From NCBI GenBank assembly GCA_028286645.1, contig JAQBRF010000004.1, positions 18,830 to 82,829 on the forward strand: a DNA stretch of 64,000 bases, read 5' to 3'. Made by a program: the position numbers and the translations under genes. The stretch is from Candidatus Nomurabacteria bacterium (GTDB taxonomy: Bacteria; Patescibacteriota; Minisyncoccia; Phycocordibacterales; UBA5272). Of this stretch, positions 1 through 64,000 are shown piece by piece; within the stretch, counting starts at the first letter, position 1, and each line of letters opens with the position of its first letter. A model generated the notes under the pieces. The model did no database searches, was not told the origin of the DNA, and saw nothing but the letters and a program-made list of their open reading frames with translations.

Positions 1-132
1 AAGTTCTACTTCGTTAATTTGAAGGGCGATTTCTTTCTCACCGATTTTCCGTACTAAAAACTTCCCCAAAAGGCTTTTAGCCATTTCTTCGCCCGAATTT
101 AGGAAATACTTTTTTGTTAAAACTTTTCTCAT
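1..132 (-). CDS. DNA-3-methyladenine glycosylase (MPG/AAG family), N-terminal fragment; CDS continues past the window start
   Basis: Minus-strand ATG at 132..130. Translation is MRKVLTKKYFLNSGEEMAKSLLGKFLVRKIGEKEIALQINEVEL. The SLLGKxLVR...IvEvEaY pattern is typical of the MPG family N-terminus. Confidence 0.5.
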   Translation of the reverse strand, partial: MRKVLTKKYFLNSGEEMAKSLLGKFLVRKIGEKEIALQINEVEL

Positions 133-145
133 GATATTAGTATAT

Positions 146-176
146 AAAAAAGCGGCGCTTGGCGCCGCGGGGGTTG
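146..176 (-). terminator. Intrinsic terminator (GC hairpin GCGGCGC..GCGCCGC followed by a T-run on the minus strand)
   Basis: agcggcgcttggcgccgc palindrome; a T5 run follows on the minus strand. Confidence 0.4.
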
Positions 177-194
177 AATTTTACTGCAGGAGAC

Positions 195-518
195 CTATGC
201 AGTCTTCTGCAGCAGCTTTCCTTTTTTGATCGCAGGGAGGTACTTCTTTTCTGCGCCTAAAAGGATCAGGTAGCGCCTCTCGCTCATTAAACCTTTTTTA
301 AGTAGAGCGGGATATCGTACCTCTTCATGGCAGACTGGAAGTTGAGCAAGCGTTTCCTTGTCAGGCTGACCATGGTTTATGCACCTTTTGCAGGTACCAG
401 AAAAAGGACAAGTGTTTCCGTTTGACATCATTACGAACCCTTGCTGTTGCACTGTTGATCTAATTGGGTTCTGCCCACATATCCGCCTTCTCAGACGGAC
501 ATCGCTCATGTTTCTCAT
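195..518 (-). CDS. Hypothetical Cys-containing small protein; doubtful ORF in a locally GC-rich stretch
   Basis: ORF track only. No SD, no recognisable domain, and local GC is higher than the flanks. Confidence 0.15.
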   Translation of the reverse strand: MRNMSDVRLRRRICGQNPIRSTVQQQGFVMMSNGNTCPFSGTCKRCINHGQPDKETLAQLPVCHEEVRYPALLKKGLMSERRYLILLGAEKKYLPAIKKGKLLQKTA

Positions 519-576
519 GATCTTGTGGATCTTGTTTCGCTTGGGCGATTCGACTGCGGCAGGGATTTACTATACA

Positions 577-1812
577 ATGTTTCTTATGAAGAAGCAAGAC
601 TGCCAGAAGCTAAAACTCCCCGAAAACCCCGGGGTATATTTTTTCCGCGACAAGGATAAAAATATACTTTATATAGGGAAAGCGACTTCGCTTAAGGACC
701 GAGTGGCGAGTTATTTTAACCCGGATTTAATGTCTAGGCGCGGACTCCGCATGGCGACGATGGTAACGATAGCGGATAATGTAACCTTCCAACAAACCGA
801 GAGTGTGCTTGAAGCATTGCTTCTCGAAAGTAAATTTATAAAAGAGCATCAGCCTCCATATAACGCCAAAGAAAAAGATGACAAGAGCTTTCCTTGTGTA
901 GTAATTACTAAAGAAGAATTCCCTAGAGTTTTAGTTATGAGGATACGAGATTATGAAAAGAAATTTGAAAAAAAGGGGATCCTTACAGTCTACGGACCGT
1001 TTCCTTCAATGTCCCAGCTTAAAGATGCAATGAAAATAATCCGGCGGCTTTTCCCGTATCACGATAGGTGTGATGCCTGCGAGGATAAAAAAGAATGCAA
1101 GCCATGCTTTAACGCACAAATCGGCTTGTGCCCCGGAGTTTGTATAGGTGCGATTTCGAAAGTTGAATATAAAGGACATATTGATAATATAAGAAGGCTT
1201 TTCGAAGGAAAAAGGACAGAAATAAAAAGAGAGCTTGAAAAAGATATGAGCAAATATGCCAAGGAACATGAATTTGAAAAAGCCGCAAAAGTAAGAAATA
1301 CGTTATATGCCTTAGATCATATAAGAGACACAAGCTTAATTAAAGAAGAAGATGTGCTGTCCTTTAAAGATCAAAGCTTTAGAATCGAAGCTTATGACGT
1401 AGCGCATATTTCTGGGAGCCATCGCGTGGGGACAATGGTGGTGATGGAAGGAAAGGAGAAAGCAAAGGACCAATACAGGAGGTTTAAACTTGAAGAAAAA
1501 GTAAATGATGATTATGAGGGCCTCCGACAAATATTGCTCCGAAGATTTAACCATAAAGAATGGAGATACCCGGATTTGATCGTTATCGACGGGGGAGTGG
1601 GACACAAACAAACCGCAGATAAGGTTTTAGCGCACCTTAACCTTCATATTCCAACGGTTTCGGTGGTAAAAGATGATCGGCACAAGCCAAAGGACATATT
1701 GGGAGATAAAGTACATGTGGATAACCATAAAAAGGAAATACTTTTAGCAAACTCCGAAGCCCATAGATTTTCAATCGGATATCATAGAACCTTAAGAAAT
1801 AGGCTAATTTAA
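577..1812 (+). CDS. uvrC: Excinuclease ABC subunit C homolog (UvrC-like). Has GIY-YIG, UVR and RNase H-like endonuclease domains but lacks the C-terminal (HhH)2 domain
   Basis: GIY-YIG motif PGVYFFRDKDKNILYIGKATSLKDRVASYF. Cys cluster CEDKKECKPCF. UVR-like helix EIKRELEKDMSKYAKEHEFEKAAKVRNTLYAL. C-terminal half is typical of the UvrC endonuclease domain. Start chosen at the internal Met at 577 because ORF codons 379-576 look non-coding. Confidence 0.6.
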   Translation: MFLMKKQDCQKLKLPENPGVYFFRDKDKNILYIGKATSLKDRVASYFNPDLMSRRGLRMATMVTIADNVTFQQTESVLEALLLESKFIKEHQPPYNAKEKDDKSFPCVVITKEEFPRVLVMRIRDYEKKFEKKGILTVYGPFPSMSQLKDAMKIIRRLFPYHDRCDACEDKKECKPCFNAQIGLCPGVCIGAISKVEYKGHIDNIRRLFEGKRTEIKRELEKDMSKYAKEHEFEKAAKVRNTLYALDHIRDTSLIKEEDVLSFKDQSFRIEAYDVAHISGSHRVGTMVVMEGKEKAKDQYRRFKLEEKVNDDYEGLRQILLRRFNHKEWRYPDLIVIDGGVGHKQTADKVLAHLNLHIPTVSVVKDDRHKPKDILGDKVHVDNHKKEILLANSEAHRFSIGYHRTLRNRLI

Positions 1813-1942
1813 TTTTAGGGAATGCCCTGTGTCAATAGTTGCTCTTGACACCACCTTTTAAGACAAAAAAAGTGGCTTTTATACTTAAAAAGGTACAATC
1901 AATCTATAAGAGATTTATCAGCAAATAACGTAATCAATATCA

Positions 1943-4939
1943 TTGGAGTGTATGGCTATTTTACAAAATATCAAAAAAAGAAACGGGGAGTTTGTTCCAT
2001 TTGAACCAGATAAGATTGAAAAGGCTATAAAAAAAGCTTTTATTGCTGTAACTAAGGAAGATAAGGCGGCTGTTGCGAAACATATCACAGAGCTTGTAAC
2101 AAAAGAGCTTGAACTTGAAGCGATCACGCGGGATGGCTATATTCCGACTGTGGAACATACACAAGATATTATAGAACGCCATATCATGAGCGCTGGGTTC
2201 TTCGAAGTTGCGAAACGTTATATTATTTACAGATTTGAGCATACTAAGATGCGAGAGGAAAAGAAGCAGGAAATCTTGGAAAAGGTAGAAGAGGGTGGGA
2301 TTTTCATCACCAAGAGAAATGGATTTAAGGAAAGATTTGATATTGAAAAAGTCCGTCGCACTGTTCTTTATTCTGTTTACGGATACGAAAAAGAGATAAA
2401 TGTAGATCAGATACTTAATCAGATTAAGCTTGAAGTTTTCGAAGGAATGACCACGAAAGACATCACGAAAGCGCTGGTCATGACTGTGAGATCGACTATT
2501 GAGCAGGATCCGGCATATTCATACCTGGCATCTCGTTTAATGCTTAAGCAGATAAATGAAGATTTGATCGAAGGAAAAATTGATTATTCAAAAATGGATG
2601 ATCTATATAGACAAGCGTTCATTAATGGAATAAATAAAGGAGTAGACAGAGGAATCCTTGATGAAAGAATGAAGAATTTCGATCTTGAGAGATTGTCCCA
2701 GGCAATTATCAGATCCCGAGATGACTTATTTATGTACTTAGGAACTCAAACTCTTTATGAGAGGTATTTAGTTCGTGACCAAGAAGGAAATGGAAATATA
2801 ATTGAGCACATTCAAGGATTCTGGATGAGAACAGCGATGGGCGTAGCTCTTGCAGAAAAGGAACTAGAAAGAACATCCCGCGCCATCGAATTTTATGAAG
2901 TAATGTCTACACTTCGCTTCGTTCCATCTTCTCCTACTCTTTTCCATGCGGGAACTAAACATCCCCAGCTATCAAGCTGCTACTTAAATGTGGTAGAGGA
3001 TTCTCTGGAACATATCTTTAAAGTTTATGGAGATAATGCTCAGCTATCTAAGTTTGCAGGAGGAATCGGATCTGCGTGGACTAAGGTGCGGGCTTCCGGT
3101 GCTCTTGTTAAGAAAACCGGAATGAAATCAAACGGAGTCGTGCCATTTTTGAAAATCGCAAATGACGTAACTGTAGCTATCAACCGCTCAGGCCGCCGAC
3201 GCGGAGCCACCTGCGTGTATTTGGAAAACTGGCATTATGATATCGATGAGTTTTTGGAACTGCGAAAGAATACTGGCGACGAAAGAAGAAGAACTCATGA
3301 TATGAATACCGCTCTTTGGATTTCTGATGTATTTATGAAAAGAGTTCAAGATGACGGAGAGTGGACACTTTTATCGCCTGACGAATGTCCAGAGCTTACA
3401 GAAACTTTCGGATCTACATTTGAGGCTCACTACACGAGATACGAAAGAATGTGTGACGAGGGAGGCATAAGATTATTTAGGAAAATGAAGGCAAGAGATC
3501 TTTGGAGAAAGATGGTGACAATGCTTTATGAAACAGGGCACCCATGGATTACATTTAAGGATACTTCAAACATCCGTTCTCCTCAGGACCATGCGGGCAT
3601 CATCCATAACTCAAACCTTTGTACGGAAATTACTCTAAATAACAGCGAAACAGAAACAGCGGTATGTAACCTAGGCTCCGTTAACTATCAAAGGATGATA
3701 AACAATGGAAAGTTCGATGTAGATCTTGTAGCAACTACAGTGCGAACAGGAATGAGAATGCTCGATAATGTTATCGATGTAAACTTTTATCCCACTGTTG
3801 AAACTTCAAACTCAAACTTTAAGCATCGACCAGTAGGTCTCGGAATAATGGGTTTCCACGACGCTCTTTATATGCTTGATATAAATTTCGAATCAGATGA
3901 CGCAGTAAAGTTCGCTGATGAATCAATGGAGCTCATCTCATATCATGCGATTCTTTCTTCATCATTGCTTGCTCGAGAACGCGGCGCTTATGCATCATTT
4001 AAGGGAAGTAAGTGGGATCGAGGAATCTTTCCGGTAGATACTTTGGCACTTGTGGAACAAAACAGAGGAACTACCATTAACACTACGAAGACTTGCAAGC
4101 TTGATTGGACTCCAGTGCGCGATGCTGTTAAAGAATACGGAATGAGAAATTCAAACACCATGGCAATGGCACCGACTGCCACGATCTCAAATATTTCTGG
4201 ATGCATTCCATGTATTGAGCCGATTTATAAAAACATTTATGTTAAGTCAAACATGAATGGAGAATTTATCATCATAAACCCATACTTGGTAAATGATTTG
4301 AAAGCGCTTGGCCTATGGGACTTTGAAATGATCGGCATGCTTAAATATCATGATGGATCGGTTCAAGAAGTGTCATCTGTCCCAGATAACCTGAAAGCAA
4401 AGTATAAAGATGTGTTTCAGATTGATCCGCTCATGATGATTAAAATCGCAGCACACCGCGGCAAGTGGGTAGATATGTCACAGTCATTAAATATTTACTT
4501 TGCTGGTTCTTCCGGAAAGGAACTTGCATCCATCTACGAATATGCATGGAACATGGGACTTAAGACTACTTATTATCTGCGCTCCCTCGGCGCTTCTCAG
4601 GTAGAAAAGAGTACTGTAAACGCTGCAGAATTCGGAGCCACACATAAAAGAGGCGGGTCTCTTCCCGGAGCCACCCCAACAGTTTCTTCAGAATCAGTTC
4701 CAAGCATGGTTGTAAACTCAGTCCCTGCTCCTGTAATGAGCGCGGCTGTAACTCCGTCACAAGTTACGGAAGTCACGAAAGTTGCAGTTTCCACCCCACA
4801 AGTCGCCCCTCCTGTAATGTCTTCGGTAATGTCATCAATGCAAGTCGGGGAAAGAGTTTCAGTTTCGGTTGCAAAGCCCGGAGCAGTTACATACAATATA
4901 ACTAAGGTACCGGACGCTCATTGCGACGGCTGCGAATAA
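1943..4939 (+). CDS. nrdA: Ribonucleotide reductase class I large subunit with N-terminal ATP-cone and an unusually long Ser/Val/Pro-rich C-terminal tail ending in CDGCE
   Basis: ATP-cone at ILQNIKKRNGEFVPFEPDKIEKAI. Active-site region NLCTEI. C-terminal YYL motif. The nrdB gene is adjacent. Confidence 0.85.
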   Translation: MECMAILQNIKKRNGEFVPFEPDKIEKAIKKAFIAVTKEDKAAVAKHITELVTKELELEAITRDGYIPTVEHTQDIIERHIMSAGFFEVAKRYIIYRFEHTKMREEKKQEILEKVEEGGIFITKRNGFKERFDIEKVRRTVLYSVYGYEKEINVDQILNQIKLEVFEGMTTKDITKALVMTVRSTIEQDPAYSYLASRLMLKQINEDLIEGKIDYSKMDDLYRQAFINGINKGVDRGILDERMKNFDLERLSQAIIRSRDDLFMYLGTQTLYERYLVRDQEGNGNIIEHIQGFWMRTAMGVALAEKELERTSRAIEFYEVMSTLRFVPSSPTLFHAGTKHPQLSSCYLNVVEDSLEHIFKVYGDNAQLSKFAGGIGSAWTKVRASGALVKKTGMKSNGVVPFLKIANDVTVAINRSGRRRGATCVYLENWHYDIDEFLELRKNTGDERRRTHDMNTALWISDVFMKRVQDDGEWTLLSPDECPELTETFGSTFEAHYTRYERMCDEGGIRLFRKMKARDLWRKMVTMLYETGHPWITFKDTSNIRSPQDHAGIIHNSNLCTEITLNNSETETAVCNLGSVNYQRMINNGKFDVDLVATTVRTGMRMLDNVIDVNFYPTVETSNSNFKHRPVGLGIMGFHDALYMLDINFESDDAVKFADESMELISYHAILSSSLLARERGAYASFKGSKWDRGIFPVDTLALVEQNRGTTINTTKTCKLDWTPVRDAVKEYGMRNSNTMAMAPTATISNISGCIPCIEPIYKNIYVKSNMNGEFIIINPYLVNDLKALGLWDFEMIGMLKYHDGSVQEVSSVPDNLKAKYKDVFQIDPLMMIKIAAHRGKWVDMSQSLNIYFAGSSGKELASIYEYAWNMGLKTTYYLRSLGASQVEKSTVNAAEFGATHKRGGSLPGATPTVSSESVPSMVVNSVPAPVMSAAVTPSQVTEVTKVAVSTPQVAPPVMSSVMSSMQVGERVSVSVAKPGAVTYNITKVPDAHCDGCE

Positions 4940-5048
4940 ATAGATAACAGATAGCAGTCGGCGGATAGCAGATAGATTTAAAAATCTGGAATCTGTATTC
5001 TGACATCTGTAATCAAATCTTATAACCATTAACTAATTTACCAACCAT

Positions 5049-6128
5049 ATGCCTCCACAATCCACAACACCCACTCCAAATACTTCGGCTACTCCGGTAA
5101 TTAACCGCGGGGCTAAGCGAGTAGATATAAATGAGCGCAAAATCATAAACGGCGGAGATGCTGATGTGATTCAGCTTTGGCCTATAAAGCACAAATTCGC
5201 ATGGGATGCGTATAATGTGGGAAATTCCAATCACTGGCTTCCTACAGAAATCAGCATGCAGCTAGACATCGAGCAATGGAAGTCCCAGACTCTTCTTACA
5301 GATGATGAGCGCCATGCTTTGCGAATGGTTTTAGGATTCTTTACTACCGCGGACTCAATAGCTGCGAATAATCTTGTTCTTGCATTCTATAAACACATCA
5401 CTTCTCCGGAAGCGCGCATGTATCTTCTTCGACAAGCTTACGAAGAAGCGATTCATACGCAAGCATATCAATACATCGTAGAATCTCTTGGACTTGATGG
5501 AACAGAAATCTTCAATATGTATCGCGAGGTTGATGCGATTTATAACAAAGAAGAATTTATTCTTTCCTTCAATCAAGGGATATTTAAAGACGACTTTAAA
5601 ACAGGGACATTTGAAAACGATCAGAAGTTCTTAGAAAACATGTGCGTGTTCTCGCTCATTCTTGAAGGCATATTCTTCTATTCATCTTTTGCTGTTATGT
5701 TTGGTTTCCAAAGACAAGGCAAGTTAACGGGTTCAGCTGAACAGATTCAGTACATCATGAGAGATGAAAGCCAGCATATGAACTTCGGAATTGATATGAT
5801 CAACACCATAAAGCAGGAGCAGCCAGAACTCTGGACCCCGCAGTTCGTAGAAAGAATAAAGGCACTAGTACGAAAAGCTGTAGAGCTCGAATACAAATAC
5901 GCCTGGGAAGTTTTCCCTACAGGAATATTTGGATTAAATGCTGAGGGATTCAAACAGTATATTGAATACATTGCTGATAGGCGATTAGGCCGCGTAGGAA
6001 TCGATCCACTATACAATGTATCAAATCCATTCCCATGGATGAGTGAAGCGGTGGATTTGAACAAGGAGAAGAATTTTTTTGAGACGAGGGTTACCGAATA
6101 TAAAACAGGTGGCACCTTGGATTGGTAA
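5049..6128 (+). CDS. nrdB: Ribonucleotide reductase class I small subunit (ferritin-like, di-iron)
   Basis: Motifs EEAIHTQAY, ILEGIFFYSSFA and RDESQHMNFG. Confidence 0.85.
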   Translation: MPPQSTTPTPNTSATPVINRGAKRVDINERKIINGGDADVIQLWPIKHKFAWDAYNVGNSNHWLPTEISMQLDIEQWKSQTLLTDDERHALRMVLGFFTTADSIAANNLVLAFYKHITSPEARMYLLRQAYEEAIHTQAYQYIVESLGLDGTEIFNMYREVDAIYNKEEFILSFNQGIFKDDFKTGTFENDQKFLENMCVFSLILEGIFFYSSFAVMFGFQRQGKLTGSAEQIQYIMRDESQHMNFGIDMINTIKQEQPELWTPQFVERIKALVRKAVELEYKYAWEVFPTGIFGLNAEGFKQYIEYIADRRLGRVGIDPLYNVSNPFPWMSEAVDLNKEKNFFETRVTEYKTGGTLDW

Positions 6129-6260
6129 TCTAATTACAAATATTATGACGCACTACTTTGTCGCCGATAAATTTTCCTCGGTCATCGTATTCCCTATACG
6201 TTTCTCTCGGAAAATTCCTCGTCTTCGCGTATTTCATTCAAAATATTTGAATTAGAAATT

Positions 6261-6941
6261 ATGATTAATTACACTAAAAGCTCTGATATTCATCCCTGCA
6301 TCCTTAATAAGGAAGATTTACAAGATTTAGTTGATTTAGTAATAAAAGATACTCCTAATTATGATAGTAGGGGATTATACATTCGCGGATCTTTTGGAGA
6401 AGTAGATATACATGAAAATAATCTTACGGATTTTTTACAACATAAAAATTTGCCAAAAACTCTAGATAATTTAACCATAAGTTACTCTTCTTATTTAAAG
6501 GACGCTGATCACAGAATAAGAATTGCTTTCTATAAATCATATATCATTCTAGATGTGTCTGGTTCCTCGGAGAGTTTTGTAAAAGGGAAATATAACCAAA
6601 TAAAGGATTTTCTAAAATCGAAAAGACCGTTTTTATGGTTTTTAAAATCGAAAATTGTTTATGGTTTACGAGGTGTACTCTTTGCGGTTGCCGGAACGGT
6701 TTATATGTACCTTATGATTAAATGGGTTAAATATGGCGTGAATCCTAATCTATTTGTTTCTTTAGGTGTAGTCATTTTATTGATAATAGATTATTTTATC
6801 TCGAGAATTGAATTTACTAGAATAAATATAAGCCCTCAAGAAAGTTTCTTAAATAAGCATGAAAGTTTCTTTAAGTATCTTGGGGTGGTAGCTGCTATCT
6901 TTACGATGATTGGTGTAATTTATCAAATTTTTCATTTGTAA
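6261..6941 (+). CDS. Hypothetical membrane protein
   Basis: Hydrophobic C-terminal segments. No known motif. Confidence 0.35.
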   Translation: MINYTKSSDIHPCILNKEDLQDLVDLVIKDTPNYDSRGLYIRGSFGEVDIHENNLTDFLQHKNLPKTLDNLTISYSSYLKDADHRIRIAFYKSYIILDVSGSSESFVKGKYNQIKDFLKSKRPFLWFLKSKIVYGLRGVLFAVAGTVYMYLMIKWVKYGVNPNLFVSLGVVILLIIDYFISRIEFTRINISPQESFLNKHESFFKYLGVVAAIFTMIGVIYQIFHL

Positions 6942-7786
6942 TATTTCTTCCCCACATAAAAATTCTTTTCGAGGAGGGTCGAGAGTTTTTTAGCTTTTGA
7001 TTTGTTTCTATTTATGATAAATCTAATTTTTGATGGAGACGAAACTATGGATTCAAGCTCTTTAATGTTTTCATTTGTAATAACTTTATTTTCTTTATAA
7101 AACTTTTCTATTTTATTAGTTATATCTTTATCATAACGGGCTTCGATAATATAATCACCAATTATATTTAATACAATACCTAAATTATTTGGTCTGTTTT
7201 CAAATAGGGGAGAATCCCTCATATAGTACTGAGACATATTTCCATCAAATTCTTTTGTAATCGCTCTATCAAGCGGAGTTTTATTCCCCGTAGTAAATAA
7301 ATATTTAATTTCTCGAGAATTCATATAGTCGCGTAGCGATAATTCTTCTTTCTTTCTTGCGATCATAAACCAGTTATGGGATGCATACGCATACCACCTA
7401 TCTATATTTGGTAAGGCGTCAAATAATACATAAAGCACATGGTTCCAGAAAGCATCCACCAAAATAGGATTTTTAAATTCATATGTAATCTTATCTCCAT
7501 CTCCCATTTGTAGAAAATGTCCATCCCCGCTTGGTGTTCTATATGCATGCTCAGCAAGGAGGGCAAACTTTTGAATATCTTGTAACCACGATTGATTTAA
7601 CACTGCTTCCTTTTTTGATACCAAAACTATCTGCTGATTTTTTAAAGTGCGAAGGGCTTTATATATTCCTTGGGAGGTTACATTTTTATTATCAAAATAC
7701 TTCAAAATATCCGCCGTCTTCTTTGGCCCGGTCTTTAAAAGTTCTACTATTTTTTCAGCAATTCCTGGGGTAGGAAAATGAGTCAT
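6932..7786 (-). CDS. Hypothetical protein with N-terminal winged-HTH-like region. Its C-terminal 20 aa are encoded by the R1 dispersed repeat
   Basis: ORF is preceded by a perfect TTGACA-18-TATAAT promoter (7818-7847, minus). The C-terminal KSKAKKLSTLLEKNFYV is the repeat translation. Confidence 0.45.
   Translation of the reverse strand: MTHFPTPGIAEKIVELLKTGPKKTADILKYFDNKNVTSQGIYKALRTLKNQQIVLVSKKEAVLNQSWLQDIQKFALLAEHAYRTPSGDGHFLQMGDGDKITYEFKNPILVDAFWNHVLYVLFDALPNIDRWYAYASHNWFMIARKKEELSLRDYMNSREIKYLFTTGNKTPLDRAITKEFDGNMSQYYMRDSPLFENRPNNLGIVLNIIGDYIIEARYDKDITNKIEKFYKENKVITNENIKELESIVSSPSKIRFIINRNKSKAKKLSTLLEKNFYVGKKYYK
6953..7004 (+). repeat. R1 dispersed repeat copy 1 (CACATAAAAAtTCTTTTCGAGGAGGGTcGAGAGtTTTTTAGCTTTtGATTT)
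   Basis: Four copies, 80-90% identical, at 6953, 10026, 10604 and 11517. Confidence 0.6.
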
Positions 7787-7817
7787 AAAACAAACTATTA
7801 GTTTAATTTGTTCTTAT

Positions 7818-7847
7818 ATTATACATAATAATTGCCATGTTTGTCAA
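7818..7847 (-). promoter_or_regulatory. sigma70 promoter TTGACA-N18-TATAAT for the 6932..7786 gene
   Basis: Minus-strand read: TTGACAaacatggcaattattatgTATAAT. Confidence 0.55.
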
Positions 7848-7868
7848 GTCTAATAGAATTGCGGGCAC

Positions 7869-9248
7869 ATGAATGAATTAATAAAACGACCTGTAGATCA
7901 AGGAATCTTGCCTCGCATATTAGGGAGGTTTGACCTAGTTACAATATATTTTACTCTTATATTCGGTTCTTATGGAGCCGCTCAATTAGCGGGAAAAGGG
8001 TGGGCAGGGATTTCCATGCTTTTACTCGCAGTTGTGACATTTCTCATTCCCTGCGCACTAGCTTCATATGAGCTTGGGACATTGTTCCCGGGAGAAGGAG
8101 GGATTTATATGTGGGCAAAAAAAACCCTTGGAATAAAGCACGGATTTATCGCAGGATGGTTATCGTGGGTCCCAGTTTTCTTACTTCTGCCTTTAATTTC
8201 TACGACAATAGTTGCCCATATTCAATTTATCTTTTCTATAAAGTTTCCTCTGTGGTATCAAGTAATACTCCAAGTGGCTGTGATATGGATTATATATTTA
8301 ATCTCAATTAAGAAATTAAAGTTTTCACAGGGATATGTAAGAATTCTCTCAATTGTTGCATTTGCTACTGCAGGGATTGCATATGGTGTAGCTATGATTA
8401 AAGGCCACTCTGTAAATCCTATAAATAGAGAAATATTTTCACTCGATTTAAATAAATATGGGACCCTTTATTCTGCTGCCATTTTATGGCTGCTTGGCGT
8501 AGAAGTTCCATATAACATGGGAGACGAATTCAGTGAACATAAAAAAACTGCAGGATCTATGATTTTGTGGGGGTCACTTGCACTAGTTATTGCATATATA
8601 TTTGGGATTATCGGAGTACTTTATACAACTTCGCTTGATCAGGTAAACCCGACTATTGGTATCGCTCAGGGAGTCGCAAATGTCTATCCAATACTTGGAA
8701 TTGTTGTAGCTTTTTTAATTTGTCTCGCAGTTTCTTCGCAGGGAGTTGCATATATGAATGCTTATTCTCGGCTTTTATTTGTATCAGGCTTAGAAAAATG
8801 TTTACCAGAATCGTATGGGAATATAAGTAAAAATAAAATTCCGACAAAAGCAATGCTTGTACAGGTAATAGGCGCAACTATTGTATTAATTATATTTTCC
8901 ACACAAGCGAACTTAGTGATTGCATTTAATCTTTATCTCGCAGCGCTTGTTGCTGTTTGGTGTGCATCATTATTCTATATTTATATTGGAGTGGTACTTG
9001 CCAGAAGGAACTTAAAGCATGAATATGAAGAAAGGGGAGAAAATATATGGAAGCTTCCATTTGGAAAGATTGGGTTATGGTTTACAGCAATATGGGGATT
9101 TTTCTTTAATATGGTCGCGATTTATTATGTATTTGCAAACCCCTGGGTTGATGGAATAAGTAAAAGTTCGTGGATGTTGTGGCTATCCATCATATCTTTC
9201 GTAGTGGTTGCTTCTGGAACAGTTGTATTTAAATTAAATAGAAAATAA
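7869..9248 (+). CDS. APC-superfamily amino acid permease (12 TM)
   Basis: Hydropathy profile and N-terminal pattern ...GSYGAAQLAGKGWAGISMLLLAVVTFLIPCALASYELGTLFPGEGGIY. Confidence 0.5.
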   Translation: MNELIKRPVDQGILPRILGRFDLVTIYFTLIFGSYGAAQLAGKGWAGISMLLLAVVTFLIPCALASYELGTLFPGEGGIYMWAKKTLGIKHGFIAGWLSWVPVFLLLPLISTTIVAHIQFIFSIKFPLWYQVILQVAVIWIIYLISIKKLKFSQGYVRILSIVAFATAGIAYGVAMIKGHSVNPINREIFSLDLNKYGTLYSAAILWLLGVEVPYNMGDEFSEHKKTAGSMILWGSLALVIAYIFGIIGVLYTTSLDQVNPTIGIAQGVANVYPILGIVVAFLICLAVSSQGVAYMNAYSRLLFVSGLEKCLPESYGNISKNKIPTKAMLVQVIGATIVLIIFSTQANLVIAFNLYLAALVAVWCASLFYIYIGVVLARRNLKHEYEERGENIWKLPFGKIGLWFTAIWGFFFNMVAIYYVFANPWVDGISKSSWMLWLSIISFVVVASGTVVFKLNRK

Positions 9249-9255
9249 AAAAACC

Positions 9256-9285
9256 GGGCAAGATCCGAAGATCTCGCCCGTCCTG
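9256..9285 (-). terminator. Strong intrinsic terminator (CGGGCgAGATC-ttcg-GATCTtGCCCG + T7 on the minus strand). It abuts the stop of the convergent plus-strand permease gene
   Basis: Seen in sequence. Confidence 0.6.
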
Positions 9286-9365
9286 CTTGTTGCTTATTAT
9301 AGCACATTTTCAGGGTTTTGTGCCGTTGCTCGACCGGCTGACAGCCGAAACTCGTCAAGCAATGT
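9256..9365 (-). ncRNA. Candidate small RNA (~110 nt) delimited by a TTGACA-16-TATACT promoter (9372-9399, minus) and the terminator at 9256-9285
   Basis: Promoter and terminator bracket a region with no ORF. Identity unknown. Confidence 0.3.
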
Positions 9366-9424
9366 ATATCCAGTATAGCAAATCCACAGGATTTGTCAAG
9401 TCCTATAAAAAATCTTTATTTTAA

Positions 9425-9439
9425 TGGGTTTGATATACT
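9425..9439 (+). promoter_or_regulatory. Extended -10 promoter (TGaTATACT) for the HAD-like gene, inside a conserved ~80-bp element shared with 11741-11815
   Basis: tttGATATACT lies 26 nt upstream of ATG 9472. Confidence 0.4.
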
Positions 9440-9471
9440 TCCTTTATGAAATATAATCAGTCTTGTTTCTA

Positions 9472-10014
9472 ATGAAAAAAGCGTATAAAAAGATAATATT
9501 TTTTGATGGAGATGGAACGATTTGGTACCCAAAGAAAACAAAGCGCACCGTAGAGCCACACTTAATATATAAAGATGTGTCTATAAGAGATAATAACCAC
9601 CATCTGCACTTAATGCTCACTCCGAAAGTCATAGAAACTCTTCAAGAATTAAAAAGACGCGGAGTTCTGATTGTTTTAGTTTCTACGTATCCACATCAAA
9701 AGAAAGAGGCAGATTTAATTTTAAATAAGAAGGTAAAGCATTTTAACTTAGAGAAAGTTTTCGATGGTATATATACAGCAAGAGACTATCAAGAGGGGAA
9801 GGGTGAAATAATAATGAATGTCTTAAAGAAATATAAACTGCCTAAAGCAAGAGCTGTTATATTAGGAGATAGTTACAGAAGAGACTATTTATCTGCGAAA
9901 CGAATAGGTGTGGACGCTTACTTAATCGAGACTATATATATGAAAGGAAGGCCAAGGGCAAACAATGAAAAATATATTATAAAAGAAGTAGAGGATTTAC
10001 TCAATATAATTTAG
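9472..10014 (+). CDS. HAD-superfamily phosphatase-like protein
   Basis: DxDGT motif (IIFFDGDGTIW) and a later GDS..D motif. Confidence 0.5.
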   Translation: MKKAYKKIIFFDGDGTIWYPKKTKRTVEPHLIYKDVSIRDNNHHLHLMLTPKVIETLQELKRRGVLIVLVSTYPHQKKEADLILNKKVKHFNLEKVFDGIYTARDYQEGKGEIIMNVLKKYKLPKARAVILGDSYRRDYLSAKRIGVDAYLIETIYMKGRPRANNEKYIIKEVEDLLNII

Positions 10015-10025
10015 ACCCACTTCCT

Positions 10026-10070
10026 CACATAAAAATTCTTTCGAGGAGAGAGGAGGTTTTTTAATTTTGG
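10026..10070 (+). repeat. R1 repeat copy 2 (more diverged)
   Basis: Seen in sequence. Confidence 0.5.
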
Positions 10071-10162
10071 AAAATATTATAAAACAATTTTCTTGACTTT
10101 TGTTTTAAATATGGTTGAATTATGGAAAGCTTCACTTGTTCAATCTTTTAGAGAGGTCCTGT

Positions 10163-10543
10163 ATGCTCAGCTTAATCAATACGTTTGTCTGGTACGGGCT
10201 CTGCCTATTTCTGGTGGGACTGATCTCTTACACGATCCTGGGCAGGGAGTGGAAAGAAGGAACTTCCGACTGGTCTACTTACGCCTGCCTCATCCCAAGC
10301 TGTGTGGCGCTGGTTGCGTTTATTGTTACCCCGTTTTTCATAGAGATAGGGGTGACACGCTGGCCGGAGTTTGACACGGCAGATGTTCGTCATTTGGCGC
10401 TGTTCTGGTGCACAAATGAACTACCACCCGAGCAGCTCATCTTCGCGTTGGGTGTCATTGGAATGGCCGTAGCGGTGGGAGTGATCTTTACCGCTACCAT
10501 CGCCCGGATTGGCTCCCTCCGATCGAGAGAATGCGGCGACTAG
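10163..10543 (+). CDS. Hypothetical small membrane protein, high-GC cassette
   Basis: SD AGAGAGG 6 nt before the ATG. 3-4 TM. GC about 55-60%. Terminator at 10572-10608. Confidence 0.45.
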   Translation: MLSLINTFVWYGLCLFLVGLISYTILGREWKEGTSDWSTYACLIPSCVALVAFIVTPFFIEIGVTRWPEFDTADVRHLALFWCTNELPPEQLIFALGVIGMAVAVGVIFTATIARIGSLRSRECGD

Positions 10544-10571
10544 GTCGATCAGTGGGTAAGAAAGATCAGGA

Positions 10572-10608
10572 CAGGGCCTGCGACAGAGATGTCGCGGGCC
10601 TATTTTTT
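10572..10608 (+). terminator. Intrinsic terminator (GGGCCTGCGAC..GTCGCGGGCC + T6)
   Basis: Seen in sequence. Confidence 0.5.
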
Positions 10609-10658
10609 ACATAAAAACTCTTTTCGATGAGAGTGGAGAATTTTTTAGCTTTGGATTT
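10604..10658 (+). repeat. R1 repeat copy 3
   Basis: Seen in sequence. Confidence 0.6.
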
Positions 10659-10662
10659 ATAT

Positions 10663-10880
10663 AAAAAAGAAATAGGGACGCGATCTTCCGATCGCGCCCC
10701 ATGGGGGTTTAGTGGTTCTATGCGATAACCCCCTTTATCGGTCCTCAGACACACGTCTGCATCTGCCGTAATGGTCAGTCTCCGTAGACCGTCCGTTCCT
10801 GTCCTAAATTACGGTTAAGGAATTATAGTGAGAATGAGATTTTCGGCCTATATTGCACCGAGACGGAACTCATCCCCAAA
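10663..10880 (-). ncRNA. Candidate small RNA (~210 nt): promoter TTGACA-17-TAATAT (10887-10915, minus) to terminator hairpin 10675-10700 + T-run
   Basis: Only tiny ORFs inside. Promoter and terminator as stated. Confidence 0.25.
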
Positions 10881-10941
10881 GAACAGCTGCATATTTATAT
10901 TAACTCCGGCGGTGGGATTTGTCAATAGGTGCGTATTTTAG

Positions 10942-10970
10942 TAAAAAAAAGACGGCTCGGGTGAGCCGCC
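10942..10970 (-). terminator. Intrinsic terminator for the 11023..11442 gene (8-bp stem + T8)
   Basis: Minus-strand read: GGCGGCTCacccGAGCCGTCtttttttt. Confidence 0.5.
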
Positions 10971-11022
10971 TGGGAAGGGGGAGAAGGGAGAGGGGATTGG
11001 GGAACTAGGGATGTTGGACGAG

Positions 11023-11442
11023 TTACACCCAGAAGTATTTCATCGCGTTAAGCTCGGCGTGGATTTCGCCAGCGTACTTGCAGGCAAGGTCGATGAAATC
11101 TTCGTCGTTCGGAGCGAGGGCGAGCATCTGAGGAAGACCGCATTGGAAAAATGCGACGAGCGCCTCCAATCGGGATCGACGAGCATTGCGCTCACTCTCT
11201 TTTTCCAGATCTTCATCGACGTCCTTGGTCACCTCATCGATGTATTTCTCGTAGGCACTGGCGGCGACCACGAACTCCAGATTCATCTCTGTGCCGAATT
11301 TCATCGCGATGTAAGCGGCTTCCGCGGGAGCCAGGAAGTTGACGAACTGATTCCCGAATTCTTCTCTGAATGCCCTCGCCATCCTTTTCAGCTCTTCTTC
11401 GTTGCGAGGTGCGCCTTTCTCTTCGTATGCTTGGTTAACCAT
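11023..11442 (-). CDS. Hypothetical acidic protein, high-GC cassette
   Basis: SD AAGGAGA before the ATG, a terminator downstream, and GC-rich sequence. Confidence 0.45.
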   Translation of the reverse strand: MVNQAYEEKGAPRNEEELKRMARAFREEFGNQFVNFLAPAEAAYIAMKFGTEMNLEFVVAASAYEKYIDEVTKDVDEDLEKESERNARRSRLEALVAFFQCGLPQMLALAPNDEDFIDLACKYAGEIHAELNAMKYFWV

Positions 11443-11516
11443 ACTCTTCTCCTTGAGGGTTGTGCAATCATTAAAACACTACAATTCTTTTGTGAAAAAG
11501 TCAATCTTCTAACTTA

Positions 11517-11573
11517 TTCACATAAAAACTCTTTTCGAGGAGGGTGGAGAGCTTTTTAGCTTTGGATTTTGGA
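11517..11573 (+). repeat. R1 repeat copy 4
   Basis: Seen in sequence. Confidence 0.6.
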
Positions 11574-11739
11574 AAATAAAAAGGGCGGGACCACTTGGGA
11601 TCCCGCCCGCTTTGCTACGTTCTCTGCGTGAGGTTCGCAGTCATTCGTAAAATGGGTTTAGTTTCACCTGGGGGCCTCAAGCTTTCCCAGTAGATGGCCT
11701 CAAGAGCGGCGGATGTTTCACCCGTCATTGCCCAGCCAT
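11572..11739 (-). ncRNA. Candidate small RNA (~170 nt): promoter TTGACA-16-TATACT (11746-11773, minus) to terminator GGGCGGGA..TCCCGCCC + T-run (11571-11609)
   Basis: No ORF inside. The promoter spacer carries a CATATGCT/AGCATATG palindrome. Confidence 0.3.
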
Positions 11740-11818
11740 ATGCTCAGTATAGCATATGTAAGGAGTTTGTCAAGTAGTACAAAACCTTTATTTTAAAGGG
11801 TTTTGATATACTGCAAAT

Positions 11819-12076
11819 ATGGGAAACTTATACGAAAATGGGAAGGTAAAAATAAATGCACAATCACTCGTTCTAATCATCCAGGCAGTTGACAGCGAAA
11901 TTCAGAGATTGAAGCGCACGCCGACTGACGAAATGGTGCTCGAGGATTATCAATTTTTAGAAGATTATATTAATGTAGCGGAAGAACTAGAAGAGATCTA
12001 TAAAGAAGCACAAAAGGAAGTAATGAATCTTCCTGTTTACGATAGGCTCGTAGATAAAAAACCAAAGAGTGCATAA
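11819..12076 (+). CDS. Hypothetical small acidic protein. Likely leaderless mRNA, since the extended -10 TGATATACT ends 6 nt before the ATG
   Basis: AT-rich gene with the TGaTATACT element at 11804-11812. Confidence 0.4.
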   Translation: MGNLYENGKVKINAQSLVLIIQAVDSEIQRLKRTPTDEMVLEDYQFLEDYINVAEELEEIYKEAQKEVMNLPVYDRLVDKKPKSA

Positions 12077-12466
12077 ATAGCTTTTCACAATGAAATTGGT
12101 ACTTATACTTAAGATATAATTATAAATATATGGAAAATACACAAAGGGGAAATTTTGGTCCAGGAGGACGAGGTGAAGATAAATATAGATTTCCGCCAGA
12201 AGTAAACGAGGGTGGCTTACAAAAACCAGCCATTGATATAGGCGAGGAATTTAGTCATTTAAACGGCATTGTTCCTTAAGGGTTTACGGGAAATAATACG
12301 GAAACAGAGGAAGATCCAGTATCTTCTGATGTGGCATATATTGAAGGACCAGACGAATATAGGAAGAGAGGATCAATGTAATTGACTTCACCCGTTTAAA
12401 CTGGCAGAGTGAAGTGGAATAACCAGAAATAAATATCTGGTTCAATAACATTGCGAGGATAAAGAC

Positions 12467-12874
12467 ATGGAAGCGGGAATTTTTGCAATTATTTCGTTGT
12501 TTACGCTCTTCCGTTTCGGAAGGACGTTAGGGCGAATATATGTCGGGGCGGAGGATTGGCTGGGTGTTCTCACGTGGATTTTCGGAACAGCCTCCTTCGT
12601 GCTTTCAACTCAAAGTCTGATAGTTGTGATATGGGAGCTCCTAGGCAGCTTTTCACCTTTCTACATCGGTGATAAAGGCCTGTTGTACTGCCTTTCTTGG
12701 GGATGGATGGCTCCGTGGAAAGGGCTGGACATTTTCGTGGCCCAGAGTATTATCCTGGGTGCATTAACTATCTCTTGCACGATGCTTTTGGGGGCTATCT
12801 CGTATTACGCTGTACGGGGACTGCCAGTGCGTGAGCCTTTTGTTTCCAAAGATTCCAATTTCGTTGTACGTTGA
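12467..12874 (+). CDS. Hypothetical membrane protein, high-GC cassette
   Basis: SD GAGGA before the ATG. About 4 TM. Confidence 0.4.
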   Translation: MEAGIFAIISLFTLFRFGRTLGRIYVGAEDWLGVLTWIFGTASFVLSTQSLIVVIWELLGSFSPFYIGDKGLLYCLSWGWMAPWKGLDIFVAQSIILGALTISCTMLLGAISYYAVRGLPVREPFVSKDSNFVVR

Positions 12875-13000
12875 TCCGCGGCGCGCAAGCGTTGCGGTTT
12901 TATTATTGATTTGACTTAATTAGATATAGCTGGCAGAGTATGATTGAGCCACTGGCTTTGATTAGCCGGTATTTATGAATCACTTACAGGAGGAAGTTTC

Positions 13001-13396
13001 ATGGATGAGTATGGATGGTTGTGGGGTCTTTCGTTTATGGGCAATTTCTTCATCCTTATCGTGGTTGCGAGAGCGGTATGGGTGAAATCGCAGAAAAGGA
13101 TTGATGTTGGCATAGCCTTTGCCATCGCATCAATTATCGCTTTTGCGGGGATTACGTACTGCGCGGCCTACGTGCTTTTCTGGGCCGGCTACGCACTTAT
13201 GCCGCACGACATCACCAAGGAGATGCTCGAGGCGGTGGCAAATTTCCAGTTCTCGCATCTGACTGGTCGTGACCTTACGATATCGATCGCGCTCGGATTG
13301 ATCGCCCTAGGGATCAGCTTGGCGATCGTGATCTCGGTCATAAGGGGGGCCATAAAACAGCCGTCGAGAATCGGCAAACCAATCAGGGTCACATAG
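13001..13396 (+). CDS. Hypothetical membrane protein, high-GC cassette
   Basis: SD AGGAGGA before the ATG. About 4 TM. Terminator CCGCGGCGAACAAGCCGCGG + T at 13405-13440. Confidence 0.45.
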   Translation: MDEYGWLWGLSFMGNFFILIVVARAVWVKSQKRIDVGIAFAIASIIAFAGITYCAAYVLFWAGYALMPHDITKEMLEAVANFQFSHLTGRDLTISIALGLIALGISLAIVISVIRGAIKQPSRIGKPIRVT

Positions 13397-13623
13397 GTGT
13401 GACGAGGGCCGCGGCGAACAAGCCGCGGATTTTTTATATAAAACAAGCACCGCCCACAATAGACGGCACTTTCGGTTCTTTCATAATTAGTTTACCATTA
13501 ACTTCTTCTTTAATTTGATCGTGTGGATAGATTTTCCCTTATCCTTTGACTCGAAAAATCAGGAGGAGTACGCTTATAAATGAGCAGCACAAACATGTTC
13601 TAGCACTCGGAGGAGTGAGCAAT

Positions 13624-13923
13624 ATGGGAAAGTCGGATAAAACGGCCCTGGCAACAGGTTTGCAGTTTCTCAGCAATGTGAGGGTCATCAACAGGAACTT
13701 CGTAGGTGATCCGCCAAGCCTTCAGCCTGGGAAACCTGGGATTGAATTTTTCCTTGAATTTCTCGCAGCGCGGAAGGTCACCTTCGAAATGTGCGAGATC
13801 ATCCCGGGGAACGGAGGCAGAGAAATCACCATCCGCGCTACGGGCTGCCCGGAGGCGCTCGAGCTCCTGGGTGAAAGCGGCGAAGGACGCCGTCATGATT
13901 GGGCTTTTCGAGTCACGCATTGA
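13624..13923 (+). CDS. Hypothetical protein, high-GC cassette (start moved to the internal Met that carries a GGAGGAG SD)
   Basis: GGAGGAGtgagcaatATG. A strong bidirectional terminator lies at 14003-14047. The overlapping minus-strand ORF 13600..13998 is the alternative. Confidence 0.3.
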   Translation: MGKSDKTALATGLQFLSNVRVINRNFVGDPPSLQPGKPGIEFFLEFLAARKVTFEMCEIIPGNGGREITIRATGCPEALELLGESGEGRRHDWAFRVTH

Positions 13924-14070
13924 GTTCGAAAGCCCGGACAGAAGCTGATATGGCCAGGTCTCTGCAAGCGAAAGCTGCAGAGACCTTTTATTTGACATAA
14001 GAAAAACAAGAGCGTAAATTAAAATAGTACGCTCTTGTTTTTCCTAGAGCCCTAACTCAAGGAGGATATT

Positions 14071-14319
14071 TTGCCTGAAAGCACCTTACCGAAAGTTCCG
14101 AGAAGTGCGCCTGAACATCCCGATGACGTCGAGGTCTCACACGAAGGGGAGTGGATCGCCCTGTTATTTCATCCGAAAATGATTCTTGAGCCGACAAGCT
14201 ACACATTCGAGGTGGACTCATCCTCTAAGCTGCAAGTTTTCGTCGGCGGATGGCTGGTCGTTGAGTTCGAAAGCCGGGAATGGGTAGTATTTCGTACGTC
14301 CAAGCAGGCTGCCGCGTAA
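14071..14319 (+). CDS. Hypothetical protein, high-GC cassette (TTG start after AAGGAGG)
   Basis: SD and spacing. Terminator at 14337-14367. Confidence 0.35.
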   Translation: MPESTLPKVPRSAPEHPDDVEVSHEGEWIALLFHPKMILEPTSYTFEVDSSSKLQVFVGGWLVVEFESREWVVFRTSKQAAA

Positions 14320-14435
14320 TAAGCGGAACTTGTACTCCGTGGCTCCGCAAGGAGCCACGGTTTTTCTTTGACCTAGAAGTTGCTTTGTAGTACAGTTATA
14401 AAGATTTATTGTTCAACTAACCAGAGGAAACTCAA

Positions 14436-14747
14436 GTGGACGACGACATGATGGACCGTTTCGGAATTGTGGACAAGGGAGGTTGGTCAGATGGAGAGGG
14501 GTGCCTGTCAAACCGGGATCCTGAGGCTCATCAATTGATCGAAGTCGGTCAGTGCAGGTTTGAAAAACTGGTCGATAACGTTCCTAAAGAGGAGTGGATA
14601 GCCCTCGATGCTTTCATCCACGAGTGCGGATTCCCGCTTGCGTCGACCAAGGTTCTGATAACCCCTGCTGACCTGAAGGGGCGACTCTATATACGATGCG
14701 GAGAGAAACAGATTTGTCTCATAACAGGCAAATGGCGGTATGCGTAA
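14436..14747 (+). CDS. Hypothetical protein, high-GC cassette
   Basis: Terminator CTGGGAGC..GCTCCCAG + T8 at 14756-14790. Confidence 0.35.
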   Translation: MDDDMMDRFGIVDKGGWSDGEGCLSNRDPEAHQLIEVGQCRFEKLVDNVPKEEWIALDAFIHECGFPLASTKVLITPADLKGRLYIRCGEKQICLITGKWRYA

Positions 14748-14865
14748 TACCACACTGGGAGCAAGGAAAGCTCCCAGGTTTTTTATTTTTATATTGACTG
14801 GACATATTTAAGGCGCTAAAGTTATAAAGATTGGTCTTTTTGCAATGAACCTTTGTGGAGGATTT

Positions 14866-15420
14866 ATGACGAAACCAATTCTTACGATTGTCCCGCAGCT
14901 CGAAGTAAGAAGGGGTGGAGGAGAACCTCCTCCGCTCCTTGATAAACAGCTTCGGGTGGATGAGACTCCGCCAGCGGCGGCTGATCAAGCCGAGGCAGAG
15001 CCTGATTTCCAAGGAAAGGCAACATCAAGCCCTGACGACGTCCAATCCTTGGGCGATGTTTCAGAGGCCAGTGATGCAGAATCGGCTCAGGTTTCTCCCG
15101 GCGAATTGTGGCGAAAAGATCGCGAGGAAGCATGGAGACTTTACCAGGAAAGTAAAGCGCGCATCAGCCTATCGGATCCGATAAAGTCAGGGATTCCAGC
15201 GGAGTCGGTGATCATTTATTGGACTGACTCGGAGCCGCGGACAAAAATGACCGGCGAAGATGTGATCAATGAAAGTCTCGAGCGCGTAGAAGGAGATCGG
15301 TTCGTAGAGATCAGCACTACAGGAGAATCGAAAAAAGGTGTATGCTTCATTTTCACCTATTCTCACCGGTTCCCGTTTTTCAGGTTTTTCGCACCTGAGG
15401 TCTGCGAAATAAAAAAATAA
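14866..15420 (+). CDS. Hypothetical acidic low-complexity protein, high-GC cassette
   Basis: GGAGGAtttATG. Terminator CCGCGGCTGGAGGGCCGCGG + T-run at 15431-15462. Confidence 0.4.
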   Translation: MTKPILTIVPQLEVRRGGGEPPPLLDKQLRVDETPPAAADQAEAEPDFQGKATSSPDDVQSLGDVSEASDAESAQVSPGELWRKDREEAWRLYQESKARISLSDPIKSGIPAESVIIYWTDSEPRTKMTGEDVINESLERVEGDRFVEISTTGESKKGVCFIFTYSHRFPFFRFFAPEVCEIKK

Positions 15421-15554
15421 GACAGAAATTCCGCGGCTGGAGGGCCGCGGTTTTATTTTTTCACATATCCTTTTTTGAATGTTGATGGTTATAGTATATT
15501 AATTAAGTACTGTTCTGTTTTTTCTTAACCGTTTCATTTTTAATAGAAGAGAAA

Positions 15555-15740
15555 ATGTCGGCAATAAAGAGACCTAAGTCCCCAGTTTTTCCTGAGGGAG
15601 ACGTGCTTCATATCGACGGACGGCTCCTCCAAACGCATAATGGACACAAAGCTACGCCTCCCCCAAAAGGAGGGGATGATTTTCCTGCTGTGCGAGTTTC
15701 TCCAAGCGGTCAAAGTGTCTACCGTTTCCGCCCGAAATGA
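15555..15740 (+). CDS. Hypothetical small protein, high-GC cassette
   Basis: Followed by the terminator GTGCGCAGCGCC-tac-GGCGCTGCGCAC + T7 at 15751-15786. Confidence 0.3.
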   Translation: MSAIKRPKSPVFPEGDVLHIDGRLLQTHNGHKATPPPKGGDDFPAVRVSPSGQSVYRFRPK

Positions 15741-15822
15741 AAGAGGCCAAGTGCGCAGCGCCTACGGCGCTGCGCACTTTTTTTAACTCGCCCTTAAATA
15801 CTCATTTGATATACTAACAACT

Positions 15823-16767
15823 ATGATTCATGTCTCAAATAGTCTTCCAGATATTGCGGTTCTTCGCGGAGGCAATGTTAATTTTAAGAAATCATTAGCA
15901 GAAGGGGGAGAAGTTCTACAATCGCTTATAAAAATCGGATATAACCCAATTGATGTATTAATTGATGAAGAAGGAAACTGGACAGCAAGCGGGATGCCAA
16001 CAGATGCTCACACAATTTTTACTCGTTCTCATACAGTAGTAGACACGACTAGAATGAAAAAAGAAAAGTATCAAGAACTTGCTAAAAATATGGGCATATC
16101 GCTTATATTCTCTCATGATGACGATATGACTATTGATAGAGAGGGGATGTATAGGATCTTAAGGCAGAAAGGATTTAAAGTTCCAGAAACAATTGTGGTG
16201 CGCTCATCTTTTCCGATAAAGCCGGAAATATTTCGGAAGATCTGGTCGACTTATCATACTCCTTTAATGGTGCGTCCTTTAGAATCGCATACTGGAGAAC
16301 CATCCAAGATCGTAAAACTATTTCAAGACTTAGAAAAGACAGTGAGAGATTATCATGAAAAGGGAATTGATGTACACGTGCTCACATACAAGAAGTCTCC
16401 CACTACTTCCATCGCCCTTATTCCAAACTTTCGGGGAGAAAAGATTTACACGCCTGTATGGGTGGAAACATTTGGAAGCTATGATGCTCCGCCAAATGAA
16501 AATTCTCCAATGCGCGCTCATATGCAAGCACCAGACTTTAGAAAGAAACAGGTGTGGGATTTTGCCACAAATGTTTATCAAGAACTTGGACTTAATGTTC
16601 CTGTTTGTATTGATATGGTGCCATATAAGGAAGGATATATAGTGGTAAATATAGACACTCATCCATCGCTACGTAACAATGGCAGATTTATGCAATCTCT
16701 TTTAACTACAGGAGTAGATGCTGGTCAATATATTCATTCGAGAGTGAAAGAGGAGTATGGGATATGA
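15823..16767 (+). CDS. D-alanine--D-alanine ligase-like ATP-grasp protein
   Basis: N-terminal IAVLRGG...SL.SG..V..SL...GY..IDVLIDEEGNW resembles Ddl. Length 314 aa. Terminator at 16810-16855. Confidence 0.4.
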   Translation: MIHVSNSLPDIAVLRGGNVNFKKSLAEGGEVLQSLIKIGYNPIDVLIDEEGNWTASGMPTDAHTIFTRSHTVVDTTRMKKEKYQELAKNMGISLIFSHDDDMTIDREGMYRILRQKGFKVPETIVVRSSFPIKPEIFRKIWSTYHTPLMVRPLESHTGEPSKIVKLFQDLEKTVRDYHEKGIDVHVLTYKKSPTTSIALIPNFRGEKIYTPVWVETFGSYDAPPNENSPMRAHMQAPDFRKKQVWDFATNVYQELGLNVPVCIDMVPYKEGYIVVNIDTHPSLRNNGRFMQSLLTTGVDAGQYIHSRVKEEYGI

Positions 16768-17130
16768 TAGATAAAAAGTAAGCTATTTTATTTGTGAGGA
16801 AAAAGAAAAGAACGCCCCTCTGGTAAGTATGGCGTTCTTCTCTTTTTGTTTCCCCTCCGCATTTCTGCTTCAGGAAGACGTCTTTGTTTGATGCGTTGGC
16901 GGTTGCTTCTTTACAGCTTCCGTTTTTGTTAGCATTACATATTGCTATGCATTGCTTCCAGTTGTTTTGAAGCCGCATCATGCTTTTTTATCGGCATTAT
17001 ACACTTCAAGAATTATCTTAAATTCTATCTATGAGTACTAAAAGCTGATAATTGAAACAACTGTCTGAGAAGTAGTGTAGCAATACTGCGTGATATACTC
17101 AAGTATATAAAAGAAAGTTATTCACACATT

Positions 17131-17526
17131 ATGTCATTCATCGGAAATATTCAAACATTGGTATACAGAAATGATAACTTCAGAGAAGTGGTTTTTACAG
17201 GTGAGAAATCTCAGCTTGTGGTTATGTCTATTCCACCGGGAACGGAGGTGGGGGAAGAAGTCCACGAACATGTGGAACAGACTCTTTATATTATAAGCGG
17301 ATTATGCCAGGCAGTTTTGGATGACAGAGTAACCGAAGTTAGCGGAGGAGATGTAATTGTGGTAACTCCCGGGACTAAACATAATTTTATAAATAACGGA
17401 ACAGAGACAGTTAAAATAATCAGCACCTACGCACCGCCGAATCACATAGACCATCGAGTGCATGTAACAATAGATGATGCAAAAGCTGATATTGAGGACG
17501 AAGACTTTGGAGACAGAGTGCAATAG
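17131..17526 (+). CDS. Cupin-domain protein
   Basis: Cupin-2 type motifs (G.E..EH.HV.EQTLYIISG and VVTPGTKHNFIN). Confidence 0.5.
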   Translation: MSFIGNIQTLVYRNDNFREVVFTGEKSQLVVMSIPPGTEVGEEVHEHVEQTLYIISGLCQAVLDDRVTEVSGGDVIVVTPGTKHNFINNGTETVKIISTYAPPNHIDHRVHVTIDDAKADIEDEDFGDRVQ

Positions 17527-17547
17527 TATCTGTCTAATATATTGTTA

Positions 17548-18246
17548 TTAATTTTTATCTTCAATTCCTAACTCAAGCAAAAGAGAGGAGATTTGTTTTG
17601 GAGATAAATAATGTATCGCCCCCGCTTTTAATCCATGACTTACAAATGATAGAATCCGAGTTCGCTTAAGAGATAGAATAGTAAGATTAAGCGCATTTAG
17701 CATTCGTCTGATTTCGTGCTTCTTACCTTCTGTTAACACAATTCGTAAAGATCTATTTTCACCGTACATTGTAACTGATTTAACTGGAGCATACGTTGCT
17801 TCACGGGTCCTGATGCCTTTCTTTAAAAGAGTGATTACTCGTGGCGTCATTTTTTCCCTCACTACCACCTCGTATTCTTTTTCTCTCCCATGCTTTGGAT
17901 TAAGTAGCGCATCCACGACTCTAAAATCATTTGTATATAATAAAAGGCCTTCGCTTTCCTTGTCTAATCGTCCGATGGGTTCGCATCCGGAAAGTTCATT
18001 TAGCCTGCCAGTTACTTCTCCTCGCTTCTTATAATAAAGCGCATAAATCAAATCTTTAGATGGATTGTCTATTTTTATAATATCTCCTGTTGCCACTTTG
18101 CTTCCCAGAGTTGCTGCCTTTCCATGGATAGTAATAAATTTATTTTTTATATATTCGTCAATTTCTCGTCGTGAGCCCACTCCTTGATCGCGGAGGTAGA
18201 TATTTATCCTTATAGGCGTTTTAGCATTAACCGTGATGATTTTCAT
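17548..18246 (-). CDS. rRNA pseudouridine synthase, RsuA/RluB family with an S4 domain
   Basis: GRLDKESEGLLLYTNDF catalytic motif and an N-terminal S4-like region. Confidence 0.7.
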   Translation of the reverse strand: MKIITVNAKTPIRINIYLRDQGVGSRREIDEYIKNKFITIHGKAATLGSKVATGDIIKIDNPSKDLIYALYYKKRGEVTGRLNELSGCEPIGRLDKESEGLLLYTNDFRVVDALLNPKHGREKEYEVVVREKMTPRVITLLKKGIRTREATYAPVKSVTMYGENRSLRIVLTEGKKHEIRRMLNALNLTILSLKRTRILSFVSHGLKAGAIHYLSPKQISSLLLELGIEDKN

Positions 18247-18351
18247 TGTTTTATGATTGTAGCATATTTGCTCATTCAGTTGTCATATCTGTGTCATATC
18301 TGGCTTATGACCATTTATATGCATAAAGTGAATGCAGTTAAGTGAAGGAGC

Positions 18352-19521
18352 TTATCTCGTATCTTTAATCGGAAGTACATAGGAAATCCCCCACAAGATG
18401 ACTCCTCCTAATACCAGGAACATCAATTGAGGTCTATCTATTAAAAATGGAGAAATTAAAATTCCAACGGCACCTATAAATATAGTCGCAAATATTCCGG
18501 CATTATTAAATAAGGCATTAAGAGAAGAATCAGTGGACTTTATCTTTTTAAAAAAATATGTGTAAGCCATAGTCTCTACTAAGGCTGCTCCTATTCTTGA
18601 AACTACTAGTATTCCGATCCACACCCTTGGATCATTGCTGGTTATTATTACACACATAAATGCGGTTATAGCCAAGATACAAAGCCCAGTAATCATTATT
18701 TCTTTTTCGCCATATTTAGTATCAGCCAGAACTCCCACTTCATACGGAAGGAGAACAAGCGGGACGAGAGCTAAAGGCAAGATGAAACTAAGGTATGTAG
18801 TAAGCGGAATTCCTAAAGTAACCAAATAAATAGGGGAGTAAATAATCATTACCGCATAAAAAGACTGTACGATAAACATCGCAATTAAGGCGCCTTTTAG
18901 ATTAGTGTTTCTGGAGACTTGCCTAATAGCCCAAAATAAATCAACTGAATGATAAGCGGGCTCTTTAATGTGGCTTAGGTATTTATGTAGGAAATATAAA
19001 AATGGAATTAATGTAAGACTTGTTACGATATACAGAATTTCAAATGATCCTATTTTAAGAAGTGCTCCTCCGATAACGGGTGAAACCAATATCCCCATAT
19101 TTAATATAACTAAAAATAGTCCGCGAATGCTGCCGGTTTCCGCGTGGTGGCTAAAGCTTTCAACAAAAATATTCAAACATACATAAAGAAGAGATTGAAG
19201 TAGAAAATGCACAACAAAGAAAATGCCGATGAAGATGGCGCTGTTAGTCGTGGCCATGGCCAACATCGCAAGCATCTCTAAGATAACTAGTCCGAAAGTA
19301 AATGTGTATGTATGGAAGCGCTTAATATATTTAGAAAAGTAGATCGCCGCTATTAAAGCGACAATGCTTGCCAGCATGTATAACCCATTTACCCATGAAG
19401 AAGCAAAAAACTGATGAAGATATGTTGAAGTGGCATAAAGCGGAATTCCATAATGAAGCGCATAAAGAATCGTCAGCATGTAAGTGACGATAAGGAGTTT
19501 ATTGCGAACTATTGCGTGCAT
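18352..19521 (-). CDS. MFS-type transporter (about 12 TM)
   Basis: Hydropathy only. Confidence 0.45.
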   Translation of the reverse strand: MHAIVRNKLLIVTYMLTILYALHYGIPLYATSTYLHQFFASSWVNGLYMLASIVALIAAIYFSKYIKRFHTYTFTFGLVILEMLAMLAMATTNSAIFIGIFFVVHFLLQSLLYVCLNIFVESFSHHAETGSIRGLFLVILNMGILVSPVIGGALLKIGSFEILYIVTSLTLIPFLYFLHKYLSHIKEPAYHSVDLFWAIRQVSRNTNLKGALIAMFIVQSFYAVMIIYSPIYLVTLGIPLTTYLSFILPLALVPLVLLPYEVGVLADTKYGEKEIMITGLCILAITAFMCVIITSNDPRVWIGILVVSRIGAALVETMAYTYFFKKIKSTDSSLNALFNNAGIFATIFIGAVGILISPFLIDRPQLMFLVLGGVILWGISYVLPIKDTR

Positions 19522-19615
19522 AGGAACAGTTTACAGTTTCCAGTGATCAGTTTCCAGGGAAAAAGAAAACCCGCCTCACGACGAGTAATCTTTTATTACT
19601 CGCCGCCGGGCGGGG

Positions 19616-19888
19616 CTATCTGCAGGAAGGGGCATCTTGTTCCTGGAGGTAGTATTTGTACAGAGGGGATCGCCGATCGCCGACGTAATACTCTTGCACT
19701 TGATATGTTTCTGCAGCTTCACCTTTTCGCATGGGGCGGGTCACCGCCGTCAGCCCGTTGTTGCCCCTCAGCGATGCGGATACCACCTTCTGGCATGCCT
19801 CGATCTTGTACGGTTCGGGTCGCGGTTGTGCGGAAACGTCCGCGCCAAAACCCAAGGAAAGAAGCAATGCCACCGTATAGACTTTCAT
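19616..19888 (-). CDS. Small secreted protein (signal peptide), high-GC
   Basis: SD AAGGAGG before the ATG. Signal peptide MKVYTVALLLSLGFGADVSA. Driven by the palindromic consensus promoter at 19945-19980. Confidence 0.5.
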   Translation of the reverse strand: MKVYTVALLLSLGFGADVSAQPRPEPYKIEACQKVVSASLRGNNGLTAVTRPMRKGEAAETYQVQEYYVGDRRSPLYKYYLQEQDAPSCR

Positions 19889-19944
19889 AGGACCTCCTTA
19901 AAATTGTGCGGTTGTCTCCTCCTCAAATAAGGAGAAGAAATACA

Positions 19945-19980
19945 AATGCCAGTATATCATATATACCAGCATTTGTCAAT
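19945..19980 (-). promoter_or_regulatory. sigma70 consensus promoter TTGACA-17-TATACT with an inverted-repeat spacer (copy a of the promoter cassette)
   Basis: Minus-strand read: TTGACAaatgctggtatatatgaTATACT. Confidence 0.55.
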
Positions 19981-20106
19981 AAGGCCGATTCAAAAAAGCT
20001 TACTTAGATAAGTTTTTTTGTTTTACAATCTTTTACACGCCACACGCCACACGCCACATCTACACACTAATAATTACTGATCTCTTCGCGGTGATTATGG
20101 GTAAGA

Positions 20107-20904
20107 CTAATATATAAAATCTTTTATCCATTCTTTTATTTCCTCAACGGTAAATTTCTTTTCTCTATCATTTGTTTTTACTATGTATGTCTTATCCCAT
20201 TTGATGTTGGCGAGCTCTCCTTTGTAGTTTTCAATATCTACGTAACTTTCTCCTTCTACTCCATTAAGCGTTTCAATGGCATGCATGAGGCTGGGGACAG
20301 AACTGATTCCCCTGTCTTTCTTTTTTTCTTTAATAATTTCATCAGTAAGCGGTCCTCTTGGTTTCTTTTCAAAAGGTTTAAATGTAAAGCCTTGAGTCTT
20401 TATATTTGTATATGAAATTCTTATAAGTGGATTGGGCTCTCTTTTAAGATCTGATGGATGCAGAGCTTTAGTATAAAGGTACATCATTTCTTTGGCAGTT
20501 TCTTTACCAGAAAATTCACACTTATATGCTGGGAAAATCTTTCTGGTAATAAGAGATAGCTCTGGATCTTCGACTTTATATGTTTGGCTGATATCGGAAG
20601 AAACAGCAACTAATGTATCAAAGGCATATCCTTTTGATTTGAACCCAGAAATAACGACGTAGTCCTTAAGGCTTGCGATTTCTTCTTCGTGATTAAGTGC
20701 AAAGAGCAGACAGTCGCGCACCAGATTTTCATCAAAAAAATCGCGCGCAGATATCTGAAAGACAAAGCCGCCTTTGCTTAAAGCATCAGCCTTAAAAAGC
20801 TTGCTTGAAGGTTTGTAATAGAAAGCATTAGGCACATCCTTAAACGCCTCTATGTCTGCATTCGGATAAAGCGACGTAAGTTTGCTTTTTAAATTTATGC
20901 TCAT
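20107..20904 (-). CDS. Hypothetical protein, likely co-transcribed with RNase J
   Basis: A 3-nt gap separates it from the upstream rnj stop. No recognisable motif. Confidence 0.4.
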   Translation of the reverse strand: MSINLKSKLTSLYPNADIEAFKDVPNAFYYKPSSKLFKADALSKGGFVFQISARDFFDENLVRDCLLFALNHEEEIASLKDYVVISGFKSKGYAFDTLVAVSSDISQTYKVEDPELSLITRKIFPAYKCEFSGKETAKEMMYLYTKALHPSDLKREPNPLIRISYTNIKTQGFTFKPFEKKPRGPLTDEIIKEKKKDRGISSVPSLMHAIETLNGVEGESYVDIENYKGELANIKWDKTYIVKTNDREKKFTVEEIKEWIKDFIY

Positions 20905-20907
20905 ATT

Positions 20908-22800
20908 TTATACCGATATTATTACCGGAATGATTACCGGCCTCTTCGCAGTCTTCTGGAGCAAGAACTTGGTAGTTGCTTCTGCAACGTCCTGCTTCAT
21001 GTCGTCTAAGTTCATGAACCCACCGCGAGCAAGCGCGTCTTCTATTACTTTCTTCGTAAGAAGGCGTGTTTGATAAAGAAGATCTTGTGATTCTTTCAGA
21101 TATACGAATCCACGAGATATAAGATCAGGGGACTTCTTCAAGGTGTGGGTATGGCTGTCGATCACGCCGATTACGACGAACATGCCGTCTTCTGCGAGTG
21201 TTTGACGATCGCGCATCACGACATCCTGGATCTTTCCAACAGAAGTTCCGTCCACCACGATCATTTCTCCGGGAGCTTTTTCCTTCATGGAGTGAATTGA
21301 AGTTCCTTCATTTCTGATTTCAATAATCATTCCATTATCTGGAATAACGATATTTTCTTCCGGCATACCAAGCTTTCTTTCTAGATCAGCATGCACTCGA
21401 AGCATGTAATGATATCCGTGTACAGGAATGAAGAACTTAGGATGGATCTTTCTGTGGATCCATAGAAGCTCATCGGCATTGGCATGTCCAGATGAATGGA
21501 CGTCTGATGTTTTGTAATGAATCAAGTGTGCTCCTTGGCGAGAAAGTTTATCTTTCAAGTTTTGCACAGCTCTTTCATTTCCGGGAACAATGGATGATGA
21601 CATCAAAATAGTATCGCGCGGAGTAAGACGAATGAATTTATGGGTTTTATTTGCTATTCTTCCTAAAGCCGCAAATTCTTCTCCTTGTGCTCCAGTTGCC
21701 AATATAACTATTTTATTTTCTGGGTATCTTCCCATTTCATCTAAAGTAATTAATGTTTCAGGCTTGATGGTAAGCATGTTGGCAAGTTTGGTCACTTCGA
21801 TATTTGTCTTCATGCTTCGTCCTTCTACTACCACTTTCTTTCCATGGCGTTCAGCTGTTTGTAGCATGTATATCATTCGTTCTACCTGGCTTGCGAAAGT
21901 ACTCACTATTAATCTACCTGGCGTATCTTTAATAACATTGTCGATGTTTTTGAATACAACTCTGTCAGAAATAGAAAATCCAGGGTTCTCACAGTTGGTC
22001 GAGTCTGTCATCAATAATAGAGTCTTTCTATCCTCAAATATCTTATATCTTTCTTTTTCCTCTGGTGTCGGATCTCCATCATCATGATCTAATCGAAGAT
22101 CTCCTGTGTGAACAATGTCTCCATAAGGAGTTTCTACGATGATGCCCATTGAGTCGGGGATAGCGTGAGACACTCCGAAGAATCTAACTTTTAAATCTCC
22201 AAATGTAACGGTATCTCCTTTCTCAACTACATTAATAGTAATCGGGGGAAGATGGGGAAATTCCTCCTGTCTCTTCTTTATCATTAAAGAGGTATACAAG
22301 CGGGAATAAATTTGCGGATTACCAATGCGTGGCAAAAGATAAGGAATAGCTCCAATGTGATCCAAGTGTCCATGAGTAACAACCACACCTTTAATTTTGT
22401 GCTTATGCTCTTCTAAGTATTTAGTGTTTGGCAGAATGAAATCAATTCCAGGAGTGTGAGACTCCGTAAATTGAACTCCGCAGTCTATGATGACAATAGA
22501 ATCTTTGTATTCAACAAGACTCATGTTTCGTCCCACCTCTTCTACACCTCCTAAATGAATTATGCGGATATCTCCATCTTGTAGTGGGGGAATATGATCT
22601 GTTTCTCTTTTGGTTGATACGGTTGTATCAAACTTAGGGCCTACCATTGATCGAGGAGGCCTGTTATTTCGACGAGGTCCCATTCTAGGTCTTTCGGGCG
22701 CGCGCCTATAAGGAGACGCGCTTGGCGAACTAGGAGAGCTGGTGGGTATTTCTACCACTTCGCTTTCATTTGTATTGTTTGTGTTATTTGTTGTGTCCAT
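20908..22800 (-). CDS. rnj: Ribonuclease J (metallo-beta-lactamase/beta-CASP) with a ~70-aa low-complexity N-terminal extension
   Basis: VVTHGHLDHIGAIPYL (HxHxDH) and beta-CASP motifs. Confidence 0.8.
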   Translation of the reverse strand: MDTTNNTNNTNESEVVEIPTSSPSSPSASPYRRAPERPRMGPRRNNRPPRSMVGPKFDTTVSTKRETDHIPPLQDGDIRIIHLGGVEEVGRNMSLVEYKDSIVIIDCGVQFTESHTPGIDFILPNTKYLEEHKHKIKGVVVTHGHLDHIGAIPYLLPRIGNPQIYSRLYTSLMIKKRQEEFPHLPPITINVVEKGDTVTFGDLKVRFFGVSHAIPDSMGIIVETPYGDIVHTGDLRLDHDDGDPTPEEKERYKIFEDRKTLLLMTDSTNCENPGFSISDRVVFKNIDNVIKDTPGRLIVSTFASQVERMIYMLQTAERHGKKVVVEGRSMKTNIEVTKLANMLTIKPETLITLDEMGRYPENKIVILATGAQGEEFAALGRIANKTHKFIRLTPRDTILMSSSIVPGNERAVQNLKDKLSRQGAHLIHYKTSDVHSSGHANADELLWIHRKIHPKFFIPVHGYHYMLRVHADLERKLGMPEENIVIPDNGMIIEIRNEGTSIHSMKEKAPGEMIVVDGTSVGKIQDVVMRDRQTLAEDGMFVVIGVIDSHTHTLKKSPDLISRGFVYLKESQDLLYQTRLLTKKVIEDALARGGFMNLDDMKQDVAEATTKFLLQKTAKRPVIIPVIISV

Positions 22801-22831
22801 AATTTTTTAATTAATTTTTAATATTGAAATT

Positions 22832-24550
22832 TTAGTGAATAATATTTTCGATCTTTTCTATTACATCTTTATAATATGTTTTGGGCCATATGCGATCCGT
22901 ATACTTATACCAGCTTTCTGCTAAAAGGAATCGGGCAGAAGAATCTAAACTGTATATTGGGATCTGGCCTCGTATATTGTCATTAGTTATATAAGTAAGT
23001 GAGGGGGCGAATAAGAAGATGCCTGGAACTTCTTCCGCGAACTCTTTTTTTATTTCTTCGTAAGCGATTTGTCTAGCAGATGCGTCATCGCTTGATCTTA
23101 CTATTTCTAAGTTTGCATCTAGATTCTTGCTTACATAATTAGAAATATTCAATCCAGGATAATTTCTTTGAGACGAATGCCAAAATGCATATAAATCTCC
23201 CGGGTCTTCTGTAATGAATCCAAAGAGTAGCACCTCAAAGTTTCTCTCTTTTATAATAGACTGATTCAAGTCTGCCACTTCGTATACTTGTATATTCGTA
23301 TCTACTCCGATTTTTGCCCAGTCAGCTTTTATCATTTCGGCTACACTTTTCATCTCATCGGTGTTCGCGGTCGTAAGAGTTATAGAAAGGGTAGTAGAGC
23401 CATTAGAGGACGGAGCACTCTTTTCCAAAAGACTTTTTGCTTGTTCTACATCATACACTGATTCTATCTGATTGTCATCAAATGGGAACGGACCGTTAAT
23501 TACCTTTCCGTATTTGTGAAGCACTTTATCAACCAGGGCTTGTTTATCTATTGCCATTTGCAAAGCGGCGCGCACATTTTTATCTGAAAGAATCGTAGTC
23601 TTATTCGGATTAAAAAATACTGAGAAAGTTCGTGGAAGCAAAGATGTGTGGATGTTTGAAGGGTTTATATTTAAGCTATCAATCTTATCAACTGCAATGT
23701 TATGTATGCGATCTATTTTTCTGTTTTGGAAAGCCTGAAGAAGATACTTTTCACTTTGGAAAGTTGCTATTGTTATGGTGTCTATATATGGACGTCCTAA
23801 AGTATAACCTTCGTGAGCAATAAGAGTAAACGTATCAGGAATGCCTGATATAGATGTAACACTTTTTATTTTATATGGGCCTGACCCTATGGCGTGAATG
23901 TTGTAATCGCTTAGGCTTATTTGTTCATCTGTTAAATTTTTCCAAATATGCTTAGGTAGTATTCCCACACTAAGCACATCCATAAATAATGGGTACGGCT
24001 TTTTTAAATTAAAGACCACTTCCTTATCTCCCTTTTTTTCTATAGTTATTCCTTCCCACTTTATGCTAAGAGGACTTTTTAATGCAGGATTTTGAATGAG
24101 GCCGACAGTATAAATAATGTCATCAGCCGTAACTGCAACACCATCATGGAACGTGGCTTTATCTTTTATTAACACATCGTAGCTTAATCCATCGTCACTC
24201 TTATTAATAGACTGTGCCATATCAAGAATGATATTTCCCGCCGCATCCTTTTTAGTAAGCCCTGCAAACACAAGAGATGTTAAATCCTTATCTTGATCGG
24301 TCGTCGAAAATATCGGATTAATAAATCTTGGGGTGCCTATTATGCCTTCTCGTACTTCTCCGCCATAACCTGGCTTTGAAATAAGGAATCTATTATTCAC
24401 CACAACCAGAGCGGAAAATAATAAGATTAAAGACAAACTAAGCAAGCCCCAAAACATCAAAACCCTCTCAGGAGACAAAGAAGAATACAAAGCTTTTATA
24501 TGAGCTCTCCATTTATAATGTGCTCTAGAATTGTTATGTGTGTTGTCCAT
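22832..24550 (-). CDS. Extracellular solute-binding protein, family 5 (peptide/nickel type), N-terminal membrane anchor
   Basis: SBP_bac_5-like pattern and length. No permease or ATPase partner in the window. Confidence 0.55.
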   Translation of the reverse strand: MDNTHNNSRAHYKWRAHIKALYSSLSPERVLMFWGLLSLSLILLFSALVVVNNRFLISKPGYGGEVREGIIGTPRFINPIFSTTDQDKDLTSLVFAGLTKKDAAGNIILDMAQSINKSDDGLSYDVLIKDKATFHDGVAVTADDIIYTVGLIQNPALKSPLSIKWEGITIEKKGDKEVVFNLKKPYPLFMDVLSVGILPKHIWKNLTDEQISLSDYNIHAIGSGPYKIKSVTSISGIPDTFTLIAHEGYTLGRPYIDTITIATFQSEKYLLQAFQNRKIDRIHNIAVDKIDSLNINPSNIHTSLLPRTFSVFFNPNKTTILSDKNVRAALQMAIDKQALVDKVLHKYGKVINGPFPFDDNQIESVYDVEQAKSLLEKSAPSSNGSTTLSITLTTANTDEMKSVAEMIKADWAKIGVDTNIQVYEVADLNQSIIKERNFEVLLFGFITEDPGDLYAFWHSSQRNYPGLNISNYVSKNLDANLEIVRSSDDASARQIAYEEIKKEFAEEVPGIFLFAPSLTYITNDNIRGQIPIYSLDSSARFLLAESWYKYTDRIWPKTYYKDVIEKIENIIH

Positions 24551-24573
24551 ACTATAGGACTACCTATCGGTGT

Positions 24574-24798
24574 TTAATGTGAAAGAAGAGGATATGCAAG
24601 CAATAGTACAAATACCACCGCCACTATAATAGTAAAGCGATGTATTGACCTTTCGGCTCCGCGTTTTTCAAATGTCGCCCCGCTCCCTCCATCAGCTCCT
24701 AAGGCACCCGAAGCGTCCGTGTTAGCACGCTGTACCAATATAAGGATTATTAGGAGGATAGCTAGAGCTAATTGCACAATAGATAGCATTGAAACCAT
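24574..24798 (-). CDS. secG: Preprotein translocase subunit SecG-like
   Basis: Two TM segments flanking a Gly-rich loop (GALGADGGSGATFEKRGAE), about 74 aa. Confidence 0.45.
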   Translation of the reverse strand: MVSMLSIVQLALAILLIILILVQRANTDASGALGADGGSGATFEKRGAERSIHRFTIIVAVVFVLLLAYPLLSH

Positions 24799-24880
24799 GG
24801 GTATATAGTATCAAAAAGGGGTTAAAAAGTAAATATGAGAGGAAATGTACGTCCAAGATTTACTTAGAGTCCTTACAGGA

Positions 24881-25508
24881 CTAGCTAATATTAAGCTTCT
24901 TAAGAGCTTGAAAGAATCCTTCATTGCTTTTAAACAAAACGGCTTTCATTCCGAGCTTCTCTGCAGCATAGATGTTTTCCAGTTTGTCATCTACAAATAA
25001 TGATTCTTGGTTTCACGTTAAGGAGGCCAAGTATTAAGGTGTATGATTTTGCATCAGGCTTTTTTAGATGATCGTCACATGAAATTTCTAAAGCATTGAA
25101 ATTATCATAATACTTCTTGGGCACAAGAACATCTTTAGACAAATGAAATTGAGTAGATAAGATTCCAATTTTATATCTACGCTTCTTTAATTCTAAAACT
25201 TTTTCGTATAAAGCTATGTTTTCAATTATATTTTCAGAATAAACTCTGTGGAACATTTGCTCTAACTCTTTTGGTTTAATATTTAAAATATCTGACATCT
25301 CTTTTAATGTTTCTTTTTTAGTGACGGCACCTATCGTTGACTCCTTATAAATATTTATTAGTTGTTCTTTTGTTTCTGGACTGGTTTTAAGAAAACTGTC
25401 AAGTAAGATCAATGCTTCTTTAAATGAATCTAAAAGATGCCTCTCTTTTCTGTTGTCTTTTGGTAAAAGCAAAACTCCGCCGATATCAAGGATGATTGCT
25501 TTTATCAT
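24881..25508 (-). pseudogene. HAD-family hydrolase with a +1 frameshift near 24994-25003. The C-terminal motif LFVDDKLENIYAAEKLGM continues in another frame
   Basis: N-terminus IILDIGGVLL (DxG motif) and KPDAKSY..LNVKP in frame A. The conserved FVDD...AA..GM is in the frame shifted at atcattAtttgtagatgac. Confidence 0.5.
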
Positions 25509-25542
25509 AATATGTAAAGTATACCAAGTTTTAATTTATTCC

Positions 25543-28500
25543 TTACTTCAACTCTTTTATCTCATCTATTACAATTGTCTTCTCGCCATTTCTTGTTGAA
25601 ACTTTTCCGCGCACAACAAGGGGGCAATCCATAATTATTTTTTTCTTAAAGTTTTTATAAGTTTCTGGAAATACTGCTACTTCAATGCATCCGGAGTAGT
25701 CGCGTAATTTGAGCAAAGCCATCTGATCTCCCTTTTTAGTATTCGTTGTTTTTATATTTTCTATAATCACTGCGATTGAAACTTCTTTTCGATCAGGAAT
25801 AGAATGATGTATTTTATCAATGTCTATTCCGCGAGCTATAATTTTTTCTTTCCATGGATCTAGTGGGAAGCCCGAAACGAAAAGTCCTAATAAATCTTTT
25901 TCCCATTTTAATTTCTGCTCATTACTTACCGGAGGGGCAGGCTTCATGTTAAAAGAAGAAGCTCCGTCAAATGCAAATAAGCTGTCCTGCATAATATTAT
26001 CTTTCACTACATGCTTATGGAATTCCAAGATGCTTTCCATGTTGGCAAGTATCTGTCCGCGTTCTGCGAATTCATCTAATGCTCCGCACATAGTGAGAGC
26101 TTCTAATGATTTTTTATTTAAATTCTTATGGGTGACTCGGCGTATAAAGTCTTCGAATGATTTGTATGGGCCGCTTTTTACTCTTTCTTCCATTATAGCG
26201 TCTCCAATATCTACTCCTAAGTTTTTAATAGTGTGAAGTCCAAATCTTATTTCTTCCGTACCTTCATCATTTTTAACAATGCTAAATCCACCCTCGCTTT
26301 TATTTATATTCGGTGGAAGAACTGTAATATTCATTCTTTTACATTCAGAAACAATTTCGGCGATCTTTTCTGTGTCTCCGCTTTCGTTACTCATGATAGA
26401 AGTCATGTAGGCAACAGGGAAGTTTGCTTTCATATATGCCGTTTGATACGCTACTCGTCCATAACTTGCAGCATGGGCTTTGTTAAATCCGTAAGCAGCA
26501 AAAGGCTCGATCAGCCTCCAGAGTTCCTGGGCCTTTTTAGTCGAAAGTCCGTGCTCGACGAATCCTGCCAAAAGCTTTTCTTTCTGATCTTGCATTTCTG
26601 CAGGGATTTTCTTTCCCATGGCTTTTCTTAGCTTATCTGCTTCAAGCCACGAATATCCTGCCAAGTGAATGGCGATAAGCATCACGTCATCTTGGTACAC
26701 GATTACTCCGAAAGATTGATCAAGGATTGGTTCAAGTCTTGGATCAACGAAACTTATTAACTTAGGATCATGTTTTCTTGCGATGTATTCCGGAATCATT
26801 TCAAGAGGTCCGGGACGATAAAGTGCGACCATGGCATTAATATCAAAAATTGTAGTTGGCTTTAATTCCTTTAAAAACTTTGTCATGCCAGAACCATTTA
26901 ATTGGAATAACCCCATCGTTTCTCCTCGCGAAAGCATTTCAAAAGTTTTTTTATCATCAAGCGGAATTTCTTCGATATCAATATCTATATTGTATTTATC
27001 TTTTGCTATTTTAATCGCGTCTCCTAAAATTGTAAGATTTCTAATTCCGAGGAAGTCAAATTTAAGAAGCCCCGCATCTTCAATGTTATACATATCATAC
27101 TGTGTGATAATTTTTCCTCCTTTGGGATCTTTTTGAATCGGAGTCCATTCCCAAAGTGCAGCAGGGGAGATAACAGTGCCGGCTGCGTGTACAGAAATAT
27201 GCCTGGCACATCCTTCCACCTTTTGTGCCATGTCTAATATTATCTGAGCCTCTCGATCGTTGTCGTACATTTCTTTAAGTTCGGGAACTTCATTTAATGC
27301 TCCGGCAATTGTTACAGGGAAGCCTTGCTTCGGCATAGGTATGAGCTTACTTATCCGGTCTCCCACCATGTATGGGAATTTCATCGCGCGTGCAACGTCG
27401 CGAACCGCACCGCGCGCCATCATAGTACCGAATGTTCCTATTTGGGCCACATTATCCATTCCGTATTTGCTTCTTACATAATCAATAACCTCGTCTCGCC
27501 TAGTATCTGAAAAGTCCATGTCTATGTCTGGTGCCGATGGGCGTTCTGGATTTAAGAATCTTTCAAACGGGAGTTTATAAGCTAGCGGGTCGCATTTGGT
27601 AATACGAAGAAGATAAGTTGTAAGAGACCCTGCAACAGACCCTCGAATATTTGTAAGAATACCATGATCTCGGGCGTATCTAAGCAGATCATATACTACT
27701 AAAAAGTATGGCGAATATCCTTTATCGGCGATGACTTTTAATTCATAGTCGAGTCTGGTTTTTACTTCATCTGTTAATTCCATGCAGCGAACTTCCAAGC
27801 CGCCATATGCAAGAGCACGCACGTCTTCGTTATATGTTTTCTTTGTGGTGATGTTTGGAAATACCCACGAACCAAGCGGGATTTCCAAATTAACCATTTC
27901 TGCAATTTTATTAGTATTTTCTATGGCTTCAGGAATATCAGAAAATTGTTTACTTGCAGCATCATGGCTTATAAATGCATAAGATTCTTTGTTAAACATA
28001 TGTGCATACTCTTCTTCCGAAGTGGAAGTTCCTTGGATTAAGAAAAGTGTTTTATGCGCACTTATATCCTGATCACTTAAATAATGTGTATTCCATGTAG
28101 CGACAAGGGGAGTGCCGGTGGCGTGCGCGAGTTCGATTGTTTTCCTCCTCATATTGTCCGCATGCTCCATATTTCTTTGAGGATTCAGTTCAAGGTAAAA
28201 GTCATTACCAAAATTTTTCTTATAAAAATCTAATCTATCCTCAGCCTCCTTTGTGTTCTTTATAAGAACATTACTGATGTCTCCCCACATGCCGCCGGAT
28301 AAAACAATGAGGCCTTCCTTATGTGCTAATAGGACCTCATCTTTTAAAATTGGATGAAGAGGGTTGTCTATGTTTACTAATGATGTAATTCTCATTAAGT
28401 TTTTGTAACCCATCATATCTTTTGCTATAAGTACGATTTGGAATGTTCTTTCTTTGTATAAGATAGAAAACTCTACCCCTATAATCGGCTTTATGTTTTT

Positions 28501-28665
28501 CTTTTTACAAGCCTTAAAGAATTCAATGGTCCCATACATATTATTGTAGTCCGTAATAGCCAGAGAATTCATGTCCAAATCTTTTGCTTTTTGTACAAGG
28601 GCATCTATCTTCGGAAGTGATTTTAATAGGGAATAATGAGTATGGTTACGGAGGTGGGTTAACAT
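25543..28665 (-). CDS. dnaE: DNA polymerase III alpha subunit (PHP + polymerase core)
   Basis: PHP N-terminus HLRNHTHYSLL. DnaE core motifs. 1040 aa. Confidence 0.85.
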   Translation of the reverse strand: MLTHLRNHTHYSLLKSLPKIDALVQKAKDLDMNSLAITDYNNMYGTIEFFKACKKKNIKPIIGVEFSILYKERTFQIVLIAKDMMGYKNLMRITSLVNIDNPLHPILKDEVLLAHKEGLIVLSGGMWGDISNVLIKNTKEAEDRLDFYKKNFGNDFYLELNPQRNMEHADNMRRKTIELAHATGTPLVATWNTHYLSDQDISAHKTLFLIQGTSTSEEEYAHMFNKESYAFISHDAASKQFSDIPEAIENTNKIAEMVNLEIPLGSWVFPNITTKKTYNEDVRALAYGGLEVRCMELTDEVKTRLDYELKVIADKGYSPYFLVVYDLLRYARDHGILTNIRGSVAGSLTTYLLRITKCDPLAYKLPFERFLNPERPSAPDIDMDFSDTRRDEVIDYVRSKYGMDNVAQIGTFGTMMARGAVRDVARAMKFPYMVGDRISKLIPMPKQGFPVTIAGALNEVPELKEMYDNDREAQIILDMAQKVEGCARHISVHAAGTVISPAALWEWTPIQKDPKGGKIITQYDMYNIEDAGLLKFDFLGIRNLTILGDAIKIAKDKYNIDIDIEEIPLDDKKTFEMLSRGETMGLFQLNGSGMTKFLKELKPTTIFDINAMVALYRPGPLEMIPEYIARKHDPKLISFVDPRLEPILDQSFGVIVYQDDVMLIAIHLAGYSWLEADKLRKAMGKKIPAEMQDQKEKLLAGFVEHGLSTKKAQELWRLIEPFAAYGFNKAHAASYGRVAYQTAYMKANFPVAYMTSIMSNESGDTEKIAEIVSECKRMNITVLPPNINKSEGGFSIVKNDEGTEEIRFGLHTIKNLGVDIGDAIMEERVKSGPYKSFEDFIRRVTHKNLNKKSLEALTMCGALDEFAERGQILANMESILEFHKHVVKDNIMQDSLFAFDGASSFNMKPAPPVSNEQKLKWEKDLLGLFVSGFPLDPWKEKIIARGIDIDKIHHSIPDRKEVSIAVIIENIKTTNTKKGDQMALLKLRDYSGCIEVAVFPETYKNFKKKIIMDCPLVVRGKVSTRNGEKTIVIDEIKELK

Positions 28666-28765
28666 TGGTAAATTTTAACATATTAATCCCTATGTATTAT
28701 TAATCGTTAAAATAGAGGAATAGGTTGATTTCTATGATTGCCAACATTATTGTAAACTCTTAATA

Positions 28766-29404
28766 ATGAAAAAACTTGCCTTTAGTAGAGAGCTTAAAAA
28801 AATAGGAGTGATCGGAGTAGATGAAGTAGGAAGAGGGCCGCTTGCGGGACCTGTTACAGTATGCGCCACATATTTAATGGATCCATTATTAGTAAAAAAA
28901 GATCTTTTTCTTGATACCGTTAGAGATTCTAAAAAGATTAATAAAGCTTTACGCAATAGCATATATCAAACTATTAGAAATAAACGAACAAATATTTACC
29001 TAGTAAAATATGCTATAAAATCTAAAAGTGCTTCTTACATTGATACTCACGGAATTAGTAAAGCTATCCGGAATTGTGTCAAAGAGGTTATTTTAGATTT
29101 AAAGAAACAAGGAGTACCTGTATATAGCATTAAAGTTAACTTAGATGCGGGTTTAAAAGTGGCAATAGAAGGAGTAGTTGAAGAGAGCTATATAAAAGGT
29201 GATGAGAGGTATGTAGAGATAGCTCTTGCTTCTATAATTGCTAAGGAGTATAGAGATTCTTATATGAAAAGAATTGCTAAGGAGCATAGTAATTACTCTT
29301 GGGAAAGAAATGTAGGATATGGAACAAAAGAGCATAGAGAAGCGATTACAAAGTTTGGACCCTGCAAACATCATAGAAACAGTTTCCTAAAGGCATTTAA
29401 ATAG
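28766..29404 (+). CDS. rnhB: Ribonuclease HII
   Basis: GVDEVGRGPLAGPV motif. Confidence 0.8.
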   Translation: MKKLAFSRELKKIGVIGVDEVGRGPLAGPVTVCATYLMDPLLVKKDLFLDTVRDSKKINKALRNSIYQTIRNKRTNIYLVKYAIKSKSASYIDTHGISKAIRNCVKEVILDLKKQGVPVYSIKVNLDAGLKVAIEGVVEESYIKGDERYVEIALASIIAKEYRDSYMKRIAKEHSNYSWERNVGYGTKEHREAITKFGPCKHHRNSFLKAFK

Positions 29405-29639
29405 TTAGGTATTCCGGATAGTTAATAAATGTGACAGAAAAAAGGGCTTAAAAACAGATTATTAGCTCTTAGAATTAAATATTTAAAATAAAGGATGAAT
29501 TCAGCGGTTTTCTGCAATTTTTTAGCCATTGATTTAACTAAAAATCCTTTTTGCCATAAGGTTTTTTTAAGCGTCCTTTATCCCCAGTTTTTTCACATAT
29601 TGTGCACAGAATTTTATATACTTTGAATAAGTTAAATTC

Positions 29640-32600
29640 ATGAAAAAAGGTATTAAAAAATGTGGAGCAAAAGTTTGGGTTATTTTTTTTACATTTATTT
29701 TAATTTCATCTTTTTCTGCTAATAGCTCAGTTCATGCAGCCGAAAGCAAAATTCTCAATTTCCCGGTCTATCCATTACAAAGTGTAATAAGATTTATTTC
29801 ATTTAAAACATTTTCTTTGTATTCTGTTTCATCGCATGCATATGCCCTAGCTCATAACCTGCCACAATTTGCGCCAACGAAACTTTCAGCCATACCATCG
29901 ATTAAAACTGACGAGTTATCGCCTCTTTTAAATATAGGAAATAGTGCCAGCCAAAATACTGTCATATTATCAGATGCTGTCAATGAGCTTGGCTGCGAGT
30001 TAGTTAAATTTATTAGGATTAATTTATGCGCAGGTGAGAGTAACTTTGTGACGCCGAAATTAGCGATGAATAAAGTAGATAATAATGATTTAGTTATCGA
30101 TTCTGCTATTCCACGGCAAATTGCTATAGTAGGAGAAGAACTTCATTCGCCGCTTATTGAGTCAATAAAAAACTTTGCTTTAAATTTAAATACTGCAACT
30201 GTGCCAAAGCAGCAACCTTATGAAGAAATCCAAAATGATATTCCAGATCTCAAATTTAACTTTCCGCGCTTAGCAGAGTTTAGCCTTCTTCCTTTTAAGC
30301 AATATTCATCATTTGCAACAGGAGATAATAAAGCAAGCGCTCAAGGAATTTCGGTTCCAGTGAAGAAGAGTACACTGCCATTTTTAGACAGATTATCACT
30401 TTCTGTTTTCTGTAAAATAAAATCTTTATCAGGAGTCGTTGATGAAAACAGATGCAGTTATGATTCGCTTGCGGGAAACTTTTTAATAAACAATTTAGCA
30501 AATTTAAATGATGGCAATACTCAGCCATCAACACTAAATAGTAGTGGGGCCACTTCAACCTCAACAGGCTCCTCTAACACTCCTCAAGACACTTTTACAA
30601 ACTCTGGAAATATTTCAAAACCGGTTTATATAACTCAGTATCTCACTAAGTATATTACTCTTGCGGGTTCTCCGGGTCCTAAAGGTCCTTCTGGTGTAGA
30701 TGGAAAAGATGGCCTAGATGGAATGAGTGGTCAGAATGGAGCTAACTCACAAGGAGGATTCGGAGGATTTATTAATCCATCAAGTTCTTATGTTGCGCCG
30801 ACTCCGTATGTGGCGCAAAGCCTTGTGGGGATTTCTACTATTGGATATTTGCGTGATACTACGATTGAGTATGCGAAGTTTAATTATGGTACAGCTAATA
30901 ATCTAAGCCTGATAAGCCCTACTGTAGATAACGGCGTGTTTAACGGAACGAATATATTTAATGGAGGCGTACGATTTAATGATAATGTAGACATAAACAT
31001 CCTAACTGCCACCTCGAGTAATTTCCTAAATTCAAGCACGACAAATTCGTTTGCAAATAATTTTTCTGCAGTAAATTCTATACTTGGGGATGCAATCATA
31101 ACAAATGCGAATGTAACTAATTCGACTACGACAAATCAGTCTACAACTAATTTAAATCTTACAAACGGTACTACAAGTAATCAATTTATTAATAATCTTG
31201 CGGTAATTAATTCCACAACGACAAATGCGAGCACCACAAATAGCTACATAAGTAATTTATTAAATGATAATAGTACCACTACCAACTTGGTAGTTACAAA
31301 TGCAAGCACAACGAATGCGACTACTACGAATTCTTTTATTTCTAAATTATGGTCCACTCTTGCTAACATTACTGATCTAATAATTGGCAATGCCACAACA
31401 ACTAATCTATTTGCTGCGAATGCGACTTCCACCAACTTCTTTTCAACTCTTGCCCGCATCACGGGTCTCACAGTAGATAATTCAGTTACAACTAATGCAA
31501 CGACTACAAATGGCTACATATCTAATTTAACTAATGATAATGGAAATATCGGAAATCTTGTCGTAACTAATGCAAGCACAACTAATGGCACCACGACAAA
31601 TAGTTACATAGCAAATTTAGCAAATACAAACGCGGTGATTACCAATGCTACGACCACAAATTCTTTCATTGCACGATTGTGGTCCACTTTAGGCGATATA
31701 ACAGGATTAAATACAGTTAATTTGACCGCTACGAATGCTACTAGTACAAATTTCTTTTCAACCCTTGCCCGCATCACGGGTCTTACTGTCGATAATTCCG
31801 TTACGACTAATGCAACCACAACAAATAGTTTTATTGCAAATCTGACTGCAGATAATGCTGTAATTAACAATATCAATTTTGGCAGCGCTTCATCTACAAA
31901 CTCGACGTCGACAAATGGTTTTATTGCAAACCTAACGATGAATAACGGAACATCAACGAACTTCTTTACTCAAAACCTTTCCGTTGGAAATACAAATGTT
32001 AGCGGCAATCAAACAATTAATGGTACGTTCACTGTTTTAGGTACTACCACACTCGGAGCAGCAACGACAATTGTGGGGAATATACTCTTGGGGACAAGTA
32101 CCTCGAATTTTATAACAGTAAATGGCCTATTTAATTCTCATCTGGTTCCCGCGCAAAATATTACATACGATCTGGGTTCCCCATCATTTTATTATAGGAC
32201 TTTATATGTTGATACCATTACCGCAAATACCGTTTCTGCTGTTAGCTCTACGATCAATGGAACAACAAATAGTTCATTTTCAATAAACGCAGATAATGTT
32301 TCCGCAGACGCAGAAGATTCTACCCTTGTCTTTTTTAGAGGATTAGTTACTCCGAATGCAGTTATTAGGTGGAATTCCATTTCGAAGAGATTGGAGGCGA
32401 ATATGTCTATTAATGTTATGAATGAAACTCCTGTAACCGGTTCCACCACTTTTTCAGTACAGGGAGGGGCTGGTCAGGGAACAACACCGTTATTTAAGCT
32501 GCTAGATAATTCTGAGAACACTCTTTCATACTTTGACCAAAATGGCTCATTAGGAATTGGGACTAGTACGATCACCTCAGGGGCGAAGGTGGATGTATGG

Positions 32601-35600
32601 GGTAATTTAAATGTAGGAACTTCTTCAACCCCGACACTGTTTGCTAACACGGCCACAGGAAATGTGGGGATTGGGACTTCAACTCCTGGCTCTACTCTCA
32701 CAGTTGCGGGCACTGGGTTATTTACCAGCAACCTTTCAACTCTTGGCACTTTAGGGGTCAGCGGACAGACTACCTTAACAACAGCATCCTCAACTGCATT
32801 TACTGCCACGACTCTCTTTTCCACAACGGGGACTATTGCAAACTTAATAAATACTAATGCAACCTCATCTAATTTATTTGCAAGTCTTGGGACGCTGGGA
32901 GCCTTAACGGTAACTGGTCAAACTGTTTTATCTAACGCTTCTACCACCAACCTAACAGTCTCTGGAAACCTATACAGTACCAATCAAATTACCACTACAG
33001 AAACAGTAACTAACTCTTCCACTACCAACCAAACAACTTCTGGTAACACCTACTTCTCCGGATTAACCGCAGGTTCTATCCCATTTATTGGTGGAGGTGG
33101 CTTACTAAGCCAGAACAATGCAAATCTATTCTGGGACAATACGAATGCGAGGTTAGGGGTGGGGACGACGACGCCGGGAGCACTTCTAACCGTTTCTTCT
33201 TCTACCGCAACGGGAACTACTGGATTATTTAGCATAGCGACTTCATCAAATCCTCTGCTTAGTGTGCTGGCAAATGGAATTATTCAATTGAAAACTGGCA
33301 GGGTTAATAATGGAGTGCAATTTATAGGTGGAGTGGGAGGAAGTTTAGAATTTACTAACTCTGCAAGCGGCGTATTTTCTGCACAAGGTAATGGTCTAGG
33401 ACAAGTGACATGGAATGGAACAGAAGTAGATTTAGGAAATAACTTCGGCGTAGCGGGAAGATTCAATTGTGTGTCGGGAAGCTGCCGAACAAGCTTTAAC
33501 AGTACAAATTTTCCTGTAGCCACGGCGCAAAACTTTTTCAAGTCTAATGCAGATGGAAACATCGGAATGATCATTGCTCAGAATTCTGTATCACAAACAG
33601 GAGACTTATTTCAGTTAACAGATTCAGCCGGGACATCTGTACTCTCTACATTTTCAGCATCTGGCAGTTTAGGTATCGGTTCCACCACTCCCGGCTCCAA
33701 ACTGTCTATAACCGGAACAAGCGGAGCCACTACGCCGCTATTTACTGTCGCTTCCTCTACAAACTCTGTAATATTTAATGTGCTTGCTAATGGAAATGTA
33801 GGAATTGGTACTACAACACCAGATCAGAAACTTGTCGTTGAGGGGAATAACCCAGCAATTGCGATTAACAACACCGGATCTGGAAGTGGAAATTTCCCTA
33901 TATTTATATTAAGACATGCTGGCGCAGACAAATCATATTTATATTGGGACAATGCAAATAGTTTTACAAAATTTAGTTCTGCAGGAGCCTTGCGGTTTGA
34001 TACAAATGGCTTAGGAAATACAAATATGACTCTTCTTGCTAATGGCAACCTCGGCATCGGTACCACCACTCCCTCCACCAAACTCTCCGTTGCCGGCAAT
34101 GGCCTCTTCGACGGAGTTGTAACAGCATCTAACTTCGTAGCAACGTCGACCGCACCTTCCACATTTACTAATGCAACTATTACAAATGCTTCTACCACAA
34201 ATACTACCGGGACAGGACTTACATTTACTAATGGATTATTCTTAAATTCGCTTGCTTCTAACGGTACATTAAATATTACAGGTCAAACTGTCCTAGCTAA
34301 CGCTTCCACCACTAACCTCTCAATCTCAGGAAATCTTTATGCACCTAATTTTCTTGGAACAACAGGATCCTTTAGTACTTTAAGCGCAACGAATGCTTCT
34401 ACTACTAACTTTACTAATTCAAACAATTCATACTTCTCCGCCCTCACCGCAGGCTCCATCCCATTTATTGGTGGAGGTGGACTACTAAGCCAGAACAATG
34501 CAAACCTATTCTGGGACAATACGAATGCGAGGTTAGGGGTGGGGACTACGACACCCATAGCTAAGCTAAGCGTATCCGATGCAACTAATTATGGAAACGT
34601 AACTGCTGATCAAACAAAGTTCGGAAGCTATTATTTATATTCTCCCCAAGCTGTTATTACAGGAACTTCTACTGCTCCAGCAGGAACGTATATTGGAGTT
34701 AATAGCGATTTAAATGGAAGCAATATTTCACTAACCTCTTCTAGCAATTTCATAGGGACTAATTTAAGTTCTATTAAAGGGTCTGTGTCAGGCTCTCCCG
34801 TGGTTAATCTAAATCTTAATGCAAATACGGGACTGGGCTTTGTATCTACTGCTGCAATCGAAGGAAATGCAAATGTAACTCCCGTTTATATCAGCGGAGA
34901 TCAATTATTCTTTAATTCCTATGGAGGACAGTTTACAAACACTAGTGGAAATGGAGTATCTACGACTCCAACATCAAATATATATGGTATTAATGCATCA
35001 TCAAATAGTAATTTGGCGAGAGGATCTCATTATGGAGGTAATTTTATCGCTGCAGGAACAGCGTCAAGTAATTATGGGGTAAGAGTTGCAAGCGTATCCG
35101 GAGCTGGAAGTAATTATGGATTAATGATTGATACTGTGGCGGCATCTTCTACTAACTATGCGCTTTATTCAGGTGCATTAGCGCAAAGCTATTTTGCGGG
35201 CAACGTCGGAATTGGCACGCTGTCTCCTACGGGGAAGTTTTCGATTATCACTTCACCAAGCGGTATGATAGACGCTCCAGCGATGGATATACTATCGACT
35301 CATGCTATCGGTTCTGTTACGACCTCGGGGGTGCGTACGTTTACTATGGCAAGTTCGACATATAATCCTTCAGCCACTCTTAGTAATAGTAGCGTTTCAG
35401 GAACTAATGTAATTATTGCAAACGGAAACACTCAGAATATTAATTTAAACAACTTCACATTAAGTGACGTAACAGGAGTTGGAGCGAGAAACGCTCTAAC
35501 AGTAAATGGCTATACTGCAACTCTTACGGGTAGTCCAGTAATAAATGATACAAATCCTGATGGCCTAGGCCAAGTGATAACAGTTGCGGGTTTTAGTGGA

Positions 35601-38600
35601 AACGTTAGCGTAACTCCAGCTGTTACTAGTCTTGTAAATATTGGGAATTTCAATTCCATAGCAGGTGAGTTCAATAATACTAGTTCTGATGGCGGTTCTA
35701 ATTTATCTTCTCTTGCCTATGGCATCAAAGTATCTAACACGGCTACTCTTGCTACGGCTAACGCTAGTGATCTTTATGGCGGATTCTTTAATGTTTCTGG
35801 TACAGCCACTAATGCCTACGGCCTTAAGGTAAATGTAATCGGGTCTACAAATAATCATGGTATGCTCATAAGCTCAGTTTCAGGAGGAGCTAGCAATTAT
35901 GGTTTGCGTATCGACACCGTGGCCGCATCCTCTACTAACTATGCGCTTTATTCAGGTGCATTAGCGCAAAGCTATTTTTCAGGCAATCTTGGTATCGGTA
36001 CAACTTCTCCAACTGAAAAACTCTCCGTTGCCGGCAACGGCCTATTTGACGGAGTAGTAACAGCATCAAATTTCTTTGCGACTTCCACCACCCCATCAAC
36101 ATTTATAAATGCTTCCACTACTAACCTAACAGTCTCAGGAAACCTATATAGTACTAACCAAATTACAACCACAGAAACAGTAACTAATTCTTCCACTACC
36201 AACCAAACAACTTCTGGTAACTCCTACTTCTCTGCTTTAACTTCCGGCTCTATCCCATTCATTGGTGCAGGAGGATTACTATCCCAGAACAACTCTAATC
36301 TCTTCTGGGACAACACGAATGCGAGGTTAGGGGTGGGAACGAGTACGCCAGTTAACGCTTTAACTGTGGTGGGTAATGGATTATTAACAGGAAGCTTAAC
36401 AGTAGGGAACGGAAGTACTAATGCCATAGTAGATATTAATGGTCTTTCATCAAATAGTGCTTTGCTTAGATTCTTGCGAAGCGGTACGGAAGCAGGAAGA
36501 ATAACATTTGCGAATAGTGCAGATATGACTTTCCAACTTGGTTCTAGTCCAGCAGAAATGATGAGAATTACTTCTGCGGGTAACATTGGAATCGGTTCCA
36601 CCACTCCTGGATCAAAGCTTTCTGTTACTGGTGCTTCTGGCAGTATTGCACCATTATTTACAGTCGCCTCATCAACGAACTCTGTACTATTTAATGTATT
36701 AGCGAATGGAAATGTTGGGATAGGAACGACCACCCCCCTTGCTGCTCTCCATGTCACAACCCAAGTGGCCGATATTGCTTACTTTAATAGCTCCATAAGT
36801 CCGCTGGGAAGATTATTTATAGCAGCACGTGGCGGACCAAATGGAGAGATAGAAATAGGAAACCATGATGGAGCTTACAGATTGCTGGACGTTCAGGGTT
36901 CGATACTTACATTTGGTGTGAGTGGTACTGAAAAAATGAGGATTGACGCATCTGGTAATATTGGTATCGGATCGACAACTCCAACGGCGAAATTCACAGT
37001 GTCCGGAGATAATGGAGCCGTGTCATCAGACAGCTTGGTGGTTTTCGGAGATAATTTAAATTCTGTAACAGGAGCTACCACAGCGAAACTTACAATTGGT
37101 AATATAGACGGTAATAGTGAACTTTTGATTGGGCAAGACGGAACACATAACTTGGTAAATGCTTGGATATATAATGCGACAGCGGCTAGTGGTTACGGAC
37201 TTATCGCAGGATATGGCGGAAATAATAATATAGTTCTCCAAAGGGACGGAGGAAATGTTGGAATAGGAGCTACCACTACTCCATCTGCTCGTCTTTCTAT
37301 AAAAGGAATAGGCACTACTACTGGTATCAATTTTCAGACTACTAACTCAAGCAATGTTCCGTTGTTTAGTATTTTAGATAATGGAAACGTGGGGATTGGA
37401 ACTTCTAGTCCAATAGCAAATTTACAAATTGGAAACACTACATCAGCCTCAACCGCTTCCCCAGTCACTTTATCACTTGGAGGAACCTTCAGTTCTGTCG
37501 CTGGGGCTAACTTGAAATTAAAATTATTCGATAGCGGAGCAAACGTCTACGGTCTCGGAGTATCAGCGAATTCTCTCGATGTATCTTCAGCGGCGGCATT
37601 AAATTTTTATACAAACGCAAGTACCACTCCAAGCATGACAGTGGCTGCGACAGGAAATGTTGGAGTTGGAACAGGCGCTCCGGTTTCGACCTTAAACGTA
37701 AATCAGTTAGCTGGAACTACCAAAGGCATATCCATTACAGGAGATGAAACATTTGCATCAGGTAATGGGTCTATAACATCTGGAGTGAGAATTGCCCTTG
37801 GGGTATCAAGAGCTAATAATCGTCAATTATGGCTTGGAGATATTGCCGCTTATGGAAGCTCGACAGCGGGACTTTTTAGATATAACACAGGGCAAACAGG
37901 CTGGGGAGGATTTGATGTGGTGAGTGGCGATGGTTCTAGTAGATTTCTTACAGTTGCGGGTAGTGACACTTCTAATGTTGGAATAGGATACAACGGATCA
38001 CCTGTTGACCCGACTTTATACACAGGAAAGTTAAATGTATTTTCTTATAACGATTCAGCTGCTTCTACTACCTTAAACTTAAGACATTTCGGAACAGCAA
38101 GTGGAAATTATTTAGATATAAAAAATAGCGCTGGAACCTTGCTGGCGACATTTACAAATGCTGGAAATATGGGAATAGGTGTAACATCTCCGACCTCGCT
38201 TCTATCGATTGCGTCTACTACAGCAAGTGGAGCCACAGGATTATTCTCAGTAGCCAGCTCATCTTCTATTTTTAATATACTTGCTAATGGAAACGTAGGG
38301 ATAGGTACAACAACTTCGATTCAAAAACTTGATGTAAATAGTTCCACATTTTTAGCAAACTCCGTTAATGGAGCATACGTAACAAGTGATAGTGCAGTAA
38401 CTAACAGCGCATATCTGGCTTCCAATGCTTATTATAATGGATCTAGTTGGCAGAAACCTTTTGCTCTTAAATCGGCCATATTTGGTTCAGCTGGTTCAGG
38501 AGCGTCGAAGGGGTTTTATATATATGGATCTGAAAGCACAACAGCCGGCACAATCTCAGACTTTGAAGAAAGGTTTAAGGTCCTTACTACAGGAAATGTA

Positions 38601-41600
38601 ATTATGGGAGTGGGTGCTGGAGGAGGCAACGTCGGCGTCGGCACCACCACCCCCTCCACTAAACTCTCCGTTGCCGGCAATGGCCTATTTGACGGAGTGG
38701 TAACAGCATCAAACTTTGTTGCTACTTCAACTACTCCTTCTACATTTATAAATGCTTCTACTACTAACCATACAAACTCTGGTAACAATTACTTCTCTGC
38801 TTTAACTTCCGGCTCCATCCCATTTATTGGTGCAGGCGGCTTACTAAGCCAGAACAATGCTAATCTGTTTTGGGACAACACTAATGGGAGGTTAGGGGTG
38901 GGGACGACAACGCCAGGATCCCTCCTTACTGTCTCATCTTCCACAGCAACAGGGACTACTGACCTCTTCTCGGTTTCTACATCATCACCAATATTTAACA
39001 TACTTGCGAATGGCAACATCGGAATCGGGACAACAACCCCGACAGACAAACTTTTTGTTTCTGGTACGTTTTCAGCGGGAACAAGTACGCTAAATAACCT
39101 TATTGTTACAAATACTAGCACATCAACATTTGCTGGTGCGGTACAAATTACAAAATCTACAGTGGGACCTACTACCGTATTAACATTGAAAAATGGCCAA
39201 TTTAATGTAGGAGATACTTCAGATATACTTTTCTCTCACGGCAACTTGCAAGCTTTTTCAAAAATTAGCTCATCACTTCCCGGTAGTAATCAGACCCATC
39301 TAGCCTTCTACACTAGTTCAAATACAAACTCTTTAGTTGAAGCGATGAGGATTGATGGAAATGGAAAGGTGGGAATAGGAACATCAAGCCCAGCTAATTT
39401 ACTTCACATATCTGGAAATGGCGATAGTCGAGTGATGTCTGAAACAACAGGGGCAGATACTGTAGGCACTGCGGGTTTTGTTATGAAAGGAGGAGGAACA
39501 AACGCACAATGGCAAATATTTACTAACCGTTCAGATCTTGCCGGAGCTGCAGATAATTTTGCCATTCGTAAAAATGCCGGCACGACAGGAGTAAAGTTGG
39601 TCATTCAAGATAACGGAAATGTCGGTATTGGAACAACCACACCTATTTATTCCTTAGATGTAGTCGGTAATATTCGTACGGCTGGTGCTGCTTCTGGTTT
39701 CATTATGAATAACCGAGCGACAAATCAGACTTCAGCACAATGGTATAGTCCAACAGCTGGAGAAACAAGGCTCTTTGACCATGTTGCAGGATTGGATCGA
39801 TTTACTATAAATTCGTCCGGAAGCGTAGGTATTGGAACTACTACCCCTGGTAACACTTTAAGCGTTGAAGGTTCGGGTAACGTAGCTAGATTCGGCACAT
39901 CGGCAAATGCATTTTCATTCATTCAGGTAGATTCTAATAATGCAACAATTAAGAATGTATTCGGAACGGATATTAGCGGTACTCCCACAGGATTCTTAGG
40001 AACTCTTACCAATCATGATCTCATTCTTCGTACAAATAATACAGAAAAGGTACGTATAACAACTGGTGGAAATGTCGGTATTGGAGTAAGCCCCGCTCTC
40101 GCAAGACTACAAGTAAACGATGGTGGCGGTACTGCTGCGAGTGAAATTTTAAGTTTGCAAACAGGTTACGCAGCTAACAGCGCCCAAAAAGCCTTAACCT
40201 GGAGAGATGGGGTAAATATTACAGGCCAAATAGACACAAGATACGATGGCACATCAATCGATATGGTCTTTGGACATCTTTATAATTCTGGTTATAACAC
40301 AACGGATAGAATGGTGATTAAAGGTACAGGAAATGTGGGTATCGGAACGCTTGCGCCGTTTAGTAGACTACATGTAGCCCAAGATGTAACACAATATTCT
40401 ACATCGGGAACTTTTGCTCAATTGGAAGTTACGGGTGGAACAAATATTAACCAAAGACTGGCTATTGGATATAACACATCTACGAACGTCGGTTTTATTC
40501 AAGCTATAATAAATGGAGTTTCATTTCAGCCGCTTGCTCTCCAGCCGCTGGGTGGTAATGTCGGTATTGCGACATCAACCCCAGGACAAGCTCTTGCTGT
40601 AGTTGGTACCATCCAGCAATCTGCCGCAAAGAGCTGTGCTCTTTCATCGAATGCCTCAGGAGATATCATTTGTACGTCTGACGAGCGTTTGAAAGATATT
40701 GCTGGAATATATAATGGAGGCATCGGACAATTGCTTTCGATTAATCCAATCAGATTCAATTATAAAAATGAATCATACCAGCACGTTGGATTCTCTGCGC
40801 AAAATATCGCATCGGTTCTTCCAGAAGGTGCTCCAATCCAATCTAATGGATTCTATGGATTAGACTCAAATGCAGTACTTGCTCTTACACTTAATTCCGT
40901 GAAAGATATAGCTCATAGAATCGATTTCTCAAATGCTCCAAACTCTGCATCCCTTATTATAGATAACTTAGGAGGAATCATGGCTAAAAACTTTATGACT
41001 GACACCACTTCGTCAGTTGCAGAAAGGTTCCCAGCAGAAGAAGCGGTGGATGTAGGAACTGTAGTGGCATTTGGAGACTCATCATATTCATTTAATGACA
41101 TTCATGCATCATCTACTGACACATACAGCATGTCAGGTGTTAGAAAGGCTCGCACTCAAGGAGAAGCAATTGGTGTGGTCACATCAAATGCCGGACTTAT
41201 AACAGGAACATCAAGCAATGGCGGCGTACCGGTGGTATTTTCTGGACGCACTGTCGTTCAAGTTACGAATGAATATGGCCCAATTCAAAAAGGAGATTAT
41301 TTAACACTTTCTACTACTACTCCAGGAAAAGCTACGAAGATGTCAGGAGAAGGACAATCTCTCGGTGTAGCGGTATCCGCTGATAATGGTTCTGGCAGAA
41401 TCCTTGTAGTACTTAATACTGGATATCAAAAGGTTGATACTAACAGCCGGGCAATTTCTACAAGCGGAATGCTTACCACTGGAAACTTGGATCTTAATGC
41501 CAATGGCGTAGCGATTTTGAATATTAAATCTCTTGCGTCCGCAAACGGCACTTGGTCTATCAATGAAGATGGGCGTATCATCGCAAAGATTCTTTGTCTG

Positions 41601-41894
41601 GAAGATGTATGTATTGATAAAACACAGCTTACAAATCTTCTTAATAATTCTGGCCAAGGCGGAGCTCCTGCTTCTATTCAAAACTCTACTTCAACTCCAT
41701 CAGGGGATGTATATGCAAATGATGTAAATCAGGGAACTCTATATTCCTCATCCACTCCTTCAGGCACGCATAGCGGAATGGTAGCCGGCACTTCTACGGA
41801 GGCCATGCCAGCAATTGATACAGCCCCAATTGTAAGTGAACCGGCAAGCGGGGGTGTATCAGTTGCGCCCACAGATGGGGCAGTAACACCATAA
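29640..41894 (+). CDS. Giant secreted fibre-like surface protein (4084 aa). Signal peptide, collagen-like Gly-X-Y stretch, many N/T/S-rich repeats (GNVGIGTTTP-type), C-terminal intramolecular chaperone/peptidase S74-like domain
   Basis: A single uninterrupted ORF. Signal peptide MKKGIKKCGAKVWVIFFTFILISSFSANSSVHA. Collagen-like GSPGPKGPSGVDGKDGLDGMSGQNGANSQGG. Repeats LLSQNNANLFWDNTNARLGVGTTTP recur x4 or more. C-terminal SDERLKDI...NPIRFNYKNESYQHVGFSAQNIASVLPE matches the endosialidase/tail-fibre auto-chaperone. Confidence 0.85.
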   Translation: MKKGIKKCGAKVWVIFFTFILISSFSANSSVHAAESKILNFPVYPLQSVIRFISFKTFSLYSVSSHAYALAHNLPQFAPTKLSAIPSIKTDELSPLLNIGNSASQNTVILSDAVNELGCELVKFIRINLCAGESNFVTPKLAMNKVDNNDLVIDSAIPRQIAIVGEELHSPLIESIKNFALNLNTATVPKQQPYEEIQNDIPDLKFNFPRLAEFSLLPFKQYSSFATGDNKASAQGISVPVKKSTLPFLDRLSLSVFCKIKSLSGVVDENRCSYDSLAGNFLINNLANLNDGNTQPSTLNSSGATSTSTGSSNTPQDTFTNSGNISKPVYITQYLTKYITLAGSPGPKGPSGVDGKDGLDGMSGQNGANSQGGFGGFINPSSSYVAPTPYVAQSLVGISTIGYLRDTTIEYAKFNYGTANNLSLISPTVDNGVFNGTNIFNGGVRFNDNVDINILTATSSNFLNSSTTNSFANNFSAVNSILGDAIITNANVTNSTTTNQSTTNLNLTNGTTSNQFINNLAVINSTTTNASTTNSYISNLLNDNSTTTNLVVTNASTTNATTTNSFISKLWSTLANITDLIIGNATTTNLFAANATSTNFFSTLARITGLTVDNSVTTNATTTNGYISNLTNDNGNIGNLVVTNASTTNGTTTNSYIANLANTNAVITNATTTNSFIARLWSTLGDITGLNTVNLTATNATSTNFFSTLARITGLTVDNSVTTNATTTNSFIANLTADNAVINNINFGSASSTNSTSTNGFIANLTMNNGTSTNFFTQNLSVGNTNVSGNQTINGTFTVLGTTTLGAATTIVGNILLGTSTSNFITVNGLFNSHLVPAQNITYDLGSPSFYYRTLYVDTITANTVSAVSSTINGTTNSSFSINADNVSADAEDSTLVFFRGLVTPNAVIRWNSISKRLEANMSINVMNETPVTGSTTFSVQGGAGQGTTPLFKLLDNSENTLSYFDQNGSLGIGTSTITSGAKVDVWGNLNVGTSSTPTLFANTATGNVGIGTSTPGSTLTVAGTGLFTSNLSTLGTLGVSGQTTLTTASSTAFTATTLFSTTGTIANLINTNATSSNLFASLGTLGALTVTGQTVLSNASTTNLTVSGNLYSTNQITTTETVTNSSTTNQTTSGNTYFSGLTAGSIPFIGGGGLLSQNNANLFWDNTNARLGVGTTTPGALLTVSSSTATGTTGLFSIATSSNPLLSVLANGIIQLKTGRVNNGVQFIGGVGGSLEFTNSASGVFSAQGNGLGQVTWNGTEVDLGNNFGVAGRFNCVSGSCRTSFNSTNFPVATAQNFFKSNADGNIGMIIAQNSVSQTGDLFQLTDSAGTSVLSTFSASGSLGIGSTTPGSKLSITGTSGATTPLFTVASSTNSVIFNVLANGNVGIGTTTPDQKLVVEGNNPAIAINNTGSGSGNFPIFILRHAGADKSYLYWDNANSFTKFSSAGALRFDTNGLGNTNMTLLANGNLGIGTTTPSTKLSVAGNGLFDGVVTASNFVATSTAPSTFTNATITNASTTNTTGTGLTFTNGLFLNSLASNGTLNITGQTVLANASTTNLSISGNLYAPNFLGTTGSFSTLSATNASTTNFTNSNNSYFSALTAGSIPFIGGGGLLSQNNANLFWDNTNARLGVGTTTPIAKLSVSDATNYGNVTADQTKFGSYYLYSPQAVITGTSTAPAGTYIGVNSDLNGSNISLTSSSNFIGTNLSSIKGSVSGSPVVNLNLNANTGLGFVSTAAIEGNANVTPVYISGDQLFFNSYGGQFTNTSGNGVSTTPTSNIYGINASSNSNLARGSHYGGNFIAAGTASSNYGVRVASVSGAGSNYGLMIDTVAASSTNYALYSGALAQSYFAGNVGIGTLSPTGKFSIITSPSGMIDAPAMDILSTHAIGSVTTSGVRTFTMASSTYNPSATLSNSSVSGTNVIIANGNTQNINLNNFTLSDVTGVGARNALTVNGYTATLTGSPVINDTNPDGLGQVITVAGFSGNVSVTPAVTSLVNIGNFNSIAGEFNNTSSDGGSNLSSLAYGIKVSNTATLATANASDLYGGFFNVSGTATNAYGLKVNVIGSTNNHGMLISSVSGGASNYGLRIDTVAASSTNYALYSGALAQSYFSGNLGIGTTSPTEKLSVAGNGLFDGVVTASNFFATSTTPSTFINASTTNLTVSGNLYSTNQITTTETVTNSSTTNQTTSGNSYFSALTSGSIPFIGAGGLLSQNNSNLFWDNTNARLGVGTSTPVNALTVVGNGLLTGSLTVGNGSTNAIVDINGLSSNSALLRFLRSGTEAGRITFANSADMTFQLGSSPAEMMRITSAGNIGIGSTTPGSKLSVTGASGSIAPLFTVASSTNSVLFNVLANGNVGIGTTTPLAALHVTTQVADIAYFNSSISPLGRLFIAARGGPNGEIEIGNHDGAYRLLDVQGSILTFGVSGTEKMRIDASGNIGIGSTTPTAKFTVSGDNGAVSSDSLVVFGDNLNSVTGATTAKLTIGNIDGNSELLIGQDGTHNLVNAWIYNATAASGYGLIAGYGGNNNIVLQRDGGNVGIGATTTPSARLSIKGIGTTTGINFQTTNSSNVPLFSILDNGNVGIGTSSPIANLQIGNTTSASTASPVTLSLGGTFSSVAGANLKLKLFDSGANVYGLGVSANSLDVSSAAALNFYTNASTTPSMTVAATGNVGVGTGAPVSTLNVNQLAGTTKGISITGDETFASGNGSITSGVRIALGVSRANNRQLWLGDIAAYGSSTAGLFRYNTGQTGWGGFDVVSGDGSSRFLTVAGSDTSNVGIGYNGSPVDPTLYTGKLNVFSYNDSAASTTLNLRHFGTASGNYLDIKNSAGTLLATFTNAGNMGIGVTSPTSLLSIASTTASGATGLFSVASSSSIFNILANGNVGIGTTTSIQKLDVNSSTFLANSVNGAYVTSDSAVTNSAYLASNAYYNGSSWQKPFALKSAIFGSAGSGASKGFYIYGSESTTAGTISDFEERFKVLTTGNVIMGVGAGGGNVGVGTTTPSTKLSVAGNGLFDGVVTASNFVATSTTPSTFINASTTNHTNSGNNYFSALTSGSIPFIGAGGLLSQNNANLFWDNTNGRLGVGTTTPGSLLTVSSSTATGTTDLFSVSTSSPIFNILANGNIGIGTTTPTDKLFVSGTFSAGTSTLNNLIVTNTSTSTFAGAVQITKSTVGPTTVLTLKNGQFNVGDTSDILFSHGNLQAFSKISSSLPGSNQTHLAFYTSSNTNSLVEAMRIDGNGKVGIGTSSPANLLHISGNGDSRVMSETTGADTVGTAGFVMKGGGTNAQWQIFTNRSDLAGAADNFAIRKNAGTTGVKLVIQDNGNVGIGTTTPIYSLDVVGNIRTAGAASGFIMNNRATNQTSAQWYSPTAGETRLFDHVAGLDRFTINSSGSVGIGTTTPGNTLSVEGSGNVARFGTSANAFSFIQVDSNNATIKNVFGTDISGTPTGFLGTLTNHDLILRTNNTEKVRITTGGNVGIGVSPALARLQVNDGGGTAASEILSLQTGYAANSAQKALTWRDGVNITGQIDTRYDGTSIDMVFGHLYNSGYNTTDRMVIKGTGNVGIGTLAPFSRLHVAQDVTQYSTSGTFAQLEVTGGTNINQRLAIGYNTSTNVGFIQAIINGVSFQPLALQPLGGNVGIATSTPGQALAVVGTIQQSAAKSCALSSNASGDIICTSDERLKDIAGIYNGGIGQLLSINPIRFNYKNESYQHVGFSAQNIASVLPEGAPIQSNGFYGLDSNAVLALTLNSVKDIAHRIDFSNAPNSASLIIDNLGGIMAKNFMTDTTSSVAERFPAEEAVDVGTVVAFGDSSYSFNDIHASSTDTYSMSGVRKARTQGEAIGVVTSNAGLITGTSSNGGVPVVFSGRTVVQVTNEYGPIQKGDYLTLSTTTPGKATKMSGEGQSLGVAVSADNGSGRILVVLNTGYQKVDTNSRAISTSGMLTTGNLDLNANGVAILNIKSLASANGTWSINEDGRIIAKILCLEDVCIDKTQLTNLLNNSGQGGAPASIQNSTSTPSGDVYANDVNQGTLYSSSTPSGTHSGMVAGTSTEAMPAIDTAPIVSEPASGGVSVAPTDGAVTP

Positions 41895-41941
41895 AATATT
41901 AAATTGCCAAAATACTTTTTGTGGTGTAGAATGTAACAACT

Positions 41942-42139
41942 ATGGTAGTACGAATGAGACATACACGGGCGCATACCGCCAATCGCCGAAGTCATCACGC
42001 GCTTAAGGCTTCTAATTTAGTGACTTGCAAGAACTGTCAGGCTTTTAAGGCGCCGCATAAGGTGTGTGATGCTTGTGGATTTTATAAAGGTAAAAAAGCA
42101 GTGGCAGTTAAATCTAAAAAACAGGTAACAAAGGCATAA
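41942..42139 (+). CDS. rpmF: 50S ribosomal protein L32
   Basis: RRSHHALKA...CKNC...[13 protein letters not shown] pattern. Confidence 0.75.
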
Positions 42140-42227
42140 TCTATACTTATTTAAATGAATCCTGTTCCTTCTCAAACAAATAAATGATAACTAATGACTA
42201 ATAACCATTAACTTAATAACTATCTAC

Positions 42228-43124
42228 ATGAGTACTCGCCACATCGCTCGAACCCTTGCATTACAAACACTCTTCGAACTTGATATGAAAGGGGAATTAG
42301 GTATTTCGCCAAATGAAGTAGAAGGTATAATTGCAAGAAATAGGGATGAGGCTGGAGAAGCGGTTAAGGATCTTTCGTTTGCGAAAGAGGTAGTAACTAA
42401 CGCTCTTTCTAGACGAATTACAATTGATGACATTATTACTCGGGCTGCGCCGGATTGGCCTCTTGATAAAATAGGAATAGTAGACAGAAATATTTTAAGG
42501 CTGGGATTAACTGAACTCCTTTTTGGCGATCGTACTCAGGTGCCTCCTAAAGTGGCTATAGATGAAGCTATAGAGCTTGCGAAAGCATTTGGAGGAGAAA
42601 CTTCCGGCCGATTTGTTAATGGAGTATTAGGGGCAATTTACAAAGAAATGGGTGAGCCAGAAAAAGGACAAACTACGAAAAGCAAGAAAGAGTATTTTGA
42701 AAGCGGAAAAAGAGAATTACTCGCTGGTGCCGTAGTATGCGCTCATCATAATAATAAAGTTCAAGTTGCTCTCGTTCATGACGTATTTGGGTATTGGACT
42801 TTGCCTAAGGGTCATATCGGTCTTGAAGAAAAAGGCGAAGAGGGGGTGGTAAGAGAAATAAAAAAAGAAATTGGATTATATATTACAGTTCTCGAAAAGC
42901 TAGGAGAGAATCAGTACATTGCCAATAAGCCTGATCAAGGGAAAGTAGTTAAGCATGTAAATTATTACCTGGCTACATCAGACTATACCGATCTTCAATT
43001 AGAAAAAAAGGGCGGACTAGACGAAGCGAAATGGTTTAGTGAGATAGATGCTGTAAATTTACGGGTTTATGATGACATAAAACCTCTTATAAGGAATGCT
43101 ATTGATAAGGTAAAAAATGTGTAA
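42228..43124 (+). CDS. nusB: NusB-like N-terminal domain fused to a C-terminal NUDIX hydrolase domain
   Basis: NusB-like residues 1-150 (ARTLALQTLFELD ... RFVNGVLGAI). Nudix box GHIGLEEKGEEGVVREIKKEIGL at residues about 195-220. Confidence 0.6.
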   Translation: MSTRHIARTLALQTLFELDMKGELGISPNEVEGIIARNRDEAGEAVKDLSFAKEVVTNALSRRITIDDIITRAAPDWPLDKIGIVDRNILRLGLTELLFGDRTQVPPKVAIDEAIELAKAFGGETSGRFVNGVLGAIYKEMGEPEKGQTTKSKKEYFESGKRELLAGAVVCAHHNNKVQVALVHDVFGYWTLPKGHIGLEEKGEEGVVREIKKEIGLYITVLEKLGENQYIANKPDQGKVVKHVNYYLATSDYTDLQLEKKGGLDEAKWFSEIDAVNLRVYDDIKPLIRNAIDKVKNV

Positions 43125-43133
43125 GCTGAAAAT

Positions 43134-43823
43134 ATGACCATAGAAGAATTTAAGGAAAGAAATAAAATAAGTTTTAAAAATGACAAACTGCTGGAGCAGG
43201 CTTTTATTCATCGAAGCTATATTAATGAAAGCGGCAGAACAGGTCTTAATCATAATGAAAGACTGGAATTCTTGGGGGATGCTGTGCTTGAACTTATTGT
43301 TACGGAATATTTATATGAAACTTATCCTAATCAAAATGAAGGAGACTTGACTGCGTACAGGTCAGCGCTAGTGAATGCGGTAACGCTCGGGGAAGTGGCT
43401 TCTTATTTATCATTTAATGACATGATGAGGCTCTCAAAAGGGGAGGCGAAAGATGTAACAAGGGCGAGATCTTCTATTTTAGCTGATGCATATGAAGCAT
43501 TTATCGGAGCTCTTTATTTAGATCAGGGTTATGCAGCTTCAAAGGAATTTATAAAAAATACAATACTTATAAAAACAGAGGATATTATAAAAAATGGCCT
43601 TTATAAAGATGCTAAAAGTTTAGTTCAAGAGAGGGCGCAAGATATTTACAGTGTTACTCCATTTTATAAGCTGCTGGATGAAGAGGGGCCAGATCATGAT
43701 AAGAGGTTCACTGTCGGTATATTTTTTGGAGATGAAAAGGTAGCAGAAGGCGCCGGTAAAAGTAAGCAAGAAGCAGAAACTCTTGCAGCAAGAGAGGCAA
43801 TAAAAATTAAGAATTGGAAATAG
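43134..43823 (+). CDS. rnc: Ribonuclease III
   Basis: ERLEFLGDAVLEL signature and a C-terminal dsRBD. Confidence 0.85.
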   Translation: MTIEEFKERNKISFKNDKLLEQAFIHRSYINESGRTGLNHNERLEFLGDAVLELIVTEYLYETYPNQNEGDLTAYRSALVNAVTLGEVASYLSFNDMMRLSKGEAKDVTRARSSILADAYEAFIGALYLDQGYAASKEFIKNTILIKTEDIIKNGLYKDAKSLVQERAQDIYSVTPFYKLLDEEGPDHDKRFTVGIFFGDEKVAEGAGKSKQEAETLAAREAIKIKNWK

Positions 43824-43917
43824 CAGAGAATAATTTAAGGTTAATTTAAGGTAATAAAGAAAAATCCGCCTGTAAGGGCGGATTTTTCTTTATTACCTAG
43901 TCTCTTCTTCTACTTGA

Positions 43918-44232
43918 TTAGTATGCGCGACGTGGGCGATCTTCACGAGGAGCTAGTGGTCTTGCAATGTTAACTGTAAGACGACGTCCTTGGAAGTCCT
44001 GATCGTGAAACATCTGGATAGCCTTCATAGCTTCATCCTCAGATGACATTTCAACGAAGCCGAAGCCTTTTGAACGATTTGTCATCTTATCGATAATAAT
44101 TTGAGCGGAAACTACATTTCCAGCTGGTGCAAAGTGGTTCTTTAGATCATCATTTGTTGATGTATAAGGGATGCCACCTACGTATAGTTTTGCGTTTGAA
44201 TTTGCCGCAGAACTGTTATTTGTTGGATTCAT
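43918..44232 (-). CDS. RRM-type RNA-binding protein
   Basis: RNP-2 KLYVGGI and RNP-1 KGFGFVEM. A Gly/Arg tail. Confidence 0.7.
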   Translation of the reverse strand: MNPTNNSSAANSNAKLYVGGIPYTSTNDDLKNHFAPAGNVVSAQIIIDKMTNRSKGFGFVEMSSEDEAMKAIQMFHDQDFQGRRLTVNIARPLAPREDRPRRAY

Positions 44233-44463
44233 TTATTTTTAGAAACTAATTATTAACAATAAGCCCTGGCACACATTCATACAAGTAATCTTGATAGAAA
44301 CGTTACAGTTGCTTACTTTATGTCTATTCTACAACATTACCACTCTTTTGTCCATCAATTCCTATAAAAGGCTTGTTTATAAAGGGAACTTGACTTTTTA
44401 ACATAAAAGTAGCACAATATCTTACGAGCTTCGTAAACCTGTAGTACCTCTGGAGGAGGTCGC

Positions 44464-44625
44464 ATGTCGGCGAACATTTGCACCCAAGGCGAACACGAAA
44501 AGAAGGATGAGGTGGGGGGCAAGACCCCTTATCACTGTGAGGTCTCTGACCTCTATGCGCGGTATTTTTTGGCGGTATGTGCCGCCTGCCTCCTCGCGGA
44601 TCACCTTCTTCCGCATGTCGGTTGA
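44464..44625 (+). CDS. Putative small Cys/His-containing protein (53 aa) in an isolated high-GC patch. Not in the ORF track because it is under 60 aa
   Basis: Strong SD GGAGGAGGtcgcATG. Translation MSANICTQGEHEKKDEVGGKTPYHCEVSDLYARYFLAVCAACLLADHLLPHVG. Followed by the bidirectional terminator at 44650-44680. Confidence 0.3.
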   Translation: MSANICTQGEHEKKDEVGGKTPYHCEVSDLYARYFLAVCAACLLADHLLPHVG

Positions 44626-44649
44626 GCTACTCATCCGAGGTAGCCAAAA

Positions 44650-44680
44650 CAACAAGGTCCCGCTCTAGCGAAGCGGGCCT
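44650..44680 (-). terminator. Terminator of the ABC-F gene (GCCCGCT..AGCGGGaC + T-rich tail); bidirectional
   Basis: Seen in sequence. Confidence 0.5.
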
Positions 44681-46156
44681 TTATAATTTTCCTAAATCAA
44701 GCGTTTCGGTAACTCCTATATCTTTTACGAATTCATCCACGTGAGAAACTATAATCATGGGTCCCGCATAATTTTTTAAAGCTTCAGCTATCACCGGTAT
44801 ATGCCGGAAGTTAATGTGGTTAGTCGGTTCATCCAAAATCAATAGTCCAGGTTTTAGTAACCGTAAATATGCAAACATCAAAAGCCCTTTCTGTCCTTCA
44901 GATAATAATCCAATCTTTGCCTTTAATTGCTCGCTGCCCAGAAGCATGCTTGCGGCAGTCTTTCTAAGCAATTGATCATCCAGCTTCTTTAAAACTTTTG
45001 CAAGTTCCTCATAGGATGATTTATCGAAGTCGAGCGTAGAAAAGTCTTGCCGGTAATAACCTATATTGATACCATCCTGCACTTCAACGCCTTTTTCTTT
45101 TCTATTGGCTATCTTTTCAAGCAGAGTTGTTTTTCCGATTCCATTTGGTCCGATGATATGAAGCTTGTCGCCCTTTCTTAATTCGATAGACACATCTCTT
45201 TTTACTGGTTTGCCATTATGAAGCACTTCTACAGAATTAAATTTAACGATGACGCTGCCGATGTCTTCCTGAGTTTCTATGGCAAAGGGGCGAATAGTTC
45301 TGTCTTCTTTTCTTACATCAACTTTGTTTTCTTCCATTTCTTCGGCTTCCTCTTTTAATTTAGCTGCGAGTTTTCTCATCTTTCCTCCTTTATGAGCGAA
45401 GAAATTTACCTTATCTTTATTTTCCTGTATTTCTTTTTCTAATTGCGAGTTGGCTCTTTGTTCGCGCTCTACCTGTCTTTTTATATCTTCTACCACTTTA
45501 TAGTAATTCCCTATATATTGCTCAACTTTAAAGTTTTGAGTATTTATATATAAAACTCCATGAGTAAATGAGTTTAAGAAAGCTTCATCATGGGAAATAA
45601 CTATCACTGTTCCAGGATAGTTTTTCATAAAGTTCGTAAGCAGCTCCACGCCGGCTTTATCTAAATTGTTAGTGGGTTCATCAAGAAGCAGTATGTCTGG
45701 CTTTTGTATGAGGGCCTGGGCGATGAGCAATCTTCCTTTTTGTCCGCCAGAAAGCTTCCTAATAGGGGAATCAAGTTCTACATAAAGCTTAAGGGTTTCA
45801 AACATAAGTTTGGCGCGCTTGTCTATGTCGTAAATTTTTTCAGGAAATGGCTTTTCTAAAAACTCCCGCACCGTCATGCTCCATTCATCATGTGGAATAA
45901 ATTGCTTAGCTATAGCCACATTCAAACCTTGTCCTATTAGTATTCTTCCTTCCTCTGGCTTCCTTTCTTTTGTGATTAGAGAAAATAAAGTAGATTTCCC
46001 TGATCCATTTGGTCCCATTAAGGTAAGCTTGGTTCCTTTACGCACAACAAAGTTCGTCTCCTTGAGAATTGGTTTGTTTTCTCCAAAGTTAAAAGACAAA
46101 TCTTCAAATCGAAGAACTGCTTCACCTCCAGAAGGAATTTGCTTTTCTACTGCCAT
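44681..46156 (-). CDS. ABC-F family ATPase (two ABC domains, no TMD), putative translation/antibiotic-resistance factor
   Basis: Two Walker A motifs (GPNGSGKST and GPNGIGKTT) and two signatures (LSGGQKGRL and LSEGQKGLL). Confidence 0.8.
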   Translation of the reverse strand: MAVEKQIPSGGEAVLRFEDLSFNFGENKPILKETNFVVRKGTKLTLMGPNGSGKSTLFSLITKERKPEEGRILIGQGLNVAIAKQFIPHDEWSMTVREFLEKPFPEKIYDIDKRAKLMFETLKLYVELDSPIRKLSGGQKGRLLIAQALIQKPDILLLDEPTNNLDKAGVELLTNFMKNYPGTVIVISHDEAFLNSFTHGVLYINTQNFKVEQYIGNYYKVVEDIKRQVEREQRANSQLEKEIQENKDKVNFFAHKGGKMRKLAAKLKEEAEEMEENKVDVRKEDRTIRPFAIETQEDIGSVIVKFNSVEVLHNGKPVKRDVSIELRKGDKLHIIGPNGIGKTTLLEKIANRKEKGVEVQDGINIGYYRQDFSTLDFDKSSYEELAKVLKKLDDQLLRKTAASMLLGSEQLKAKIGLLSEGQKGLLMFAYLRLLKPGLLILDEPTNHINFRHIPVIAEALKNYAGPMIIVSHVDEFVKDIGVTETLDLGKL

Positions 46157-46246
46157 AAATTAAATAAAGGCCCTCATGGGCGTTTGTTGCCTAATTGTAC
46201 AATAATTTTACATTTTTGTCACATTCATTATAATGAATAGATCCCT

Positions 46247-47113
46247 ATGCAACCTCAAGAGCCTATTAAGGACATCGTGGTCATTTACCATGCGTACTGC
46301 ATTGATGGTTTCGGCGCGGCTTGGGCGGCCTGGAAAAGACTAGGCGACACTGCTACTTATATTCCCGCTCTCTACAGAGATGAATTCCCGGAAGGAATAG
46401 TAGAAAAAGAAGTATATATACTTGATTTCTGCTTTAAGGCAGATATCACCAAGGACCTAGCTCTTAAGAACAAAAAGTTAGTTTTAATAGATCACCACGT
46501 TAGTGAAAAAGATATTATAGAAAGTGTAGAGAATCATAAATTTGCGCTTGATAAGTCAGCGGCTAAATTGACATGGGAATATTTCCATCCCAATATTCCG
46601 GTTCCTGAGCTTATAGAATATATTTCAGATAGCGATATGACGGAACATACGCTCCCTAATTGGCGAGAAGTAGAGGAATATATTTACGCTCAAGACTATT
46701 CATTTGAAAGTTATGATGATGTATATTATGAGTTAGAAAAAAACAAAAAGGGGATTGTAAAAATTGGCACTGCCCTTGCTAAACAAATAGATAAGGTGGT
46801 AGACAGGCATATAGAAAAAGCAAGGTTAGTAAGCTTTGAAGGATATGAAGTATATGCCTGCAACGCCCCCACCATAATACTTGATAAATTAGGAGAGAAA
46901 TTAAATGAGAAAAAAGGCCCGTTTACTATTTTATATAGATTTGAAAGAGATAATTTAAGAGTATTATTTAGGGGAAATGGGACCGTGGATGTATCCAAGA
47001 TCGCCAAAAAGTACGGAGGAGGGGGACATCATGATTCTGCGGGCATTAGATTCAAAGATAAATTCCCATTATCATTTCTTCTCAGTGGAGAAAAAGATAG
47101 CGCCAATCTTTAA
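46247..47113 (+). CDS. DHH/DHHA1 phosphoesterase (NrnA-like nanoRNase / pAp phosphatase)
   Basis: DHH motif (LIDHHV) and GGGH motif (YGGGGHHDSAG). Confidence 0.65.
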   Translation: MQPQEPIKDIVVIYHAYCIDGFGAAWAAWKRLGDTATYIPALYRDEFPEGIVEKEVYILDFCFKADITKDLALKNKKLVLIDHHVSEKDIIESVENHKFALDKSAAKLTWEYFHPNIPVPELIEYISDSDMTEHTLPNWREVEEYIYAQDYSFESYDDVYYELEKNKKGIVKIGTALAKQIDKVVDRHIEKARLVSFEGYEVYACNAPTIILDKLGEKLNEKKGPFTILYRFERDNLRVLFRGNGTVDVSKIAKKYGGGGHHDSAGIRFKDKFPLSFLLSGEKDSANL

Positions 47114-47158
47114 AATAAGAAAATCTAAAGATAAAGTTTGTGCTAGAATATATTTATT

Positions 47159-47737
47159 ATGGTATCTATTGATTGTGAAATGACAGGGCTAAATCCTGAG
47201 CGATCAGCTATTGTTTCTATCGGCGCTATTGATCTACAGAAGCCTGAAAGAAGAATTTATATAGAAATGCAGCCATTTGAAGGGGCTGATATTAATGATG
47301 AGTCTATTGCCATCTGTGGTTATACACGAGAGGCCTTGGCAAATATAAAACTTAGTCAAAAGGAAGGGCTTACACTGCTGAAGCAGTTTTTAGATGAAAG
47401 TAACGAAAGAAATGTGGTTGGTCAAAATGTTACATTCGATGTGCTTTTTCTAAATTATTCATTCATGAGAGAAGGAGTGGATTGTAAAATTCCTTATCGA
47501 GTTTTAGATTTGCATAGCATGGTTTGTTCAAAGCTTATTTTATCTGGTAAGCAAGTTCCTATAGAAGATAGAAAATCTACATTAAATTTAGATGGCCTTT
47601 TAAATATGTCTGGTATTCCTGAGGAACCGAAACCGCACAATGCCTTAACTGGAGCCTTATCGGCGGCAGAAGTATATTTTAGATTAATCGAAGGCAGAGC
47701 CGTACTTCCAGAATTCAAAGAATATTCTATCCAATAA
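47159..47737 (+). CDS. DEDDh 3'-5' exonuclease (DnaQ/oligoribonuclease-like)
   Basis: Exo I VSIDCEMTGL. Exo III H...L.GALSAAEVYF. Confidence 0.6.
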   Translation: MVSIDCEMTGLNPERSAIVSIGAIDLQKPERRIYIEMQPFEGADINDESIAICGYTREALANIKLSQKEGLTLLKQFLDESNERNVVGQNVTFDVLFLNYSFMREGVDCKIPYRVLDLHSMVCSKLILSGKQVPIEDRKSTLNLDGLLNMSGIPEEPKPHNALTGALSAAEVYFRLIEGRAVLPEFKEYSIQ

Positions 47738-47849
47738 AGTGATAAGTATCTATTAATAAAAGAGTTTCGTTAGTAGGGTTGATCCATCCAAACTAAATAT
47801 CTGTGGACATAAAATAGGCAGAAAAACTCCTAAGCTATATACTGAAAAT

Positions 47850-48317
47850 ATGAATTCATATCAATTAGGGGTAGTGGCGCTTCTTGTTATTTTCGCAGGA
47901 AGTATTTTTTATTATATTAATGGCACAGATAGCGCTGGGGTGCTTCAAAGTGCAGTAGGAAAAGCTGAAGTTACCACTCAGCCGATAGCAATTGAGTCTG
48001 TTTACGGAAACTATGAATGCAATATTGACTCAGGATGTAAAAATCCATATACATTAAGTTTAATAGAAGATAATTCGGCTATTGTGACAACTTCATATAA
48101 TGACGGAGTAGAAGTCAGAAAGGAAAGCGGGTCGTGGAAGTTAGAAGATGACAATTCTATAACGATTCTTCTGAATGAATCAAATGCCGGTCCATATGAC
48201 ACTCCTCACATCATTACGACTAAACCCGCGGGAAAGAATCTGGTATCCCTTACATTGGCTGCGTATGATAGGAAGTTTTACGATGATATGATAAAGCCTT
48301 TGTTTATTAAAAGATAA
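47850..48317 (+). CDS. Hypothetical secreted/membrane-anchored protein
   Basis: N-terminal TM. No motif. Confidence 0.35.
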   Translation: MNSYQLGVVALLVIFAGSIFYYINGTDSAGVLQSAVGKAEVTTQPIAIESVYGNYECNIDSGCKNPYTLSLIEDNSAIVTTSYNDGVEVRKESGSWKLEDDNSITILLNESNAGPYDTPHIITTKPAGKNLVSLTLAAYDRKFYDDMIKPLFIKR

Positions 48318-48357
48318 ATTTCAGGGCAAAACGCCTGCCTTTTGTTATACTATATTT

Positions 48358-48681
48358 ATGAACTCACTCGATAAAGGTCCCCGCATGGATGACCCAGCTA
48401 CACAGGAAAATTTTAAAAAAAGAGATGGGATAGAAAAGTTATTGCGCGGTAAAATTAGTGAAATCTTTCCGGATGGTGCGAAAACTCCCTTAGATTTTGT
48501 AAGCGGGAGATTAACTAATTGCATGATTGATGCGGGTCTCGATCCCAATAATCAAAAAGATGTAATTTTTTTTAAAGGAGAAATAGAAAGAGCGTATAAT
48601 GATGTAGTCCCTGCGTATAGAGAAAATATAAGTTTAAAAAATAAATTATTTTTTTATATTCAAATAAACTGGACCCCGTAG
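48358..48681 (+). CDS. Hypothetical protein
   Basis: ORF plus the bidirectional terminator at 48665-48700. Confidence 0.3.
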   Translation: MNSLDKGPRMDDPATQENFKKRDGIEKLLRGKISEIFPDGAKTPLDFVSGRLTNCMIDAGLDPNNQKDVIFFKGEIERAYNDVVPAYRENISLKNKLFFYIQINWTP

Positions 48682-48700
48682 GGGCCCAGTTTATTTTCTC
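48665..48700. terminator. Bidirectional intrinsic terminator (AAACTGGaCCCC..GGGGcCCAGTTT) between convergent genes
   Basis: Seen in sequence. Confidence 0.5.
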
Positions 48701-48726
48701 TCAAACGAAAAAACTAAATTTACAAC

Positions 48727-48924
48727 CTACTGTGTTCCGCCAGCTGACCCACCTGTAGGAATGGTTGTATTTACATTAACTCCAGCGCTTCCTGCATTCT
48801 TACCGCGTAATGCTGGTAGTCCGAAGAATAGCGCCACAATTACTATGATTACTAATATAGCGATGATCCAACCAGTGCTACCGCTGTTATCTCCGTTCCC
48901 AGGGTTATTTATTACAGTTGTCAT
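48727..48924 (-). CDS. Small membrane protein
   Basis: Central TM helix. 65 aa. Confidence 0.3.
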   Translation of the reverse strand: MTTVINNPGNGDNSGSTGWIIAILVIIVIVALFFGLPALRGKNAGSAGVNVNTTIPTGGSAGGTQ

Positions 48925-49006
48925 ATTTTTTATTATTTAATGCTAACAACTGAACTTTACAATATTTAAGAAGAAATGCAAATGTATAACTACACAGATA
49001 AATTTA

Positions 49007-49603
49007 TTAGAATCTAACAGGTATTCTTAAAGAATCATCTCTGCTTGGGTCTCCGCTTGGGTTATCTTTATGAAGTATAAGAGTGCCGGTGGCAGTTGTA
49101 GGTTTAGAAAAGGTTAAAGTCACCGTAAATGGCACAAAGTCCGTAGTCATCCATTCACCCTGCGCTTGTGCTGGCTTCATGGTTATTTGCTTTCCATTTC
49201 CATCCATAAGTTCTACAGGAAATGATGCTTCAAAATACCAGGTTCCACGAGCCTGACCTTTTATCGTTAGGGGACTAGTTACTATTTGACTAACAGTAAT
49301 ATTATCAACTTTTATTAAATTACTTTTATCGGTTGAAGTACTAGTTGTGGGAGTACTACTCGTAGCGGTGGTTATAGCAGTTTCTATTGGAGTGCTAACT
49401 TGCTGATTTGGATTAGTGAAAATTCTGTTATCTGGAGTCTTACATGTTTGCGGGTAAGAATCTAAAATAGGATATCCGGCAGATATGCATTGCTCGTAGT
49501 TATTTACTGTTAAATACTTGTCCTGGTTATGTTTAAAATAAAAATAAACCCCAATAAGAATAATGATAATAGCTATGGCAGATAATATATTTTTTGAGTT
49601 CAT
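49007..49603 (-). CDS. Membrane-anchored protein with a Thr/Ser linker and a C-terminal Ig-like (Gmad2/GerMN-like) domain
   Basis: WYFEASFPVELMDGNGKQI...GEWMTTDFVPFTVTLTF...LILHKDNPSG pattern. Confidence 0.35.
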   Translation of the reverse strand: MNSKNILSAIAIIIILIGVYFYFKHNQDKYLTVNNYEQCISAGYPILDSYPQTCKTPDNRIFTNPNQQVSTPIETAITTATSSTPTTSTSTDKSNLIKVDNITVSQIVTSPLTIKGQARGTWYFEASFPVELMDGNGKQITMKPAQAQGEWMTTDFVPFTVTLTFSKPTTATGTLILHKDNPSGDPSRDDSLRIPVRF

Positions 49604-49769
49604 AAGTTTAAGTATACCAAATCAAGATGTATGGAACCTTCATGCTATTACACTAGTCTAAGCAAATTAAGGATGTTTGACCTTTATGTGCTTAGATGGT
49701 TAAATAAAAAAGGGGGGAATTACTGGCTCTGTTTATTAAAGTAAACAGAAATCCTAATTGAAATTAAAT

Positions 49770-50219
49770 ATGAATCCAATTGAAATAATTAAAGCTGATC
49801 ACAAAAAAGTTGAAAGTTTATTTAAGAAGTATGAAGAGCTGGGCGATAAGGCATTTAAGACAAAGAAAGACCTCGCTATGGAAATAATGAACGAACTTAG
49901 TCTGCATGCTGAAATGGAAGAAACAATTCTTTACCCAGTTCTTAAGGATAGATTTAATAAAGAGGGGGATAAGATGGTAGAAGAAGCATATGCTGAACAT
50001 GGGGTAGCAAAAGACTTAATTGCAGAACTTGAGTCACTTGATCCAGGAGATCCTCAATTTGATGCTAAGATTAAAGTTTTAAATGAAAATATAGATCATC
50101 ATGTTAAAGAAGAGGAGGAAGAGTTGCTTCCTAGAGCAGAGAAAGAATTGGCAAGAGAAGAGCTCGAAGATATAGGAAGAAAAATGAAGGAGTTTAAGGA
50201 TGAAGAAGCGAAAGAATAA
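49770..50219 (+). CDS. Hemerythrin-like (HHE cation-binding) domain protein
   Basis: IKADHKKVESLF...LHAEMEETILYPVL motif. Terminator at 50233-50272. Confidence 0.55.
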   Translation: MNPIEIIKADHKKVESLFKKYEELGDKAFKTKKDLAMEIMNELSLHAEMEETILYPVLKDRFNKEGDKMVEEAYAEHGVAKDLIAELESLDPGDPQFDAKIKVLNENIDHHVKEEEEELLPRAEKELAREELEDIGRKMKEFKDEEAKE

Positions 50220-50501
50220 TATGTATAAAATACTAAAACAGGCATAAATATTATGCCTGTTTTAGTATTGAGAAATTAAGACATGAACCTTTTTAATAGG
50301 TTTGTAATATATCTTATTTTGGTCCGTCTGGAAGAGTGTAAGGGGGAAATCTCCCAAACAAAACTGGACTTATAGGGAGATACTACAGGATCGATAAATG
50401 AAAGAATTAAGTCCAGCCTATGTGAAGAAACCATATCAGTCATATAGAATAAAAATTAGAAATAACTATTGAAAAATATTAAAAACTAATAATAAAAATA
50501 T

Positions 50502-51143
50502 ATGAAAACAACACTATTCAAAAAAACACTTATCGGTACAGGCTCAGTGGCTCTTGCGCTGGCTCTTGCGGGTAATGCAAGCGCTTTAAGTTTGGGAAGC
50601 CTAAATATCCTAGGCGAAGGTAACGGCACATATTCAGGCGCCTACTCACAAAGCGGTTCAGTAGACGCTAACTCATCTCTAAATGCCAATTCCAACACTT
50701 CCAACACTAATGCATCTGGAAATGCGAGTGCCCAGAGTTCTTCAAATGGAAATATTTCAAACGGCGAAACGTCTTCGTCCAATAGTAATCAAAGCGCTAA
50801 CGGATCTACAAGCGCAACGGCAAATTCTAATGCCAACACAAATGATAATACATCATTACGCGGATCACTAAACGCAATGCTGCATGGAAGGAGCAATGTT
50901 CAAACAAATTCACAGACAAATAGAAATGTTCAAAGTGGAATGAACTCAAGTTCCAATGGAAGTATTTCTGGAAGCGTAAATACTAACGCAAATGTGGACG
51001 GGTCTCTAAATTCATCTACAGATGCAAATTCAAATGGGGGTAATAGCGGATTCTTCGCTCATCTAAGCGCATGGTTTAACGCAATGCTACATGTATTTGC
51101 TTCTACAGATTCCAATATACAAGTTTCCGCTAATTCAAGATAA
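50502..51143 (+). CDS. Secreted Ser/Asn-rich low-complexity protein
   Basis: Signal peptide + SNxS repeats. Terminator at 51166-51190. Confidence 0.4.
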   Translation: MKTTLFKKTLIGTGSVALALALAGNASALSLGSLNILGEGNGTYSGAYSQSGSVDANSSLNANSNTSNTNASGNASAQSSSNGNISNGETSSSNSNQSANGSTSATANSNANTNDNTSLRGSLNAMLHGRSNVQTNSQTNRNVQSGMNSSSNGSISGSVNTNANVDGSLNSSTDANSNGGNSGFFAHLSAWFNAMLHVFASTDSNIQVSANSR

Positions 51144-51191
51144 AATCTAAATTAGTCGGAAATACAAAAAAGCCCGCGATGGGCTTTTTTG

Positions 51192-52226
51192 TTATGTGAA
51201 TAGCAAATCACTCTCTTTAAAAACAGCGATGCCATACTCCCAATTGTTTTCTGTGGCACTTTCTCTTTCTTTTGATCGGGCTTGGTAAAATAAATAAATT
51301 TTATCTTGCTCTATAATGAGCGCCGCGTGACCATTCTCGCCGGACTCCCAGCTTTCTAAATTTTCATTTAAGATTGGACCTAATGTTTGATATGGGCCTG
51401 TACACTTTTCTGAAATAGCAAAGAAGACTCTTTGCCTTGTTCCAAAGGATCCATACGGCAAAAAACATGTTGCATTAAGCAGGAATTTGCCATTATTAAG
51501 CTTGGCTATTTGAGGCCCTTCGATTCCCCATTCGTACATCGGATCGTCTTTACGGTTATGGTGAGAAGCAATTTCTTCATGATCTAAAATCTTCCCCAGG
51601 CTTTTCCATGGACCACTCCACCGATCGGATTCGCTTACTGCGAGATGTACATCTGGTTGTGGGCGGACTATTTCCCTTCCGGAAATAGTTGTAGATTTTA
51701 CAAGGTTACCACTATTATCTGTCGCAGAATAAACGATGTACTTTTTTTCATCTAAACAAAAGGGGTGGGGATCATATATCCCAAGAGCGTGTTCTGCCGA
51801 CGAAAGGACGCGATTTATTTTAGTAAAGATGCTTCCGTCTGGAGAGGTTAGATACTCTATGCCGCTATTAAGAACCGTAAAATCTGTTTGCAAAAACATA
51901 TGAAACAGTTTTGCTTCAGAATCATAAATTACTCCCGGCGCGCACACTCTCTTTCCTAATATGCTATTTTCATCCATTCCTATTAAAACTACGCTATCTT
52001 CTTCTGACCACGGACCTTCCAAATTTGGCGAAGTGGCGTGAAGGACTTCCCATTCTTCTGGGCGCACATCGCCTCCTGAGCCAAATATATGATATAACTT
52101 TCCGTCAAAAACTGGGCAGGGATCCTTCACATCTTTGTACTTTGAAGATTTAAACAAGGGGCCAAATTTATTAGTTGGATTTATTTTCTTATGCCGATGT
52201 TCCGTAAAAATTAAAGCCTCGTTCAT
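51192..52226 (-). CDS. Five-bladed beta-propeller glycosidase-like protein (GH43/GH130/DUF377 clan)
   Basis: DPCPVFDGKLYHIFGSG, DPHPFCLDEKKYIVYSA and further W/D-rich blades. Family-level call only. Confidence 0.35.
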   Translation of the reverse strand: MNEALIFTEHRHKKINPTNKFGPLFKSSKYKDVKDPCPVFDGKLYHIFGSGGDVRPEEWEVLHATSPNLEGPWSEEDSVVLIGMDENSILGKRVCAPGVIYDSEAKLFHMFLQTDFTVLNSGIEYLTSPDGSIFTKINRVLSSAEHALGIYDPHPFCLDEKKYIVYSATDNSGNLVKSTTISGREIVRPQPDVHLAVSESDRWSGPWKSLGKILDHEEIASHHNRKDDPMYEWGIEGPQIAKLNNGKFLLNATCFLPYGSFGTRQRVFFAISEKCTGPYQTLGPILNENLESWESGENGHAALIIEQDKIYLFYQARSKERESATENNWEYGIAVFKESDLLFT

Positions 52227-52269
52227 ATTGTTATATTAACATTTTAATATTTCTAGTATAATAGGCACC

Positions 52270-52506
52270 ATGAACCCCCAAGAAGAAATTGGTGAATTAA
52301 CTGATCAGATTGAGGAACTTAAGGAAGAAATAAAAGAATCAAATTCAGCCAAGAGGGTATTCTTAAGAGGTATTGTAATGGGGATTGGAACTTTTATCGG
52401 AGCCACCATTCTTGCTGCTATAATTATAGGAATTATATTAAAAGTTCTCGGCTGGGTTGGGATTCGAGAGGTGGTGTTAAATTTTATAAATTCTCTTAGT
52501 CAATAA
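52270..52506 (+). CDS. Small membrane protein
   Basis: Acidic N-terminus + TM. Confidence 0.3.
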   Translation: MNPQEEIGELTDQIEELKEEIKESNSAKRVFLRGIVMGIGTFIGATILAAIIIGIILKVLGWVGIREVVLNFINSLSQ

Positions 52507-52535
52507 TTTACCATTTTTAATGGGTGTAAATGAAG

Positions 52536-52898
52536 TTATGGGAGGGCTCTTATAGTGAATGAATTTATAGAAATTTTTCCATTGGTGCCTGTCTTATAAG
52601 TAAAATCAGCCATATAGTTATTGTGTCCATCTTCATAATATACGTTACCATACCCATCTTTGCTTGAAATATTAGTTACGTAATATCTGCCGCCTAATTG
52701 TTCCTTAACGGGAGATAGAGAAGAAATATTCGCTGTAACATACTCATTAATAGTTTGTTTCGAGGTTGTATCGCCAGAAGATGAGAGATACGTAGCATCT
52801 TCGTAACGGGCTACTGTTTTATTTACATAATAGGCACCTGCAATTAGGATTAATATTAACGCTAAAACAAGGCTTAGGATGGTTTTATTCGTTTTCAT
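52536..52898 (-). CDS. Small secreted/membrane-anchored protein
   Basis: N-terminal TM. Confidence 0.3.
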   Translation of the reverse strand: MKTNKTILSLVLALILILIAGAYYVNKTVARYEDATYLSSSGDTTSKQTINEYVTANISSLSPVKEQLGGRYYVTNISSKDGYGNVYYEDGHNNYMADFTYKTGTNGKISINSFTIRALP

Positions 52899-52985
52899 AA
52901 ATATTATGGTATCACATGAGCCACGCTGATAATTAGGCTGAGGATTATTATTTGTAATTTATTGGGTTACGTGTAAACTTTATAT

Positions 52986-54146
52986 ATGAAAAAAGATTAC
53001 TCTAAAAGTGCTATTGAATTACATAAGAAATACAAAGGAAAGCTAAGCACCGTCTCTCTTGCCAAGTTACAGAATAAAGACGATTTATCGGTTCTTTATA
53101 CTCCCGGAGTGGCAGCTGTATCGCTTGCTATCGCTAAAGATAAAAAGCTTGCTAGAGTTTTGACCATGAAAGGTAGAACAATTGCAGTGGTTACTGATGG
53201 GTCCGCAGTGCTCGGGCTTGGGAATATTGGACCGGAAGCGGCGCTTCCTGTAATGGAAGGGAAGTCAGTGCTGTTTAAGGAATTTGGAGGATTAGATTCT
53301 GTTCCTATAGTGCTAGGGACTCAAAATGTAGAAGAAATAATATCCATAGTAAAGGCGATCTCGCCAGGGTTCGCTGGTATAAACTTAGAAGACATATCGG
53401 CTCCGAGATGCTTTGAAATTGAAAGCCGATTAATAGAAGAGTTAGATATCCCGGTGATGCATGACGACCAGCATGGTACGGCAATTGTAGTATTGGCAGC
53501 ACTTATTAATTCTTTAAAGATTACAAAGAAAAAAGCAGAAGATGTAAAAGTTGTAATTTCAGGGGCCGGCGCTGCTTCTACAGCGACGCTTAAGCTTTTA
53601 CTAAAAGCAGGAGTTAAGCCAAAAAATGTTTTAATTCTTGATTCAAAAGGAATTATTCATATAAAAAGAGAGGATTTAAATAATGAAAAAATAAATTTGT
53701 GTAAACTTTCAAATGGAAAGCATGAAGGAGGGGACTTGGAAAAAGCCTTGATAGGAGCGGATGTATTTATCGGCATGTCTATGGGGAATATTTTAAAAAA
53801 AGAATGGGTAGAAACCATGAATGATAATCCGATAATTTTCGCTCTCGCTAACCCGGTTTCGGAAATATCATATGAAGATGCTTTAAAAACAAAAGCAAAA
53901 GTTATAGGAACTGGACGATCTGATCACCCTAATCAAATTAACAATGTCCTTGCTTTCCCCGGAGTATTCCGCGGAGCAATAGATAGCGGTGCGAAAAGAA
54001 TTACAGATAAAATGAAAATCGCGGCTGCGCACGCAATCGCCAGTTTAGTTTCTAAAGTAGAGCTTAGCAAAGGAATAATTATTCCTGATCCATTTAATAA
54101 AAAAGTGGCAAAATCAGTAGCGGCAGCTGTAGCTAAGGCGAAGTAA
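52986..54146 (+). CDS. NAD(P)-dependent malic enzyme (short form)
   Basis: LSVLYTPGVA, VVTDGSAVLGLGNIGP and the GAGAA Rossmann motif. Confidence 0.8.
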   Translation: MKKDYSKSAIELHKKYKGKLSTVSLAKLQNKDDLSVLYTPGVAAVSLAIAKDKKLARVLTMKGRTIAVVTDGSAVLGLGNIGPEAALPVMEGKSVLFKEFGGLDSVPIVLGTQNVEEIISIVKAISPGFAGINLEDISAPRCFEIESRLIEELDIPVMHDDQHGTAIVVLAALINSLKITKKKAEDVKVVISGAGAASTATLKLLLKAGVKPKNVLILDSKGIIHIKREDLNNEKINLCKLSNGKHEGGDLEKALIGADVFIGMSMGNILKKEWVETMNDNPIIFALANPVSEISYEDALKTKAKVIGTGRSDHPNQINNVLAFPGVFRGAIDSGAKRITDKMKIAAAHAIASLVSKVELSKGIIIPDPFNKKVAKSVAAAVAKAK

Positions 54147-54224
54147 TAAATATTCTTGAAATATTATGTGTATGTAGTTCGTCTCCTTATATATCGGGAC
54201 TTATAAGCTTATTGATGCATAATT

Positions 54225-55484
54225 ATGAAAACAACATGGGAAGAATACAGAAACATTGAAGAATTTCCATCTTTAACTAAATCTGCAAGTCCAGACGTAG
54301 TAATAGTGGGAGGCGGAATGGCAGGGCTTTTATCTGCATACTTAATATCAAAAGAAGGGAAAAAAGTAATTATTTTAGAAAAGGGGAGGATTGCTGCTGG
54401 AGTAACCATGTATACCACGGCATTTTTAACCCACTCTCTTGATACGGATTATACAGACTTAATAAAGATATATGGTAATAAGAATGCGAAAACTATTATA
54501 GATTCTCATAGAAAGGCGATTGATCTTATAGAGCAGATAGTGAGGGACGAAAGAATAGATTGCGACTTTACGAGATGTTCGAATTATATTTATGCAAATT
54601 CTAAAAAAGATACCAAAGGATTTGAAGATGAATTAAATGCTATAAAAGAGTTAGGAGGAAAGGGGAAGATTATTCAACAGGTAAACGACTTAGGATTTAA
54701 AAATGCAGGATATCTTGAAATACAAAATCAAGCGAAATTTAATCCTCTTAAATTCGTATCAGCCCTTTTAAAGACACTTAAGAAAATGGGGGTAAAGATC
54801 TATGAAAATACTGAGGTTGTAAAAGTTGGAAGTGATGGAGATACTGGGGAAGTAGAAACAAAAAGTAAAATCATACTTCTTCCTAAATGGGTAATAGTTG
54901 CAACTTATGAGCCCCTTGATCAGCCTTTAAGATTATTCTTTAAAAAGGGTCTTTATGTTTCCTATGTGCTTGAAGCAGAGCTTAAAAATATAAAGATTAA
55001 AGAAGGGACATATGAAGATACATATAATCCATATCACTATTTTAGGATTGACGAAGTTAATGGCACACAAAGGTTAATAGCAGGAGGAGAGGATCATCGC
55101 CAAGAAATAAAAATGGCAGAAAGCAAAAACTTTAATTCTCTTAAAGAATATTTAGATAAAACAATCGGGAAGGAAAACTATAAAGTTACAAAGAAATGGC
55201 GGGGGCCTATATTAGAGCCCGTAGACGGAATAGCACATATTGGCAGGCTTGATCCTGAGAATGTTCTGTATGCGATGTCTTTCTCGGGAAATGGTATGAC
55301 CTACTCCGGAATATCCGCTATTATTTTTTCAGATATTATTTCTGGAAGAAAGAGTAAATATGAGAGAATTTACTCCCCAAAAAGAATTCCAAACTTTCAG
55401 TCTTTGCTTACTAAAGGTAAGGACTATGGGGAGGAATTTGTTAAAGGTGCGCTTAAGAATATTGTTATACAAAGAAAGAGGTAG
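54225..55484 (+). CDS. FAD-dependent oxidoreductase (DAO family)
   Basis: DVVIVGGGMAGLLSAYLISKEGKKVIILEK dinucleotide-binding motif. Confidence 0.65.
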   Translation: MKTTWEEYRNIEEFPSLTKSASPDVVIVGGGMAGLLSAYLISKEGKKVIILEKGRIAAGVTMYTTAFLTHSLDTDYTDLIKIYGNKNAKTIIDSHRKAIDLIEQIVRDERIDCDFTRCSNYIYANSKKDTKGFEDELNAIKELGGKGKIIQQVNDLGFKNAGYLEIQNQAKFNPLKFVSALLKTLKKMGVKIYENTEVVKVGSDGDTGEVETKSKIILLPKWVIVATYEPLDQPLRLFFKKGLYVSYVLEAELKNIKIKEGTYEDTYNPYHYFRIDEVNGTQRLIAGGEDHRQEIKMAESKNFNSLKEYLDKTIGKENYKVTKKWRGPILEPVDGIAHIGRLDPENVLYAMSFSGNGMTYSGISAIIFSDIISGRKSKYERIYSPKRIPNFQSLLTKGKDYGEEFVKGALKNIVIQRKR

Positions 55485-55562
55485 AACTTCAGTCGAAAGT
55501 CTCCGAATAATCTTTAATGGAGTTATATGTAATTAAATAAGTAAATCCAGAACTCTTGGATT

Positions 55563-55904
55563 TTAGTGTATTGCTTTGTTTTTTACTTCAATAGTTTTCA
55601 TTTCTAGCTCCTTTAGAAATTGATATTTGTCCCATAGCGGGGTGTTTGGTATAAGCTTTTTTTCTGATTTTCTGAATTTTGGGTCATTCTCTTCCATAAC
55701 CCCAGCCTGCATGAGTATTACTTGTTTTTCATATTTGATCATCTCTAAGGCACGGTTCACCATTCCAGCATTTACAAACCTTAAGTTTTGATTAGAAAAT
55801 TCATTCTTGTATGCTTTTTCTTTTTCTGCTTCACTGGTTACGGGTTCTTGCGGTGATAATTCGGGGGATGCATTAAATGGATTAAACATATTTTGATTAA
55901 ACAT
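55563..55904 (-). CDS. Hypothetical protein
   Basis: ORF only. Confidence 0.3.
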   Translation of the reverse strand: MFNQNMFNPFNASPELSPQEPVTSEAEKEKAYKNEFSNQNLRFVNAGMVNRALEMIKYEKQVILMQAGVMEENDPKFRKSEKKLIPNTPLWDKYQFLKELEMKTIEVKNKAIH

Positions 55905-56058
55905 ATTAATAGTGTATCATTTTCAAATTAGAAGCAAAACAGTTGTTCACATATGGGAGTACTATGAAATAACCCCGTATTTCCTTGCTTTTTGTGTATA
56001 CGGTCCCATTTTAACCTCGCTGCAATGCTAAGGAAGTCAAGAAAAAGAAACCTTTGTT

Positions 56059-56541
56059 TTAGTTAGCGGCAGTGAGGAAGGAGTTTAGTTTGCCTAGTTG
56101 CTGTGTGAAACCAGCCTCCATTCCTTGCACCGCCATCTGAGCCTCTGGACCAGTTTTGTAAATAACGGCTTTAATGCTGACTTTAGTTTTGCCATCCTCT
56201 TCAGAAAAGGTGATTTCTGTCATTTGGTCAATCATAGTTTCTTCCTTTTTCCCCTCAGTCCAAGCGTTAGCGTTATAAGAAAGCCTAGAGTTTGGAACTA
56301 CCTCTGTAAATTCTGCAAGCATCGGCCACTTTAAGCCCTTATAAGGCCCCATGCCAACTCCTGCTTCCATAACTATATAAAATTTACCTCCCCTTCGTAG
56401 ATCGACTTCGCATAGAGGTATCGTTACATTATTCGGACCCCACCACTTTTTTAGCATTTCTGGATCAGTCCAAGCTTTCCATACTGATTCTAAGGAAGCG
56501 TCGTAAATTCTTTCTATTGATAATTCTTTTATATTTTCCAT
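56059..56541 (-). CDS. SRPBCC / Aha1-domain protein
   Basis: ERIYDASLESVWKAWTDPEMLKKWW pattern. Confidence 0.55.
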   Translation of the reverse strand: MENIKELSIERIYDASLESVWKAWTDPEMLKKWWGPNNVTIPLCEVDLRRGGKFYIVMEAGVGMGPYKGLKWPMLAEFTEVVPNSRLSYNANAWTEGKKEETMIDQMTEITFSEEDGKTKVSIKAVIYKTGPEAQMAVQGMEAGFTQQLGKLNSFLTAAN

Positions 56542-56602
56542 ATATTTATTTATTATTTTTGTTTATCTTTCAAACTTAGTAATCATTAAACTTGTTTAAA
56601 GT

Positions 56603-57313
56603 TTAATGTGCAACCGTTTCGGCATCGCCGGATTCTATCGCATCTTTGATCCGTTCTGCTATATATTCAGGAGAGTCTGCCTGAGGCAAGTTTCCGCGAT
56701 TCCTTGATGCCATGCCGACGGCCACCTCATCGCTTTTGATAGCATTTTTCCCAAAGTCCGTATCAGTTAATCCTGGAAGCATAATCCCTACGATAATATT
56801 ATCTTTTGCAAGTTCTGCTCGTGCGGTAAGCGATATAGCATTTAATGCATACTTGGTAGATGCATATGCTCCAAGATAGGGGATATAAGCGCGCGTTACG
56901 AGTGAGCTTATGTTTAAAATCATACCGCCACCTTGTTCCCGCATATGAGGAATTACCTTTTGCATGGCGATGAGAACACCGACTACATTTAATTCAATTA
57001 CTTTTTTGTATTCGAGAGCGTTAACTTTTTCTATAGCTCCATATATTCCTTGTCCGGCATTATTTATAAGGATGTCGATGCGACCGAATTGTTTAATGGT
57101 TGTGTTTATTAAATTATTTATATCATCTTCGCTAGTCATGTCGGCCATTATTGGGAATGAGTTCGGGATTTCCTTAGAAATTTCTTCGAGTTTATCTTTT
57201 GACCGTGCTGATAGTACGACAGTTGCGCCTTCGCTTGCCAAGAGTCTCGCAGTTGCTAAACCAATGCCATAGGATGCTCCTGTTATAATGATGACCTTAT
57301 TTTTTATTTCCAT
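56603..57313 (-). CDS. Short-chain dehydrogenase/reductase (SDR)
   Basis: TGASYGIG Rossmann motif, NNAG, and YxxxK (YASTK). Confidence 0.75.
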   Translation of the reverse strand: MEIKNKVIIITGASYGIGLATARLLASEGATVVLSARSKDKLEEISKEIPNSFPIMADMTSEDDINNLINTTIKQFGRIDILINNAGQGIYGAIEKVNALEYKKVIELNVVGVLIAMQKVIPHMREQGGGMILNISSLVTRAYIPYLGAYASTKYALNAISLTARAELAKDNIIVGIMLPGLTDTDFGKNAIKSDEVAVGMASRNRGNLPQADSPEYIAERIKDAIESGDAETVAH

Positions 57314-57467
57314 ACTTTTATCTTACAACAAATTGAATGAAAAAGAAAAATCCAATTAACCAAGTACTATAATTCCTAGCTATTTTTACTATTTTGCTTC
57401 GCATCTTAATAAATCTGTAAACTTACTTGGATTGCATATAAATAAAAACACCCTCGAAAATCGAGGG

Positions 57468-57731
57468 TCATTCTACAAGCTCTACACTGACGAATTCGTA
57501 CTTGTCCGTTGCGTTACGAGCCAGCTGTTCCACCTCAGTTGGTGTTAGCTGTTCGTCTACATCCGCCGTGCAAGTTATCACGTGCGGTCTTTCCGCGAAA
57601 GGACTTTCCTTCGGATCGTGGTAAGTCGCTATCCACCTTCTTTTCCCTTCCGGCGGATTATTCGGAAGGGATTGGTCCTGTGAAAAGGTTTTCATACTTG
57701 TCTCCGTTACTGTACTCCTTAAAACTAGCAA
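57468..57731 (-). CDS. Hypothetical protein, high-GC
   Basis: Terminator CCCTCGAaaatCGAGGG + T-run directly downstream at 57442-57468. Confidence 0.35.
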   Translation of the reverse strand: MLVLRSTVTETSMKTFSQDQSLPNNPPEGKRRWIATYHDPKESPFAERPHVITCTADVDEQLTPTEVEQLARNATDKYEFVSVELVE

Positions 57732-57812
57732 TTGCAGAAGCGGGAGTCAAGGAAATAAAAAGCCGCCCCTCGTCCGAAGAAAAGGTTTGGCTTTTCTCAG
57801 AACGAAGAGCGG

Positions 57813-58157
57813 TTACCAACTGTAATGGGAAGGGTCGTTGCTCACCGGAATTTCGTGCGCAGGATCGAAACCCCACTTCCTTACTTCGTAATCCCGGAGG
57901 AGAACGAAGTACTTGAGTGAAGGTTTCCCGTCCGGCTCGCAGTGCGCCGGCGATGAGCAGATGATGGTCGAAGGTATAAAACCTGCTTTCCGCCAGATCG
58001 GATCGTATGCCTTCGGCATGAGGTATAGTGGTTCATTGCGATGAACCCACCATTCCACCATGTCTTTTCCGACGCTGTAAGTGCAGCCGCCGATCATGGC
58101 AAGCAGGAAAGCACCCGCTGCCCAACCTTTCAAGTTATCAATCATTTCGCGATTCAC
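57813..58157 (-). CDS. Hypothetical membrane-anchored protein, high-GC, GTG start after GAAGGAGG
   Basis: Driven by promoter cassette copy b (58192-58228). Confidence 0.45.
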   Translation of the reverse strand: MNREMIDNLKGWAAGAFLLAMIGGCTYSVGKDMVEWWVHRNEPLYLMPKAYDPIWRKAGFIPSTIICSSPAHCEPDGKPSLKYFVLLRDYEVRKWGFDPAHEIPVSNDPSHYSW

Positions 58158-58191
58158 TCGGCGCCTCCTTCATTGTAAGCAGAGAAATGTT

Positions 58192-58228
58192 CAATTACTA
58201 ATATATCATATATACTGGTAATTGTCAA
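58192..58228 (-). promoter_or_regulatory. sigma70 promoter TTGACA-17-TATATT with a palindromic spacer (promoter cassette copy b)
   Basis: Minus-strand read: TTGACAattaccagtatatatgaTATATT. Confidence 0.5.
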
Positions 58229-58232
58229 TATC

Positions 58233-58253
58233 TTGCTCCGCGGTAGGGGTATC
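58233..58253 (-). repeat. tRNA 3'-end-like fragment (TTGCTCCGCGGTAGGGGTATC), att-like remnant
   Basis: Similar to the tRNA-Asn 3' end TTGCTCCGTGGGTAGGGATCG. Confidence 0.4.
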
Positions 58254-58479
58254 TTCCACTAGTAAATTTTTGTCGTCACAAAAAATTTCTCGCGGACCGC
58301 TCCTCGCCATTTTTACTGCTGTAAAAATACTACTGCGGACTTTCGATCCCTACACGCATGTGAAGCAGTTCACGTGCTCCACGTAGCTCAAAAAATCAAA
58401 GGCCGCCATTTCTGGCGACCTAAGATTTTACTAGCTCCAAGGGTTGATCACTAGGAGAATTTTTTTTGGAAAAAGAAAA

Positions 58480-58716
58480 CTATGCTATTAACCGGGGGTT
58501 AGGGGGATTAGAATTAGCTAGTTTTTCAAAATCTTCATTACTCATTCCTACATTTTTAGCTAAAGTTTCTGCATACTCAAACCAATCTTTTTGTAAATAA
58601 TTCTTAATGCCTCTGATGGTTTCTTCTCTATAGATCTCATCTTTTAGAAATCGTTCTGGATCACCCTTTACGTCTATTGTCGGTTCCCTATTTTCTTGAT
58701 TTTGATTGAATTGCAT
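58480..58716 (-). CDS. Hypothetical small protein
   Basis: ORF + downstream terminator at 58392-58420. Confidence 0.3.
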   Translation of the reverse strand: MQFNQNQENREPTIDVKGDPERFLKDEIYREETIRGIKNYLQKDWFEYAETLAKNVGMSNEDFEKLANSNPPNPRLIA

Positions 58717-58776
58717 ATATATTGTTTAGTATATATTTAGTGTGGCAAAGTATATAAAGACTTACTACAAGCTTGT

Positions 58777-58798
58777 TTTGCTCCGCACCTGGGACGAT
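58777..58798 (-). repeat. tRNA 3'-end-like fragment (TTGCTCCGCACCTGGGACGATC), direct repeat of 60028-60048
   Basis: 21/22 identical to the copy at 60028. Confidence 0.45.
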
Positions 58799-59209
58799 CT
58801 TTGAACTTACTTGTGGAAAAGACAGGGAATAATCAACTTAGTTTATTAGAAAAAGCAATGTTAGAATATATCTAAAGGAGGGTGGCCCATGAACACCATG
58901 CGGAGTTTGCTTGGCATGATTTGTACTGAAGCATCTGAAGGGATAGGAAAAGGATCTCCGGAAGGAGTTCCTCCGGAAGTCCGGACTAAGTCCACTCTTC
59001 CCCCGATGAAATTCGATTCCGAGCTTTTCTGTAATCCCGACGGAACACCAGACTCAGAAGAGTAATCTCCTGCATCTGTTCTCACGAGAGTGACGAGCAG
59101 GTGCAGGATTTTTATTTTGTGCGGTATGGTGATCAGATGTGTATTTTGAAGATATATAAAAAGAAACCGCCCGAACAGACGCGGTGTCTTTTCGAGCGGT
59201 GGGGCACTT

Positions 59210-59848
59210 TCAGTCGAGTTGCCAGCCTTCGGCGATCATTTCCTTACGGATTTGATCGACGAACTTGGGGCAGAGAAGCGGAATCATGAGCGCCCAGAGT
59301 TCCTTCGCGTGAGCGAGCACCGTAGGGTGCTGGAACATCGCATGGTAGCAATCGAAGTCCTTCTGTTCCCAGTCGCCGTTGTGGTCGATGGTCGAGCAGA
59401 CGAGCGTGTTCGCCGCCGCATCCCATCGATGAGTCTCGATCCGCATGAGGAGATCTTCTCTCCACTGCGGCCAGCCTTCAATGCGACGCTTGATGACGAC
59501 GCGTGCCCCCATCTGAACTGCATATGCGGTGAAGCGCAAGCCCTTCGAGTTAAGGGCTCGGGAAAGAAATTTCGCATTCCTGCCGATAGCGAGAATGCGC
59601 CCGCGCTTGGTACGTTCCTCGGTACTTCCGCGCTTGGTATCGCGAAAGTATAACCACTCGCCGACACGCTGCCCATTGCCACCGATCTCCACCATTTCCA
59701 TCTCGCTCGGATCGAACGGACAGCCGATGATGGGGTCGGTGCTAAATATAGCGACGCCGAGTTGCCGAGCACGAGGGGTGAAATCCACCCCACCCTTGTT
59801 CGCCCACGTTTTCCAATTCCCAGGATTACGGACTTTGCTGATATTCAT
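59210..59848 (-). CDS. Hypothetical protein, high-GC, inside the module bounded by the 58777/60028 direct repeats
   Basis: ORF. No motif recognised. The opposite-strand ORF 59219..59653 is the alternative. Confidence 0.35.
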   Translation of the reverse strand: MNISKVRNPGNWKTWANKGGVDFTPRARQLGVAIFSTDPIIGCPFDPSEMEMVEIGGNGQRVGEWLYFRDTKRGSTEERTKRGRILAIGRNAKFLSRALNSKGLRFTAYAVQMGARVVIKRRIEGWPQWREDLLMRIETHRWDAAANTLVCSTIDHNGDWEQKDFDCYHAMFQHPTVLAHAKELWALMIPLLCPKFVDQIRKEMIAEGWQLD

Positions 59849-60027
59849 GGCAATCCTTCCATTGTTAGGGATTCAAAAGGCATAAATATGCCCAAACCAT
59901 ATTCAAATGACAGTATACCATAAATATGTTAGATGTCAATAGAATGATTATTATGTAGGGATCGCGTCTCGCTTTGCTCGACATCCTACATTTTTATAAT
60001 CACTTCGTTCATTAAAAATGTGGACCT

Positions 60028-60048
60028 TTGCTCCGCACCTGGGACGAT
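60028..60048 (-). repeat. tRNA 3'-end-like fragment, direct repeat of 58777-58798
   Basis: Seen in sequence. Confidence 0.45.
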
Positions 60049-60135
60049 ATCCGATCTGTTTGTTAGAGGAGAAGTAAAAAAGCCCACGAGAAGCGGTTGG
60101 GCTAATCGTGGGCTAGGCTTTCTAGGTAACTTCCG

Positions 60136-60519
60136 TTACCAGCGGCTGGCGCATCGAAAATAACTTTCATAGTACATCTCTTCTTTAACTGTCCGTCCAC
60201 AGAATGAACAGACGGCGCCTGTTTTAAGTGGTTCGTGGTCGACATGCACAAACCTATAGGCATAACGATACATTGCCTCTATCGCTTCCTGGCGTTCTTT
60301 AAAGCTGGGGTGCTCTTTTCCGTCTAGTTGATAATGGGCAACCCACTGCTCATCAACTAGTTCAATGTCACCCATTGGACGTTCACCCCACGGGGTAGCC
60401 TCCCAAAGATTGTAGCGCTGGTTGTGCCCATCTACGTGAACGAGCTCAACTACCCGTGCCACATCCGCCCTCCAAATGTCTTTAAGGCGGAGTGAGACTT
60501 TTTCGGATTCTTTGCTCAC
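60136..60519 (-). CDS. Hypothetical protein, high-GC (GTG start after AAGGAG)
   Basis: SD AAGGAGtggaacGTG. The upstream part of the track ORF is AT-rich and probably not coding. Confidence 0.35.
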   Translation of the reverse strand: MSKESEKVSLRLKDIWRADVARVVELVHVDGHNQRYNLWEATPWGERPMGDIELVDEQWVAHYQLDGKEHPSFKERQEAIEAMYRYAYRFVHVDHEPLKTGAVCSFCGRTVKEEMYYESYFRCASRW

Positions 60520-60583
60520 GTTCCACTCCTTGTGTACAAGATTTAACAAGACTATACAATATAAAAATACTTCTGTCAAAGAT

Positions 60584-60605
60584 GAGCTCCGTGGGTAGGA
60601 CTCCC
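60584..60605 (-). repeat. Degenerate tRNA-Asn 3'-end fragment (GAGCTCCGTGGGTAGGACTCCC)
   Basis: Seen in sequence. Confidence 0.35.
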
Positions 60606-60756
60606 TTTTCCCTTTGGTCGAAACTCACTATTTTTATTGTCATTCCATTTCTTAAAAATAGGAGCCTTTGGTTCGATCCCAAACTCATAAAGCTAGAAAT
60701 AACAAAAGCCCGACATGAAGTCGGGCTTTTGTTATTTTGCTCCCAATGCTGTCCAA

Positions 60757-60822
60757 GTTCAGAACCCTGAATTGGAGAAGTATAGATATTGAAATGAAAC
60801 AATTTAGTTTTGTATAAAAAAA
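60757..60822 (-). repeat. R2 repeat copy A (~65 bp) immediately after a terminator
   Basis: About 85% identical to 61349-61414. Confidence 0.5.
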
Positions 60823-60858
60823 ACCCACTCGCCGAAGCGAGGGGCTGAAGCGAGTGTT

Positions 60859-61254
60859 TCAGCACTCGATGCTCATATCTTGTACTACCAAAAGTTCGAA
60901 TGGGTCCAGCTCATAAGCTACCATGCTGTAACCCTCTTCGTGACTGTTTTTCTTCGAAACAGTCCACTTGAGAATCGCAACTCCCATGTAAGGATGCTGT
61001 GAAAGCGGAGGAGTGCGGAGACTTTGTATGTCGAGCGTGAGAACGCCCATCGCGATCTGATCGGGATAAACCTGCTTGAGCTCTTCGAGGATCTGCTTTC
61101 GTCCGTAGAGTATGCCGTCTCTGCTAGCATACACGGCATCAGGAGCGTACCCATTACAGAATCCTTCTAAGTCTCCAGCATTCCAGAGTCTAATGGCTCT
61201 GTGATTGAATTCAGTTACTTTTTGAGCAAAAGCAATGTCATAAGGTCCGCTCAT
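60859..61254 (-). CDS. NTF2-like / SnoaL-like (DUF4440-type) protein
   Basis: Fold-typical length and pattern. Terminator at 60817-60844. Confidence 0.4.
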   Translation of the reverse strand: MSGPYDIAFAQKVTEFNHRAIRLWNAGDLEGFCNGYAPDAVYASRDGILYGRKQILEELKQVYPDQIAMGVLTLDIQSLRTPPLSQHPYMGVAILKWTVSKKNSHEEGYSMVAYELDPFELLVVQDMSIEC

Positions 61255-61348
61255 TTATTTCTCCCAGAACATATGCGTAAAAACGCGATAAGCACACACT
61301 ACAATATTAAAATAATAACGTCAACCTCTGGCTCCCTCTACTAAACAA

Positions 61349-61414
61349 ATTCAGAACTCTGAATTGGAGGAATATAAAAATTGAAATGAAACAATTGAGT
61401 TTTGTATAAAAAAG
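61349..61414 (-). repeat. R2 repeat copy B
   Basis: Seen in sequence. Confidence 0.5.
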
Positions 61415-61628
61415 AAAACCCGCTGGCTAGGCGGGGTGGAGATAGGCGCGAAGCCTTCTCACGCGGGGACGTATTCCATTTTGGAGCGCCCCGTGTAGTA
61501 CTGCGTGTTATTTCTGTGGTCGTTGCAGACCTCGTAGAGCGCGATGTGACACGGTAGCCACCCTGAACAATGCTTGTGCTCATTTTTTGCCACCAGTAAC
61601 TTTGCATAGTTAGCTCCTCAGAATATGA
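61408..61628 (-). ncRNA. Short high-GC transcript unit: palindromic consensus promoter (61626-61665) to terminator CCCGCctagccaGCGGG + T-run. Either an sRNA or a small Cys protein
   Basis: SD GAGGAG + ATG at 61607, but the ATG frame is R/S/T-rich and runs through the terminator. An alternative frame gives HKHCSGWLPCHIALYEVCNDH. Confidence 0.3.
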
Positions 61629-61665
61629 CAAATACCAGTATATCATATATACTGGTATTTGTCAA
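61626..61665 (-). promoter_or_regulatory. Perfect 39-bp palindrome containing TTGACA-17-TATACT on the minus strand and aTGACA-17-TATACT on the plus strand (promoter cassette copy c)
   Basis: TGACAAATACCAGTATAT-cat-ATATACTGGTATTTGTCA. Confidence 0.55.
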
Positions 61666-61801
61666 TATGTGGCTCCCTATAGTAAGTAAGTTCAGAACTT
61701 TAAATTGGGTACAAGTTGAGAAAGAGCTGAGGTGCTTGAGCCTAGTAGAAACCATCTTCTCCATTGTATAAAAACAGGAAGTGGCCAATAAATAAAGAAA
61801 T

Positions 61802-61993
61802 TTAACGTTTGAATGCAAAAGACATCAATATGATGATTAAGGCATTAAGAACCACCAACACTAAGACTGTCTGCCATTTTGCTGTAAGTGGATTATTTAT
61901 AATATAAACCGTATAGATTATTGCAACAATCGCAGCACCGAGAAAATTTCCTTTTATCATATTTTTATATTTATTTATTAAATTTATAAACAA
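61802..61993 (-). CDS. Small membrane protein
   Basis: ORF with TM segment. Low support. Confidence 0.25.
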   Translation of the reverse strand: MFINLINKYKNMIKGNFLGAAIVAIIYTVYIINNPLTAKWQTVLVLVVLNALIIILMSFAFKR

Positions 61994-61994
61994 C

Positions 61995-62240
61995 CTATCT
62001 TCTAAACAACTCTGAAAACTTTAACTTGAGAATTCCCAACAAATAAATAATTTCAAGAACACCTAAAGTGTGCACAAAGATAAATAAAATAAACCACAAA
62101 AGTTGGCCTCGTTTTGCTGAATGCCACAACCCAAGTCCTGCCCAAAAAAGACTCCACAGAATAACTAGAAAAAACGTTAGTTGATGTGTGTGTATCCAGA
62201 TGGATAATCCTACTCCTGATGAATTGTTCATATCTTTCAT
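61995..62240 (-). CDS. Small membrane protein
   Basis: ORF, 2-3 TM. Low support. Confidence 0.25.
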   Translation of the reverse strand: MKDMNNSSGVGLSIWIHTHQLTFFLVILWSLFWAGLGLWHSAKRGQLLWFILFIFVHTLGVLEIIYLLGILKLKFSELFRR

Positions 62241-62307
62241 TATACATCTTATTGTTAAAATAGTTCTTAAACCTATTTGGGTGTCATAATAAGCCTTGAT
62301 AAATAAG

Positions 62308-62329
62308 GCTCAAAAAAGTGCTCCGTGGG
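62308..62329 (-). repeat. Duplicate of the tRNA-Asn 3' end (GTGCTCCGTGGGTAGGGATCGG), about 150 bp from the intact gene
   Basis: 20/21 identical to 62474-62494. Confidence 0.55.
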
Positions 62330-62424
62330 TAGGGATCGGTCACAAAACTACTCGCTTTGCTCGAGAAAGTTTCGCGACCCCGTATTCGATCCCTAACGCA
62401 AGCAAAGCAGTTTGCTTGCTCCTT

Positions 62425-62466
62425 TAGAAACGAATTGAAAATACCAGAGAAAGAATCTCTGGTATT
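62425..62466. terminator. Palindromic terminator (ACCAGAGAaagaATCTCTGGT + U-rich) just 3' of the tRNA
   Basis: Seen in sequence. Confidence 0.45.
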
Positions 62467-62475
62467 TTCAATTTG

Positions 62476-62821
62476 CTCCGTGGGTAGGGATCGAACCTAC
62501 GACCAATTCCTTACATTTATCCTAAAGTTTCCTAAAGGGATGGACTATATCATCACCCGTATTTTTACAAATCGAGGGTGCAAGGCGCTTCGGACCAGTT
62601 TTATCTGGCACTACTCCTTTCGGATAGTCTCTACACCTTCCCCCCACTAATTTTGTTTTAAATATTTAAAACAAAATTAGTGGGGGGCTTGGCTCGGTAT
62701 TACCCTCCATCGGTTAGATGGGGAGGGCTTCACCGAATTCACCTTGTTTTTCAATTCACCTTACGATGAAAAGCTGCGTTTATTGCCACAGGGAACTGCT
62801 CTACCGCTGAGCTACCACGGA
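62476..62821 (-). tRNA. tRNA-Asn (anticodon GUU) interrupted in the anticodon loop by a group I intron. Exons 62821..62788 and 62513..62476
   Basis: 5' exon UCCGUGGUAGCUCAGCGGUAGAGCAGUUCCCUGU. 3' exon UAAGGAAUUGGUCGUAGGUUCGAUCCCUACCCACGGAG. Spliced loop is CU-GUU-AA. Acceptor 7/7, D, anticodon (G.U) and T stems all pair. Discriminator is G. Confidence 0.7.
62514..62787 (-). ncRNA. Group I self-splicing intron (274 nt) within tRNA-Asn
   Basis: It follows a U and ends in G. IGS GCAG pairs with exon CUGU including a terminal G.U. P7-forming R element GAGACUA and S element GAUAUAGUC are present. Confidence 0.6.
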
Positions 62822-62894
62822 ATATATAAACCTATTTGATTATAGCAATTTATGTGATTATGGCAACCTTAACACCAGATGTTATACTTAATTT

Positions 62895-63239
62895 ATGTTA
62901 AAGAGATGCAGTAAGCATGGTGAGACGAAACATTTCAAAAGATTAGATGCAACTTTTCGTTGTGGTAAATGTGCTTCTTTGTGGGTAATAAATAACAGAC
63001 GAAATAAAAAGCAGAAACTAATTAAATTATTTGGAGGAAAATGTATTGTTTGTGGATATGATAAATATGCAGGGGCTTTGGATTTTCATCATACGGATCC
63101 AAAAAATAAATCTTTCGCCTTAAGTGTTAAAGGGCTGTCTTATTCTTGGGAAAGCATTTTAGTTGAAGCGAAGAAATGTATTCTGGTATGCAAAAACTGT
63201 CATGCCGAAATTGAAGCCGACATTAATAAAGTAATTTGA
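62895..63239 (+). CDS. HNH endonuclease (free-standing)
   Basis: CxxC...HH...N...CxxCH pattern: CIVCGY...DFHHTDPKNK...LVCKNCHAEIE. Confidence 0.65.
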   Translation: MLKRCSKHGETKHFKRLDATFRCGKCASLWVINNRRNKKQKLIKLFGGKCIVCGYDKYAGALDFHHTDPKNKSFALSVKGLSYSWESILVEAKKCILVCKNCHAEIEADINKVI

Positions 63240-63258
63240 TATAAAATCTAAAAATACT

Positions 63259-63975
63259 CTATGAAAGCTCGGTCTGGGTGTGATATGTATGATGAAGCTT
63301 TCTATAAAGATAAGTCATGGCCAGAAGACTAACGGGCACTGTAATTAATAGCCCAATTCCAAGTGCGATAATACCCACTATATTAAATAAAACAATGAGT
63401 ATTAGAAACCCAAAGATTTTCCAGAATCTACCTCTTGTAATTTCCATGCTTTTTTTGATTGCATCAATGGGCCCGATATCCTTTATATCAATTACAATGA
63501 ATTTATAAAATTGCAGACGAACTATCACATAAACGCCGAATAATGCAAGTAGAATAAAAACACTTCCAAGCCCGATAGTTAGATCAGTTACTGCGTGAGG
63601 AATAAAGGTTTCACCCCGCAAACTTGAAAGAAAATAAAGCACTAAAAGTACAGCGATAGGAGCCCACAATACCACCATTATTAATCCGACAAGAATGGAA
63701 GCCAAAATATAATTAAGAGTGATCTTATAATCTTTGAAGTTCTTTACTAAGTCGCCATATGTCGGAGTTTGGTTATTTGTAATAACTAAAGCCACTGTAG
63801 TAAGAGCAATGCTTACAATTATTCCAACGATTGCCCCAAGGAGGGGTACACGGTTACAAATCATGGTCACAACGCCTGCTAAAATTAATACGATTATTAA
63901 GTACCAGGCATTTTCTTTATATTTTGCCCATGAGTCAGTAAAGATATCTTTAATGGAAATGTGTTGTGTTGTCAT
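63259..63975 (-). CDS. Hypothetical integral membrane protein (5-6 TM)
   Basis: Hydropathy. Confidence 0.4.
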   Translation of the reverse strand: MTTQHISIKDIFTDSWAKYKENAWYLIIVLILAGVVTMICNRVPLLGAIVGIIVSIALTTVALVITNNQTPTYGDLVKNFKDYKITLNYILASILVGLIMVVLWAPIAVLLVLYFLSSLRGETFIPHAVTDLTIGLGSVFILLALFGVYVIVRLQFYKFIVIDIKDIGPIDAIKKSMEITRGRFWKIFGFLILIVLFNIVGIIALGIGLLITVPVSLLAMTYLYRKLHHTYHTQTELS

Positions 63976-64000
63976 GAAAATAGTATACAGTCTCCAGTTT

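Follow-up and report, generated by a model that had tools for sequence, protein, structure and literature searches.

The window analysed here, a 64-kb stretch of DNA, carries on its minus strand (62821..62476) a gene for tRNA-Asn(GUU) in which 5' and 3' exons of 34 and 38 nt flank an intron of 274 nt (Table 1). This sequence is also present in run SRR13312974. The 5' exon, TCCGTGGTAGCTCAGCGGTAGAGCAGTTCCCTGT, provides the acceptor strand, the D arm, the 5' strand of the anticodon stem (GUUCC) and the loop nucleotides C32, U33, G34 and U35, its last nucleotides being CUGU. The 3' exon opens with UAAGGAAU and provides U36, A37 and A38, the 3' strand of the anticodon stem (GGAAU), the variable loop, the T arm and the acceptor strand; its discriminator is G (G73), and the CCA end is not encoded. 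The intron starts with GGCAAU (first nucleotide G 62787) and finishes with AAAUG. Upstream of the tRNA gene, on the opposite strand and divergent from it, lies a gene for a putative HNH endonuclease, the two genes being separated by a 73-nt spacer. Within this spacer, a promoter-like site stops 17 nt short of the first tRNA nucleotide.

Table 1. Features of the split tRNA-Asn locus, in positions of the window.
Feature	Position	Strand	Basis or content
tRNA-Asn 5' exon, 34 nt	62788..62821	-	Sequence; ARAGORN cloverleaf of joined exons
Group I intron, 274 nt	62514..62787	-	Rfam RF00028, manual structure, RNAalifold, pair counts
tRNA-Asn 3' exon, 38 nt	62476..62513	-	Sequence; ARAGORN; identity to the tRNA-Asn of contig L126
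P1	62774..62791	-	Exon CUGU and intron G1 (62791-62787) with CGCAG (62778-62774)
P2 hairpin UUCAUC-GUAA-GGUGAA, 6 bp, GNRA loop	62755..62770	-	Manual structure, RNAalifold
P3 domain	62581..62746	-	Encloses P4, P5, P6 and the P6 extension; Rfam, manual structure, RNAalifold, pair counts
P6 extension, perfect 48-nt palindrome, 24-bp arms	62640..62687	-	Far longer than in homologues
P7 pseudoknot	62543..62629	-	GACUA 62629-25 with UAGUC 62547-43; encloses P7.1, P7.2, P3' and P8
P9.0, P9 and omega-G	62514..62541	-	RNAalifold, pair counts in homologues
Putative free-standing HNH endonuclease gene, 114 aa	62895..63239	+	PHROG 2255; alignment; linkage to split tRNA-Asn
Promoter-like site TTGCCA-16 nt-TATAAT, TG before TATAAT	62839..62866	-	11/12 consensus matches; consensus match only
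Terminator-like 18-bp perfect hairpin	62433..62473	-	Begins 3 nt past the tRNA 3' end

When the two exons are joined, ARAGORN recognizes a tRNA-Asn(gtt) of 72 nt with a normal cloverleaf and the anticodon GUU, and the joined sequence is 79% identical to the uninterrupted tRNA-Asn of a metagenome contig, L126. Eight splice registers would leave an anticodon loop of 7 nt, and a U at position -1 occurs together with a terminal G (omega-G) only in the register 35/36. A preliminary description of this DNA had proposed a tRNA-Asn(GUU) gene with a 274-nt intron at 35/36; the proposal is exact in the sequence and agrees with both ARAGORN and the register comparison. The same description had given the joined loop as CU-GUU-AA with G as discriminator, which the cloverleaf of the joined exons bears out, and had placed a U before the intron and a G at its end, which are indeed U35 and the omega-G at 62514. 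Run with its default settings, ARAGORN found no tRNA gene in the 64-kb window; with introns allowed, it miscalled the gene as His(gtg) with an intron after position 37. The miss and the miscall are of the kind of annotation failure described for split tRNA genes (PMC13011429).

The intervening sequence has the characteristics of a group I intron. Among the checks proposed in the preliminary description were an Rfam scan and a manual folding from P1 to P9. The former returned the family RF00028 (Intron_gpI) at full length (62804..62521, E 6e-16, model positions 1-253, not truncated), with 70.8 bits against a gathering score of 50 bits, as the sole Rfam match at the gathering score across the 64 kb. 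For the latter, helices were drawn by hand and then tested for standard pairing; all of them are present, including the P3/P7 pseudoknot, in the order P1-P2-P3-P4-P5-P6-P7-P7.1-P7.2-P3'-P8-P7'-P9.0-P9. The predicted fold of the precursor is also far more stable than those of shuffled sequences (z = -8.3), and it is the anticodon stem GUUCC/GGAAU that keeps the two exons together.

In P1, the internal guide GCAG (62777-62774) pairs with exon CUGU as had been proposed, the terminal wobble being the U35.G pair at the 5' splice site, and the L1 loop comprises 8 nt. P3 is formed by CAAGGUG (62746-62740) with CGCCUUG (62587-81), P4 by UCGGUG with UACCGA (62736-31 / 62699-94), P5 by CCCUCC with GGAGGG (62727-22 / 62708-03) and P6 by 62693-92 / 62636-35, followed by its extension. 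The palindrome of this extension is unique in the window and among the 201 loci searched, except for L001, a second record of this very locus. Permissive Rfam settings in this region yielded only microRNA-like matches on the palindrome, which we attribute to chance. Both elements from which P7 had been predicted, GAGACUA and GAUAUAGUC, are present, and their GACUA and UAGUC segments pair. The hairpins P7.1 (62624-15, UCC-GAAA-GGA) and P7.2 (62608-62595, CCAG-AUAAAA-CUGG) follow, with P8 at 62580-76 / 62558-54. Just before the omega-G, P9.0 pairs A62541 and U62540 with A62516 and U62515, and the P9 hairpin (62538-62521) has a GAAA loop and two U.U mismatches. A check for P10 between the start of the 3' exon (UAAGG) and the L1 loop revealed no convincing pairing. 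Two additional hairpins that mark subgroup IA, P7.1 and P7.2, separate P7 from the 3' strand of P3 and are retained in homologues, and the distance from P7 to P7' is 82 nt, as opposed to 36-57 nt in 13 compact introns of the genome set. By this architecture, the predicted intron is IA-like.

Related introns were sought in the contigs of one genome per species by an exact pattern in which the 3' strand of P7 is followed, after a gap, by G|UAA and the T arm. At least 120 loci were returned, and nearly all of those listed come from metagenome-assembled genomes (MAGs) of Patescibacteria, with a few labelled Omnitrophota, Elusimicrobia or otherwise. Using a script that required complementary acceptor and anticodon stems, 88 of the at least 120 loci, among those listed, were resolved together with the window as tRNA-Asn(GUU) genes split after CUGU (35/36). 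The introns of these 89 genes (the 88 listed loci and the window) all end in G and span 194-723 nt, and about a third of them (31 of 89) are long, with 437-723 nt. By blastn, the identity to many members of the class is 70-85% over the aligned segments, that of the core to homologues being 70-75%, and the intron architecture is common to the window and the aligned homologues.

The fold is further supported by covariation. RNAalifold was given the window and nine short homologues with no structure supplied, and it recovered the anticodon stem, P1, P2, P3, P4, P5, P6, P7.1, P7.2, P8 and P9.0, with compensatory changes in 39 of the 60 consensus pairs. The peripheral hairpins were misaligned by MAFFT, and both this prediction and the pair counts, each with a clear outcome, were made on the plain alignment. 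With the P7 pseudoknot and P9 counted as part of the named structure, 94.9% of the cells are paired, compared to 36-45% when the 3' partners are slid by 1-3 columns; double changes occur in 44 of 71 pairs, and none of 500 shuffles performed as well. Compensatory changes were counted in P2 (6/6 pairs), P3 (3/7), P4 (4/6), P7.2 (7/7), P8 (4/5) and P7.1 (1/4). P7 is invariant in the 10 aligned homologues, and, like the exon part of P1, which also never varies, it therefore gives no covariation signal in either direction. In the 55 homologues that were scored, the pair that extends P1 (position +1 with the base before GCAG) is a standard one in 93% (G-C in 21, A-U in 13 and C-G in 12). The corresponding values for the first and second pairs of P9.0 are 100% and 98%, the second being mainly C-G (36) or U-A (12). 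Since the P1 extension and P9.0 both covary, the two splice sites are supported independently of the tRNA argument.

The preliminary description had regarded the host tRNA and the insertion site as unusual, a view that is outdated. Williams (bioRxiv 10.1101/2020.01.27.920355) extended the intron-bearing tRNA types to 21, and a later paper credits that work with the Asn.4Ug class. In an analysis of 95 complete Patescibacteria genomes, Nakagawa et al. (preprint 10.1101/2025.07.03.662931; mSystems 2026, PMC13011429) reported group I introns at 35/36 in 15 tRNA-Asn and 3 tRNA-Asp genes, classed 25 of 28 introns at 35/36 as subgroup IA, and showed that tRNA introns of Patescibacteria are typically subgroup-IA introns of tRNA-Asn at 35/36. 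In their in vitro assays, an intron of tRNA-Asn and another of tRNA-Asp spliced themselves precisely, a mutant with omega-G changed to C serving as the negative control; the tRNA-Asn intron was that of GCA_016700035.1, and its sequenced junction lies at 35/36. The interrupted gene is usually the sole tRNA-Asn copy in complete genomes, and split genes are missed or miscalled by standard tools, tFind and ARAGORN often giving Thr(UGU) (PMC13011429).

The intron of the window adds one more member to this class, which has been described before and validated by experiment. Like the published introns, it occupies position 35/36 of tRNA-Asn after a U, ends in omega-G and has an IA-type core with P7.1 and P7.2; its 274 nt fall within the published range of 184-894 nt, and its host gene likewise escapes, or is misnamed by, the standard tRNA finders. 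It differs from the published class in having no ORF of its own, in the HNH gene located just outside the tRNA gene and in the 48-nt palindrome of P6. The classical group I introns of bacterial tRNAs interrupt other tRNAs at other sites, i.e., tRNA-Leu(UAA) at 34/35 in cyanobacteria, tRNA-fMet at 33/34, and tRNA-Ile of Azoarcus and tRNA-Arg of Agrobacterium at 36/37. In common with the window intron, they are small, are inserted in the anticodon loop after a U, have exons that are held together by the anticodon stem, and mostly contain no ORF; they self-splice, as would the window intron. The classical introns belong to subgroup IC3, as opposed to the IA-type introns with P7.1 and P7.2 at 35/36 of tRNA-Asn (PMC13011429), to which the window intron corresponds.

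We therefore consider, with a probability of about 0.9, that the tRNA-Asn(GUU) gene at 62821..62476 is functional and that a self-splicing IA-type group I intron divides it after U35 and before U36. Splicing in this organism is predicted from the homology and structure of the intron, and the steps proposed here are modelled on the known mechanism of group I introns and on a homologue studied in vitro (PMC13011429). The gene would be transcribed from its own promoter-like site, and the intron would fold such that exon CUGU pairs with the guide GCAG in P1, the U35.G wobble marking the site of cleavage. The 5' splice site would then be attacked by an exogenous guanosine that occupies P7, after which P9.0 would place the terminal G in the same pocket, and the 3'-OH of U35 would attack the 3' splice site. 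The exons would thus be joined to give the anticodon loop CU-GUU-AA, and a linear intron would be released.

The neighbouring ORF matches PHROG 2255 (HNH endonuclease) with E 9e-26, and neither Pfam nor NCBIfam provided a firm name for it, the Pfam match being weak. Its HNH core, CxxC...HH...N...CxxCH, is intact and conserved in the alignment. The N-terminus carries a zinc-ribbon-like segment (CxxH...CxxC), unlike that of its intron-encoded homologues. Such homologues, present as sense-strand ORFs, were detected by tblastn inside 29 of the 31 long tRNA-Asn introns (among the loci listed and the window). The similarity covers residues 31-113 of the window protein, with 35-52% identity to the intron ORFs (40-52% in all but a few). 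The intron-encoded ORF lies in L1, downstream of the 5' splice site and ahead of the guide GCAG. Three further introns (L065, L095 and L038) contain truncated remnants of such an ORF, as predicted by a cycle of endonuclease gain and decay.

Relatives of the free-standing gene were collected in a metagenome scan that used only protein patterns of the window HNH type. The scan produced 31 full-length relatives (60-76% identity), and in 28 of the 31 contigs the HNH gene adjoins a complete split tRNA-Asn(GUU) gene. The two genes are divergent in 21 of these 28, as in the window, with gaps of 73-237 nt; in six, the HNH gene precedes the tRNA gene on the same strand, and one contig shows the reverse order. 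Two of the three remaining contigs are cut by contig ends, and the third is L126, in which a close HNH relative is followed, 105 nt downstream, by the uninterrupted tRNA-Asn. A contig of the genome set, L094, has the HNH gene and the tRNA alone in common with the window, and the linkage between the two is therefore not that of an inherited neighbourhood. When the proteins of the window were compared with all loci by tblastn, weak DUF5652 matches were the sole result, and no synteny was seen. The relatives of the intron and of the HNH gene come almost only from Patescibacteria MAGs among the loci listed; together with the DUF5652 protein and the gene content of the window, this is an indirect sign that the locus belongs to a bacterial chromosome, apparently of the Patescibacteria (CPR). 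The HNH-flanked introns are of two core types, 8 with the P7.1/P7.2 insert and 15 without it, an observation that we counted against a partnership between gene and intron. Judging from dN/dS values of 0.04-0.31 (median 0.15) where synonymous divergence is unsaturated, the full-length copies of the window type are under purifying selection; internal stops are found in none of 33 copies.

More distant relatives of the HNH protein (37-55% identity) are common in viral contigs, inside dense tRNA arrays. A tRNA gene lies within 300 nt in 64 of 80 such viral loci, with a mean of 5.2 tRNAs per locus of about 6 kb. The scan of IMG/VR revealed no close copy (at least 60% identity) of the window-type HNH gene. 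Free-standing homing endonucleases are known from phage tRNA clusters, e.g., SegB of T4 and the HNH enzymes of the tRNA region of phage T5. The distant relatives resemble these systems in their location between tRNA genes of large viral contigs, as opposed to the window branch, which occurs in bacterial (Patescibacteria-like) contigs and is tied to an intron-carrying tRNA-Asn.

The simplest, though still tentative, explanation of this linkage is that the HNH gene encodes a free-standing homing endonuclease partnered with the ORF-less intron in collaborative homing. The endonuclease activity and the target assigned to the protein in such a scheme are both predicted from sequence. The enzyme would cut intron-less tRNA-Asn genes at or near 35/36, the copy in its host being shielded by the intron; repair of the cut allele would then co-convert the intron and the nearby endonuclease gene, such that the HNH gene could mobilise the ORF-less intron in trans. 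The intron and the divergent HNH gene would thus constitute a single mobile unit, a view that we hold with reservation. Collaborative or trans homing has been described for F-CphI, a free-standing endonuclease associated with the ORF-less psbA intron in cyanophages, and for mobE with the nrdB intron of T4 (PMC3984707, PMC2790892). The present case resembles these systems in that HNH homologues are also encoded within members of this intron family, which is what the endonuclease-invasion pathway leads one to expect. It differs from them in that their hosts are phage protein genes, whereas that of the window is a cellular tRNA gene, and in that the activity and target of the HNH enzyme are putative; also unlike them, one relative of the window HNH gene adjoins an uninterrupted tRNA-Asn.

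The same gene could instead be an independent nuclease, selfish or domesticated, that inserts near tRNA genes and has no role in intron mobility, which is a serious possibility but one that falls short of being probable. It would account for the 37-55% relatives in phage arrays, located beside many different tRNAs, for the two core types of the flanked introns and for L126, where the close relative next to an intron-less tRNA-Asn is a poor fit to an enzyme that cuts every intron-less allele. It accounts less well for the fact that the ORF in L1 of these introns belongs to the same protein family, or for the intron-bearing tRNA-Asn genes that flank 28 of the 31 close relatives. These occur in three geometries with no common flanking genes, which argues that the linkage is to the intron-bearing tRNA-Asn itself and does not derive from the ancestry of the neighbourhood.

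The tRNA gene might also be a dead copy, i.e., a pseudogene with a non-splicing intron, the work being done by a second, uninterrupted tRNA-Asn elsewhere in the genome. The visible part of the genome is 64 kb, which leaves room for such a gene, and the two U.U mismatches in P9 and the unusual palindrome in P6 are atypical features, either of which could slow folding. Against this, the core helices are all intact and the invariant nucleotides of the J segments and P7 match the family, the exons form a perfect cloverleaf, the promoter-like site matches the consensus at 11 of 12 positions, no other tRNA gene occurs in the window, and published complete genomes mostly contain no tRNA-Asn gene other than the interrupted one (PMC13011429). 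We thus regard a dead copy as very improbable.

Splicing at other sites, with tRNA-Thr(UGU) (33/34) or tRNA-His(GUG) (36/37 to 38/39) as the product, is hardly credible: it is suggested by the His(gtg) call of ARAGORN, by the U at -1 in register 33/34 and by the Thr(UGU) calls that tFind and ARAGORN often give for such genes (PMC13011429). In register 33/34, however, the intron would end in A and not in G, and the nucleotide at -1 is G or C in the His registers. P1 has its U.G wobble at U35, the covariation of the P1 extension and of P9.0 is that of the 35/36 register, the exons share 79% identity with an uninterrupted tRNA-Asn, and the junction of the spliced homologue was located at 35/36 by sequencing (PMC13011429).

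If the locus is, as we consider probable, a functional split tRNA-Asn gene, a default tRNA finder misses an essential tRNA gene, and completeness estimates of small genomes are distorted. The class also appears to be far more common in draft genomes than the 15 published cases would suggest, with at least 120 loci, 88 of those listed having been resolved. The feature that is new compared to the published work is a related HNH gene that lies outside the tRNA gene, in tight linkage with ORF-less introns. This layout is not discussed in PMC13011429, which did not look outside the introns and in which limited mobility of tRNA introns was inferred, because most of them contain no endonuclease gene. 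If the intron and the HNH gene do form a mobile unit, this inference would be contradicted. In that case, the HNH ORFs in L1 of about a third of the introns and the decayed remnants would make the stages of the proposed pathway visible in one intron family, and the Patescibacteria would show the stages from a free-standing endonuclease to a mobile intron and back. An HNH enzyme that is active on intron-less alleles would, moreover, provide a simple selfish explanation for the persistence of introns in reduced genomes. The parts of the locus that are worth following are the HNH linkage and the modules derived from the tRNA end.

These modules are located downstream of the tRNA gene, where the minus strand carries a block of small ORFs from about 62.4 to 57.3 kb, with a GC content of 0.42-0.46. 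The orphan ORFs of the block have no match in Pfam or PHROG, and no integrase is present. The block contains three direct copies of the tRNA 3' end, progressively decayed, as well as repeats that are absent from the rest of the window. Each copy of the tRNA end is preceded by a module in which the T-loop and T-stem of this tRNA recur in inverted orientation, together with hairpins. At 17 other loci, too, the intron-bearing tRNA-Asn is followed by comparable modules, 18 in all; their lengths are 30-220 nt, mostly 145-215 nt, and they track the tRNA sequence of each species. The modules match no Rfam family. RNAalifold applied to seven of them predicted hairpins with a covariation term near zero, and a structured-RNA reading is therefore not established. 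In our reading, the modules are what remains of repeated rounds of site-specific integration at tRNA-Asn, and they may be non-autonomous elements with att sites at their borders; alternatively, they may represent a small RNA resembling a tRNA minihelix. Elsewhere, the window codes for UvrC, a class I ribonucleotide reductase, DnaE, RNase J and a DUF5652 protein, and its GC content varies between 0.32 and 0.47, being mostly below 0.43.

Downstream of the split tRNA-Asn(GUU), the window carries direct copies of the tRNA 3' end, each comprising the last 14-20 nt of the gene. The copy at 62320 is exact, that at 60586 has 2 of 18 bases changed, and the one near 58240 is more decayed. Each is preceded by a module which contains an inverted copy of the T-loop and T-stem of the tRNA together with hairpins, and for which Rfam gave no match. 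These modules look like stacked remnants of att sites.

Comparable modules occur in other loci among those compared with the window. At every locus listed in the table, the intron-bearing tRNA-Asn is followed, at a distance of 30-220 nt (in most cases 145-215 nt), by a directly oriented copy of the tRNA 3' end, and most of these loci have an inverted copy (in L035, a perfect 22-nt reverse complement) between the two. By sequence, three or more types can be told apart among the inner cores of the modules.

Features in and around the split tRNA-Asn and in compared loci (L-handles); positions refer to the window unless a locus is named
Feature	Location	Strand	Remarks
Direct copies of tRNA-Asn 3' end, with modules	62320-62475; 60586-60680; about 58235-58385	-	downstream of the gene
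Block of small ORFs	about 57300-62400	-	downstream of the gene
Perfect palindrome, 48 nt	62640-62687		tip of intron helix P6
HNH endonuclease gene, intact	62895-63239	+	divergent from split tRNA-Asn, 73 nt upstream
HNH relative	L126, 33-371		
Uninterrupted tRNA-Asn(GUU)	L126, 476-548		
Compact introns	L094, 3054-3349; also L127, L130, L133, L140 and others		
Downstream tRNA 3'-end copy	L013, L020, L021, L035, L043, L046, L055, L058, L062, L082, L092, L104, L116, L124, L137, L143, L149/L150		

The block of small ORFs on the same side of the gene has a GC content of 0.42-0.46, versus 0.34-0.37 in the flanking segments on both sides, and contains private repeats such as TCGTCCCAGGTGCGGAGCAAA (two copies) and AATTCAGRGTTCTGAAYTT (three copies). 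No Pfam or PHROG matches were obtained for its ORFs, and an integrase is absent from the block. It probably represents an integration hot spot at tRNA-Asn.

On the other side of the tRNA, the HNH gene is homologous to an ORF that long tRNA-Asn introns carry in their L1 loop, and of 31 metagenome contigs with a close relative, 28 have it next to a split tRNA-Asn. In the compared contig L126, a close relative with 68% identity to the window protein is found 105 nt upstream of a tRNA-Asn that lacks an intron, an arrangement that is difficult to explain if the enzyme cleaves all alleles without the intron. More distant relatives (37-55% identity) occur in large viral contigs (L153-L201 and L202-L281, from metagenomes and IMG/VR), embedded in dense arrays of tRNA genes, where the adjoining tRNAs are various, including Arg-UCU, Met, Ile-UAU and Asn. 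In three otherwise normal tRNA-Asn introns (L065, L095 and L038), the L1 loop contains what is left of the HNH ORF, truncated or in fragments, which suggests that the endonuclease is gained and decays in cycles.

The same site, between anticodon positions 35 and 36, also harbors a second type of group I intron, which is compact and has neither P7.1 nor P7.2. The example in L094 scores 44.3 bits on RF00028, under the cut-off of 50, so introns of this type are missed by gathering-score scans. The P6 helix of the window intron is far longer than that of its homologues. Its palindromic sequence occurs once in the window and, among 201 loci searched, otherwise only in L001, an independent Logan assembly contig of the same locus, which terminates within the palindrome.

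Elsewhere in the window, a second ORF block without Pfam matches (10100-15500, plus strand) has a GC content of about 0.46, above its surroundings, and a single ORF of 4084 aa spans 29640-41894 (plus strand).
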